A stretch of 64,000 nt of DNA from positions 26,040,001-26,104,000 of the forward strand of contig CM060734.1 of the NCBI GenBank assembly GCA_030704615.1. Direction: 5' to 3'. Under the pieces are notes generated by a model that saw only the letters and a program-made list of their open reading frames with translations, made no database searches and was not told the origin of the DNA. The DNA comes from Takakia lepidozioides. Taxonomy: Eukaryota; Plantae; Bryophyta. The position numbers and the translations under genes were made by a program. Within the stretch, counting starts at the first letter, position 1. Every line of letters begins with the position of its first letter. This document shows, piece after piece, positions 1 to 64,000 of this stretch.

Positions 1-1220
1 CTCTTCCATGGTACATTGAACATACAAGCCAAGTCTCAAAGCGAACAAAAATGATTTGGATGGACAACCATCCGTTCACCCATTGAATGTATTCTGTTGG
101 ATCTGCTATTACTTTACGACCTGTTGGACTGCATTTCGCGCGCTCATGTTTTTTTTTTTCATTCCGTTTTTTAATGGGGGCGTGTGATGACTCCATATGC
201 AACGTGCATGCAAAATTTGGGAGCGGTCAAAAATCATTTGGACCCAAAACCACAATTTCTTGCCCGTTTTGCACTCCAAACTTGATTTGTGCTCTACTTC
301 ATGCACTTTTCATAGGAGAGTTCTGCAATAGTGAGCGAAGAGAACACTTTTTTTTGGGGCATTTTTTATTGGTCCAAATTTCGGCGGGGAGTAGGAGTGG
401 GATGCTTGAAGCCGCAGAACAAAAATGAGCCAAAAACAAAATCGATACGTGCCAGAAACCCGGATGAAAGGCAGTGCAAACCTATTTATTGGCTTAAAAT
501 TAATTTAAATTCAATTACATTCTGGAATGGCTTGGTGTCGATGGGGAGGCAAATGATTTATTCGTCTCTTGTGTCTTCGCACATGTGTCGCACACATGTT
601 CAAGCACATGCGGGTAAAAGTGGGGCTTCAACCACATCCGTTCAATGGGTGCAATAGCCGTGCACGCATTGCAGGATTTCTTTTTCGCAATGAACAAAAA
701 CCAGATGACAATTGAACGCCTCATTGGCCCATTGAACGAATTTCGATTGATCTTGTATTACACTGGGACCTATCAGAGGGTACATTGAACACACTGGCCA
801 AGTCTCAAAGCGAACAAAAATCATTTGGATGGGCAACCATCCGTTGGCCCATTGAACAAATTTCGATTGATCTCATATTACTCTGGGGCCTCTTCAATGG
901 TACATTGAACATATTGGCCTAGTCTGAAAGCGAACCCAAATCATTTGGATGGGCAACCATCCGTTGAGCCATCGAATGAATTTCGATTGATCTGATATTA
1001 GTCCGGGACCTGTGAGAGGGTGTCTCGAACGTACTGGCAAAGTTTGGAATCAAACAAAAATGATTTGGATGGGCAACCATCCGTTCACCCATTGAATGTA
1101 TTCTGTTGGATCTGCTATTTCCTTGGGACCTGTTGGACTGCGTTTCGCGTGCTCATTTTTTTTTTTTTCATTCCGTTTTTGAATGGGGCGTGTGATGACT
1201 CCATATGCAACGTGCGTGCC
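1..1220. repeat. Diverged ~120-bp tandem monomers within a ~1009-bp higher-order duplication
   Basis: Motif (c)cgttggcccattgaa recurs at 721, 841, 961 and 1081 (120-bp period). Bases ~1-210 are repeated at ~1010-1219. Confidence 0.85.
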
Positions 1221-2512
1221 ATACTATTCCACATGGATGAAAAATCTTAGAGGCAAATGAAAGCTGTCTTTTCGTCCATCCAATTGGATGACCAGGTGGC
1301 ACGAGTTGTTATTTCATCCATCCAGCTCGTCAAGGCGAATTCCAAGATTTTTCATCCATCCAAGAAGTAGAAATGCAAATAATAGCCCTTGTGAGTGCCG
1401 TCGACTGAATAATTTGGCCCTGCTGCTTATCACCTCCATAAATCACCAAACTTGGTGAAAAACTACAATTATATACCCCGTATCAGCCTATAAATTCTCA
1501 TCTCCATCGGTGGTAAGAAGTTGTGCTTCTCGCCATTCGTCGTATTTTCGCTACACACATATTTTGTGGTATATTTGGAAATCAAATCCCTGGTGATGGC
1601 TCTGGGGACTTTGACCCTGCCACTGCGTCATAGATTGTCCGGAGTCCCCTCTAGTTGTCCCGCACCGCTAACAAGTCCACGCTTCGCCGTTTGAAGTCGT
1701 CCTGACTTGCTGTCATTCCGATGCGGCCAATTGCTTTGTTGCGATATTTCATCGCTATACATGTCGCTTCCACCAATTGCCAAGCTCCTTGCCATGTGTT
1801 CCTACTGGACTTGAAAGGCGGGAGAAAAGAGAGATCGCAATCTGGGAGTGGAACAGTCGTCCTGTATTGTTCGAACATGATTAACTCGCCGTTTCTGGTA
1901 CCGAATTGGCAGCCTAACCTTGCGTCGATGCAGCTTCCTACGGTCATCTTGACGCCAGAGTTCCACTCCATGGTCGTCGCAGACACTGTCTAATTTCCTA
2001 CATGCTTTACCAATGATTTCCAGATAACTAACAAACTACTTTGTTTTGGCAGTGCAATGCCGAAACCGCTTGTCTTACGATAAAAAACGATCTGAAAAGA
2101 AAAGTGTACCAATATATGCATCTACACCGACATCATCGGACCCATCCCAATCGTCGGAGTTGGAGTCCCTCGTGGCGTCGGTGTCATGCACATGGTAGAC
2201 GATTTCTCACACACACTAAAAAACCTGCTCCTTTGGGATATGTTCATATGCTCTATCTGGGATGGAACGGGTCAGTGCCAAAGGTCTCATCAAAGAAGCT
2301 TTGAATTTTTTTGAATAGCTTAGTTTATGTCTATTGTTTGAGGATGTTGTGTTTGGATGAACTTACCACAAGCAGTGTAATCTGGAATACTACACTTTCT
2401 TCATCTTACTGGACGTTCCTTATTCTCTAGTTTTCAATACCTATACTTCATTTATACTTCATGGGTTCATTCATGATCATTAACATCTATCCTCAAGTGG
2501 GATGAACACTAG

Positions 2513-3352
2513 GATGCCGCGACTTATGTGTTGCTATCAAACATCTATGCTACAGCTGGCAAGTGGGATGATACTGCAAAGGTGAGGGGATTGCCATTTT
2601 GTCAGCCATCAGCGATCAGTATGACGTGGACATACGAAAAATGGCCGCGTGGCAAAGGGTCGTCCATTTTTTTTCTTTCCGGGCTGCCCATAAATCCAAA
2701 ACTGAATGATAGTCGTTTTCCAGTAGGAAATGAATGAGAACAACACTATATTGCTTGTCAACATCGGATAACTAACATCGACACCTAACAAGGTAAGATA
2801 CAAAACCCTTTATCACATAAGGCTGGCAAAGGCGGGGTATGAGTTGTGGAATTAAGGGACAACAGTCGTAGGCTAGATGGCCGCGGAGAACACCTTCGTT
2901 GGCCAAAGGTGGAGGATGAAGAAGATGATCGGGGTGAAGTTGGGAAAAATGAGAATTTTTGTTTTAAAATAAAATAAAATAAAATAAAAATATACTAACA
3001 TTGCTTTATCATCCTCCACCTTCGATGGACGAAGGTACGGGGTGAAGTGGGGAAAAATGATAATTTTTGGAAGCGCCATGGCTGAGCGAATGTTGTCACC
3101 TTCGTTAGTCAAAGGTGCAGTTTTTGGGCAGGGGCAAATGTTCGTGCTGACCTTCGTTGACCTTCGTCACTGATGGAATTGAGCTGTTTACTGACAGAAT
3201 ATGAGCTCTCCAAATGTGAGAAGAATGATGAGGTCGGAGGGGTTAGAAAAGAGCCAGGTCGCTGCTGCATTGAGATTGGCAACAGGGTGCACACCTTCAT
3301 TGTAGATGACAAGTTGCATCCCATAATTAAGGATATCCATGCTAAGCTGAGA
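2513..3352 (+). pseudogene. PLS-class PPR protein E/E+ domain remnant, split by an insertion
   Basis: 2513-2586 reads DAATYVLLSNIYATAGKWDDTAKV (E motif). 3221-3352 continues RMMRS-(frameshift)-GVRKEPGRCCIEIGNRVHTFIVDDKLHPIIKDIHAKLR (E/E+ motif). Confidence 0.85.
2587..3211. mobile_element. Non-autonomous Mutator-like (MULE) element
   Basis: 9-bp flanking duplication aaaggtgag (2578-2586) / aaatgtgag (3212-3220). Degenerate GG-starting TIRs (ggattgccattttgtcagccatcagc vs rc ggagagctcatattctgtcagtaaacagc). Removing it rejoins the PPR motif. Confidence 0.65.
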
Positions 3353-4290
3353 GGCATTGGGTTTTGCAGAGCCTGTATTTAACAAATTTGACAACCTGCA
3401 GGTTGCGCGAAACTTCTCCTCTTGCATGAGCTGCCACGGCCCTGATATGTCTCTCCTAGCCTTCGATGTGTGCACAGCTGCCTTGACTGGAATATCTCTG
3501 TTTTGGCTTTTGTTGTTTTGTCGCTGGTGGGACATCTCGGCCCGTCAGGCCTGTCTCCTGTGGCCTGCATCCAGACCCTACCTTTTCTTCTGATCCTTGA
3601 CAGCAGGTATTGTGGATTAATGAGATAGGTTGTGAATTTCTGGCCTTGGAGGATTTGTGTTTTATGGGTATGGCCTCGGCGGGTTTGTGACTCTATGGAC
3701 GTTGTGGCCTTGAATGTTAAGGCGGCAGCCTCATAAGGCACCGACCTGCTCTTGTTCAGGCCTGGATTTGGTGTGTAATGGATCATAATGAGGTGTTTTT
3801 GCACACTTTAGCATGGACCTCTTGAAAGACGGGTGTGGTAAGCTATAATGGAATCCTACCTGTATTTTTGGCCTTGTCATGACATCAGGCCCATGACCTG
3901 CAAACCTAGTTTTTTATTTGCCAAAGAGGCTGGATCTCAGTTGTTCAAGATGCTTGTGTGTACATGTCTTGAATTTGCAATATGACAGGCTGATCTCACA
4001 TTCCCTTGACGCCTTGTATGATTACACGTCTTGGGGTGATTACAAATGGTATGGAATCTGTTTTATCATGCCCAAGTGGATCGCTTGGAGGCATGTCCTG
4101 ATTCTGAAATATTGTAGGCTGGTCCTTATGCTTTGCTTGATGCATGACCCTATGTAATAAAAAGCTGATAAGGTAAGGTGCTGCAATCAGTGATTTTGGC
4201 CTTGCCATGATACCAGGCCCGTGACCTGCAATTTAATGATTCATTGGCCAAGAAGGCCGGATCGCGGGTGTTCAAGATGCTTGTGTCCCC

Positions 4291-5887
4291 TACATGAACA
4301 AACCCCGCCCTCCCACCCTGTTTTATCGTGATTGATCGGGTGATGTCAATTCATGGGAAGCTATGACAAGAATGGAAATGTTAGATGGTGCCCTGTTTTG
4401 GGCTGTTTATGTCTTTAATTGACAATGACCCTAGTGGGTCTTGTCCATGTCTTGACATGACATGAATATCTTCCCTCTTTGGTTTGTGTTTTTTTGTGAG
4501 TAGCACAAAAGAGAGGGAGAGAGAGGGAGAGAGAGAGAGAGATCAGGAAACCAAAAAAAAAAAAAAAAGGTGTGGGGGAGAGTGACTGAGCAGCAGCTGC
4601 TTAGTCACTCTCCCCCCCCCACCTTTTTTTATTTACGTTGTTGCCCCCTCTCTCCCTCTCCCTCTATAACTCTTTGGATTTCATCTAGCCTTAACCTTTT
4701 GAGGTTATTTAGTTTTTCATCCCTGCCTTTTTCATCCAAATCTGGATGATCTTATTTTATTATTGGATGATGAAACTTAATATACAGAAAGCTAGAGTTA
4801 CCATCTATTTTTTTCATCTAAACTGGATGATCTACATAAATAATGGTTATCTATTATAAAATCCAAGAGAATAATAAAACTACCATCATAAATGATGGCA
4901 ATTATTAAACCTAAGCCTATACCATAACCCTAAAAGATACATTTCTATGGGATGTCATCCAGTGACAAAATGCCTCTCTTGGTATAATGTGATATTTCAT
5001 CCATCCTGGATAAAATCGGGAAGTTTTGCCCTAAGCAGGCCGACACACTTCACAGCACTGAACTCGTGCTTCAGTGAACCTTGATGATGCGCCGTATAAA
5101 CCTGCTCCCCTGCTGCTACATGGTACTCGTGATTGCTGGCTCTCGGGATGCGCATTGGTGGTTAAACAGATTCTTCTATGGCAGACGACAAAGCCGTGAT
5201 TGCTCTGATCAGGAACTCATGGTTCTTTATTTTGCAGCGGCGCTTTTACTCCTTGTTGGGAAGTACTCTATCCCTATTTATCTACAGATTACATGTTGCT
5301 CTCTCTTTGTGTATGAGCCATTCTCTATCTGTGAACGCTTCTACTCTGATTGCGTTCTGATGGAGACGATCTGTTGGACGCCATGGCGCAGGGCATACCA
5401 CAAACACTCAAGGTTTTTTGAGTTTACCATTGCTTGAATTGTGATCTGTACTTGCTTTAGAATTCAACACTGACATGGATAGCAACTGTGAAGACCTGCC
5501 ATTTACCTGTTGCATCCTCACTAACACACATCGCTATGTGGTGGTTTTTGGGACGGGCACAGGTGAGGGTCTTCACTTGTCTTACCAAACCTGCAATCTG
5601 GTTTTTGAAATGAGTTTAAAATGGATTCTTTAGATGAGATCAGGAAACAAAAAAAAAAAAAAAAAAGGTGGGGAGGGGGGGTAACTGAGCAGCTGGGGGA
5701 GAGAGGGAAGATACTCATGTCATGTCAAGACATGTACAAGACCCTACTAGGGTCATTGTCAATTAAGGACATAAACAGCCCAAAACATGGCACCATCTAA
5801 CACCTCTAGTCTTGTCATGGCTTCCCAATTGACATCACCCAATCATTCATGATAAAACAGGGTGGGAGGGTGGGGTTTGTTCATGTA
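4291..5887. mobile_element. ~1.6-kb segment bounded by ~190-bp inverted repeats (putative TIR element, or two inverted MITE copies)
   Basis: 4291-4478 is the near reverse complement of 5702-5887 (tacatgaacaaacccc...gggtttgttcatgta). Internal hairpin at ~4562-4630. Confidence 0.55.
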
Positions 5888-6236
5888 CAGCTAAAGATTG
5901 CTGCAATCATGCAAAAGGCAATGCATCTTGGGTATATGAACCAGCTTGCAATTTTTACAGATTCAAGACATGCATTCAAGCAAGTGTCTTGGGAATGACA
6001 GTTAGCAGGTGGCCTAGTCTGTGTTTAAGACAGTCAATAGGGGGATTAGTTGCCGGATTGAAGATAGCTTTGTGGGCTCTTTTGGGGTGCTCGTGTAGTA
6101 ATTTGCTAAAGGAAGCAACAATTTTTTTGTGGTTGGCAGTGGCTTTGCATTTGGTGATCGTATAGGCCGCTTTTTTGGCGTCTCGGCCCAGTTTGGATAG
6201 GGAGGCGGCCCACTGGGGGATAGAGGCAGGGTCACT

Positions 6237-7462
6237 CGGGGCCGAGTCTGATGAGAGGGAAAAATAGGCTGCAATAGGTTGAAGAAGAAGGTGCCCTCAC
6301 CACCACCCAACCAGCTAACTTACAGAATTCAACATGCATTCAGGGCTGAGTCTGATGAGAGGGAAAAACAAACAACAATAGGTCAAAGAAGAACGTGCCC
6401 TCACCACCACCCAACCACCTAAGTTTCAGAAAATTCAACATGCATTCAGGGCAGTCTGATGAGAGGGCAAAACAGGCTGCAATAGGTTGAAGAAGAAGGT
6501 ACCCTCACCACCACCCAACCAGCTAACTTACAGAATTCAACATGCATTCAGGGCCGAGTATGATGAGAGGGCAAAACAGGCTGCAATAGGTTGAAGAAGA
6601 AGGTGCCCTCACCACCACCCAATCAGCTAACTTACATAATTCAACATGCATTCAGGGCTGAGTCTGATGAGAGGGAAAAACAGGCAACAATAGGTGAAAG
6701 AAGAACGTGCCCTCACCACCACCCAACCACCTAGGTTTCAGAAAATTCAACATGCATTCAGGGCCGAGTCTGATGAGAGGCCAAAATAGGCAATAGTAGG
6801 TCAAAGAAGAAGGTGCCCTCATCACCACCCAACCAGCTAACTTTTGAATTCATCATGCATTCAGGGCCGAGTCTGTAAGAGGGTAAAACAAGCTGCAATA
6901 GGTTGAAGAAGAAGGTGCCCTCACCACCACCCAACCAGCTAACTTACAGAATCCAACATGCATTCAGGGCGAAGTCTGATGAGAGGGCAAAACAGGCTGC
7001 AATAGGTTGAAGAAGAAGTTGCCCTCACCACCACCCAACCAGCTAACTTATATAATTCAACATGCATTCAAGGCTGAGTCTGATGAGGGGGAAAAACAGG
7101 CAACAATACATCAAAGAAGAACGTGCCCTCACGACCACCCAACGAGCTAACTTACAAAATTCAACATGCATTCAGGGCGGAGTCTGATGAGAGGGCAAAA
7201 CAGGCTGCAATAGGTTGAAGAAGAAGGTGCCCTCACCACCACCCAACCAGCTAACTTAAAGAATTCAACATGCATTCAGCGCTGAGTCTGATGAGAGGGA
7301 AAAACAGGCAACAAAAGGTCAAAGAATAACATGCCCTCACCACCACCCAACTAGCAGACTTACATAATTCAACATGCATTTAGGGCTGAGTCTGATGAGA
7401 GGGAGAAACAGGCAACAATAGGTCAAAGAAGAAGGTGCCCTCACCACCACCCAACCAGCTAA
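6237..7462. repeat. Tandem array of ~12 x 104-bp units
   Basis: Unit ggccgagtctgatgagagggcaaaacaggctgcaataggttgaagaagaaggtgccctcaccaccacccaaccagctaacttacagaattcaacatgcattcag. Ten units span 6341-7381. Confidence 0.97.
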
Positions 7463-8976
7463 AACCTTGGAGGTTTGCCAATGTGCGCCGGTACGTCCAG
7501 ACTTGGAAGCTGAAACACTTCCGCCAAGTACTTCTCCGTCAATAGAATCTGTGTGTCACAGACATTTGTGCTTCGAGTGCTGGTGTTGTAATTCTCCAAG
7601 AACTCCCTGCACAGCTCGTCATGCTTAAGGTTCTAGTCCAGCATGGTGATGAAGTACCGCAGGCCAAGACTATCCAACGTCTCATGTGTCTCTGTGTCCT
7701 ACTCGATTTTCCGCAACGCCGGGCTGATTTTGAAATTCACTTGCGCATAAGAACTTGGTGTCTTCCGCTTGGTGCCTCCCATTTCCCTTAGTTTTGCTGT
7801 TGCTGTAAGGAATTGGAGCACCAATTCCTGTATCAAGAGCAGTATGAAGCACACTGGAAGTTGTGTAGACGGCAATTTCCAGTTTGCGGAAGAGAAAGTT
7901 CTGGGTTTAAGTAGGGGTTCTCCTCTGTAGGCTTCTTCTCTAACTTCTCTCGAGGTTCTCGTGGAGGTAATTCTGTCCTGCTGTCCGCCTAGGTTTAAAG
8001 CGCAATTAGCTTTAATTGTTGGGCTCGGGCTTACCAAGAAGCATTTAGCTTCTGGTAACGGTTTTGAGTAAACCTCATCCCTTTTCTGGATGTGCCTGAT
8101 TTTCTTCGTTGGTGTTTTCTTCGTGGTTTGTCTTGGATTGAACTGATGGTTGTTGATGAGTGTCCGATTTCGGTCAGTTTACGTTCATCCATCTTGGATG
8201 TGTTCATCCATTTTGGTATGTGGTCTGTTTTTAGATGGGCGGCGTGTGCGCAGTACTTGCAGCTTGGTTTAATGGCTTTGCCCTTATCATCCGCCGTCTT
8301 TTGGCAATCCGTTGGATTGCGCCGTCGTTCTTCCTCCGTGTTATGATCGATGGTTAGTGGTGTATGATTACCACGGTTGGTGGGGTAATCTGGAGCGTAC
8401 ATCTTGGAGTTTAACACAAGCAGTGACTCGTTGGCTGCTTCGTATTCGTTCACGGTTCTGTAGGGCATATATGCTGGCCAGGGTTCACCATACGGTATAC
8501 GGGGTGGTAATGATGTCCTCCAAATGAATGGTGGTCTAGCCGTAGTGGTGCCTTGAACTCGTATTGCCACCTGTCTTAGTACATGCCGATTCACCGTGTC
8601 GTGATGAATGTAGTATGCACTGGCGGTTTCACGCTCCTCATCTGCGGTTTGGTCTTCCTCGTTGGCGTATAAGTCATGTATAAGGGCTCTGTCATGTATC
8701 CATTTGTAGCCTTTCAACTTGTTAATATTAATTCGTCCCGCGAATTCTTGTTCCAAGGTCTGCGAATCAACAGTTCCATTGTCATCTACCCTTTTGATTT
8801 GAAATGGTCCCATCCATGACATTTTCAATTTTCCTCCCAGTTTGATCTTCTTGATTTTTGGTAACCATAAAACAATTTCCCCGTCTTGGAACGATTTTTC
8901 TTTCCCTTCGGATATTCTTTTTCTTCATTGTTCTTGAATTCGTGCCATGTTATCTACGGCGTCTGCCCGAACTTGT
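7463..8976 (-). mobile_element. Degenerate Ty3/Gypsy fragment: integrase C-terminus plus downstream extra coding sequence
   Basis: FQDGEIVLW...KLKMSWMGPFQIKRVDDNGTV...ININKLKGY is a GPY/F integrase tail. A long read-through and an ORF remnant containing ELCREFLENY follow. Confidence 0.65.
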
Positions 8977-11332
8977 TGTGCACCTAAGCATCGTGCCACA
9001 ACATACATTGCTGTCCAACCACACTTCATAGCATATAGTCCTAGAAAGCCACGCCACAATCGCCCCCCTAGTTGATGATTAGGTCCCTCTAACACCGGAT
9101 AGCTGGCAGGTATCCACCCCAATAAGATCATCGCTTGGTCTTCAATCGCACAAGTCCCAACACCTGAAGTCGATAGATCAAGAGGCCGGGTGCAAACGTA
9201 GCCCCTCTGAGCTATGTCCGTGACAGTTACGACCTCCACTGCGACCTCTGCCTCCTCTACCTCTCTGGACTACATTGCCTCGTCCTCGGTCACCATTGTT
9301 CCCTTGGAACTGGCCTGGCCATAGCTCAGGATGCAAGTCATATCAATGGGCCTCTTCATGCCCATACTTGCCACAATGCCCACACTGTAGTTGTGTAGGT
9401 TGTGCCTGTGCCGGGCCTTTGCCTCTCTCCGGGCAATCTCTCTTAACATGGGGCCCCCCACAATCCCAACATGTCACACCCGACTGTTGTTGGCCTGAGA
9501 ATGAAAGAAGTGACCTCTGCAATTGAGATCCTCTCTGTCCTTCCCTTGGCTTCGCCTAAGCCCCCTTGTTGCCTTGAGCACGTTGGGGTAGTGGTTGTTG
9601 TTGGCTAGGAGCCCCACTTCGTTGTGTCTCCTTACAAACCCCACCATGACCACTCGCTCCTCCCCCATATTGAGCTCTATCCGCTCTACCAGCAAACACA
9701 CGTTTGCTAAGGTGGGTTGGGCCACTTGTAGGAGAGTTGCATCCCGCACCCTTCTCCTCAGCTCTTTGTCCAATATCCCATACCAGAATTGGAATGCTTG
9801 AGCTTCCGTAACCCCTTGGGTTACATTTATCAATCGCCTCATGCGCGTGTAAGCCTCCCTCAAACTCTTAGTAGGCTTGCGCTGGAACTCTTGCAAGCTC
9901 CGTAATTTCTCCGTCCTTATCCCTTGGTAGTTTCTCCTCAACTCCTCGAAGAACTCCACAACTGGGTTAAAGGCAGGCACGGGTGCTGGTGCTGCAGCAG
10001 GAGCTTGAGTGGATTTCCCAGCTCCATCTTTACTTGTCCCACTACTAGTGCTTGCAGTTGGGGATGTTGGTGTAGCTGTTGGTGTCACCGCCCTTGTGCC
10101 TATAGTGATGGAGACATAGTCAGGCGACCAATATTGTCGCCACTCCTCAATCTCCACCTCATTTCCCCGCCTAAACTCATGGTAGTCATCCATAGGCGGC
10201 CCCTCAAGGTGCTGAAACAGCCCCTTCCACGCCATAAAAGGCATAAACAGTTGTGGATTGCGCATCTGCTGCAAATCACACCAACTATCAAATTCCTGTA
10301 TGAAATCATCAAGCTCGATGGTGCCCACAGCTCCAGAGTACCGACGTGGCCCCTTAGTAGCTCCTTACACAACAATGGCACGGAAATGGCTTGCACCCTC
10401 GGCGAGTATCCTCCTGACTCCGAGTCTGAACCTTCCTCAGAAGACACTGAAGGTGAAGGTGGCCTAAACCCCACACCTTGTCTTGTATACCCACTAGTAT
10501 CGCTGGTGCTCGTACCGCCACTCTCCTCAGCAACTGGTGGTACCTCCGTGATGAAAACTCACACTCAAACCGACTATCAACTTGTCTCTAATCCCCCTTT
10601 CCACAAGGTAACCAGGTAGAGAACCTGTTGCGGCTTATAGTTTGGAATACTATGTTCATAACCTGCACCTGCATCCACCGCAGGCACTCCTATGGTCTGC
10701 TGGTCATCAACCCAACCTCACTATAAGAGAAACAATGATGGTCTGCTGTTCATCACCCCAGCCTCACCACCGACAACACGCTCTAGGATTGGTTGGCCAC
10801 AATATTTCCGGCACAACCACCTATAAAATTAAGCGCCCAAACCAAACTAACATGGTGCACAGTCAAGCATACATGTGTGGGAGGAGGATCCAAACACAGG
10901 AAAACTCAAACAACAACACCTCCCACACCTTAAATCAATCGATCTCCTTGCGGCTCCAATAAACCTGCAAGATGGCCAAGTCTCTATCCAAACTAGCTCT
11001 GCCTCCACTTACGGAAAAGCTTTGGCCTACAAGAATGATGGAAGACTATAGCTAAAGCAATATCTAACCCCAGAATGCTATCATCACATTACTCCCCCTA
11101 TCTTCACACTCACTCTTGCTCGAGCGCAATAGATAAGACTATCCTTAAAGAACCTCTCAAATAACTCTGAGAAGCCCTCAAATTATTGTCATGAACTTCT
11201 GAAATCTGCCCTCAATCAGCCCCTAACATAGACCCACCGAGGTTCAAGAAGTTCGCAAACTTGGACTCCAAACAGTCCACCAAAAGGCCCTAGGCCACCA
11301 CATTCTCCCCACTGAGTGTAAGGCACATGACA
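8977..11332 (-). mobile_element. Family A Gypsy copy A1, internally deleted (putative 5' LTR 11332-10583, gag remnant 10549-9270, short PPT/LTR-like end)
   Basis: Gag is near-identical to copies A2 and A3 (ELDDFIQEFDSWCDLQQMRNPQLF). Putative LTR termini TGTCA...GACA. agggggg tract followed by TG...CA at 9070-8977. No pol and no TSD found. Confidence 0.8.
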
Positions 11333-12605
11333 CAAACATTGCCTTTGTGAGGAGCTCACTTCTTGCCTTGATATAAACCAAGTTGTTTGGACTATGGATG
11401 GGATAGATTGAATGAAAGAGACAGCTCTTTATATCATGGTTGTAACTTGGAGTGATGGCCCTCTCACTTTGGTGGTAGATTCCTCTAACCTGTCCATCTA
11501 GTCAGTCTGTTGAAAGACAAATTGAAAACGAAACTTATTAATACTTTTGGCAAAGCAGCCAAAAAAGAGAGGCAGAGAGGACCTCGCAAACTTGAAGTTG
11601 CACCTTGACAGAGCCCTTACAGCAGCTATGATGTTGCACACATGCTGTTTTTCGCTGTGATCCAGCTTGTACTTCACATTCGCGACATTCCCACTCTTCT
11701 TCAAATCTGCATCTTGAAGAGTTCCTGCATATAAAAATCCTTGGAAATGGTTGTTTCAAGTTGCTGCCATAAATGACATGCCAATCTATACCTCTTGGAA
11801 TCTATGGATGTAGTGTGAAGGTTGGATTGTACATGCATGCATTGACCCAAACATGCTACTTGCTTTGGATTTGCTACTTAACAACTGCATCAGAGGCCTA
11901 GAAACAAAGCAACAATTTCATTGGAGACTCTCACTGTGACTTGTACACGGGAAAGATGCAAAACGGTGGGAACAAGCTCTAATTTGTAATCAAATCTTTT
12001 CATTGAAATGTGGGCCTTGGCAAATGCAAGGATATTACAGGGTTCCCAAGTTTTGCCCACAAGAACAATGTCCTCAAGCCTCTGGCTCCCTTTCCAGACC
12101 TAAAACACAAAACACACTAACACAACCCCCCTCCATTTTTCCTCAGACAATAGGGTCTCAAAGCCAAATCTTTGCAGGCTCCAATGAAGCAGGATACCCA
12201 CAGTCCACAGTCCCATCATAAAAATAAAATGGTGTGGGAACATAAGGGGAACAGAAGCAGCCTCTCTCAGATGGGTTGATGGGAACGCGTTCTTCATGGC
12301 GCCGTTATATGGGAGGAACCATTAGTGCAGGGCACTACTCTTGTTTCTGGCTTCGTGTTTTGGGAGTCCAGCCTCCGGCCTCCTGTCTTGCAGAGAGAGG
12401 GTTTGAGAGAGAATAGCGTTGAGGGGGATACAGTGATGCATCAGGTGTGTTGTGGAGTGTATGCAAGAGAGTATCTGGTGACAGATAGAGAGCAGGGTCT
12501 TGTGATCGACTGTTGAAAAAGGTGGGTGGCAAGTTTCATGAGCGGGTGAATTAGACCAAGCAAGGGGAGAAGAAAGAGAGAGAGGGGGGGGGGGGGGGGG
12601 GGAAG

Positions 12606-15600
12606 ATGGATAGTGCAGGGAACTCGCTAACATCAGGACCTGAGGGGCGGAAGAGGAGGGTGGCCTACTTCTACGATCCTGAAGTGGGTAACTATTACTA
12701 TGGGCAGGGACACCCCATGAAGCCTCACCGCATACGGATGGCGCACTCTCTGCTGGTGCACTATGGAGTGCATCAGAAGATGGAGGTTCTGCGGCCTTAC
12801 CCTGCTCGGGATCGGGACCTCTGTCGCTTTCATGCTGATGATTATGTAGCCTTTTTACGGGCTGTAACTCCTGAGACACAGCACGAGCAGCTGCGAGCGC
12901 TGAAGCGCTTCAACGTTGGAGAAGATTGTCCCGTGTTTGATGGTCTCTACTCTTTCTGCCAGACGTATGCGGGGGGTTCGGTTGGGGGCGCCGTGAAGCT
13001 CAACCATGGGCACTCGGATATAGCTATCAACTGGGCTGGTGGGCTTCACCACGCCAAGAAGTGTGAGGCATCAGGGTTTTGCTATGTCAATGACATTGTG
13101 CTGGCTATCTTGGAGCTTCTCAAGTACCACCCGGTATGTATCCTGGCTGCGTGGTTATTTATGTCTCTCTTTCTCCTTCAGTTCTTCCAGAAATTCTCCT
13201 CTTATTCTGCTTCTAGTATTCTTCAGTTGCATTATCAATCAACTCAGAACTGTGTATTTGTGCTTAGGGGGGAGAGAGTGTGCACCCTGAATTTTTTCTT
13301 CCTCTCTCAGAAGCCAGTTAGATGTACTATGTCTTTTAGAAAAAGAACCCTTCCCTCTGGAATCCCTGCCAGCCCAGAGTGCAAATTAAATACAGATTGG
13401 GAGTTATACCATCAATACCTCTACTTCCAGCACAGTCTCACAACCTGCAAGAAATTTTCTGAGAGATGAACAAGCTATACAGTTTTAATACAAGCCAAGG
13501 TTGGAGCTATTCAGTGATGGCAGTGTCCATAGCAGAGGGTAATAGGGATGAGCGACTTCAGTTTAAAAGAGGGCAGTAATTGGAGGTTCGCCTTTGCTGG
13601 CCTCCTATTTCTCTATGCTATCTCAGGTGTGGACCAATTCTGTTCCATATTTGACATTTGAAGGAATATAAGAATTTTATGATGGAAGGGGTACAAAGAT
13701 GGATTTGGAGGGATGCCAGAACATATTGCAAATAATGAGTTATAATACTACTTTGTTTTTCCTCTGAAAGTACACGTGTGATAATTTTGAATGGTTGTAT
13801 TGGAGTTAAACTGTGAGAAATAACATGTATGTGTGCATGCAGCGGGTTCTCTACATTGACATTGACATACACCATGGTGATGGTGTTGAGGAGGCTTTCT
13901 ATACGACTGACCGGGTGATGACTGTCTCATTCCACAAGTTTGGCGACTATTTTCCTGGGACTGGGGACCTCAGGGACATTGGCCATGGAAAGGGCAAGTA
14001 CTACTCCCTGAATGTGCCATTGAACGATGGGATCGATGATGAGAGCTACCAATCACTCTTCAGACCCCTCATCTCCAAGGTTATGGAGGTGTTCCAACCA
14101 GGGGCTGTAGTTTTGCAATGCGGTGCTGACTCGCTTTCTGGAGACCGGCTTGGTTGTTTCAATCTCTCTGTGAAAGGGCATGCGGAGTGTGTGCGCTTCA
14201 TGCGATCCTTTAATTGCCCACTGCTGCTCGTAGGAGGTGGAGGCTACACCATTCGCAATGTGGCCCGGTGCTGGTGCTATGAGGTTTGCTTTAGTGAATG
14301 TCTGGGGCGGCAGGATAGAGAGCCCCTTTTTATATATATGATGTGACTTTGATCATTAGATACTTCTTTCCTAATTTATGTGACTCAAAAGGTTCGAGGT
14401 TGTTCTCTACCTCTACTTTTATAGTTAGGTAGTTCTTGAGGCCTACACCCCACCCCAGATGCCTACTGTTACAAAGCCCAAAATGTACTCCTCTTCAGTA
14501 CAGTTAAAGTGAGTGCCTCAAGCAAAGCTCCTACCTTGTATCTGCGTTATTGCTAAATTGGACCTCCTCTGTTGGCATTATCTCTGGCCATTTGTGATCA
14601 AATTATATTCTTGCCATGGGCTTGTGTCATGGTGAGGTCACCTGCCTCCATGGTAGTGGGTGGATCCAGGTATGGTATGAGTCAGCTGTTTTACATACAA
14701 TGAATGCAGTTGCTATCCTCGTCCACAGTCTGGAATGCTAAACATGGCAGCAGGCATTCTTGCAACTCTCTTTCTCCCATGCTATCCCTTACAAAGAAAA
14801 GCCTCATTGAAGGATTTCTGCTGTCCAGGATAGCATTGAGAGTCAATACCTTGAAAATAAGGGCTCTTAACCATCAGTTTTGTGATGTGGGCAGACTGGG
14901 GTGGCTGTGGGAGTGGAGCTTGAAGACAAGATGCCGTACAATGAGTACTATGAGTACTTTGGTCCTGATTATACTCTCCATGTCACTCCCAGCAACATGG
15001 AAAACCAGAATTCTCGTGGGTATCTTGATTCCATCAGGTGCACCCTCTATTCAATAATTTTCATGTTAGTGTCTAGAATGGTGATAAGAAATATTAGTGA
15101 CAAGTGTTGAGTTCAGTGGTGGCTTGTGTGTTGGGGTTCAGAGGTGCCTGCAGCCAAGTGGCCCCTAGTTGAAGGCAAGGGGGGAGTGATGAGGCTGAAT
15201 TTACAAACGAGATGTTCCAGCTTGTGAGCATCTGTGACTGTTCAGGAATTGGTCTAATTTCTGCTTGTTGTGAGCAGGGAGAGGCTCCTGGAGAACCTGT
15301 CCAAATTGCAGCATGTGCCAAGTGTGCCTTTCACTGAGCGACCCCCGGACACAGAGCTTCCTGAAGATGTAAGGGTCATGCCCTTTCAGAGTCAAACTAG
15401 TCCAATCCAAGGATGAAATAGCTTCGATAGAGTGTCTCTTGTATGTCAGAGTTTGAATCAATCGGCCTCAATGCAGGAGGATGAGGAGATGGAGGTTCGG
15501 GGAAAGGGGCGCGTGTGGGATGGTGAACTCTCTGACTCTGACTCTGAGGAGGGTGAGCACCGACGCCGCCACAATGATGTGAGCGCTAGCGAGGCTGCTT

Positions 15601-18047
15601 TTCCAAGGTCCCACATTTACCCTCTGTACCCTTTCTGTTTAGTTGGTTCCATGTGAGAAAGACGATTAGAGTCCCATAAGAGAACTTGCCAACGGCAGGG
15701 GATGCATCAAGACCGAGGATTCACTCCTCTCATGGAACAACTGCAGTCCTGCGTTTTGCATCTAGAGAAATTGTAGCATTGGAGCATTTGTGAGAGGGAT
15801 ACTAGCACACTTAAGCATGTTCAGGCATGTGAGTGATACTCTTTTCACTAGCACTTAACGTGAGCATAGTGCTGTTGGGTAGCGCTAAGGCAGTTGCAAC
15901 TGCTAGATTGTCGCCCTATGTTTTATCTGCCTCTTTTTCTTGTGGATAATGTCTGTGCTTGTGAGTATGTATCCCTGGAGGATCGCTACACTTTGGTTGA
16001 AAGACAGCAAAAAGATCTTAGCAGTTTTCATCCTTCTATTGCCTTTGAAAAGAACGTCCTTTCCTTGTGAGTGTGTTATACAACAAAAGATGAGGCTAAG
16101 CTACAGTTGGGTGTGGTGGTTGCAGGAGAGGGCCCCAGCTGACTCCAGTGAAGGTGAAGCAGGAGGAAGAGGCTGTGGAAGCTGCATCTGTGGTCAGGAC
16201 TCTTGAACCATTCAGAAGACTTGCATTAATTCTCTTAAACTCTTTCTTGGCAATTGCACCAGGATCAGCACAGGGACTGGAATGTCAACTATTCAATGAG
16301 CAGTAGAGGTAATATGTTTAACTCCATATGTTGGTTCGTGTGCTCCTCAGGATGAGGAAAGTGAATGCAAGGATGAGGTGGCAAAGGTTGCAGAGGCCCC
16401 ACAAGACATGAAAGAAGAGGTAAGGAAAAATTTGCTTACTTTGTCATCCAGCTGTATGACCAAGAATATACCTGAATGAGTAAATATTCTCAGAAGTCAA
16501 CTGGATTTTGTGGAATTCTTTCAATTATTTTTTTCCGAGTGAGCACTTTTAAGTAAATGTATGTTGTGTTATGTGACCTCCACATGTTAGCTGGAGGGTT
16601 TGTTATTTTCTTTTGGTGAGCCAAGCATTGTTCAATGACTTCAAGTAAACCAAGTCCACTGTAATCCATAATTAGTGTACGCTGATGTTAATATAAGCTT
16701 CTGTGGTTAGGTCATTCAAGATCTTACTGAAATACTGGCATAGAGATCACACAGTAGGAAATGTGTGTGTGTGTGTGAGAGAGAGAGATAGAATGTACTC
16801 ATAAGACGTTGTTTGGCGTAGCCTTGCGGCCATTGACCCCGCGCCCAGTTTGAGCGGAACACAAAGGGACAGAACCTACCTCTGTCAGGGGCTGACTTCG
16901 GTAGTAAGACTTACCTTGATATTGAACATTGATCCGGGTTTCCCAGATATCCTCTAGAAATCCCTTCACACAAGCATCAATCTGCTGTGTGGTTTGCCCA
17001 ATAACCTTTTTTTTCTTCTGGGTGCAGCACCGGGACTTCCCGGGACGTCACCCATCCCAGTACTATTCTGTCCCGAAGGCGCTTAATTTCAGAGTTCTGA
17101 TGGGATCTGGTGTAGTAGCCTTGGTATGACCGCACCACGAGAGAGAGATAGAAAGAGAGCGTGGCTCCCAAAGGGCTTCTCAGTTTGTTGCCACCCATGT
17201 GTTCTGCGCTTTCTTGACTATGCATCTTAACTCTGCTTTTGTTCTGGATGCACAGGCTAGTGAGATGGAGGTAGAGCAAGTTGTCAAGGTGGAGGTTGGG
17301 GAGACCACGACAGATACAGACATGAGAGATGCTCCTGGCGCAACCCCTACATCAGCTGCCATGTCAACAGTAACCTCCTCCACATCATTGAGAGAAAGTA
17401 ACTCTTCTACAGCTGTCATCACCCCAATGCCCCTCCTTTCACCCTCACAGACCATGATCACAGTGACCCTTCCAAAGCCAGCTACACAACATAGCTGGCC
17501 CCCACCTGCAGAGAGTCGAAGGCCCATGGATCGGGAAGCACCTGCTTCCAGCCCAGTACATTCGAATGCCACTAGTTCACCATCCACGGGGCCACCTAGC
17601 AGCTCAGGGTTGATTCAAGGGTCATCATTAGCAGGGTTAGCATCGTCTGCCACTTGGTCCTCCTCTGGAGTTGTTGGATCAGTGGCAGCAGGGAACCGCC
17701 CGGTGTTTACCCTGTCATCATCTCTCTATGGCCCGCCATCAGGTGGGCCTTTAGCAATGGGAAGAGCAGGCTCTGCAATACTGGCTCCAGCAACTGCTGG
17801 TGCAAGTGCATCTGCTGCTCCTGGAATCTTACCACGGCCAAGTGTGGTTCCCAATTTGCCTTCTGGGCGGCCAGGACCCTTAGTGTTTCCTGCTCGACCT
17901 GGATTGCCTTCGGCACCACGTTTTGCTATATCTGTTAGTCCAGTAAGTAACTCCGGAGATGCTCCCCAACCAGCTGTTGTAGGTCAAGCTAATGCCGATT
18001 TTTCAAACCACAATGTAACCACGCAAGGGGCACCCCGAACTCCCTGA
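12606..18047 (+). CDS. HDA19: Class I (RPD3) histone deacetylase, HDA19-like. Predicted exons 12606-13133, 13843-14283, 14895-15037, 15278-15368, 15477-15607, 16126-16192, 16351-16419, 17256-18047 (~753 aa)
   Basis: N-terminus [39 protein letters not shown]. Catalytic motifs [22 protein letters not shown] and GGGGY intact. All seven introns are GT-AG and keep the frame. Exons 6-8 are less certain. Confidence 0.93.
16794..17138 (-). mobile_element. 5S rRNA-headed retroposon (SINE3-like or 5S/LINE chimera) in HDAC intron 7
   Basis: Perfect 15-bp direct repeat gagagagagatagaa at 16779-16793 and 17139-17153. 119-nt 5S head followed by a ~225-nt body. Confidence 0.85.
17020..17138 (-). rRNA. Full-length 5S rRNA-derived sequence (dispersed copy, head of the retroposon)
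   Basis: GTGGTGCGGTCATACCAAGGCTACTACACCAGATCCCATCAGAACTCTGAAATTAAGCG...AGTACTGGGATGGGTGAC...GTGCTGCACCC. A- and C-box-like motifs present. No downstream T-run terminator. Confidence 0.93.
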
Positions 18048-19629
18048 CTTGGGGTGGGGAAAGAAAATATTCACTCTTGAGAGAAAATCCTTGGGTTTCT
18101 CAACTTGGTTTCCGGCTTTCGGGCCAGTTTTATGTTTGTGAACAGTGGGGAGAGGTAAGATGAAGCAGTGTGTATCATTGGAAGTTCAAAACTTGCCACA
18201 GTGATTAGCAACCAGTCAGCTCAGCTGCTTTATTGGTTAGTCAAACATGCATGTAAACCTAATGTGATTTGCAGAAACCAATGTGGAAGATTGGTCAATT
18301 GAAGGAGGTAGAGAGCCCTTGCAGGTCCAACATTTACAGGTCATAGAGGAAACCTTGGCGTACAGAAAATTCCTTCATTGACATAAAGATGAAGCGCAGC
18401 TTGCATGTGGTGATATTGCATCCGGTGATATTGTTTGATGTTCATCCTCCGAAAATGACCCCACCACAGGAAGCTCTTATTAGAGAGGTCGGGACTGATT
18501 CGGAAACTGGTAGGGACAGTGGGATGCCCGATCTGATCTACTGTCGAGTGATGACAAAATTGTCGAGGGTGACAAGATCCATTCAACAGCTTTGGCTGGC
18601 GGGCCGAATCTGTCAAGTCTGTGTTCGACCATTCTCCCGGTCCTCTCGTCTGCCCTGAATTCAAGACCCTAGTCAACACAAATTTTGCCTCGACACCGGT
18701 TCTTGGATAACAAGGACTTCCAGAATACCTACCAGCTGATCTCACAGGAACTAGGCCAGGTGCTACACTTTGAATGACGATGGAATTGTGTTGCCACTAG
18801 TGAGAGACGATGCCTCCTGTTCCTCTGGGAGCGCTTCGGAGCTTTAATTCGCATCCACTACTTTTGAAAGTACAAAAGAGAATGAAGAACTAGGCGTGCC
18901 CAAGGATTGCTCGGAGCTCAACCTGGCAGCATCTACCCCAGGTAGGCGGTGGACACGGAGAGAGAGAGAGAGAGAGAGACTTACGGACTACATCAGATTT
19001 CATCCATCTTCTACTTCCTTATGGATGAAACATGGACGAGATTCTGCATCCAACTGCAGCACAGGAATCTCGTTGGAACGAGTCGTGACTGTGACCGGAT
19101 GGGGGCAAGTGGAGGATAGGGCTTATCACATCCATGATCGCATATCACCCCCTTGATACACCATATCCGTGCACTGCCAGTGGTTACACGTTTGCATGTC
19201 ATCCATCTCCCTCGATGATTCATCCATCCATACAAAAAGGAGACGGGCACGGTAGATTAGCATTTTCCTCCAGTTATTTTTTTTCTGTGTTTTTAAGGAA
19301 AAGGGGACAGAGGCCCTTGTAAATCAGGTTAAAAAAACACGGCCAGGCGGGCGTACAAGAGGAAAAAATAACCTCCAGAGGGGTGCCATAGAGGCTGTCA
19401 CTGCTTCGTGTCCAAAGCAAGAGATAAGAAACAGAGGATCAGAACTGAATAGATCCTATCAGCAGCTGCCTGAAGCTACACTAATTAGCTCCGAGATTAT
19501 AGTAAGAAGGCAAAACAAATTTATCACAGAGGGATATCTGTTCATCAAGTTCATCCATCCATTTGATTTCCGGATTAATGAAACATAATGGGGCCAAATC
19601 TGTGAGCCTGTCCAAATTAGGCTTGGGTC

Positions 19630-20226
19630 AAGTGTTGGTCTGGTATCACGTTTAGGACATACCAGCCTATCGGTACGAGTACTGCAGGTCTCACAAAATA
19701 TTCATACCAATTTGGTATATATAATGGCAGATGCATTTTATCTAGATACTAGTGAGTACTGAATCAGCCTTTATGGCTCTTGTAAGGTTATTTTTTCCTT
19801 ACCATCTTGCTTCCTCCCCTGTTCATTTTTTAAAACAAAAATACTGAATATCATTATCACAATACCAGCTGGTCTCAGGTATCAACACTGGTATCATTCA
19901 GATACTAAATTTAATTAAATTCTATCAATTATCAAGTATCCAGCGAGAAAAATATTGTAAATTCCAGTATATATAATATACCTAAAATATATTTATAAAT
20001 ATTTGTACAATATTAATATTGAAAATAGAATATTCATATCAGAGCAAATGAAGAAGACTGTGGGAGAGTACTGGTATGGCGGCTGGTATATAAAAGTCTA
20101 TACCAGCCTGGTATGGTATCTCCCTGAATATAGCATGTTTACACATTAGACTAGAGTGGTCTTTACATACTAGTGCATATACCAGCGCTTGTACCAATCT
20201 TTTGCCTATATACCATACCAACACTG
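19630..20226. mobile_element. hAT-type MITE, older copy in opposite orientation to 20550-21020
   Basis: Termini aagtgttgg...ccaacactg with many ataccag/ctggtat subterminal motifs. TSD not recognisable. Confidence 0.65.
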
Positions 20227-20269
20227 GTCCTACATGTTATTTTTGTTTATTATTCTGAGCTGAGAGCGA

Positions 20270-20322
20270 TCACCAGGTAGCAGGATTCGAACCCGAATAT
20301 ATCTGGGTGGTAACACCGAGCT
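20270..20322 (-). mobile_element. Possible tRNA-derived SINE head fragment
   Basis: B-box GGTTCGAATCC on the minus strand (ggattcgaacc at ~20283). No complete cloverleaf. Confidence 0.3.
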
Positions 20323-20549
20323 TCCTATCATGTTAAGTTTTTTAGTATATTTATATTTATATTTTATTTGTTTGTTTATTTTTAAAGGTTTAGCCAATTA
20401 ATTTTATAATGAAAAACAGACCTCGAGAATTCAAAACCACAGGTGTGTATGTTGGATGTCACCTATTATGGCCAACTCAACCATTACATGGATCAACCGG
20501 TTACTTGAAGGTTGGGCAACCCCGGTGCCCGCCATTAGAAGGTGTCCAC

Positions 20550-21020
20550 CAGTGTTGGTCTGGCAACCCGAGTATCAACGTTGGTATCAACCCTGGTATC
20601 AGGGACCAGACCAGCTGGTCTAAGTTCTACAATACCATGTCATATACCAGACCAGGCTGGTATCCGTTTTCTCATACCAGCCACAATACCAGTACCCCCC
20701 CCTGTCTTCCTCATTTACTCTGGTATGTGTACTATACTAGTTATGTGTACATACATGCACTTATGTATATTTACTTTATGTTTATTGTATTTATTTTCAC
20801 TTGATATTTGACAAACTTGTAATTCAAATGGCTTTGGAATGATACCAGAATTGATATCTCATACCAGCTGGTATTGTGGTCATGATACTCATACTCATAC
20901 CAGTATCTGGGAAAAAATACATCCACCATTATATAGACCAGACTGGTATGAAAGTTTTGTGATGGGGCTGGTACGGGGACCATTCTGGTATGTCCTAAAC
21001 CTGATAGCAAACCAACACTG
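20550..21020. mobile_element. hAT-type MITE, 471 bp
   Basis: TIR cagtgttgg/ccaacactg, perfect 8-bp TSD gtgtccac (20542-20549, 21021-21028), repeated ataccag motifs. Confidence 0.9.
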
Positions 21021-23170
21021 GTGTCCACCTTCCAAATATAAGGTAGTAGCCCTTAGGGGTGAAGTGACACCATAAGTAATATTATTTGCTTCAGCAAGAG
21101 TCTTCCTTCCTTCTGCTAGCATACCCTATCTACACTAAAATATCATATGGTTTTTATTTCTATGTCAAGATTCATAACCATATACATGTTACAAGGCCTA
21201 TATGCGCTTAGTATTGGGCTCACAAGAGAGAAGACTTCGGCCAAAGCCAACTAATCTAGTCACTTCACATTTCAGCTAATGCCTCATTTCGGACGTGGGG
21301 GGCCCAACACTTATTTGTGCTCACGCCAACGTCGCTCACAGGTCACGTGCTCACGCGATACCAAGTTCCCTCCTGATGAGCAATCACTCTCCATGTTTCC
21401 ACTTTCTAATCATAATAATAATAGCCATTAACCCTTACTTTCCCAAGCGACCCGAATCGGGTCGCTCTGAATTTCCACTTCCACCTAATTTCATCGGATC
21501 TCCTCTGATGAAGCTTTTATGACAAAAGGACTTGTCTCCAATATGATGCAAAATGAAAAATGAAAAAAAAAAACAAAAAAACAAAAGCTACCACCTACAG
21601 GAAATATCTAAGATAACTATGTCAGATTTTGGCAGTGTAAAGGGCTTGTTGACTGCTGACGTGGCAGGTAAACAAGCCCAAATTATAAAATTAATAAAGT
21701 TAGTAAAATTTTAAAAAATATATCTAAAACTCACTTCACCTTGTGGTGTGTGAGCATTACATACACACATCCACCGCTGGGTTTTAGAAATGTCGTAGAA
21801 AAAAAAGTACTTCATTTGGAGGCACATTTTCCCTGTCAATTTTTAGACTTTAACCCCTATGTAATTACATACAAAGCAACCATAGTTAAGAAAATCAGTT
21901 AGACCTGCAATTTAGAGGGGGTGTAGCCATTCCACTATGGATTTGGAAATGGTGGGTCTTGGGGCAAGCAAAATTGGATAAAGCCAGGTATGATTTGGTC
22001 AAACCTATTTTTTCCCCACTTCTCCTTTGAGACCTGAAATTTGAGGTTCAGGCCAATGTTATAATCTCACAATTCCCACGGTGGAATTGGCTCATTTTTT
22101 GATATGTTGTGCATAAATGAGCTGGGCCCACTTCTATACGGCTGGAATCTATGGATGATTTTTGATAGGTTTCTGCGGGCAATTTACTGCAGCTGGGTAT
22201 CCAAAATTGTTAAAAACTCCTAAAAGGGCTTGGGAAATTAAGGGTTAACATACTACCTAAGTACAAATTGGAAACACACACAAGTGTCATGTCAGCCTAG
22301 ATTCATCCATGAGAATGAATCATATAAGTTCATGCATATCCCTCATTTCTACTAGCATACCAGAAATTTAAAATATTTCATCGTTTCTTTAAGAATATAA
22401 TAATAATTTTCTTAAAGACTAAATGGCATTTTCAAATGAACTAGCCTATTAGATCAACCGACCATGAGGACGATGGCTCTCGGCGCTCCGCGTTTCGCGG
22501 TGAGAGAGGATCCCAATGGTTGCTTCGTCTCTATGGCGAGGTTTCTCCCAGGCTGCTGGACGCTAGATGTTGTCCTTGCCTGGATTCTCAAGTGGTTTGC
22601 GTATAGCATAGAGTTAGAATGTTTTTTTCCTGTTCTCATATAACTGGTTTATGTGTGTTTTTCGCGCTTCTGCGTGATTTTTCGCTTCTCCTAATATCCA
22701 GAACGGTTCAGCCCAACTTTCCCTGTTTCATTCATCATTTCGTGCGTGCTATCGCCGCCTTCGTCTAATTACTTCGATCTGCCCCCCTCTCAGCAGCCGG
22801 CTATCATTTATGGAGAGACAAGCTATCCCTGTCGCTTTGATTCAAAGTGGTGCCACCTTTGTGCACTGGGTTCATTCCAGCTCAAGCTAGACGAAGTATC
22901 TCTCTCGTCTAGTTTATCGAGCTTCACTCCTCCCTTTCACTGCCCACTGCTCCTGTCTTCGTGTTCTAATTCTTGAATTCTGCTTCAGTTTCTAGACAAC
23001 GTGCATTTCTCCGTCACTATCAGCGATTTCTTCTCCAATCTCATCTCGGATCGAAGTTTGTTTTTTAGCTTCCCTGTTAATTCGACCCCCTCCGGCTTCC
23101 CCTCCGGTGCTTCCTGTTCTGGCTCTAACTACATCTGAGTGCTGAGTCTCTCTCCCTCTACCCGTCCCTC

Positions 23171-25515
23171 TTGCCTTCCTTCCAATGGGTCCCAGCTACA
23201 TGCCCCACCAGTGATCCAAATCCTCAGCTTGGCCCCGTCGCCACCAAGGTCAGCATAGCTCGCGGCTTCCTGGTGGGTCCCAGCCATCCTCAAGCTTCGG
23301 ATTCTTCATGGCCCCACCAGGCAAGATCCGCAGGAGCTCGGCAAACTTATAGGCCAAAGCAGCTCCCTCATCCCATGGTTCCGCCCCCTCCCCACGTCCT
23401 TCCCAAGGGGGTAGGGTCCTCATCCGTTCCGGTGCAATTCATCTCTACGCCAGAGCTGGAGGAAGTGGAGTTCAGCCCTGACCACCTCGAAGAGCAAGTA
23501 TCTATGAACAAGGATCTCCCCCTCGTCAAGTTGGACATCCCGGATTTGCACAGCAGAATCACAGGTATGGAAGAATCTGGCATCTTGCTACATTTCCCTG
23601 GTAGGAAGGTGTTGCGTTCTTACGTAAGAGATTGGGTGACTCGTTACTTCGGGGGGCACGGCGACCTTACGCATCACTTCTGCATAGCCAAAGGGCGTGG
23701 TTTCTTTTCTATCATGTTTGAATCTCTTGAAGCTGTTGATAAGGCCCTGCAATTCAATCCGCATCAAAGGGGATTTAACGTGAATATTTTCCCGTGGTCC
23801 TCCAAGCTCGGAAACAAAAACGACAAGTTGTGGGGTCCTAGAATTGTTTCCATTCCGTTTATACCGGATCAGTACCTGGTCAACCTGCCAGACATAGCCA
23901 ATCATTTTGGCTCTTACCTGGGCTGTCTAGGGGTCTTTGATCCCCTCATGAATACTAATACCCTTCGGAAAATCCCGGCGTGGAAATCTGCCACCATTGC
24001 TACCAAGATGAATGAAAACGGGTGCCCCAAAATGGTGCTCATGATGCCTTATGAGGCGGTTCTGCCAGATTATGTGCGTCTGCCAATTGACTTGGAAGGG
24101 AACTACTACACGATTAGGCTGATAGAGGATATCTCTTATTCAGCCTGCTTCGGCTGTGGCAAGCAAGGTCACATCAAAATTAACTGCCCCCTTTCCAAAA
24201 GGAAAAGATCCCCTAGTGTGTTGCAGAATGTCCACCCCTCCACCAATGATCAATTCAATTCGATCTCCTCAACCCCTACCCCGCCTCCCCCTCCCCCTGT
24301 CCCTCCATTTCCCTCCCTCTCGCTTCTGTCTCCTCCCCTTTCTCTATCATCAGATCTGCTCCAGTTTAGCCCGGTTCACATTGCAAAAAAACAAAAAGAT
24401 CCTACGGACCCAATGCATCTTGAGGCCAACTTCTCAATGCCGGTCCCTAATGGTGAGGAGATGCCCCCCCGCCCTGTCACTGTGCATGCAACTTGCCATG
24501 GGAGTCCTTCTCCTCCGGTTCAAGACACTGCAGGGTGTGATCCCCCCAAGCAGCTGGTGCCTTCAGCAATAGCAGGTAACCACGTGGTGGCAGTAGTGCT
24601 AAAGTCAATTAAATCCTTTCCAGACCTGGTGCTGCCGGGTTGCTCGATCGTATCTACCAATGATGCCCCCAAAGCCTCTTGCGTCACGCCCAATTATCTT
24701 CAAGATAGGTCCCCCGGCCTCAATCCTCATCACATCACAGGCACGATCTGGAGTCCCTTTGGATAACCAATCAGGATGTCTTGAGCTTTGTTGAAAAGAG
24801 TCCCCCCAACAGCAGCCCACAATGTATGCTTATGGCCAAAATCCAAGACTCCAATCATATGCCGTGCTATCTCATTGCTCCCTCCTCAGTCATTACCTGG
24901 GGGGCGTATGTTGAAGAGCACCCGTATTTGAACTGCAAGCCAAATACCAATGTGTTGGCTCTGATGGAGGATGCAGACATCTACCACACTCCCCCTAGTA
25001 AGTCCTGGTGGATCAGAGAGGACTGCTTGAACAGGCCATGGGGAAAGCAGCCGGCGCATATCAGGGCAAAAGATCTGCTTTCAAATGCTTTTTTCCTTCT
25101 TTCAAGGTTGATTGACCAGCGCATGGAGGAGGCTAACCACAGGGACGACCTGCAAAGAACAAGGGATCACCTCAGGGGGTTCCGTCCAAACCCCTCTGGG
25201 TCCTCTTCCTCAAGTGCTTCAATTGGTGTGCAGCCCCTGGCTGATGATGGAGTTGAGGTTGCTCCCGGGAACAATTACGCTCTGGCTCAACCCGGCGACT
25301 TCCTCGTCCAGCCTGCAGAGATTTCACACAGTGCAGCCTCTCATCTGCCCTCCATCCAGGAGGTCCAAGCTACAATCAGCTCGTTTTCTATCCCAGCAAC
25401 CACCCCGACCCCCCTTTCCCTCCTGCTGCTCTGCTGGAAATCAGCTCTCCACGCACTGAGGTACTTGCCCAGTCCCTTCCTTGTTTTCTGTTCCAGCTTG
25501 ACTCCACGGATATGA
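23171..25515 (+). pseudogene. L1 ORF1 (DUF4283/RRM-like region plus CCHC knuckle, Pro/Ser-rich tail)
   Basis: KGRGFFSIMFES...VNIFPWS and CFGCGKQGHIKINC. Position upstream of ORF2. Confidence 0.8.
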
Positions 25516-25950
25516 AACGTTGTTGGGTGCTTTGCTTGCGTCCTGATGCCTCTGCTAGGAAATCAGCAAGGAAAACATTGCCATCCATCAGTCTGCCACC
25601 AAAGACAGTCCTCTCGGACCTGCCTCTCCTCTCCGAACGGAATGAATCTCACATCATCACTTCCCAAAACCTTTTTTTTTTCCAGAACCTCCCCACAAAA
25701 CCCAGTATCCTTTGCAGGCCCCCCCATCCCCATCAAATCCAAACTCTCCCACTCTCTATTCCCCAGCCAACCCCTTCCTCTCTCCTAATGATTCGAATAC
25801 AACTTAGGCCCCTCTCCCCTCCCAGCCCTTACATCTGGGTGAACGGTCTCCTCCCTTACGACAAAAGGGTCAAATTCAATTGTCTCTCCCCGGGGCCATC
25901 AAATGAGATTGACCATCTCCGCCTTGCTTTTCATCCTCATGTTGATTGAC

Positions 25951-28900
25951 ATGGTCTCCTGGAACATCAGAGGTCTAGGGTCTGAACATGCTTCCGCGAA
26001 GCATGCCTCTGTTAAAGCAGCCCCGGCCCCCTACCTAGTCAAAAACGCAATCTGCTTCTTGCAAGAACACAAGCTGGACGCTTGGAAAATATCCTCTCTC
26101 ACTGATTACCTCTGGCCTCGTGCCAACTCTCTCTGGCAACCAACCTCCCTGGGGTCCAGAGACGGTACATCCATCCTCTTATCCCCATCCCTCTACCCCT
26201 TTCTAGTCTCAGAAAGCTCCTGGGTTCCAGGCAGGATACAATTTTGCTCCATTGACCTCCCTTCCAAAGGGGGCAGGCTAGGCCTTGTAAACATCTACGC
26301 GCCAAACTCCCCGGCTAAGAGGGCTCAAACTTGGGAGTCAATCGAATTAAACATGATCGCTGAGCAGGCTGTGGATTTCTGGATCCTGGCGGGAGACTTC
26401 AATATGGTGGAGTCTCCAGCCGACAGGAGAGGCCTCGGGTCTTTCAACCCAGACATTACAGAGACCCAACACTGGCACAACCTGACCTTAAATCACAACC
26501 TCGTTGAAGTAGAAGCAATTCACCAGGGTTCTCTCTCTCCTGCAGCCCCCATCTTCACATGGTCAAATAATAGGGGCCTCCTGGATCTCCAGATGGCGAG
26601 GCTAGATAGATTTTATGCCTCCATGGATTGCATCCAATGGGCCCAGAGACTCCCCCAACTGCCTATCCAACCTGGGTTTGACCACGCTATGATCCAGGCC
26701 TCTTTCACAGTCCCAAACACTCTCCCAAGGGCCTCTATAAGATGAATGCTTCCCTTCTTTCAATCCCTGCTTTTACCCAGGGCTTGCAGACAGCATGGTC
26801 TCAAGCTGGCAATGGCTCCCAAAACCCTACAGAAAGGTTCCTCTCGAAACTAAAGGCTGTGGGGGTGGCGAGCCAGCTTTTAAGTAGAGATATAGCAGCC
26901 TCTAGGAAAAAGAAAGTTAGAGCCCTTACCAAGTGCCTTTCAGTCTGTCAAAAGAAAATGGAGTCACCTCGGTGCGACGAAGAAACCTTCAATACCTACC
27001 TGGAAGCCAAGCATAATCTTCAAAACTTCCACAACCTGCAAGAGCAAAAACTCAAACTTTCAGCAGGGATCAACTGGTCTTCCAAGGGAGAAAAAATGAC
27101 CAGGTATTTCTTCGCTAAAACCAAACTCAGAAAAGCATCCCAATCCATATCTGAACTCACCGATCTCTCCTCTGGTGCATCCTTCTTAGACCCTAAACCC
27201 ATGGCCCGCTTCGCCGCAAACCACTTTCAAGCCCTCTTCCGCAGTGATGTCCCTGTTGACTCAACAGAGCACAAAGCCTGCCTGGCCAATACACCCACCC
27301 TGGTCTCCCTTGCTGCTGCCGTTTCCCTGGAAGGACCCCTCTCTAAGGACAAACTGTCAGAGGCTTTGTCTAAACTTAAAGAGGGGAAGTGCCTTGGCTT
27401 GGACGGTATCCCAGTGGAGTTCTACAGGAAACTATGGCCCCACATCTTGGAGGACTTTCTAGCAATGTCCAACCACATCTTCCTCTCAAACCACATGCCT
27501 GCTGCAATGTCACAGGGAGTCATTACTCTTCTTTTAAAAAAAAGAGATAGAACTAGCCTGACCAACTACAGACCTATTACCCTTCTGAATGTAGCATACA
27601 AAATCATAGCAAAGGGGCTTGCACTCAGTCTTCAACCTCTTTTGCCTTCCATCATCAGACCAAGCCAATCAGGCTTCATTAAATGAAGGTACATTATGGA
27701 TAACCTGCTGCTAGCCCAAGAGTTACCCCACTACGCTCTCAAAACCCAATAGGCTATAGCCCTCCTTCTCCTCGACTTCAGAAAGGCCTTCGATAGGGTG
27801 GAGTGGCCCTTTCTCTTAGATACCCTTGCCAAGATTGGTCTACCCCCCAGCTTTTGCCAATGGGTACGCATTCTCCTGTCAGGATCAACTAGTAGAGTTA
27901 TTGTTAATGGTTCGGTCTCCAAGCCTTTCTCGCTTCAGTGTTCTGTCAGACAGGGCTGCCCTCTAGCTCCCTTTCTCTTTATCATTGCAGTGGACACCTT
28001 GGGTTACATGCTGCAAGCAAATCAGTGAATCACAAGACTCAAACTCACTAGCTACATCACTAATCAGCCTATACAGATCAGGGAGTCTATGTATGTAGAT
28101 GACACTTTCCTTATGCTTCAAGCAAACCCAATCAATCTAGACAGTGCCTCTACCACTTTATCTTCCTTCTGTGCGGCCTTGGGCTTCAAAGTTAATTGGA
28201 ACAAAACCTGCGCCCTTCTGGTGGGTGATACTTCCCTATCCCGCCTAGGGCCTTCACCCTCCCGGGGAACTAATATAGGTCTTTCTTGGCTGCAACCGGG
28301 TCAGACGACCACCCTGTTAGGCTATACCTTCGGGGTTGACCTCTCAGATGAGCAACGCTTTGCCCCTATCCTTTCAAAGATAAAAAAAAATCTCTCTTTC
28401 TGGGGCTCAACATTCCTATCAATCACAGGACGGGCATTGATAGCAAATCAGGTGGTATCCACTGGCATTTGGTTCTATGCGGCATCCTGGCGCCCCTCCC
28501 GCAGCCAAGTCCGTGAATATAAAGTCTTGCTTTGCAACTTCATCTGGGGAGCTCGCGGGGCAGGTCAAAAGGTTCGTCCACAGGTCTCGTGGAAACAGAT
28601 CTATCAACCAAAGAAAATGGGGGGCTTGGGAGTTCTCGACCCAGAAACCCAGATCACCGCCCTTCTTGGGAAGTGGATCCCCAGATTCTTGGGCCCGGAA
28701 GGAGGTTCGTGGAAGTTTCTAGTGGTGGGGAACCTCATGTTGGCAAGTCCCCTGAAAACCTCCAGCTCCGCTGGATCACACAAGGTTTTAGGCACAAATC
28801 AGTTGGCTCACCTCTCTGGTCTATAATCTGGAAGGCTTGGGCTTCAATCAGACCATTTCTCAAAAAAAAAAAAACCCGAATCTTATGAGGAAACTCTACG

Positions 28901-29582
28901 GCAGCATCTTTTTCTGAACACCAACAGTCCCTCGTCGGAAGAAATGGGTCTGGCCAAGAGATGGTCTGCCTGGGACAACAGAGGCATAACCCAACTTAAG
29001 GACCTGTGGTCACCTGCGGGTTTTCGGCAGGAAGTTTCCATCGCCCCTATAGTGGGTATGACCAGGGTCAGATCAGGGCTTCAACTTATTATCAATTCTA
29101 TTCCACTACACTGGTTGCAGCTCTGCAGGCAGGGCCTCAAACCCCCTCCATGAACTTCTGGACTTTGGGTATCATAAATGGTCAGCTCACCATCATCCTG
29201 GTCCTTCAAGTCACTGATTCACACTATCATGGGTTCACTTTCCACATTCACCCTCATACTCTGACCCTCATCCTAATCTCCCATTCACAATCTCTCTTCC
29301 CTCGCTTCACTCATACCCCTGTTCGAATCTGCAACTGGTCTTCAAAATTCAAAGATTTTGATCCTCTCCCCCCCCTCACTACACCTATCCTTTCCTGGCT
29401 AGCTTCAAACACGTTTGTGTGGATCTCTGGTAGGCCCTTGGCTGACCTCAATCTAGACCCAAAAGAATGGGATTGGAATTTTGGCCGTTCCCAACCCCGC
29501 TTCTCTCCTACACCCCCAAGAAAGCCTACAGGGTCCTCAACAATCCGCTTCCCCTTTCCTCCAAATGGAATGGCAAGTGGGC
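25951..29582 (+). pseudogene. L1 ORF2 (APE endonuclease plus reverse transcriptase), disrupted
   Basis: SWNIRGL, LQEHK, NIYAPN, GDFN, RLDRFY; GLDGIPVEFY, NYRPITLLN, DFRKAFDRV, RQGCPLAP, YVDD, GGLGV. Confidence 0.93.
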
Positions 29583-30569
29583 TGTCAAGTTATTTTACCA
29601 CTAGTGTGAAACTAGCTAGGAAATAGCTAGCTTTTACATATTGACATTTGGGATTGGCCCAAGTGTCAATCCAGGGGTCAAGGCAGATTTAGGCCCTGGA
29701 GTGGTTATCTTCACGGCAAGCGCGGGAGGCTCATCTTTCTCGAGTTGAGCCTCACCGCGCCTAGCTATGGCACCGTAGTGTGGATTCCCCATGGCGTGGG
29801 GTGCACTTGGCTTGACTTGTATTTGAGTGATGAGGTTATATATGCATGAGTTTATGCTTCAGATTTGTGAGCTCGTGCTTGTATTCTTCTTCTTTATCAC
29901 TCGAGAAAGATCAGCTCGTATCTGTGAGTGCCAGATACGAGTTAGTTGTAGCACTTGTGGTTTTTGCTTGAGAATGAGAGAAACCAAGTTGTTATGTAAG
30001 GAGCACCGTGGAGCTCTTGGTTGTTAGAAGCGGAGGCGATGTGGGTTACGAGGTGGTAGACCTTGGCATTCGATCTTCAGCTTCAGAGATGAAAGCACCA
30101 TGCTGCAGGTAATTCCAGAGCACCTTGATGGTTTCAGATTGTGTACATGCATGAGCAAGCACGATTGGGAAGAGGACCGGTCAAGAGCAGGTTATAGTGG
30201 CTTTGGTGGCAAAGCTGAGAACTGGACTTGGGAATGCGAGCTTTCATTGTGTGAAGGATTGCAAGACCAAGCGAAAGGGCTGATTTGGCTTGGGGCAAAT
30301 CAGTGCACTTTGTGGAGTATGGTGAGATTGGGTTTCAATCTCGAGCTTCAGCATTGAGAGGGCTCTTGTCATGGCAAGAGCAGGGCTGGAACAGGAGCTA
30401 AGAGGTATGGCAAGGCCATGGAATGTGCACCTAGGGTTTCAGAGCTTGGAAGAAGAGCTCTTGCACCACAAGAGAAGTGTCTTGTGGCTGGAAATGTAAG
30501 CCTTAGGGTTTCAGGAGCTTGGCAAAGGCTGTGGAGTGCTTAGTCTTGTCTTAGAGACCATCAAGGAGC

Positions 30570-30960
30570 CAAGGAGCCAAGATAGGGGGCTGATATCTCT
30601 TGTGTGAAGAGGTTGCATGTGTGGAGCATGTATTCAGCTCATTGAAGCTTCCATCTTCAAGCTTGGAGGGCAAGCAAGGAAGAGGGAATGGCTGACTTCC
30701 CTCATGTGAGGGCAATGCATGTGTGGAGCATGCTATCAGCCTGGTGAAGGCTTGCACTTTCAGGTGTGGGAGTGCAAGAAAGGAAGGAAGGGGCTGGTTT
30801 CCCTGTAGGGCATGTGGAGCATGCTTTCAGCCTGCTGAAGCTTGTATTTTCAGGTTTGTGGGTGCAAGAAATGAAGCAAAGGAGCTGATTCTCTGATGGT
30901 GAGAGTGGGGCATGTGTGGAGCATGCCTTCAGCCCATTGAGGCTCTTGTTTTCAAGCTTT
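30570..30960. repeat. Four degenerate ~100-bp repeats inside the A2 LTR
   Basis: gcatgt(gt)ggagcatg..ttcagc recurs at ~30615, 30717, 30810 and 30910. Confidence 0.7.
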
Positions 30961-31434
30961 AGAGAGCTAGAACGGAAGGTCTAGGGCTGGTTTCCACTTG
31001 GAGTGAAAGAAAAGCACTTGTAGGGCCTATGTGAGTTGGGGTTTCAACTTCAAGCTTGAAGGGAGCGCAACTCTTGAAGCAGCAAGTGTAGGGGGCTGGA
31101 ATAGGCTCTAAGACAGATGCTATGGCCAAGGAGAGTGCTTGAATGAGTGCTCACAAGGGCTGGGAACCAGCAGGGCTTGGTTGTTTGCCATTGAGTTTAG
31201 TGGCGTGTTTGGGGAGGCTAAGTGATAAAGAAGGCTTGGTTTGTGGCAACCACCTCATGGCTTAGGGCTACTATGGTGGTGTGTGGGAGCCGAAAGAGCA
31301 AGAATACCTTGCTGATTTCCTCACAGCCGCCATAGCTCGGTGGAAAGAAGCCTAGAGTCCAAGAGACACAAACCCTAGCTTGGCATGGCTAAACCCCTTG
31401 GAGAAATGGCTAAACTGCCAGAGCGGCCATGGAT

Positions 31435-32640
31435 GGGGCTGTGACGGGCTGTGTCAGGCCGTGCCTGAGGCCTGTGGGGCTGTGAGGGGCTGTGATAGGC
31501 TGTGCCTGTGGCCTTTGGGGCTGTGACGGGCTGTGACAGGCTGTGCCCAGTGGCCTGTGGGGCTGTGGCGGGCTGTGCCCTGTGGCCTGTGGGGCTGTGA
31601 CGGGCTGTGCGGGGCTGTGATAGGCTGTGCCCAATGGCCTGTGGGGCTGTGACGGGCTATGCAGGGCTGTGACAGGCTGTGCCCAGTGGCCTGTGGGGCT
31701 GTGAGGGGCTGTGACAGGCCGTGCTTGAGGCCTTTGGGGCTGTGAGGGGCTGTGAGGGGCTGTGAGGGCTGTGACATGCCGTGCCTGAGGCCTTTGGGGC
31801 TGTGAGGGGCTGTGACATGCCGTGCCTGAGGCCTTTGGGGCTGTGACGGGCTGTGAGGGGCTGTGTCAGGCCGTGCCTGAGGCCTGTGGGGCTGTGACGG
31901 GCTGTGAGGGGCTGTGACAGGTTGTGCCAGTGGCCTGTGGGGCTGTGACGGGCTGTGCGGGGCTCTGACAGGCTGTGCCCAGTGGCCTGTGAGGCTGTGA
32001 CGGGCTGTGAGGGGCTGTGACAAGCTGTGCCCATGGCCTTTGGGGCTGTGATGGGCTGTGAGGGGCTGTGACAGGCCGTGCCTGAGGCCTTTGAGGCTGT
32101 GACGGGCTGTGAGGGGCTGTGACAGGCCGTGCCTGAGGCCTTTGGGGCTGTGATGGGCTGTGAGGGGCTGTGTCAGGCCGTGCCTAAGGCCTTTGGGGCT
32201 GTGAGGGGCTGTGTCGGGCTGCGCCGGTGGCCTTCGGGGCTGTGAGGGCCTGTGACGGGCTACGCCGGTGGCCTTGGGGGCTGTGATGGGCTGTGAGGGG
32301 CTGTGACAGGCCGTGCCTGAGGCCTTTGGGGCTGTGACGGGCTGTGAGGGGCTGTGTCAGGCCGTGCCTGAGGCCTGTGGGGCTGTGACGGGCTGTGAGG
32401 GGCTGTGATAGGCTGTGCCTAGTGGCCTGAGGCCTTTGGGGCTGTGACGGGCTGTGAGGGGCTGTGTCAGGCCGTGCCTCAGGCCTTTGGGGCTGTGACG
32501 GGCTGTGCGGGGCTGTGACAGGTTGTGTGGGGCTGTGACAGGCTGTGGCGAGCTGTGACGGGCTATGAGGGGCTGTGACAGGCTGTGCCCAGTGGCCTGT
32601 GGGACTGTGATGGCTGTGACCAGTGAGCTGTGTGGGCCTG
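31435..32640. repeat. G-rich minisatellite, 10-bp unit GGGCTGTGA(C/G), with higher-order cassettes
   Basis: Directly visible reiteration of ggggctgtga / gacgggctgt / caggccgtgcctgaggcc. Confidence 0.97.
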
Positions 32641-35600
32641 TGCTGGTCTGTGGTGGCCCGTGTTGACCTGTGGACGGCCTGTGCTGACTCGTGGAGGCAC
32701 TGGTGGACTGCCTAAGGACTGGCATGTGGGCTGGAAGGCCGAATTTTGAAGCTCGTGGAGGGCGGTTTGAGGAGTATCTTCATGATATTCCCATGGTCAT
32801 GCAAGTGAGGGAAGAGAGGAGAGGAAGAGTGTTGGGATGAGGGCATGCTGGGGTTAGGCATTGCTTTAGCTTCTCTTCCTCGTAGTTTCCACCCTCTCAT
32901 TAGGCCAAGACCTTTCCGTAGGTGGAGGCATGAGTCAGTCCGGGTTTGGGCTGGGGTGTCCTTGTAGGAGCAACACCGTGGAGTTGTTTTTGGTGTGGGG
33001 GAGTTGTCGTTCTGATTTCTTGTGTTTGGATCCCCTCCATACCTGCATGCTTGACTGTGCGCCATGCTAGTTTTGTGTGGGCGCTTGTTTTTATAGGTGA
33101 TTGGTCCGGATTTGATCACCGGCCAGTCCTAGAGCATGCTGTCGATGGTGAGGTTGGGGTGATGACCAGCCAGACCATCATTGTTTCTCCTGTGGTGAGG
33201 TTGGAGGTGATGACCAGCCAACCATAGGAGTGCTTGCGGTGGATGCAGGTACAGGTGTAGGCTATGTTAGGAACTTAGTATTCCAAACCATAAGCCGCAA
33301 CAGGTTCTCTACCCGGTTACCTTGTGGAGAGGGGGTTAGGGACATGTTCATGACCGGTTGAGTGTCAACACGGAGGTGCCACTAGTTGCTGGGGACAGTG
33401 CCGGTTTGAGCACTAGCGATACTAGTGGGTACACGAGACGAGGTGTGCGGTTTAGGCCACCTCCACCTCCTGTGTCTTCCACGGAAGGTTCTAATTCGGA
33501 TTGTGAATCAGGAGGACTCATACCGGCGGTGCAAGTTGTTTCTTTGCCATTGTTGTGGGACACAATGGAGGAGATGTATGGAGCTACCAAGGGGCCACGA
33601 AGGTACTCTGGGCGGTGGACACCATCGAGTTGGATGATTTTATCCAAGAGTTTGATAGTTGGTGTGATTTGCAGCAAATGCGCAATCCACAACTATTTAC
33701 GCCGTTCATGGCATGGAAAGGGCTGTTTCAGCACCTTGAGGGGCCGCCTATGGATGATTACCATGAGTTCAGGCGGGGGCATGAGGTTGAGATCGAGGAG
33801 TGGAGGATGTACTGGTCACCCGACTATGTCTCCATCACTAGGGGCACTAGAGCCACGAGGGCAGTGGCTACACCTGCCGCTGCACCGGCAGCTTCAGCAA
33901 GTAGCAGTGGAACTAGTGGGACTGGTGGTACAGTAGCTACGACGTCCACCCAAGCCACTACCGCACCAGCACTAGCACCCGTGCCTGCCTTCAACCCTGT
34001 TGTGGAGTTCTTTGAAGAGTTGAGAGGGAACTACCAAGGGGTGAGGACAGAGAAGTTGCGGAGCTTGCAAGAGTTCCAACGGAAGCCGACCGAGAGCTTG
34101 AGGGAGGCTTTCACTCGCATGAGGCGCTTGATAAATGTAACCCAAGGGGTTACGGAAGCTCAGGCAGTCCAATTATGGTATGGGATATTGAACAAGGAGC
34201 TGAGGAGAAGGGTGCGGGATGCAACTCTCCTGCAAGCGGCCCAACCCACCTTAGCAAATGTGTTTTTGCTGGCAGAGCGGATAGAGCTCAACATGGTGGA
34301 GGAACGAGTGGTCATGGTGGGATTTGCTAAGGAGACACCACGGGGTAGTGGTGCTCCTAGCCAACCACTACCTCAACGTGCTCAAGGCAACAAGGGGGCT
34401 CAGGTGAAGCTCAGGGAAGGGCAGAGAGGACCTCAGATGCAGGGGTCTCTCCCTTCATTTGCTGGCCAACAACGGGCGGAGGTGGTGTGCTGGACATGTG
34501 GAGGACCCCATGTCAAGAAGGATTGCCCAGAGGGAGGCAAAGGGTCGGCACATGCACAGCCTGCACAGTTGCAGTGTGGGCATTGTGGCAAGCACGGGCA
34601 TAGAGAGGCCCAGTGTTATGGTTTGCATCCTGAGTTGCGCCCAGGCCAGTTCCAAGGGAACAATGGTGGCCGGGGGCGAGGTGGAGCAGCCCAGAGAGGA
34701 CGAGGTGGCCAGCCACGAGGTGCAGGCCAAGGGCAAGCTCAACATGGCCAAGGACACGGAGGTCAGGGTGTTGACCAAGGCATGGCCAACCGGCTTCAGC
34801 AGCTAGAGCAGAGGCTCGCTGCCATGGCTACAGCTCAGGTGGTACCGGCTCTAAGGCCGGATGGTCCACCTCCTGCTCCTGAGGGAGAAGATATGAGAGG
34901 CATGGGATTCATGTGTGGAGCAGCACTACCACTAGTGCAGGTGGAGTCTGCTGCAGCCGTGACTCGAGGAGTAGCACGAGTTCCTGAGCCACGAGGTGCA
35001 GAGGTGGAGTTGGATCCACAACGTGGGGAGGCAAGCCGTCAGGCTAGGCTTCCTCAGTCATTCACATTGGCGGAGACAGTGTCGACGCCATCCATGGCAC
35101 CTAGTTCTCGCCCGACGGTTATCGAGGCGGAGGTTACTATGCCATTGGGGAGAGCTACACGGGTAGCACCACTACCTAGTGTTGCCAAGGCTGCGGCAGC
35201 TAGTGTGCTGCTAGGAGCGGCCACATCTGTGTGCCAGGCTCCATTGTTCTCGGCTACCATGATTGCGACGCCGGGGGTAAAACCAGCTGAGGTGTTCAGG
35301 CTGGCAGCTACACTCTGTGAGAGTGGGGAGGTTACTTCATCTTCTGCGGAGATAGTGGGAGGTGTAGTGCCGGAGGGATCCTCGGATTTGAGGGTCAAGA
35401 CTGCCACGGCGGTGCCATGGCAAGCTGCAGCTGCCAGGTTGATGGAGCTGCCAGCTAGGCCAGCCATTGAGCGCGCCATGGTGACACCTGGAGTTGTCAT
35501 GTTAGACAACCAGGATGGCATTTTCTGTTTGAGTGGACCGGCAGGCAAGAGGTACCGGCCACTACGGGTCTTGTTGGACTCGGGAGCTCAGCCATTGATG

Positions 35601-36141
35601 TTGGGCAGAGCTGCTATTGCAGGCTTGGGCCTCACGGAGGCGGATATGGAGCCTTGTCCTTTCCATATACAGACGTCTCTGGGAGGATCGGAGCAGGCTC
35701 GGGGCATGACACGGCGTGAGTTGGCTATCAGACTACGGCAGATGGCTCAGTGATGCGAGCCAAGGCCATTGTGACAGACGCAGTCTCATACGATGTCCTG
35801 GTTGGTGGGGCAGTGTTGTACCCCATGGGCTTCACCCTGGATTTTTGGGATGAGTCAGCTTCCTATAGGCCTGCATGGCAGTCAGGGGAGGGCCGGCATG
35901 TGCAGCTCCTTGTGATGTTCATAGGAGGAGTTGCGGTTTCCCAGCGAGGCAAGATGCCGACACTAGCAGCATTCACAGCGGCAGTGAGTTGGCCTAGAGA
36001 ATTGCTTGAGGGCAATGCTCTCATCAGAGGATGTATCACCTCCGGAGAGCAGGATGACATGTATGGTATGGCGGAGTTGCTACCATGGTTGCTCAGACTC
36101 CATTGTGGGGCACGAGCAAGGATTTGCAGCGGATGCTGATC

Positions 36142-36641
36142 NNNNNNNNNNNNNNNNNNNNNNNNNNNNNNNNNNNNNNNNNNNNNNNNNNNNNNNNNNN
36201 NNNNNNNNNNNNNNNNNNNNNNNNNNNNNNNNNNNNNNNNNNNNNNNNNNNNNNNNNNNNNNNNNNNNNNNNNNNNNNNNNNNNNNNNNNNNNNNNNNNN
36301 NNNNNNNNNNNNNNNNNNNNNNNNNNNNNNNNNNNNNNNNNNNNNNNNNNNNNNNNNNNNNNNNNNNNNNNNNNNNNNNNNNNNNNNNNNNNNNNNNNNN
36401 NNNNNNNNNNNNNNNNNNNNNNNNNNNNNNNNNNNNNNNNNNNNNNNNNNNNNNNNNNNNNNNNNNNNNNNNNNNNNNNNNNNNNNNNNNNNNNNNNNNN
36501 NNNNNNNNNNNNNNNNNNNNNNNNNNNNNNNNNNNNNNNNNNNNNNNNNNNNNNNNNNNNNNNNNNNNNNNNNNNNNNNNNNNNNNNNNNNNNNNNNNNN
36601 NNNNNNNNNNNNNNNNNNNNNNNNNNNNNNNNNNNNNNNNN
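36142..36641. other. Assembly gap (500 N)
   Basis: Run of N. Flanks show extra indels typical of low-quality contig ends. Confidence 1.
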
Positions 36642-39600
36642 AACACCCTCGCAATGTTTAAGCAATCAAAGCAATTTGATCATCGAACGATGGTTCACAC
36701 CCCTTTCAATCAATTTGATTGACTTCATACTTGAGAGGAGCATTGACAGGTATTCCAACACAGCGCATGTTTGAAATCAAATCAAAAATTCATTTGTAAC
36801 ATCGAACGATGTGTTCACCCTTCAATCAATTTTGATTGACTTATACTTGATAGGAGCATGGGAACAAGTTGTCCAACACACACAAGATGGAAAGCAATCA
36901 CAATTCATTTGAACATCGAAGGAGCGTTCACCCTTTGAATCATTTCGATGACCTCATACTCGACACGTACCTCTAAACAAGATATGTCCAACACACTTGC
37001 AATGTTTGAAGGCAATCAAAAATCATTTGAACAACCGAACGATGGGTTCACCCTCATCCATTTTTTTTATTGACTTCATACTTGAGAGGAGCATGTGACA
37101 AGGTAGTCCAACACACAAGCAAAGATTGAAAGCAATCAAAAATTCATTTCAACATCGAACGATGGATTCACCCTTTGAATCGATTTTGATTGACATGATA
37201 CTCGACACGTACCTCTGACAAGGTATGTCCAACACACTCGCAATGTTTGAAAGCAATTAAAAATTCATTTGAACATCGAACGAGGGTTCACCCTTTGAAT
37301 CAATTTTGATTGACCTCATCTCGACACGTACCTCTGACAAGGTCAGTCCAACACACTCGCAATGTTTGAAAGCAATCAAAGATCTTTGAACATCGAACGA
37401 TGGTTCACCTTTCAATCAATTTTGATTGGCTTCGTACTTGAGAGGAGCATGTGACAAGGTTTCCAATACACTCGCAAAGATTGAAGCCATCTAAATCATT
37501 TGAACATCAAACGATGGGTTCACCCTTTGAATCAATTTCGATTGACCTCATACTCGACACGTACCTCTAACAAGATATGTCCAACACACTCGCAATGTTT
37601 GAAAGCAATCAAAAATCATTTGAACACCGAACGATGGGTTCACCCTTCAATCAATTTTATTGACTTCATACTTGAAGGAGCAATGTGACAAGGTATGTCC
37701 AACACACCTCGCAAAGATTGAAAGTAATCAAAAATTCATTTGAACATCGAACGATGGGTTCAACCTTTGAATCAATTTCGATTGACGTGATACTCGACAC
37801 ATACCTCTGACAAGGTATGTCCAACACACTCGCAATGTTTGAAAGCAATCAAAAATCATTTGATCATCGAACGATGGGTTCACCCTTTCAAGCAATTTGT
37901 GATTGACTTCATACTTGAGAGGAGCATGTGACAAGGTATGTCCAACACACTCGCAAAGATTGAAAGTAATCAAAAATTCATTTGAACATCGAACGATGGG
38001 TTCACCCTTTGAATCAATTTCGATTGACGTGATACTCCACACGTACCTCTGACAAGGTACATCCAACACACTCGCAATGTTTGAAAGCAATCAAAGATCA
38101 TTTGAACATCGAACGATGGTTTTACCCTTTCAATCAATTTTGATTGACTTCATACTTGAGAGGAGCATGTGACAAGGTATGTCCAACACATTCGCAAAGA
38201 TTGAAAGCAATCAAAAATTCATGAACATATCGAACGATGGGTTCACCCTTTCAATCAATTTTGATTGACTTCATACTTGAGAGGAGCATGTGACAAGGTA
38301 TGTCCAAAACACTCGCAAAGATTGAAAGCAATTAAAAATTCATTTGAACATCGAACGATGGATTCACCCTTTGAATCGATTTCGATTGACCGCATACTCG
38401 ACACGTACCTCTGACAAGGTAAGTCCAACACACTCCCAATGTTTGAAAGCAATCATAGATCATTTGAACATCGAACGATGGGTTCACCCTTTCAATCAAT
38501 TTTGATTGACTTCATACTTGAGAGGAGCATGTAACAAGGTATGTCCAACACACTCGCAAAGATTGAGAGCCATCAAAAATTCATTTGAACATCGAACGAT
38601 GGGTCACCCTTTCAATCAATTTGGATTGACGTGATACTCGACACGTACCTCTGACAAAGTATGTCCAACATACTCGCAATGTTTGAAAGCAATCAAAGAT
38701 CATTTGAACATCGAACGATGGGTTCACCCTTTCAATCAATTTTGATTGACTTCATACTTGAGAGGAGCATGTGACAAGGTATGTCCAACACACTCGCAAA
38801 GATTGAAAGCAATCAAAAATTCATTTGAACATCGAACGATGGGTTCACCCTTTGAATCAATTTCGATTGACCTCATACTCGACACGTACCTCTGACAAGG
38901 TAAGTCCAACACACTCGCAATGTTTGAAAGCAATCAAAGATCATTTGAACATCGAACGAAGGGTTCACCCTTTCAATCAATTTTGATTGACTTCATACTT
39001 GAGAGGAGCATGTGACAAGGTATGTCCAACACATTCGCAAAGATTGAAAGCAATCAAAAATTCATTTGAACATCGAACGATGGGTTCACCCTTTCAATCA
39101 AATTTTATTGACTTCATACTTGAGAGGAGCATGTGACAAGGTATGTCCAACACACTCGCAAAGATTGAAAGCAATCAAAAATTCATTTGAACATCGAACG
39201 ATGGGTTCACCCTTTCAATCAGTTTCAATTGACCTGATACTCCACACGTACCTCTGACAAGGTAAGTCCAACACACTCACAATGTTTGAAAGCAATCAAA
39301 GATCATTTGAACATCGAACGATGGGTTCACCCTTCAATCAATTTTGATTGACTTCGTACTTGAGAGGAGCATGTGACAAGTATGTCCACACACTCGCAAA
39401 GATTGAAAGCAATCAAAATTCATTTGAACATCGAACGATGGGTTCACCCTTTGAATCAATTTCGATTGACCTCATACTCGACACGTACCTCTGACAAGGT
39501 AAGTCCAACACACTCGCAATGTTTGAAAGCAATCAAAGATCATTTGAACATCGAACGATGGTTTCACCCTTTCAATCAATTTTGATTGACTTCATACTTG

Positions 39601-41473
39601 AGAGGAGCATGTGACAAGGTATGTCCAACACACTCGCAATGTTTGAAAGCAATCAAAAATTCATTTGAACATCGAACGATGGGTTCACCCTTTCAATCAA
39701 TTTTGATTGACTTCATACTGAGAGGAGCATTTGACAAGGTATGTCCAACACACTAGCAAAGATTGAAAGGAATTAAAATTTCATTTGAACATCAAACGAT
39801 GGGTTCACCCTTTGAATCAATTTTGATTGACCTCATACTCGACACGTACCTTTGACAAGGTATGTCCAACACACTCGCAATGTTTGAAAGCAATTAAAAA
39901 TTCATTTGAACATCGAACGATGGGTTCACCCTTTGAATCAATTTTGATTTACCTCATACTCGACACGTACCTCTGACAAGGTAAGTCCAACACACTCGCA
40001 ACGTTTGAAAGCAATCAAAGATCATTTGAACATCGAACGATGGGTTCACCCTTTCAATCAATTTTGATTGACTTCGTACTTGAGAGGAGCATGTGACAAG
40101 GTATGTCCAACACATTCGCAAAGATTGAAAGCAATCAAATTCATTTGAACATCGAACGATGGGTTCACCCCTTTCAATCATTTTATTGACTTCATACTTG
40201 AGAGGAGCATGTGACAAGGTATGTCCAACACACTCGCAAAGATTGAAAGCAATCAAAAATTCATTTGAACATCGAACGATGGGTTCACCCTTTCAATCAG
40301 TTTCAATTGACCTGATACTCCACACGTACCTCTGACAAGGTTAGTCCAACACACTCACAATGTTTGAAAGCAATCAAAGATCATTTGAACATCGAACGAT
40401 GGGTTCACCCTTTCAATCAATTTTTGATTGACTTCGTACTTGAGAGGAGCATGTGACAAGGTATGTCCAACACACTCGCAAAGATTGAAAGCAATCAAAA
40501 TTCATTTGAACATCGAATGATGGGTTCACCCTTTGAATCAATTTCGATTGACCTCATACTCGACACGTACCTCTGACAAGGTAAGTCCAACACACTCGCA
40601 ATGTTTGAAAGCAATCAAAGATCATTTGAACATCGAACGATGGGTTTCACACCATTTCAATCAATTTTGATTGACTTCATACTTGAGAGGAGCATGTGAC
40701 AAGGTATGTCCAACACACTCGCAATGTTTGAAAGCAATCAAAAAATTCATTTGAACATCGAACGATGGGTTCATCACCCTTCAATCAATTTTTATTGACT
40801 TCATACTTGAGAGGAGCATGTGACAAGGTATGTCCAACACACAAGCAAAGATTGAAAGCAATCAAAAATTCATTTGAACATCGAACGATGGGTTCACCCT
40901 TTGAATCATTTCGATTGACGTGATACTCCACACGTACCTCTGACAAGGTATGTCCAAAATACTCGCAATGTTTGAAAGCAATCAAAAATCATTTGAACAT
41001 CGAACGATGGGTTCACCCTTTCAATCAATTTTGATTGACTTCATACTTGAGAGGAGCATGTGACAAGGTATGTCCAACACACTCGCAAAGATTGAAAGCA
41101 ATCAAAAATTGATTTGAACATCGAACGATGGGTTCACCCTTTGAATCGATTTCGATTGACCTCATACTCGACACGTACCTCTGACAAGGTAAGTCCAACA
41201 CACTCGCAATGTTTGAAAGCAATCAAAGATCATTTGAACATCGAACGAAGGGTTCACCCTTTCAATCAATTTTGATTGACTTCATACTTGAGAGGAGCAT
41301 GTGACAAGGTATGTCCAACACATTCGCAAAGATTGAAAGCAATCAAAAATTCATTTGAACATCGAACGATGGGTTCACCCTTTCAATCAAATTTTATTGA
41401 CTTCATACTTGAGAGGAGCATGTGACAAGGTATGTCCAACACACTCGCAAAGATTGAAAGCAATCAAAAATTC
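36642..41473. repeat. Satellite array, ~40 x 120-121-bp monomers of two mostly alternating types (~241-bp dimer)
   Basis: Shared core catttgaacatcgaacgatgggttcaccc. Type A has ttcatacttgagaggagcatgtgac, type B has ctcatactcgacacgtacctctgac. Confidence 0.98.
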
Positions 41474-41717
41474 CTTGCCTTTTGGATGGGCGTCACCCGA
41501 TTTCGGCACTGCGCAAACACACGATTAACCCAATTTACCTCTCCCACTTTTGTAAGCTAGCATGCATTCTACACACTAGCCACCACACCATGCATCACCA
41601 TTCCAAACACAATAGGATGCACAATATTTGGAACCCATTTCCTTTATAACAAATTTTTGTACAATACAAGTTTTTGCAATCGGATTCCTGAGCTAGCTAA
41701 ACCGGGCTAAGCATGCA

Positions 41718-41728
41718 TTTCCTCCCCC
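41718..41728 (-). promoter_or_regulatory. Polypurine tract of B1
   Basis: GGGGGAGGAAA immediately before the TG of the 3' LTR. Confidence 0.85.
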
Positions 41729-41779
41729 ACGCTTCAAGGTTGATGTCCCCATCAACGCTTCTTCCCCGCTTTTGAGGTC

Positions 41780-41945
41780 GCCCTTCAAAAGCTGCAACCG
41801 CCTCGGATGCGTTTCCCATTTCTGAGGCACGCACCCAAGATGCTTCCACATGATGATAGCCCTTCCATTTGACGAGATACTCCGTTTCTCGGTTCCTGAA
41901 CCTCCTCGACTTAAGTATTGCCTCCACCTCGTACTCAGGTTCATT
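41780..41945 (-). other. Integrase C-terminal chromodomain of B1
   Basis: EYEVEAILKSRRFRNRETEYLVKWKGYHHVEASW, with aromatic-cage Y/W/Y retained. Confidence 0.92.
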
Positions 41946-44900
41946 TTCATGATCCAACAGCATAGGTGGCAGACGCAACACTTGATGCCGATTCGGACGC
42001 GCTTCATCTTTGAAGTAAGGCTTCAAAAAGGGAGACATGGAATACTGGGTGCACCTTGCTGTTTGCCGGCAGCTCCAATTCATACACATCCTCATTCATA
42101 ACCTTCCGAATGCGAAAGGGTCCCGCATACGGAGGTACAAACTTCGGACTCACTTCCGGAGGTAGTCGGAAATTCTTGATGTTCAACCAGACCTCTGTGC
42201 CTGCCTCAAACTTCACTTCTCTCCGCTTCCGATTCGCCTGCCTTTCATACTGTTTCCTAGCTTTGGCAATATTGTACTTTGCGAGCTTCAACAAACGCTC
42301 GCGTTCTTCCAGTACCGCCGCTACTGCCGGTTCCTCAACGTCCTGGGCGGCCCAACTTGTCAGCACCAGAGGTGCTTTTCCATAGACCAATACGAAAGGA
42401 GAAACTCCCGTTGCGGAGTGTTCTGTGTTATTATAACAGAACTCTGCCGCGTCTAAGTGTTCCATCCAGTCTGATTGGTCTGCCGACACGTAATTCCGCA
42501 AGAATTGCTTCACTACGGAATTCACTCTTTCCGTTTGGCCGTCCGTCGTAGGTCGGAAGGCGGTGCTCATCTTCAGCCTCGTCCCCATCTTCTTCGAAAG
42601 TGTCCTCCAAAATTTACTCGTAAACTTTGGATCGCGATCCGAGACAATATCCTTCGGGACTCCATGATGCTTTAAGACGTGGGCGAAGTAAAGTCGCCCT
42701 GTCTCCTGCGCCGTTGCCGTCTCCTTGGTGGGGATGAAATGGCCCATTTTACTGAACCTATCTACCACCACCATGATTGCATCGAATCCTTTTGGCAGCG
42801 GCATAGCAGTCATGAAATCCATCGAGACGCTTTCCCAAGTCCCCTCTGGAATCGGCAAGGATTGTAACAGCCCCGCTTGCTTTTTGTACTCGCTCCGGTT
42901 TTGTTGGCATGTGGTGCATGTCTTGACATACTCCTCTGCCTCCTCCCTCAGTTTGGGCCAGAAATACTCTTTCTTCAAGAGTGCTGCAGTGCGCTTGGCT
43001 CCGCCGTGGCCCGCAAGTGGGCTATCATGGCATTCTCTCAAGAGGCTATCTCTGATCCCTCCCTTCGGCACGTAGAGACGTTTTTGCTTATACCGGAGCA
43101 GTCCATTTTGCAAGTGGAACTGCGATTTAACCCCCATTCTCAAATCCTGCATCACGGACTTTGCCAGCTCATCCTTCCGGCAAGCCTTCCGGATCTTCCT
43201 TTGGAACGCCGTCTCGCCCTTGTACACCAACAAGAGCTGCTGCTTTCTACTTAAAGCATCGGCCACCACATTGTCCCGTCCCGGTTTGTACTGGATATCC
43301 ACGTCGAACATTGCCAAAGTATCTTGCCACCTAAGTTGTTTTGGGGACAACTTGGGCTGCGTGGCAAAATACTTCACCGTGACATTGTCCGTGAACGCCT
43401 TCACTGGGTTGGAACCGACATAGTGGCGCCAGAGCTCAAGGCAATGCACCACCGCCTTCATCTCTTTTTCGTGCGTCGGCCACCGTCGCTCCACTTCATT
43501 TAGTTTCTTACTTTCGTAAGCCAATGGACGTCCATCTTGCATAAGAACACCCCCAATCGCGAAGTCCGATGCATCTGTATGAATCTCAAACGGACGATCG
43601 AACTCCGGGATTTTCAAGACTGGAGCTTCCGTCATCCGCTGCTTCAATTCAGCAAAAGCTTGGCCACAAAATGTGTTCCATACCCAGACTTTGGATTTAC
43701 ACAGAAGGTCCGACAGCGGCCCCGCGATCTTGGCGAAATTTCTCACATACTTCCGGTAATAGGAGGCGAGTCCTAGGAAGGATCGCACTCCCGGGACCGA
43801 AGTCGGAGGCTCCCAGTCCAAGATCGCCCTCACCTTTCTGTCATCCATTTTGATCCCATCCTGTGTAATCACATGCCCTAGGAACTCCACTTTTGTGACC
43901 CTGAATTCGCACTTTGAAGCTTTGGCATACAGCTTCCCTTCTCGCAATTTTTGGAACACCCTTTTGAGGTGCTCCAGGTGCTCCTCCTTTGTTTTCGAGT
44001 ACACCAAGATGTCGTCGATGTACACGATCACAAAGTCATCCAACCACTCCTGGAAAAGGCTGTTCATCAGCATGCTAAATGTCGCTGGTGCATTGGTGAG
44101 CCCAAAAGGCATCACCAAGAATTCATATGAACCATACCTTGTCCTGCACGCGGTCTTCTCTCTCATCTCCCTTCCGCCACCCGAATTTGGTGATAGCCGG
44201 AGCGCAAGTCGATCCGGCTGAAATACTTCGCTCTTGCCAACCGATCGAAGAGGTCGTCGATCCTTGGCAAAGGGTACCGGTTTTTGATAGTCACCTTATT
44301 CAGAGTCCTGTAATCGACACACATCCGCAGCGTCCCATCCTTCTTGTCTGCAAATAGCACCGGGGCTCCGTAAGGTGACTTACTCGGCCGGATGTACCCC
44401 TTTGACATTAGATCCTTGAGCTGAGTCTTCAGCTCGACCAACTCTCTGTGGCTCAATCGGTAGGGCGCCTTGGCAGGCGGTTCCGATCCCGGTATCACCT
44501 CAATCTTGTGGTAAACTCCTCTTCGCGGTGGCAAGCCGCTTGGTAAATCCTCCAGCATCACATCCTGGTATTTCTCCAAAATCCCCTTGATCCAATCTGG
44601 GCTCGGCTCCCCATCGCCTTCTCCTTTCACTTCTCTAATGTAAAGCAAAAACTGGGGCTCGTGTGCCTCCTCCACGGCCCACTCCTTTGCTGACAGAATG
44701 TTTATTCGCCCTCCCACGGATTTGGCGTTTCGTTTCTGACACTCGTAAAACCTCGCCACCATTCCCACATGGCAGCGTGACTACTCTCTTGCGGCCATCT
44801 ATGACCGCTCCGGATTTGCTCAAAAAGGTCATCCCCAAAATGAGATCCACTCCATCGATCTCGCAGATGGTGAAGTTCTCACGTCCCTCCCAACTCCCCA

Positions 44901-46363
44901 GTTGAAGAGGAACATCAATCGCCAACCTTGTCGCCAACTGTGGTTCTCCTTTGGCAGAACGCACCTCAATAGAGGCCGCCACGTCACTTGTCGGGAGTCC
45001 CAGCTTTTGTGCCGTTGCCGGTGTCATGAAGGAGTGCGACGCTCCTGTGTCCACCAACAACGACACATTAGTTCCGGATATTATCCCATCCACGAACAAT
45101 AACTAACTCCCTTTTCGTAAGGCGCCAGTTTCCTGATACAACTCACAAGAAAATTTGCCTACCTTGCAAGTCCTGGCGACCACCGCTTCCACCAAGCGAC
45201 TGATGGTATCTTCCGACGGCTCCGTGGTCGCCCGAGTCATGTTCAATTGCCGGGGCTTCGTGCACTTCTTGGCCATGTGCCCGGGCTCCCCGCAATTGAA
45301 ACACACTCCATCAAAGGTCGCCTTCTGTCCGCCATAAGCCGCTCCACCCGCTTTTCCTTTCGGAGCACCGGGTGCCGCCTTGACGTGTGAAGGCCCTCCC
45401 TTTGATTTCCACGTGCCATTTTTGCCGCGTGGCCTATCCCACTTCTTTTCCGGTCGGAAGGAGTCACCTTCCCGCCGAATCTTCTTGTGGTTCAGCTCCG
45501 TACGGCCTTGTCTTTCACCCCTAGGGACATCCGAGAAACATTCAGCCCTCTCAATTGCCTCGTTCAAAGTCTTGGGTGGCTTCTCCTCCAACTTCCGCCT
45601 GGCCCATGGGGCCAGTCCCGCCACAAAGTTGAAGACCATTTCTGGTTCTGCCATGTCCGCGACTTCGAGCAACAGCACATTGAAAGCCTGGACATACCCC
45701 GAATGTCATCTGTTTGCTTCAAATTCCTCATCTTGTCCCGGGCGAGCCAGGACGCGTTGAGGGGCACAAACTGTCTCTTCATCAATTCCTTGAACCCACT
45801 TCAGTTCAAGGTTTCCGGGCTTGGACCTCGGTCGTGAAGGCATTTCTGCCACCATTGTTGAGCATAGCCCCTCAAATAGGTGGGAGCCACTTCCACCCGA
45901 TCCTCATCACTCAACTTGGCCGCCCGGAAGTACTGCTCTAGCTCCAGGAGCCAGGTGTTGAGTGCCTTCCGATTTCGGACGCCCTCGAAGGTGCCGGGTT
46001 CCTTAGGCTTCACCTTAAACTTTGCCTTAGTGGAAATGGCATTAGCCGCCTTCAACACTTCTTTCAACGTCCCGCCAAACTGCGCCAACAACCCTTCCCA
46101 AAAGGCTGCCGGCATGGGAGGCATCTCTTGGTTTGTCGGAGCTCTCAAGGATTCCTCGGGCTCCGACTCCTCGGATTCCTCCCGCTCTTGAGCGGCCTCG
46201 TTTTCGGAAACATGCATCGCTTCCTCAAATGGCCGCCTCGGTGACACGTCGCCCCCATCGGGCTCACCGGGATCATCATCTTTTGGGCCGTTCCGCTTTC
46301 GCTTCGGCTTGCCCGACCCCATGATGAGGCCAATCCCAAGGACGATCGCGTACTGAACTCTAA

Positions 46364-46375
46364 GCTCTGATACCA
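46364..46375 (-). promoter_or_regulatory. Primer binding site (tRNA-iMet) of B1
   Basis: TGGTATCAGAGC, 2 nt after LTR end ...GTGACA. Confidence 0.95.
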
Positions 46376-47095
46376 AGTGTCACGCACCTCACTTCGGTAA
46401 ACTCCCCTTCAAGTCATAGTTACTCGCTTTGATGCGCGCGCCTATCTCCCAACCTGGCCGCCGGGCCAACTTGGAGCTTCGGCTGCTCACCGGGACATAA
46501 CAGTCCCCCCTTCGCTTCCCTCTAAAACCCTCCACCTAATTGGGACTAGGAGAATTCCCTTTGGTAGATGGCAGTCCGGAATAGCTCCCCACTCTTTGGT
46601 CGCTTTCCGGCTCGCTCGCTTACTCACTAATTTTTGGTCACCAACGGGCTTGCACCGTTCTCGGGGTTACTACTCCCTATATATACTTCTGTAGCTGTCC
46701 GCGGGGGTTTCACAACCAGCCATGCCATTTTATGGCGAACCACCACGAAGACCCTCGATTCCCGGTGGTGAGTCGCGGTGAGTCTTGGCCCGCTCACCAC
46801 GGCCCTTATGGACCGTGATGAGTCCCAAAACTCCCCACGACTCCCACCACGAGGTCTCTGCCCCCTTGGTGAGTCCTATGCCACCCCCACTAAGTCCCAC
46901 TAAGCTACTGTGGAGCCACCCCCACCGCAACCCGGTGTGCGGGGCTCCACCTAGTGAGCGCCTCCGCCTCCTTGAGTGCTTTTGGGCACTCAAGGGTGCT
47001 TCAGCCCCCGTACCTATCGCTGCTACTGCCCCCACCACAGGGGCAGCCCCTCTTGTGTCCCGACCTCCCTGCCCTCAAGGCAAAGGGCCGCGACA

Positions 47096-49063
47096 TAGGG
47101 AGTAGTAACCCCGAGAACGGTGCAAGCCCGTTGGTGACCAAAAACTAGTGAGTAAGCGTGCGAGGCGGAAAGCGACCAAGGTGTGGGGAGCTGTTCCGAA
47201 CTGCCAACAACCAAAGGGAATTTCCACTAGGCCCAAAGTGAGCGAGGGTCTTGTGGAGGAGCAAAGGGGGACCATTATGTCCCGGTGAGCAACCGAAGCT
47301 CCGAGTTGGCCCGGCGGCCAGTTTGGGAGTTAGACGCGCGCATCAAAGCGAGTAACTATGACTTGAAGGGGAGCTTACCGAAGTGAGGTGCGCGGCACTT
47401 GGTATCAGAGCTTAAAGTTGAGTATGTGATCATCCTTGAGATCGGCCTCACCATGGGGTCGGGCAAGACAAAGCGAAGGCGGAACGGCCCAAAAGACAAT
47501 GATCCCGGTGAGCCCGGTGGGGGCAACGTGTCACCGAAGCGGCAAATGGAAGAGGCGATTTATGCTTTTGAAAGCGCGACCACTCAAGAACGGGAGGAAT
47601 TTGGGGAGTCGGAGCCCAAGGACTTTCTAGAGGCTCCGCCAGACCAACAGATGCCTCCCATGCCAGCAGCCTTTTGGAAAGGGTTGTTGGCGCAGTTTGG
47701 CGGGACGTTGAAAGACGTGATGAGGGCGGCTAATGCCACTTCCACTAAGGCGAAGTTTAAGGTAAAGCCTAAGGAACCCGACACCTTCGAGGGCATCCGA
47801 AATCGGAAGGCACTCAACACCTGGCTCTTGGAGCTAGAGCAGTACTTCCGGGCGGCCAAGTTGAGTGATGAGGATCGGGTGGAAGTGGCTCCCACCTATT
47901 TGAGGGGCTATGCTCAACAATGGTGGCAGAAACGCCTTCATGACCAAGGTCCAAACCCAGAAACCTTGAGCTAGAGTGGGTTCAAGGAACTTATGAAAAG
48001 ACAGTTCGTGCCCCTCAACGCGTCCTGGCTCGCCCGAGACAAGATGAGGAATTTGAAGCAAACGGATGACATTCGGGGATATGTTCAGGCTTTCAATGTG
48101 TTGTTGCTCAAAGTCGCGGATATGGCAGAACCAGAAATGGTCTTCAACTTTGTGGCGGGACTGGCCCCATGGGCTAGGCGAAAGTTGGAGGAGAAGCCAC
48201 CTAAGACTTTGAACTAGGCAATTCAAAGGGCTGAATGTTTCTCGGATGTCCCTAGGGGCGAAAGACAAGGCCGTACGGAGCTGAACCACAATAAGACCCG
48301 GCGGGAGGGTGACTCCTTCCGACCGGAAAAGAAGTGGGATAGGCCACGCGGCGACAATGGCACATGGAAATCGAAGGGAGGGCCTTCACACGTCAAGGCG
48401 GCACCCGGTGCTCCGAAAGGAAAATCAGGTGCGGCGGCTTATGGTGGACAGAAGGCGACCTTCGATGGAGTGTGCTTTAATTGCGGGGAGCCCGGGCACA
48501 TGGCCAAGAAGTGCGCGAAACCCCGACAATTGAACCTGACTCGGGTGTCCGAAGATTCCATCAGCCGCTTGGTGGAGGCGGTGGTCGCCAAGACTTGCAA
48601 GGTAGGCAACTACTCTTGTGAGTTGTATCAGGAGACTGGCCCCTTGCGTAAAGGGAGTCAGTTAATGTTCGTGAGTGGGATAATTTTTGGAACTAACATG
48701 TCGTTGTTGGTGGACACATGAGCGTCGCACTCCTTCATGACACCGGCAACGGCACAGAAGCTGGGGCTCCCGACAAGTGATGTGGGGGCCTCTATTGAAG
48801 TGTGTTCTGCCAAAGGAGAACCACAACTGGCGACGAGGTTGGCGTTTGATGTTCCTCTTCAGTTGGGGAGTTGGGAGGGACGTGAGAACTTCACCATTTG
48901 CGAGATCGATGGAGTGGATCTCATTTTGAGGATGACCTTTTTGAGCAAATCCGGAGCGGTCATAGATGGCCGCAAGAGGATAGTCATGTTACCATGTGGG
49001 AATGGTGGCGAAGTTTTACGGGTGTCGGAAACACCCAACCGAGTGGGAGGACAATAAACCTGC
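47096..49063 (+). mobile_element. Chromovirus B2, 5' part (partial LTR 47096-47397, PBS 47400-47411, degenerate gag-PR), interrupted by A3
   Basis: TGGTATCAGAGC PBS. Gag and PR highly similar to B1 in the opposite orientation. In-frame stops. Confidence 0.93.
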
Positions 49064-50539
49064 TGTCAAGTTTAATAAGCACAGTGTGAAAACAGCTAGA
49101 ATAAAACTAGTTATTTGTATTTAACACTTGGATTTAGGTCAAGTGTTAAATCAGGTGTCAAGTTTAGTTTGACACCTGGTCCGTCTTATCTTCACGAGAG
49201 CGGCAGTCGCGCGGCTCATCTCTCTCGAGTTGAGTCTGCGCGACCGAGCTCCTGCATTCTTCAGATCTGAGTGTGCTTATGATGGGAGTATAGGTTGTTG
49301 TGGGGTGGAGTCCCCATAGCTTGGGGTGCCCCTGGCTCGACTATTATCTTAAAGAGTGATGTTGAGGGATTGCATATTTCTTGTGTTGAGAGTGTGTGTC
49401 CTTTTCTAGTTTGGTTATCACTCGAGAGAGATGAGCTCTATCTAGTTTTTCCAGTGCTAAGCTAGATATGATGTTTTTGTTTTTTTTAAGCACTATTATA
49501 ATATAGATGGTCATGGTCTTGTACGCAGCTCAAGCAATGAGCATAGAACGGCTCTAGCTTGAGTTCGTCTCACATCTTCAGTCGCAATGGTGTGGTAGAA
49601 GAGAGAGTAATGGTGGTCTGCCCATATTTCTGTTGGCATTGGCGAGGTGTGCTTCCACTGTAAGGGCGTCGCCCGTCTGCGGAGGATATGTTGATGGCAG
49701 CTGGTGGTGTGATGTCAAGGCCCCATAGAGCCCGCTGCGGTGAATAGGAGCAGCGAATGGGGCAGCAGTGAATGGGAGTCCAGGTAGAGCCAGCGGCTGT
49801 GGCGGCAAGGGTCTGGTTGATGGTGGCGGCTGCTCGAGTATCTCTACAGCAGGGGGAACAGCCCGTTCAGGCTGTTGATATGCGGCTCGAACTGGATGAC
49901 TTCAGCTGTGTGGTGGAAGCGAGTGGATCGAATGGAAGCTGGTCTGGATTGAGGTCCGCACGACAGGCCTGCACTTTGGGATAGGAGTCATATGCGAAGA
50001 CAGAAAGCTGATAGAAAGTGGCGGGCATTTCATCTTCTTTACCGTGGAGGTCTACCTTAAAGAGGGACTTCACTCTCTGGACGCTGAATGTTGCGCTGAA
50101 GTGGGAGAGGGCAGCAGAAACACAGTCCCCCTTCGCACAATGTTTCGACCTCTTTGGCTTTGACCTTTTGACATGAGCAGTTCTCCGCCCTTATTTTTCC
50201 TCGCTCTTTCCCTGTGTTCCCTTCTCCTTTCGTCACCACTACTGCCTCAATCAGAGGTGGCGACCATACTGCCGTTTAAGTGTCCAGGAAACTGATGACA
50301 TCAAGGAAGCTACCAGCTTGTTCCTGAAGACGAAGGGGTCGAATGTCACTGTTCTGGCTGGCACAGGAGCATGTGACTTGCCCATAGGGACCTGGGTGCC
50401 TGAAACAAGTGAAGTGGCTGGAGGATGGAGCATGGCGTCAGGAGATGGAAAGAGAGCAGTGAAGGGGTTTCTACATGATAAGGACCTGCAACTGGTTGCA
50501 GCCCAGCATGCGCTAGCTAGGACCATGACCTGAAGCAGC

Positions 50540-51400
50540 TGCTAAGTTGCTGGGAGGTCCGTGAAGCTGAACTTGCCCAAATGCGGGAGGTTGTCATGGA
50601 GGGAGCTAAGACAGTCAGTGTACTGCAGCTGCCTTGGTGGGGAAAGTGAATGCGAGACTGGCAGCTCAACTGGGCATTGGGATAGATTTTGCTTGGTGAT
50701 GGGATCGTAATTCAGTAGCAGGCTGATTGGAGTTAAAGAGGTTTGGTCATGCCAGTGTCCGAGCAGCCAGTGAATTTTGGGCCAGATTTTTGAAGGTATG
50801 TTGCATGGCAGTAGGCAGTGTTCCAGAGATTCTGAAACCCCAAGCAAGCAGCATAAGCAGAGCAGTGCACGGGTGAATTGAAGCCAACGCCCTACCTTTA
50901 GAATTCTATGTGCGATCTGCCAGAGAAAGACAGCCAACTTTGCATCATGTGTGACAGCTTTGCAGGATGTTTGATTGAGGGCAGCAGTGCATAGCGAGGC
51001 CAGTGATTTGAATGCCGCTGAAATCTGTCACGGAAATGACCTGATTAGGTCTGGCTGAGCATGTAACCCAAGTGCCGGGCAATGAAGGCAACGGCCCCTG
51101 CTGGAGGATTCATATCCAAGATGCAGGGATGGTCTGGATGATGCTGGCATAACCTGCATTTCCTCTGGCTGTTCCTACAATCTGGTTTATGTGCCCTGGC
51201 ACTATAGTGCTGATGCCGACCAGATATTCCCGATCTGTGCAATTTCATGGTGATCCCAGGCAGACCACCTCTCCGCATATCCACGGTCAATCTTGTTGTG
51301 AAGAAGGAGGGGCAGGGGCAGGAAGCTTGTAGGTATAGGAGCTGACGATAGACTGAGCTGCTGTGTAGCAGCTATTCCCCGCTTAATGTCCAGAGGGGAT
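50540..51400 (-). mobile_element. L1 ORF2 3' fragment (zf-RVT region) inside the A3 5' region
   Basis: FLWQIAHRILKVG...CLCCLLGVSESLEHCLLPC. AERWSAWDHHEIAQIGNIWS parallels AKRWSAWDNRGITQLKDLWS of the L1 at 28944. Confidence 0.75.
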
Positions 51401-53330
51401 GCTGTGGCCTCCGAACTGCGCAAGTACTTGTCTCTGATCTCTGGGTGTCGTCAATGGTGTCTCCTTGCTGATTTTGATCTCTATTAAGAGAGTGTATATC
51501 AAGTGCGCAGGGGACTCGTCTCTCGAGGGTTCACTGGGAAGAATCGCTTCACGACCTCCATCGTCACCACGGTTTGTGGTAGAAGACGGTTGGGATTCCA
51601 AAGCATGGTGAGCTGTTGAACTCAAATGAAATGGAGGGGAACAGCACGCACGTGGCCAGGGAACCTAGGATGCCATATAGAACTTAGGGAACCGGGAACC
51701 AGTTACCAGATATTGTGAGGGTGTAACTTTGAATTTTTAAACTTGAAAACCTTAATAATAAAAAAAAAAAAAAACCCCTTTTTAATCTAATTTGAATGAT
51801 TTGGAGCCAAATTCATCATATCTTTGTCAAATGGACTCTGTTTGACCCAGTTTTTGGGGGATAGCTGCAGAAAGGGGAAATCTACCTATCTAAACTTGGT
51901 TTCTGTTTTGGGGACTCTGCTAAAAATCTATGGAATTTTTAGAGTGTGAGTGTGCCATGAAAGATCCACAATCCTGTCTCTAGAACCTGTGCTGGTCTAT
52001 ATGAGAGACAAATTGGTGGATGTACTCCTTGCGTGGCTGGGGGAAATGAGGACGTAATTGAAGGGCAGGTCTCTTCTCTTAGTCTGTGCACACAAGGGGA
52101 AGGATTTATGTTTCCGAAGGAACTCAGACTGATTTGAGTGGAGAATAGTTGGACGAGTTGATTGCATACTGGGAGTCAGGCATTAGCAGTAGACAACAGA
52201 CTGCTGTAGTTGGCATTGAGGGCCTCAATATCGCCTTGGACAGTCAGAACTCTGTTGGAGCCAACAGTTCTGCAGCTGTAGATGAAATACCAAAGTGGGT
52301 GAAAGCTAGGCTTGGAACACAGCCAAAGACAGCCCCGGGGACCAAGGTGTTCAGTCACAAGGCCGTGGTGTACTGGAGCAGAGGAGCAGGAGCTACACAA
52401 GTTTGTGCAATCAGACATGGTTGCAGCCGGATACGCTCTGCACAGGGCAACCACGAGCGGGGGTTCATCAGCAATGACATGTTTGTTGTGCGTGAATGAG
52501 ATGCAGTCATTCGCAATGAAGACACCCGCAACCGTCTCAAAGCTTTCGAGTTGAGAGACTATCAGACCCTACCTTTGTTTTCTTTAGTGTTCAGTGAGCG
52601 GGAGATATGGGAGTATTGCTTTGTCTCTACCTGGCAGAAAGAGGAGGAGGGTTGGTTAGAGCGAGCTACTATAGCTTGGGACAAGGTTAGTGGCAGGTTT
52701 CTGGACATAGATATACCTCCTACACCTTACCATCACGCAGAGCGAGGCACTTTGAGAGAAGTCTGGAAGTTGATAGCATAGATCAGGATTAGATCTTGCT
52801 TGGGCGGGCTTCTATTCTTCCCCTCCATCTCTGTACTATTTTCATTACCTTGTACTCGTAGTTGCCAAAGCCTCTCTTGGTGGAGGCCAGTCAGTCCGGG
52901 GTTTTGGGCTGGGATATTCTGCAGGATCAGCATTGCAGCTGGATTTTGGTGTGGGGGTGTTGATGTTTTGATTTCTTGTGTTTGGATCCCCCCCAACACC
53001 TGCATGCTTGACTGTGCGCCATGTTGGTTTTGTGTGGGCGCTTGCTTTCATAGGGATTAGGCCGGATTTGATCACCGGTCAATCCTAGAGTATGCTGTCG
53101 GTGGTGAGGCTGGAGTGATGACCAGCAAGACCACCAGTGTTTCTTCTATGGTGAGGCTGGGTTGATGACCAGCCAACCATAGGAGTTCTTGCGGTGGATG
53201 CAGGTGCAGGTGCCCTGAGCCATTGGGATATGACCCTTAGACTGCAACAGGTGCCCACCCGTGTCACTATTAGATTAGTACTAGAGCCTTATAGTGTCAC
53301 CTGGAGGAGGTGCACATTGTGAGTGTCATT

Positions 53331-56300
53331 ACGGAGTTACCCAAGGGTTTTGAGGGGAGTACGGCTACAGGCAGTAACAGTGAGAGTGGGTTCACAAGAC
53401 GAGGTATTCGGTTCAGACCACCTTCACCGCCACCCTCAATTACTGTAGAGTCAGACACAACTCGGAGGCTTCATCAACAGGTGTGCACTTTCATTCGCCA
53501 TTGTTGTGGGACGACATGGAGGAGATGTATGGAGCTACCAAGGGGCCTCGTAGGTACTCTAGAGCTATGGGCACAATCGAGTTGGATGACTTTATCCAGG
53601 AGTTCGACAGCTGGTGTGATTTGCAGCAGATGCGCAATCCACAGCTATTCACCCCATTCATGGCGTGGAAGGGACTGTTCCAGCATTTGGAAGGCCCGCC
53701 TATGGACGATTACCACGAGTTCAGGCGAGGACATGAAGCAGAGATTGAGGAGTGGAGGATGTATTGGTCACCTGACTACGTCTCCATTACTCGAGGCATG
53801 ACGCGACCAGTAGCTGCATCAGTACCAATAGCTCCCACTGCCAGCACTAGTAGTGGAGCAAGTAGTGCTGGTACTTCTGTAGGTGCTACCAGTTCAAAAG
53901 GTGCTACTACTCCTCCTGCCACTACTACAACACATGTGCCTAGATTCAACCCGGTGGTGGAGTTCTTCCAGGAGTTGCGGAGGAACTACCAAGGTGTACG
54001 GACAGAGAAGCTGCGAAGTTTGCAAGACTTCCAGCGCAAACCCAATGAGAGCCTGCGAGAGGCGTACACTCGTATGAGGCGCTTGATAAGTGTGACCCAA
54101 GGGGTTACTGAAGCTCAGGCAATCCAGTTTTGGTATGGAATTCTGGACAAGAAGCTCAAGAGAAGGGTGCGAGATGCAACCTTGTTACAAGCAGCCCAAC
54201 CCACATTAGCAGATGTGTTTCTGCTGGCTGAGCGGATTGAGCTCAACATGGTGGAGGAGCGAGTTGTCACCATTGGATTTGGCAAGGACATGCCTGCACG
54301 AGGCGTAGCTGCCAGCCCACAGGCACAAGGTACTGCCCAGCAGCGTGGTCAGGGGGGCAAGGTTTCCCAACCCAAGTTCCATGGAGCTTACAGGGGACCT
54401 CAGGTGCAGAGGCCCGTGGCATCTTTTGCAGGCCAACAGCAACCAGGGGTGATATGTTGGACATGTGGAGGACCCCATGTCAAGAGAGATTGCCCAGAGA
54501 GTGGCAAAAGGCCGGCACAAGCACAGCCTGCACAGTTGCAGTGTGGGCATTGCGGCAAGTGTGGGCATGGAGATGCCCAATGTTATGACTTGCATCCTGA
54601 GTTGCGCCCAGGCCAGTTCCAAGGGAATAATGGTGGCCGGGGGCGAGGTGGACCAGCCCAAAGAGGACGAGGTGGTCGAGCACGAGGTGCAGGCCAAGGG
54701 CAAGCTCCACATGGCCAAGGACGCGGAGGTCAGGGTGTTGACCAAGGCATGGCCAATCGGCTTCAGCAGCTAGAGCAAAGGCTCGCTGCCATGGCTATAG
54801 CTCAGGCGGTACCGGCTCCCAGGCGGGATGGTCCACCTCTTGCTCCTGACGGAGGAGATATGGGAGGCATGGGATTCATGTGCGGAGCAGCACTACCACT
54901 AGAGCAGGTGGAGTCTGCTGCAGCCGTGACTCAAGGAGCAGCACGAGTTCCTGAGCCACGAGGTGCAGAGGTGGAGTTGGATCCACAACGTGGGGAGGCA
55001 AGCCGTCAGACAAGGCTGCCTCAGTCGTTCACCTTGGCGGAGACAGTGTCAACGCCATCCATGGCACCTAGTTCTCGCCCGACTGTTACCGAGGCGGAGG
55101 TTACTATGCCATTGGGGAGAGCTACACGTGCAGCACTGACACCTGCTACCAAGGCTAGTGCAGCCGGTGTGTTGTTGGGGGCAGCCACCTCTGTGTGTCA
55201 AGCCCCACTGTTCTCGGCAACCATGATTGCGACGCCGGGAGTGAGACCAGCTGCAGTGTTCAGACTAGCAGCAACACTCTGTGAGAGTGGGGATGTCACT
55301 TCATCTTCTGCGGAATTAGTGGAAGGTGTAGTGGCAGAGGGATCCTCGGATTTGAGGGTCAAGACTGCCACGGCAGCGCCTTGGCAAGCTGCAGCTGCCA
55401 GATTGATGGAGCTGCCAGCTAGGCCAGCCTTTGAGCGCGCCATGGTGACACCTGGAGTTGTCTTGTTAGACAACCAGGGAGGCATTTTCACTTTGAGTGG
55501 ACCGGCAGGCAAGAAGTACCGGCCACTGCGGGTCTTGTTGGACTCGGGAGCTCAGCCACTGATGTTGGGCAGAGCTGCTATTGCAGGTTTGGGCCTCATG
55601 GAGGCGGATATGGAGCCTTGCCCTTTCCAGATACAGACATCTCTGGGAGGATCAGAGCAGGCTCGGGGCATGACACGGCATCAGTTGGCCATTAGACTGC
55701 AGCCGGATCACCCTATCGATGGCTCAGTAATACGAGCCAAGGCCATTGTGACAGACGCAGTCTCTTACGATGTCCTCGTTGGTGGGGCAGTGTTATACCC
55801 TATGGGCTTCACCCTGGACTTTTGGGAGGAGTCAGCATCCTACAGGCCTGGATGGCAGTCAGGCGATGGTCGCCGTGCACAGCTCCCTGTGACATTCATT
55901 GGGGGTATAGCGGCTGCCCAGCGGGGCAAGATGCCAACACTAGCCGCCTTTACAGCTGCAGTTAGTTGGCCTGGAGAGTTGCTGGAAGGCAATGCCCATG
56001 CAGAGGATGTGCCACCTCCAGCAGAACAGGATGACATGCATGGTATGGCGGAGTTGCCTGCCATGGTTGCTCACACTCCATTGTGGGGTACGAGCAAGGA
56101 TTTGCAGCAGGTTGCTGATCGACGGGTGCAACAAGCCTGGGTAGAGGCTTTTGTTCCGTTAGGAGAGGAGGAGAGTGCGGGTATTGCACCAGGACCACCT
56201 CAGTTGTCACCATTGGATACCACACCTATTGTGTGGCAGTATCCGGATGAAGGCATTTGCCTTCTGGACTTGTTTGGCGGGATCAGCACCGGATTGGCTG

Positions 56301-59300
56301 CTGTGCTACAGGCAAGTGTACGAGTTCGACGTTACCTGTATGTGGAGAGGGATGAGACTGCACGACGCGTCTCACTGCGCCATGTTGCTCAGTTGGTATA
56401 ACAATACCCTGACTTGTTGCCAGTGTCTGCAGTTCGTGGATTCCAACAAGCCTTGCCAGCAGACATTTCTTTGCTGGGGGCGCAGGATTTAGAGCAGGTT
56501 GGCTCCATTGATCTGGTAATGGCAGGTTGGCCCTGCCAAGGGCATTCATCAGCCGGGCATGGCAATGGATTGCGAGACTCGAGGACGGGTATGTTTTGGG
56601 AGATGGTGCGGATTTTGCGCTGCTTGCAGCTTCGTCAAGCTGTATCTCCAGCATACATCTTGGAGAATGTACCACTGATGGGTGATTCTCGGGCCAGGGT
56701 GATGGCCAGTGTGCATCAAGTCCGGTCGTGGCTTGGGTCAGCAGTGTTGCTGGATGCAGCTGCAGTGGGGTCACGGGCTCATCGTCCACGGCTTTGGTGG
56801 ACTAACTTGATGCCACCCGCACTACTCAAGCGTGCATTTGATGGGGTGCAGCGGCCAGCACACCTTACCGTGGATGGCATTTTGGACACAGGGAGGCAGT
56901 CTCAACGTGTGAGACACGATGACCGTTCGCCTTTGGCAGTGGTCAACAGGGTGGGTCAACCACGAGCAGCATTACCTACACTGCTCAGCTTCCCAGGATC
57001 CCATGCTTTTCGGGATGGTGGACCTGGCCTCCTGTAGGATGCTCAGTTGCAACAGTTAGTGGAGCCTAATGCCGACGAGCGAGAGCGGGCTATGGGGTTT
57101 TCCACTGGGACCACGGCGGTGCCTTCTCTTTCTGAGGCATCACGTCGGCAGGTGTTGGGGCAAGCAATGGATCTCAATTGCTTGACCTGGATTATCAGCT
57201 TGGCTATGGCTGAGCAACGTAGAGTGCGGAGCGCACTTCCCTGGACGGTCTCTCTGCCTACCGAGACGGTACAGGCAGCGAGTGGGGGCGAGCCGGTGAG
57301 GACCACGGGGTGTAGACATCCATGGCACACGTGGGAGGTGCTCGAGGTTCAGAGGGAGTTGGCAGCCAAAGCAGCTGTGATGGATGAGGTTGGGGATTCT
57401 TCTCGGGATGAGGAGGTTCTCAATGATGAGATGATGGGGCAGGATGAGGCATTGTCATTGACTGAGCAAGAAAGAAGTACTGCTCAAGAGGTTGCAGCAT
57501 AGCAACCACGGGACGCGTCCTCTACCTCTAAGCCCACTGGACTTAAGGTTGCAGTCACGGAGGACAATTGGGAGCCTGACATTGGACCCATTGTCACCGG
57601 AGGAGAGAGACGACGTATATGGCGGTTCATGAGGGCTTACAGGAATTGCTTTGCCTTCAGTTTGAAGGACTTGGGAGCACTGAAGGGTCAAGAGATCCAT
57701 ATTGAGTTGGCCACTGACACGCCAATCTTTCGGAGACCCTATAGATACAGTGACATGGAGAGGTCTTTGATTCAGATGAGGACTCAAGATCTCTGGGAGG
57801 CAGGTTTGGTGGAGCTCTCTGGTGGAGAGTATGCTTCAGCCACAGTGATGCCAGCTAAGAAGGATGTCTATGGCAATTGGACGGAGAGACGTATGTGCGG
57901 TGATTACCGGCCTGTAAATCGTCAGACCAAGTCCGATAGGTATGCCATGCCAACACCAGAGGAGATCTTTGATGCCATTGGGCATTCCAAGGTCTTTAGC
58001 ACGTTGGATTTACGATCCGGATATCACCAGTTGCCGATCAAGGAGGCGGATAAGCAAAAGACGGCATTCTGGGGGATCAATGAGCACGGGAAGGATTGCC
58101 TATACCAGTGGCGGTTCTTACCATTTGGGCTTAAAAACGCTCCCGCTGAGTTTCAAAGAGTCATGGATAGGATTCTAGCAGGGGTGGAGTTTGCTCGGTG
58201 CTACATAGATGACATCATCATCTTTAGTGCTACGGTGGAGGAGCATGAGAGACACCTTCAGGGGGTATTTGAGCGCTTAAGGACGCACGGATTGAAGTTA
58301 CATCCGGGCAAGTGCAAGTTTTTCCACAACCAGATTGAGTATCTGGGTCACATGATATATCCTGGAGGATTGGGGGTACAACAGACTAAGGTAGAGTCCA
58401 TAGCACAGGTTCCACGCCCCACGGACGTGAGCCGAGTTTGAGCTTTCATGGGGTTAGCAAACTATTATAGACGGTTTGTTAAGGGATTCAGTGCCATTGC
58501 AAAGGCTCTAACCAAGCTGACCAAGGTGGACCAGGAGTGGCAATGGGAAGATGAGCAAGAACAAGCTTTTCAAGAGCTCAAGGCGAGGTTGACCTCGGCG
58601 CCCATCTTGAGACGACCTATCAGGGGGCATCCTTTTCAGCTGCATACAGATTGGAGCATGCTGGGGCTTGGAGCGGTGCTCACACAGGTGGATGATGAGG
58701 GAAGAGAGTTCGTAGTGGCTTATGCTAGCCGCTCAAACAATGCTGCAGAGTCTAAGTATAGCTCATATGAGGGAGAATGCTTAGCTGCAGTGTGGGCCGT
58801 GGCACACTTCAGGTGCTATCTATACGGCAATCTCTTCACCTTTGTCACGGATCACCAACCACTCAAGTGGTTGATGGAGTCAGACAAGCTTACGGGGAAG
58901 CTTGCACGGTGGGCACTCATCCTTCAAGAGTATGACTTTCAGGTGGTGCATCGACCGGGTTTGGTCAATCGCAATGCAGATGGGTTGAGTCGCAATCCAT
59001 GCACGAGCCAACAGGATGACACTGGAGCTCGGTGGCATGGTGAGACGGACGAGGAGATGGTGCCTGGATGGCATGCATCTGCATTTCTGTGTATCTTGGC
59101 AACGGAAGGCCAGGTTGGACCTGCAACAGGGATGACTGTAGATCAAGTGTCTGAGGACCCTGAGGCCAGCAATGAGCAAGGTAGCGCCAAAGATATACAT
59201 GAGGATTCAGTTGTGTTGGACTACCTCCGCACTGGAGACACGGCAGCCACTGTGACTGCCAAGGAGAGGGATCGGATCCTACAACGAGCCAAGAGGTTCA

Positions 59301-60457
59301 GGTGGGAGGGGACACACCTGCTCCGAGTGTGGGAGGATGGTCGAGTGAGGATTGTGCCTCACCCAACACAGCGGGCACGGTTAGTGCGCCATGCCCATGA
59401 GGAGTTGGGGCATTTTGGGGTGCGACGCACTCATAGTCTACTGCAGGGGCAGTATTGGTGGCGTGGTATGCACACAGAGGTGCAACAATTTGTGGCTAGG
59501 TGCATGGTGTGTGACAGGGTGCGTGCTTCATTCAACGCCCCTACTCCACAATTGCACCCTCTTCCGATCATGGGATTGGGCTACAGGTGGAGTCTTGACT
59601 TCGCAGGGCCGTTGCCACTGACCATGCGCCACAACAAGTACGTGTTGGTGATGGTGGAGCACTTCTCCAAGTGGATTGAATTGGTTCCATTGCCTGATAA
59701 GGCTAGTGAGGGAGCTGCGTATGCATTCCTGGATTGTGTGCTTAGCCGATTTGGTGCTCCAGCTGAGGTACTCGCGGACCAAGGGAGAGAGTTCTTGGGG
59801 GAGTTTCAGGCTTTGTGTGACAAGGCCTTGATAGACCACCGCACCACTTCTCGGGATCATCCTGAGGCCGATGGCTTGGCAGAGAGAGTTGTTCAGACAG
59901 TAAAGAGGGGTTTGCGCAAGTATGGCTTGCAGAAGGGACACCTAGGAGATTGGGACCTTCAGTTACCCTGGTTAGCCATGGGCTACAGGTTCAGCAAGCA
60001 AGCATCACTTGCCTCCTTCTCACCATACTTTCTTCTCTTTGGCCGAGAGCCGGATTTGCCTACATCCATTCGTAGAGAAGCTGCTACAGTTCTTAACCTT
60101 GACGATCCGGACGTGTGGGCACGTGCATGTGAGCAGCGTGCAGAGTTGTTCAAGAGAGTCATGCCCATGGCTTTCGAGAACCTTGCCATTGCACAACACC
60201 GTGATACGTTGAGGTATGCTACCATACGTGGTGGGGGCTATCGTCCTGGGGTTCGGAGATTCAACCCTGGTGACTATGTCTATCTGTAGCAGACTGCTCC
60301 TACGACCCTGGATGTGACTGCAGGACGTGTTATTTTGAGGGTTCGAGAGGTCTTGCCCTCAGGCGTCTTGGTCTTGGAGGGTCGGGATGGCATAACTTGG
60401 AAGGACCATGTGCATAATTGTGCGCCATGTCACCTTCCGAATGTCGATGGCTGTGTG
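53331..60457 (+). pseudogene. Gag-PR-DNMT-RT-RNaseH-IN polyprotein, single frame from 53483 with five premature stops
   Basis: ORFs 53483, 56414, 57047, 57629 and 58448 share one frame. Knuckles CWTCGGPHVKRDC and CGHCGKCGHGDAQC; DSG at 55541; YIDD at 58202; LHTDWS/TDHQ; HAHEELGH..CMVC; LDFAG/ADQG/AERV. Confidence 0.95.
56255..57200 (+). other. C5 DNA cytosine methyltransferase domain, DNMT3-like, motifs I-X in linear order
   Basis: Motif I LDLFGGIST, II YVERD, III ADI, IV GWPCQG (Cys at 56534), VI ILENV (56663), VIII HRPRLWWTN (56783), IX ERERAMGF, X RRQVLGQAMD. Confidence 0.93.
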
Positions 60458-63400
60458 TCGATTACAGGGCTCTGAATAAGGTGACTATCAAAAACCGGGA
60501 TCGACAACCTCTTTGATCGGTTGGCAGGAGCAAATTATTTCAGCCGGATCGATTTGCGCTCAGGTTACCATCAAATCCGAGTGGCAGAAGGAGATGAGGA
60601 GAAGACCGCGTGCATGACAAGATATGGTTCATATGAGTTCTTGGTGATGCCTTTTGGGCTCACCAACGCACCCGCGACCTTTAGCATGCTAATGAACAGC
60701 CTTTTCCAGGAGTGGTTGGATGACTTTGTGATCGTGTACATTGACGACATCTTGGTGTACTCGAAAACAAAGGAAGAGCACCTGGAGCACCTCAAAAGGG
60801 TGTTCCAGAAATTGCGGGAAGGGAAGCTGTATGCCAAAGCTTCAAAGTGCGAATTCGGGGTCGCAAAAGTGGAGTTCCTAGGGCATGTGATTACACAGGA
60901 TGGGATCAAAATGGATGATAGAAAGGTGAGGGCGATCTTGGATTGGGAGCCTCCGACTTCGGTCCCAGGAGTGCGATCCTTCTTAGGACTCGCCTCCTAT
61001 TACTGAAAGTATGTGAGAAATTTTGCCAAGATCGCGGGGCCACTGTCAGACCTTCTGTGTAAGTCCAAGGTATGGGTATGGAACACCTTTTGTGGCCAAG
61101 CTTTTGCCGAGTTGAAGCAGCAGATGGCGGAAGCTCTAGTCCTGAAAATCCCGGAGTTCGACCGTCCATTTGAGATCCATACAGATGCGTCGGACTTCGC
61201 AATTGGGGGTGTGCTCATGCAGGATGGACGTCCAGTGGCTTACGAAAGTAAGAAACTGAATGAAGTGGAGCGACGGTGGCCTACGCATGAGAAAGAACCG
61301 CGACACTCTTGAAGAAAGAGTATTTCTGGCCCAAACTGAGGGAGGAGGCCGAGGAGTATGTCAAGACATGCACCACATGCCAACAAAACCGGAGCGAGTA
61401 CAAAAAGCAAGCGGGGCTGTTACAACCTTTGCCGATTCCAGAGGGGTCTTGGGAAAGTGTCTCGATGGATTTCATGACTGCTTTGCCGCTGTCAAAAGGA
61501 TTCGATGCAATCATGGTAGTGGTGGATAGGTTTAGTAAAATGGGTCATTTCATCCCCACCAAAGAGACGGCAACGGCGCAGGAGACGGGGCGACTTTACT
61601 TCGCCCATGTCTTCAAGCATCATGGACTCCCGAAGGATATTATCTCGGATCGCGATCCAAAGTTTACAAGTAAATTTTGGAGGGCACTTTGGAAGAAGAT
61701 GGGAACGAGGCTCAAGATGAGTACGGCCTTCCGACCTACAACGGACGGCCAAATGGAAAGAGTGAATTCCGTGGTGAAGCAGATCTTGCGGAATTATGTG
61801 TCGGCAGACCAGTCAGACTGGGTGGAGCACTTGGATGCGGCAGAGTTCTGTTATACAACAAAACACAAAACACTTCGCAATGGGAGTTTACCTTTTCATA
61901 TTGGTCTATGGAAAAGCACCTTGGTGCCGACAAGTTGGGCCGCCCAGGACGTTGAGGAACCGGCAGCAGCAGCGGTGCTGGAAGAACGAGAGCGTTTATT
62001 GGAGCTTACAAAGTACAACATTGCCAAAGCTAAGAAACGGTATGAACGGCAGGCGAATCGAAAGCGGAGGGAAGTTAAGTTTGAGGCAGGCACGGAGGTC
62101 TGGTTGAACATCAAGAATTTTTGACTACCTCCGGAAGTGAGTCCAAAGTTTGTACCTCTGTATGCGGGGCATTTTCGCATCCGGAAGGTTATGAATGAGG
62201 ATGTGTATAAATTGGAGCTGCCGGCAAACAGCAAGGTGCATCCGGTATTCCACGTTTCCCTTCTACCAACCACCCCCTGCCCTTCAGAGGTGTCATCTCC
62301 ACTTTCTTCTGCTGCAGGCTCAGTGACAGTCCGCGGAGATCGCGAATCTTTCTGCAAGACAACCTTTCATCCCCTACGGTTATTGTCATCTTAAAGAAAA
62401 CTTCATCGACTTGCGAGGGGTAGATGAATGGCTGCTCATTTCTTGCTGGTGAAATTGAAGAAAACAGGTCGTAGGCCTCCGTAATCCAATTCCAAGATCT
62501 CATCAATGACCCCCACATATTTCAAAGAGTCTATCATTGGATTGGAATCAGTTGAAACATTTATTTCTTGCTAAAAAATTGAACTCACCCCAAAATCAAA
62601 GCTTACATGCGAACATCCATCCCTGTATGATTTCCTGTAATGGTTTCCATGTGCCCTCATTGAGGGGTATGATTTCACATGCAACAACGGACGCAAACTC
62701 AGACGCCGAACGTCCATGTCCACATCCACCGTGTTCCTCACCTCATTGTCCACTGCCTCTTGTAACCGCTCCACAAAAAAGGGAAAGCGCGTCCGAATCG
62801 GCATCGAGTGTTGCGTCCGCCACCTGTTCTGTTGGATCATGAAAATGAACCTAAGTACGAGGTGGAGGCAGTGCTTAAGTCGAGGAGGTTCAAGAATCGA
62901 GAAACGGAGTATCTCGTGAAATGGAAGGGCTATCATTAAGTGGAGGCAACTTGGGTGCGTGCCTCAGACATCCGAGGCGGTTGCAGCTTTCGAAGGGCGA
63001 CCTCAGAAGCGGAAGAAGCGTTGATGGGGACATCAACCTTGGATCGTGGGGGAGGAAATGCATGCTTAGTCCGGCTTAGCTAGCTCAGGAATCCGATTGC
63101 AAAAACTTATGTTGTACAAATTTTGTTTATAAATGAAATGGTTTCCAAATGTTGTGCGTCCTATTTTGTTTGGAATGGTGATGCATGGTATGGTTGGCTA
63201 GTGTGTAGAATGCATGCTAGCTTACAAAAGTGGGAGAGGTAAATTGGATTAATCGTGTGTTTGCGCAGTGCCGAAATCGGGTGACTCCCATCCAAGGGGC
63301 AAGGAAACTTGCGCCTTCTTTGGGAGTTCATGTGCTAGTGCGCACCTGGCGCATGCGCGTACTATAACTACACTACCGAGGGGGGTGCCTTGTAGTGCGG

Positions 63401-64000
63401 GCTAACGCGGAAGCTACGTGCTTTCGTTCACGTACTATAATCATGTAGCCTCGGGACGAAGTCGTAATGCGGCTTCGGCGTGTTCCCGTACCTCAGACCA
63501 GCATTCCAAGGCGGACCCAATTGTAGTGATTGGGGCGCACGGTTGGTTCAAGGTTATCTTCCTAGTAAAAAAGGGTTCAATGTGAACCCTTGCTCAAGGT
63601 GATGCAAAAAAAATGGCATCATGAGCGGTCGCAAGCAATGTTGTTGCAGTAAGGAGATTCGATCCTCGGGGAGGATCGTTCCTTGGCCTTGAAGTGGGCC
63701 AAGAAGAGTGCACTGGGTGGAGCTTGAGAGGCTCCACCCTTGGCCGGGACTTGGAGGAAGTCGGCCGAACTAGCTAGTGGAGAGTAGAGTCAAGTGGGGG
63801 TTTGGTTCTTTGCCATGGGACGCCATGGTACGGAAACAAACTCCTTGATGTGGGACGCCACAACTTGGATGTTAGTTTCTACAAAATAGATAAGTCGATG
63901 AGGACATCGACTCCCCGTTGGGGGGGTTGCTATTCCATGAGCTCATGAGCCCATGAACGGCCATGCATGAGCCATGAGCCGCCAAGTAACACTCTACGAA
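60452..64000 (+). mobile_element. Chromovirus B2, 3' part (RT-RH, internal deletion at ~61295, IN, chromodomain, PPT 63048-63058, 3' LTR from 63059)
   Basis: Near-identical to B1 pol. Resumes at CVDYR. Sequence after the PPT matches 41717-41471. Confidence 0.92.
62265..62784 (-). mobile_element. CACTA/EnSpm transposase fragment (DUF4216-like) inserted in the B2 integrase tail
   Basis: Minus strand reads YPSMRAHGNHYR...YVGVIDEILELDYGGLRPVFF and EQPFIYPSQVDEVFF. Segment absent from B1. Confidence 0.75.

Follow-up and report, generated by a model that had tools for sequence, protein, structure and literature searches.

In a 64-kb stretch of the Takakia lepidozioides genome (hereafter the window), a 5S rRNA sequence is joined to what is likely the 3' end of a LINE-like family, and we are fairly confident that a LINE reverse transcriptase produced the resulting unit as a chimeric retrocopy, either once or in a few copies. 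The unit is 345 bp long, is enclosed by a single 15-bp target site duplication (TSD) and sits in an intron; its LINE-like part, the body, is abundant without a 5S head and varies among copies in the manner of coding sequence. The unit is real and probably a unique chimeric retrocopy; it is unlikely to represent a first family of 5S-derived SINEs in plants, a class of which no plant member is known according to a 2024 review (PMC10946416). Our searches of open-access text listed neither a plant 5S SINE nor a plant 5S/LINE chimera.

As seen, the unit is a single, probably inactive intron insertion. As a one-off, it would be a clean plant example of the presumed birth step of SINEs, in which an RNA with a Pol III promoter is captured on a LINE tail, here in sense orientation, at full length and in one event. 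It also marks an abundant LINE that seems to be linked to a TC-rich target and for which the collections searched contain no protein relative. An amplified junction would make the unit the first plant SINE3.

Structure of the unit and its insertion site

The 5S model of Rfam (RF00001) matched positions 17019-17137 on the reverse strand with 90.6 bits and over its full length (model positions 1-120 of 120), and this was the sole Rfam match in the whole window. The sense strand of the unit contains no TTTT, the first one being located 363 nt downstream, at 16430. A reading made previously from the letters alone (the sequence-only reading) had described a full-length 5S head, a perfect TSD, a (GT)n(GA)n microsatellite as the target, a sense strand free of TTTT and a body open in one frame with its stop codon 5 nt before the 3' end, all of which held in our analysis. 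Its body of about 225 nt is more precisely a composite of a 14-nt linker and 212 nt of repeat. The coordinates are collected in Table 1.

Table 1. The 345-bp unit, its target site and its host gene in the window
Feature	Position	Strand	Basis
TSD, 5'-side copy	17139..17153		Identical over 15 bp to 16779-16793
5S rRNA head, full length, sense with the body	17019..17138	-	Rfam RF00001; about 4% off the majority 5S
Purine-only linker with A8, between the 5S and the LINE-like piece	17006..17018	-	Letters of the sequence
3' end, truncated 5', of a likely LINE-like family of very high abundance, 212 nt	16794..17005	-	Contig depth and synonymous variation
TSD, 3'-side copy	16779..16793		Identical over 15 bp to 17139-17153
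Microsatellite (TG)8(AG)5, insertion site	16762..16787	+	Repeat pattern; (TG)8 at 16762-16777
Eight-exon host gene for a histone deacetylase of the HDA19 type	12606..18047	+	Pfam PF00850; stop-free exon model
Potential cryptic cassette exon in the antisense head, 96 nt	17028..17123	+	Sequence signals only

The flanking repeat is exact at 15 bp and at no other length between 5 and 29, and its 15-mer occurs at these two places only in the window. Repeats of 15 bp at the same spacing were found at 83 of 62,696 window positions and the TSD is partly (GA)n; we take the repeat as a TSD because it adjoins the start of the 5S and the end of the body. The stop codon of the body is located at 16799-16801 and is not followed by a poly(A). 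The frame that precedes it is open over what would be the last 68 codons of a likely ORF2, an open stretch that is weak evidence by itself, with at least 68 open codons in one of three frames in 399 of 5,000 shuffled sequences. The linker is A-rich and measures 14 nt (17006-17019) if base 17019, which it has in common with the Rfam match, is included. Its letters match neither the 5S nor the LINE family, which carries other letters at these positions. A special stem-loop at the 3' end was not supported (z-scores of -0.04, 0.01 and 0.68 for three 3' pieces and of -1.92 for the body with the linker).

Abundance and variation of the body

We aligned the contigs of four public sequencing runs (X2, X5, X6 and X7) to positions 16500-17450 at 80% likeness. 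X2 and X7 are DNA runs, and X5 and X6, neither of which is on record as RNA, were judged to be RNA-like because exon 8 was covered and the unique intron flanks were not. The summed contig depth in X2, which is not equivalent to copy number and, being drawn from contigs, conveys no level, strand, starts or ends, was 0.4-2.0 million in the body, 34,000-60,000 in the 5S and 64 in the unique flank. The ratio of the median depths of body and 5S was 30 in both X2 and X7, 182 in X5 and 98 in X6. Since a ratio of 30 was obtained in two unrelated DNA runs, most body copies must lack a 5S head, and given this ratio they would do so even if every 5S-like sequence were counted as the head of a SINE.

The contigs themselves also lead away from the 5S. 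At position 16991, the loose end with the most support, 143 contigs in X2, 35 in X5, 34 in X6 and 12 in X7 left the unit and continued into sequence other than 5S; further contigs diverged upstream at 17005, and loose ends at both positions were present in all four runs. The continuations beyond 16991 had median lengths of 35-112 letters, and those of 30 letters kept the frame open when read by hand.

For the variation within the body we used 15 of the 28 body rows listed, 13 rows at 16918-16927 being dropped for poor alignment and 48 further rows standing in the table; three of the 15 were changes private to the unit and were set aside. All seven segregating changes at 16895-17005 were synonymous in the frame given by the sequence-only reading, against a background of 0.21, while the other five frames yielded 0-4 synonymous changes out of seven. 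None of the five segregating changes at 16794-16894 was synonymous. The nominal p value of 1e-4 is a rough one, the split at 16895 having been picked after inspection of the data. This pattern fits master copies selected for their protein up to about codon 36, as would be the case at the end of a LINE ORF2 whose C-terminal tail is free to vary. Judging from the variation and the anatomy, and with no protein match, the body is likely the 3' end of a LINE-like family. The earlier proposal of a LINE-like coding tail within one retrotransposition unit is supported by the synonymous pattern and by the single TSD.

In the RNA-like runs, the LINE end had summed depths of 10,000-78,000 (X5) and 3,000-19,000 (X6), compared with 137 and 45 for exon 8, and the family may be widely present in the transcripts of these runs. 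One X2 contig of single-copy depth (60) contained a joint from 17130 to 16958, with the LINE placed first and the 5S following from its position 8, and there may be a second 5S/LINE contact elsewhere in the genome.

Three contig joints placed the TSD motif beside other copies of the family, one of them at a 3' end (X2) and the other two at truncated 5' ends (one in X2, the other in both X5 and X6). The duplication at this site was therefore likely made by the LINE machinery. The family seems to have a TTCTATC/(TC)n-type sequence either as its end or as its insertion site, and the first letters of 16779-16793 may represent either the family tail or a preferred target.

The suggestion that the partner LINE could be traced through the body peptide was not borne out. 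The peptide had no relative among longer proteins at E <= 1 (one candidate) and matched none of the Pfam families, and a 55-aa part of it had no match in the Atlas. The sole phmmer match among 1.84 billion proteins (P0122, E = 3e-4) was treated as a chance match, being a singleton whose score adds up over three repeats of 40 aa, each worth about 26 bits. A 20-nt pattern from the body occurred at three loci in metagenome contigs, matching over only 20-21 bases. When contigs of viruses and prokaryotes were scanned with the peptide, 1 of 3 and 3 of 153 stretches were obtained, and these were without exception short matches around the seed. The L1-like pieces of the window are not the partner.

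Three features take the place of an alignment here: the partner lacks a poly(A), its 3' UTR is very short and its target is a microsatellite. On this basis we consider it somewhat more likely to be an RTE-X element than anything else, a Tx1-like L1 being a possible but clearly less favoured candidate. Simple repeats form the ends of RTE LINEs in plants and of RTEX LINEs in algae, and a poly(A) is the end of 224 of the 233 L1 families of flowering plants (PMC3747384, Table 3). RTE-X has expanded in Marchantia (bioRxiv 10.1101/827881), and (TC)n and (TTC)n serve as targets for the Tx1-type elements Kibi and Koshi (PMC4494074). We obtained no match in sequence to either of these clades. A broken L1-like LINE with a zinc-knuckle ORF1 and an endonuclease (PF03372) is located at about 23129-29600 on the forward strand of the window and is not the partner of the insertion.

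Origin of the unit and alternative explanations

A single round of retrotransposition would best account for the whole unit. The LINE protein would nick a TTCTATC/(TC)n-type site and, by target priming, begin to reverse transcribe its own RNA from the 3' end. After about 212 nt the enzyme would switch templates and enter an A-tailed 5S RNA at its 3' end, unless the two RNAs had been joined beforehand; the 5S would then be copied to its first base, second-strand synthesis would duplicate the 15 bp and the copy would afterwards decay by about 4%. The linker is likely the A-rich tail of the 5S template, although 5S is not among the TRL substrates listed in a review of RNA tailing in plants, which are precursors of 18S and 5.8S (PMC13030794).

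The enclosure of both the 5S and the body by one TSD speaks for such an event. Independent template-switch chimeras are predicted to come with many LINE copies that have a common 3' end (PMC4494074), a prediction that the many headless body copies match. Template switching to U6 has been described for L1, L2 and RTE/RTEX LINEs (PMC4476161), and 5S is present in 10.5% of 253 human chimeras (PMC11838501). Like the U6/L1 and 5S/L1 chimeras of mammals and the U6/L2 and U6/RTEX chimeras of platypus and lizard, the unit has a small RNA 5' of a truncated LINE end. Three of the four features of small-RNA/LINE chimeras were found here, namely joined parts, one TSD and headless LINE copies, the last being numerous in the known systems as well (PMC11838501, PMC4476161). 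The TSDs reported for human 5S/L1 are 7-15 bp long, compared with 15 bp here, but most human 5S/L1 chimeras carry the 5S in antisense and truncated at position 46 or 90, whereas the 5S in our unit is in sense and full length, like the U6 in U6/L1 (PMC11838501). The unit further differs from the mammalian, platypus and lizard chimeras in its plant host, its A-rich linker and a LINE without poly(A).

Some observations run against a one-off event. The 5S depth in X2 would allow for up to about 690 single-copy equivalents, a figure inflated by overlapping contigs, compared with about 35 in X7. Positions 17140-17171, just outside the 5S start, had a depth of 798 in X2 against 64 in the flank, an excess for which either truncated copies of the LINE or further copies with a 5S head in the same microsatellite may be responsible. 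Also, the unit is in sense, of full length and free of TTTT, as is typical of SINE3. Among the 32 contig pieces listed (with 8,422 further ones), none crossed the 5S/body junction. One X2 contig of single-copy depth (60) contained a joint from 17130 to 16958, with the LINE placed first and the 5S following from its position 8, and there may be a second 5S/LINE contact elsewhere in the genome.

The strongest rival, which we regard as improbable, is a small and young SINE3 family, in which a 5S/LINE chimera became a Pol III master and tens of copies were moved in trans into (TC)n by the partner LINE. The sequence-only reading had been headed as a candidate plant SINE3 and had offered a SINE family member or a one-off template-switch chimera; of these, the chimera is favoured over the SINE3 of the heading by a body about 30 times as deep as the 5S, by the contigs that leave the body for other sequence and by head letters that are not amplified. 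The unit is built like a SINE3. In zebrafish SINE3, HaSE3, Ped-1, 5S-Sauria and MEG-RS, too, the head derives from 5S and contains the region of an internal Pol III promoter, and a SINE3 has a LINE-derived 3' end, a length below 700 bp and no internal terminator, all of which apply to our unit. In Ped-1, the 5S head is combined with an RTE (BovB) tail (PMC3747384, table). SINEBase asks for a head of at least 60% identity over at least 60 nt, compared with a full-length match here in which 5 of 119 nt differ from the 5S contig, and for interspersed elements of less than 1 kb, compared with 345 bp, a 15-bp TSD and a location in an intron. Any heads identical to the rRNA gene would go unnoticed within the 5S depth. 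In X7, the contig of the 5S ends exactly at both gene ends, as would be expected of copies with different flanks, and the depth next to the 5S start in X2 exceeds that of a single copy.

Against a SINE3 family, the 5S-like depth in X7 is only about 35 times that of the flank, with a single gene-type contig contributing 48 to a depth of 53-62 in the middle bins, and there is little room for the minimum of 100 copies given by SINEBase (PMC3531059). The 119-nt contig concerned has a depth of 48 versus 2.3 for the flank and differs from the head in five letters. Four of the differences could be placed, at 17069, 17071, 17075 and 17087, which correspond to 5S positions 69, 67, 63 and 51. The head letter at 17075 had zero depth elsewhere in all four runs, and that at 17071 was carried by about 190 of 34,506 in X2 and by none in the other three runs. 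The shared diagnostic head changes that characterise a SINE3 are thus absent, and with the head letters carried by 0-0.6% of the depth at 17071 and 17075 there can be no large family with this head; contigs lose rare variants, so that what is excluded is a large family with those letters only.

The placed changes matter for activity as well. The A box at 50-64 and the intermediate element at 67-72 of the 5S are parts of the Pol III promoter, which puts all four changes inside it. Since they fall in this region, the unit was probably dead on arrival or silenced later. In 5S-bearing elements the promoter region usually stays intact and positions 51-69 are usually conserved in SINE heads (PMC10946416), in contrast to the head described here. 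No TATA-like word was present in the 52 nt upstream of the unit, and no second copy of the unit was found in the window by blastn or tblastx. Compared with SINE3, there is no evidence here of amplification of head and body together and no SINE-specific body, the tail being a plain truncated LINE. SINE3 elements are on record only for animals and, in the case of AfuSINE, for a fungus. We accordingly give little credence to the unit as a first plant 5S SINE family, that is, as a young, low-copy SINE3 in (TC)n, derived from a 5S/LINE template switch and mobilised by an abundant LINE lacking poly(A), whose antisense head also provides host genes with an in-frame cassette exon.

It is less probable still that the unit was assembled in two steps, the template being transcribed from a 5S retropseudogene of earlier date with an A-tail or from a SINE made of 5S and an A-tail, as in the bat MEG-RS. 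If this were true, a simple 5S SINE would be expected to lie hidden in the genome. Such a history would suit the purine-only linker with its A8, which is foreign to both the 5S and the LINE family, the clustering of the head changes within 19 nt and the naming of plant TRL tailing substrates without 5S (PMC13030794). It is opposed by the head letter at 17075, which no other depth carries in any of the four runs, and by the similar divergence of head and body, each a few percent away from its majority, as would result if both had decayed since a single event.

Two adjacent insertions, a 5S rDNA spacer, the LTR of a Cassandra or other TRIM element and an assembly join are very improbable even when taken together: the TSD is partly microsatellite, in which slippage makes repeats, the unit reads TG...CA if begun at 17137 and none of the contigs listed spans it as a whole, but a single duplication encloses both parts, the body is about 30-fold deeper than the 5S and varies as coding sequence, Cassandra carries its 5S inside LTRs and TRIM TSDs measure 4-5 bp (PMC10886601), and an X2 contig at 17111-17450, of flank depth and without differences, joins the 5S start to the unique flank. 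This contig has 28 letters on the 5S side, which is less than the 31 letters required by the alignment rule, and X2 may be the sample that was assembled. Cassandra is, as here, a plant retroelement with a 5S, but our unit has no LTR pair, no primer-binding site and no short TSD, and its 5S is located at the very 5' end. The two interpretations that had been named as refuting the sequence-only reading, a body of ordinary 5S spacer or part of an LTR/TRIM, are disfavoured by the coding-type variation, the lack of an LTR pair and the 15-bp TSD.

The host gene and other features of the window

The host gene model consists of eight GT-AG exons that encode 753 amino acids without an internal stop. 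The deacetylase is 66-67% identical to those of the liverworts Riccia, Marchantia and Calypogeia, with the identity in exon 1 reaching 97% to the Riccia protein and 95% to those of Marchantia and Calypogeia, and lower values for moss, lycophyte and fern proteins. Intron 7 covers 16420-17255, and the unit is inserted in it in antisense, in agreement with the placement proposed previously. Contigs in X5 and X6 start at 17254, the exon 8 boundary.

On the forward strand, the head contains the signals of a potential cassette exon, namely an AG acceptor preceded by 16 pyrimidines in 20 nt (8-13 for the true acceptors) and a GT donor. The predicted exon is stop-free and in frame, and its inclusion would turn the 753-aa protein into one of 785 aa. 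This situation recalls the exonisation of antisense Alu elements. Among the 15 joints listed for the contigs of the four runs (with 7 further ones), none led to this segment.

Downstream of the gene, two pairs of inverted repeats (19631-19758 with 20892-21019, and 19845-20119 with 20644-20891) suggest a MITE or another DNA transposon. The window also contains several tandem arrays: a 120-bp satellite in 40 copies at 36642-41473, with a 65%-alike array at 724-1096, a 104-bp array at 6239-7462 and a GC-rich 10/51-bp array at 31436-32619. A Ty3/gypsy-like element at about 53384-60300 on the forward strand has related pieces at 9250-11105 and 32816-36141. Captures of C5 methyltransferases by Ty3/gypsy-like elements are known from algae, and this element includes a C5 DNA methyltransferase segment at about 56400-56800 (PF00145, E = 1.3e-12), placed between a protease-like region and the reverse transcriptase.

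Follow-up and report, generated by a model that had tools for sequence, protein, structure and literature searches.

A DNMT3-like cytosine methyltransferase in a bryophyte Ty3/Gypsy family, parted from reverse transcriptase by a conserved and putatively leaky stop codon

Retroelement-borne methyltransferases and known recoding layouts

What retrotransposon-borne DNMTs do has been an open question since 2018; a single Gypsy-borne domain has been assayed, and it gave no activity in yeast (PMC5890265). That domain belongs to the closest described system, KnitGypsy-Dnmt3 of Klebsormidium nitens, a Gypsy element of few copies with DIRS-like repeats, whose intronless, non-permuted Dnmt3 domain has conserved catalytic residues and Ka/Ks <0.2 and is placed in the Pol ORF with RT and RNase H; its authors call the absence of yeast DNA methylation inconclusive, and the same paper describes de novo CG methylation in yeast by SymbioDIRS-Dnmt3 (PMC5890265). 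SymbioDIRS-Dnmt3, SymbioLINE-Dnmt, EpiLTRs and DAM-LTRs are also retroelement-borne but belong to other element classes or methyltransferase (MTase) clades (PMC5890265; bioRxiv 10.64898/2026.05.21.726589). According to one review passage, “land plants, such as tracheophytes” lack methylase-encoding transposons (PMC6338049), and a recent preprint mentions “streptophytes (Gypsy-DNMT3)”, with none of the terms “Readthrough”, “stop codon” and “Marchantia” in its main text (bioRxiv 10.64898/2026.05.21.726589). Gypsy-DNMT3 elements are already in print. The element described here resembles KnitGypsy-Dnmt3 in having an intronless Dnmt3 domain under purifying selection within a Gypsy element, but differs in that a conserved TAG-CARYYA parts the MTase (in ORF1) from RT/RNase H, and in that the host is a land plant and the family abundant, with continuous forms occurring outside the stop-bearing clade.

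In avian retroviral Gag-protease and betaretroviral NC-dUTPase, an enzyme encoded upstream of the recoding point enters particles in larger amounts than RT and integrase; recoding there is by frameshifting, and the enzymes do not methylate DNA. In TMV (PMC2754532, PMC2194720), in MuLV, Tca2 and Tj1/Tosmo (bioRxiv 2022.12.06.519325) and reportedly in SIRE1, the balance between structural and enzymatic products is likewise fixed by a lone in-frame stop. Those stops mark the gag/pol or the pol/env boundary, whereas in the present family the stop comes immediately ahead of RT and follows Gag, protease and an accessory enzyme. Ogre shares a break after protease and before RT, but its spacer of ~274 bp is spliced and it has no MTase; the terms “methyltransferase”, “PHD” and “Marchantia” are absent from the text of the Ogre paper (PMC6317226). 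As far as searched, mostly among open papers, the conserved-stop layout is unreported and we found no description of the liverwort family, with the qualification that preprint supplements may list bryophyte Gypsy-DNMT3 loci.

A dead Takakia copy and its relatives

Within the window (the whole 64-kb stretch of Takakia lepidozioides DNA analysed), a DNMT3-like MTase is seated between the protease and RT of a Ty3/Gypsy element. The domains run Gag, protease, C5-MTase, RT, RNase H and integrase, in keeping with the Ty3/Gypsy order GAG-PR-RT-RH-INT, and all keep to a single register between 53516 and 60448 (Table 1). The earlier note had read this as one reading frame with the key MTase motifs intact and no scars around the domain; order, register and MTase motifs are as it described, but the frame carries five in-frame stops (56399-56401, 57035-57037, 57500-57502, 58439-58441 and 60287-60289), of which the first two fall within the MTase. 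Four of the five look like decay and the fifth, at 57500, is a family feature: most copies differ at 56399, 57035 and 58439 (95%, 99.8% and 89%, respectively), and the frame around the 60287-60289 stop is open in two related loci, L001 and L003. The window copy is dead and 3'-truncated, and production of the enzyme from it is impossible. Its 3' end at ~60448 abuts a piece of RT from an unrelated Gypsy element, and both the PHD finger of intact relatives and any 3' LTR are absent. The copy lies among other broken elements.

Table 1. Features of the methyltransferase-bearing family in the window
Feature	Position	Strand	Evidence and remarks
5' non-coding region common to the other two copies	52864..53330	+	blastn between copies; LTR and primer site not delimited
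AUG-less gag N-terminal extension from ACG	53331..53515	+	same context in 3/3 window copies
Gag	53516..54583	+	knuckles 54455-54493 (X3 variant) and 54542-54583 (canonical); Retrotrans_gag E 0.0035, below cut-off
Aspartic protease	55451..55873	+	DSG 55541-55549; 46% identity to L001 and L003 proteases
DNMT3-like C5 cytosine methyltransferase	56255..57223	+	PF00145 43.2 bits; DNMT3A best PDB match; broken by 2 stops
Linker, 92 codons, poorly conserved, closing ORF1	57224..57499	+	dN/dS 0.38-0.55 among L001-L003
TAG + CAA-CCA (CARYYA), predicted programmed readthrough site ORF1/ORF2	57500..57508	+	family-conserved
Reverse transcriptase	57701..58378	+	RVT_1 E 8e-32; YIDD 58202-58213; copy-specific stop downstream, 58439-58441
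RNase H	58541..58933	+	RT_RNaseH E 1.3e-34
Integrase (H2C2, D-D-E, GPY-like stretch)	59351..60448	+	stop 60287-60289; cut at ~60449 before PHD finger
Second family copy (5' region, gag, protease)	32904..36141	+	81% DNA identity over 3.3 kb; enters N gap before MTase
Third family copy, limited to 5' region and gag	9278..10929	-	72.5% DNA identity

At the 5' end, blastn among the window copies places the start of the shared region at 52864 and 52948. The gag extension has no AUG and in the window copy is out of frame with 53516; it begins in all three window copies with an ACG in A-N-N-ACG-G context. In copy 2, whose dN/dS relative to the main copy is 0.25, and in Marchantia P0351 the extension runs on into gag without a break. 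From its first Met, the Gag aligns with Marchantia Mp6g11220. The two CCHC knuckles reported previously are borne out for the second, which is canonical, while the first (C-X2-C-X3-H-X4-C) is one residue short. No LTRs were found for the element, L001 and L003 are without long repeats (their contigs perhaps end before them), and the 64-kb window holds no tRNA gene for a matching primer site. RVT_1, RT_RNaseH, Integrase_H2C2 and rve of Pfam all score above cut-off in the window copy. For the protease there is no Pfam match in this copy, and Asp_protease_2 matches L001 (E 2e-4, below cut-off) and P0017 (above cut-off); the DSG motif and the identity to the L001 protease uphold the original call.

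The MTase assignment was confirmed by the Pfam search that the earlier note had proposed (DNA_methylase PF00145, E 4.5e-11, 43.2 bits, cut-off 22). Motifs I, IV, VI, VIII, IX and X (LDLFGG 56264, WPCQ 56528, LENV 56660, HRPRL 56780, ERERAMGF 57077, LGQAM 57155) run linearly as in DNMT3, as that note had also held, with the catalytic Cys, Glu and Arg present. A plant DRM was rejected as an identity, as the motifs do not show the permuted order and the DRM2 match is limited to N-terminal motifs. By sequence, profile and fold, the nearest solved relatives are DNMT3A/B: profile E values are 1.2e-26 for DNMT3A, 1.7e-12 for DRM2 and 1.5e-9 for HhaI, DNMT1 is absent from the 56 profile matches, and a predicted model of the L001 MTase (pLDDT 96.8) retrieves DNMT3B/3A as top Foldseek matches at E about 1e-20. 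Profile and fold together place the domain nearer DNMT3 than DRM, DNMT1, DNMT2 and bacterial enzymes.

Catalysis is probably retained in intact members, judging from residue conservation. Among 175 sequences, the Cys is kept in 173, the Glu in all 175, and the two Arg in 174 and 173. We consider it quite improbable that the MTase instead serves the particle by binding DNA or as a structural part, or methylates RNA, with DNA methylation incidental. The inactivity of the Klebsormidium domain in yeast (PMC5890265) favours such a role and a 1:1 ratio with Gag would suit it, but the near-invariance of these four residues argues against it, as do the match of the L001 model to DNA-bound DNMT3 and the far lower profile scores of tRNA methylases.

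The earlier note had named confinement of the domain to this copy, or its neutral evolution, as what would speak against its reading. The data support the contrary on both counts: the MTase belongs to a family, with relatives annotated in Marchantia, Calypogeia and Sphagnum, including many loci in Marchantia polymorpha, and in relatives it is under purifying selection. Three distant loci (L001, L002 and L003), each with 47-49% MTase identity to the window, give MTase dN/dS of 0.105-0.136 in 3/3 pairs, with a similar value for the protease (0.127) and the linker range given in Table 1; with 94% identity in the MTase, L001 and L002 are near neighbours, which leaves only two deep independent lineages, and dS is saturated in most pairs that include the window copy. 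L001 and L003 are open through integrase and end in a C-terminal PHD finger. Summed contig depth in run X1 (1416 contigs) is similar for MTase (0.5-1.5 million) and RT (0.9-1.3 million), depth being no copy number. The trees contain element-borne domains only, none of them from K. nitens, and the sequence searches returned neither a host DNMT3 nor a K. nitens-named match. On another view, all five stops would be plain decay and the MTase would ride along neutrally or have entered the window copy as a chimeric insertion; that copy is indeed dead, truncated and set amid broken elements. Conservation of the stop and of the catalytic residues, together with dN/dS near 0.1, refutes this view, and we give it almost no credence.

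A conserved TAG-CARYYA between methyltransferase and reverse transcriptase

Family copies preserve the TAG-CAA-CCA at 57500. In run X1 no alternative letter reaches 8% at 57498-57508, with neighbouring positions varying at 8-17%, and single contigs of X7 and of X11 span the site without change (X9 and X11 contribute small shares, and X9, with only 21 letters 5' of the stop, was not counted as bridging). Each of L001, L002 and L003 has one in-frame TAG followed by CARYYA at the same place, and together with the window the four loci show three different hexamers. The CARYYA background is 0.3-0.4% of codons, and one of the window's five stops carries it. The register from the stop to the first conserved ORF2 motif is identical across loci. 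The whole family shares the stop at 57500, so two ORFs are present in intact members as well, and the position of the stop places the MTase on the Gag side, contrary to the single Gag-Pol frame originally proposed.

Annotated relatives show a comparable boundary. Stop-bearing elements form one clade both by MTase (SH-aLRT 99.3) and by RT-RNase H (97.5). Within the MTase clade, 38/51 rows end 55-179 aa past the MTase and 6/51 continue beyond the stop region, the latter all being automatic gene models with shortened spacers. Among 49 relatives with an MTase end, 42 terminate 50-180 residues downstream and none enters RT. Outside the stop-bearing clade, many relatives have one continuous frame, and Gag-level expression is therefore not required for keeping the MTase. 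A scan of viral contigs with RT and with the stop-plus-motif pattern found nothing.

A single conserved in-frame stop with CARYYA, followed by a conserved downstream frame, is the TMV-type arrangement. The TMV readthrough signal is UAG-CAR-YYA (PMC2754532, PMC2194720), and UAG with CARYYA gave 9-32% readthrough for the viral contexts tested in plant reporters; CAA-CCA fits the degenerate consensus, the tested viral sequences being CAA-UYA (PMC2754532). No stimulatory hairpin was detected 3' of the stop, where folding is no better than in shuffles at 4/4 loci (z -0.78 to -0.99). From this pattern we consider it likely that a minor share of ribosomes reads through the TAG; most product would then be Gag-protease-MTase, with RT-RNaseH-integrase as its extension.

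An alternative is that the TAG is bypassed, either through splicing at a 3' splice site or an Ogre-type intron, in which case spliced RNA could join gag/protease to RT and omit the MTase, or through reinitiation. Ogre does separate GAG-PROT from RT-RH-INT by an intron (PMC6317226), TAG suits a YAG acceptor, L001-L003 are fairly pyrimidine-rich upstream, and the six gene models above omit the stop region. However, the family has one in-frame stop rather than a spacer of ~270 bp, CARYYA is unnecessary for a splice site, and the junctions differ among those gene models. Reinitiation is possible for L002 and L003, in which a Met lies 5 and 14 codons past the stop, but in L001 the first Met is at codon 117, within the RT-proximal conserved region, and ORF2 is conserved from codon 19 onward, before any Met occurs either in L001 or in the window, where the first is at codon 43. 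On balance, bypass of either kind seems improbable.

Proposed packaging, targets and consequences for bryophyte genomes

In the mechanism that we propose, a leaky TAG-CARYYA would yield Gag-protease-MTase in excess of RT-RNaseH-integrase, an MTase made with Gag would be packaged with Gag, and the packaged MTase would methylate the element's new cDNA. Confidence declines along this chain: release of the MTase by the protease and its packaging are reasonably likely, while for cDNA as the main substrate, such that new insertions would be pre-methylated, we stop just short of an even judgement. The reading as a whole, a DNMT3-like Gypsy element with a leaky stop whose MTase is packaged with Gag and methylates its own cDNA, is one towards which the sequence evidence makes us lean slightly. 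Base composition does not show self-methylation, since the CpG value of the family (0.45-0.60), though lower than in the neighbouring Gypsy (0.83-0.88), does not fall below that of the LINE (0.34) or of host exons (0.48-0.64). Copy-specific differences (21 hand-picked: 8 CHH, 3 CHG, 3 CG and 7 other) are too few to read.

With the same layout, an abundant MTase might instead act mainly in trans on host chromatin, methylating other elements or older copies and limiting spread. Gag-level output would exceed the need of one cDNA, intact relatives carry a PHD finger on the integrase, a host-benefit model is raised in the Discussion of PMC5890265, and the moss enzyme DNMT3b methylates heterochromatin de novo (PMC6453930). 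Against this, the MTase remains fused behind Gag and protease and tracks RT on both trees, and no stand-alone domesticated copy has been shown; we regard trans action as unlikely to be the main role.

For the leaky-stop reading with packaging, the conserved stop indicates expression with Gag rather than with RT and integrase, and predicts abundant, detectable protein. The stop also accounts for annotated Gag-protease-MTase “genes” of ~1280-1450 residues without RT, and gene models of this kind may swell the number of host DNA methyltransferases listed for annotated bryophytes. The occurrence of element-borne MTases in liverworts and peat mosses, including Marchantia polymorpha, makes the question of their role testable in a tractable plant. 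Tentatively, and with more doubt than for the reading above, we suggest a bryophyte Gypsy clade that makes a de novo MTase 1:1 with capsid through a leaky stop of viral type, packs numerous enzyme copies into every particle, has its cDNA methylated before integration, and may supply de novo methylation to the host. If this is true, a family with many uninterrupted ORF1 copies in Marchantia may be an unrecognised source of host de novo methylation.

Architecture and decay of the window copy

We found that Gag, aspartic protease, C5 cytosine methyltransferase (MTase), RT, RNase H and integrase share a single frame register across 53516-60448 (+), as held by an earlier note that described a one-frame Ty3/Gypsy element with an intact DNMT3-like MTase between protease and RT, but this frame holds five stops. 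With X placed at those stops, the window frame scored 43.2 bits for Pfam DNA_methylase (PF00145; cut-off 22). RVT_1, RT_RNaseH, Integrase_H2C2 and rve all exceeded their Pfam cut-offs as well. The MTase, with two stops inside, is not intact. The element breaks at about 60449, where an RT fragment of a different Gypsy adjoins, and since this junction lies mid-RT and lacks an LTR, it looks like a deletion or recombination. The intact metagenomic relatives L001 (5086-8229) and L003 (4664-7807) close ORF2 with a PHD finger past the integrase (PF00628 over cut-off), which is gone from the window copy. Two further partial copies in the window (81% and 72.5% identity) both end short of the MTase.

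We also observed an AUG-less gag extension, conserved in three window copies from an ACG in A-N-N-ACG-G context, which is possibly a non-AUG start. The related Marchantia proteins P0351 and P0398 retain its matching ITE stretch, and L001-type elements carry an AUG start near the same motif. The host is probably a liverwort, judged from the first exon of a class I histone deacetylase gene elsewhere in the window, for which identity (best 120 of 218 matches) reaches 97% with Riccia sorocarpa and 95% with both Marchantia and Calypogeia, against 91% with Physcomitrium and at most 87% with flowering plants.

Positions of stops in the element frame and of other features in the window
Feature	Position	Strand	Remark
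Stop	56399	+	within MTase
Stop	57035	+	within MTase
Stop	57500	+	MTase/RT boundary
Stop	58439	+	3' of RT
Stop	60287	+	integrase tail
gag extension	53331-53515
gag extension	33366-33557
gag extension	about 10440-10555	-
Class I histone deacetylase gene	12606-16420		with introns
Satellite array	36700-41600 and 1-1200		unit ~120 bp
Repeat array	6150-7470		104 bp
Repeat array	31400-32700		10/41 bp
Fragmented LINE-like element	23129-29626		endonuclease- and RT-like frames (labelled by reading the sequence); CpG observed/expected 0.34
Unrelated Gypsy copies	60449-63300 and 41470-49030		chromodomain-like end (labelled by reading the sequence)
Large inverted pair	44732-49032

Identity and spread of the MTase domain

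By sequence comparison and structure prediction the domain is DNMT3-like, upholding the earlier assignment. Its closest solved relative is DNMT3A (E 4.8e-10, single-sequence search), and a 60-sequence profile placed DNMT3A (1.2e-26) ahead of DRM2 (1.7e-12) and HhaI (1.5e-9) among 56 matches, with DNMT1 not found among them. The predicted structure of the uninterrupted L001 MTase (pLDDT 96.8) gave DNMT3B and DNMT3A as top fold matches (E about 1e-20, TM 0.71 by query). Across a 175-row alignment (the window, three loci and the 171 of 198 matches spanning at least 80% of the domain), the catalytic Cys is present in 173 rows, the motif VI Glu in all 175 and the motif VIII Arg pair in 174 and 173. 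Among the related metagenome loci L001-L003, dN/dS is 0.105-0.136 for the MTase, arguing against neutral evolution, compared with 0.127 for protease, 0.04-0.20 for RT, 0.03 for integrase and 0.38-0.55 for the linker following the MTase.

Judged from its matches, the family is large and the domain is not confined to this copy, with 263 clusters at 50% identity and E up to 1e-30 (best 150 of 263 listed). Names among 55 matches include Marchantia polymorpha (18, spanning several assemblies, with some loci counted repeatedly), Calypogeia (2) and Sphagnum (2), and cluster members add more of each; Haematococcus and Closterium appear in a separate set of 47 matches. Among the matches of this word-based search, most of them nameless, no vascular-plant name occurred. 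Sequencing run X1 placed 27,101 contigs on 2.3 kb of the element, perhaps as the window's source sample, in which case these are other copies of that genome and no independent sighting. The protein P0462, clustered with the element-derived P0359, is labelled 'uncultured Leptolyngbya sp.', probably through eukaryotic contamination of a metagenome bin.

In a second layout, seen among the related proteins P0019-P0194, this MTase sits after RNase H and before integrase, with a PHD finger also present. It accounts for 97 of 171 aligned matches, Haematococcus lacustris among them, and forms a single clade on the RT-RNase H tree (64/64, support 100), which extends the group to chlorophytes.

The in-frame TAG between MTase and RT

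By comparison across copies and loci, the stop at 57500 is not decay. Other X1 copies differ from the window at its stops 56399 (95%), 57035 (99.8%) and 58439 (89%) among the matches listed (40 of 151 rows), and L001 and L003 are open at the place of 60287. At 57498-57508, no alternative letter reaches 8% among 1416 X1 contigs (all 20 rows), while neighbouring 57496, 57497, 57510 and 57520 vary by 8-17%. One contig each from runs X7 and X11, the latter from another organism, spans the stop unchanged. The MTase/RT junction is spanned by three of nine metagenome loci (L001-L003), all with an in-frame TAG, which in L001 is the sole stop within 2417 codons. The following hexamers (CAG-TTA, CAG-TTA and CAA-TCA; CAA-CCA in the window) all match CARYYA; in these frames 0.3-0.4% of codons precede this pattern, as does one of the five window stops. 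In all four, the first conserved ORF2 motif lies an identical 18 codons downstream of the stop, despite a hardly alignable linker.

On the trees, all fast and with midpoint or single-outgroup rooting, the stop marks one clade. The MTase tree (127 rows, the RNase H-MTase-integrase type limited by choice to 10) contains a 51-row clade (SH-aLRT 99.3) in which, by hand count, 38 rows close 55-179 residues past the MTase, 7 break in or just past it and 6 continue. The continuing rows are automatic gene models, five from Marchantia (two being one locus) and one from Sphagnum; spacers are 36-101 residues long in five of these models (159 in the window), and one is without RT. The MTase C-terminal end is present in 49 of 91 additional cluster members, of which 42 stop 50-180 residues beyond it, 7 sooner and none reads through into RT; some nameless proteins may stop at contig ends, although within groups the same C-terminal sequence comes back unchanged. 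A 76-row tree of RT-RNase H unites the window with a Marchantia model, L001 and L003 (support 97.5), with continuous-frame elements outside.

Predicted readthrough and role of the MTase

UAG followed by CAR-YYA is the readthrough signal of TMV, described in the available text of PMC2754532 and PMC2194720 as sufficient alone in plant reporters. We found no unusual RNA structure 3' of stop 57500, which fits readthrough of this type. In the window and L001, ORF2 conservation begins upstream of the first Met, disfavouring reinitiation there, though early ORF2 Met codons are present in L002 and L003. We regard bypass by reinitiation or splicing as improbable. In-frame stops are described at gag/pol or pol/env boundaries (bioRxiv 2022.12.06.519325, in part), and in Ogre an intron divides GAG-PROT from RT (PMC6317226, in part). 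We consider it likely that most ribosomes terminate at the TAG, which would yield Gag-protease-MTase, and that a minority reads through to RT-RNase H-integrase-PHD.

Under such termination, MTase would be made 1:1 with Gag, packaged with it into particles and released there by the protease, where the nearest double-stranded DNA would be cDNA. Our best guess, held tentatively, is that the MTase may methylate element cDNA, a point on which CpG content does not discriminate; action on host chromatin seems unlikely, and a non-catalytic role very unlikely.

Klebsormidium Gypsy elements carry a Dnmt3 domain in the Pol ORF, and the sole Gypsy-borne domain assayed was silent in yeast, where human DNMT3B failed in the same assay (both from the available text of PMC5890265). 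The present element appears to work alike, but its MTase lies outside the RT's ORF. Overall, what the earlier note observed is borne out in part, and its reading likewise has partial support. A 2026 preprint uses the term streptophyte Gypsy-DNMT3 (bioRxiv 10.64898/2026.05.21.726589, in part), and the accessible part of a 2019 review states that land plants, tracheophytes for example, lack such elements (PMC6338049). In the main texts of open papers we found neither the liverwort family nor a readthrough site 3' of a methyltransferase described; on present sequence evidence, the new parts are the conserved predicted readthrough site and the presence of these elements in a model liverwort.
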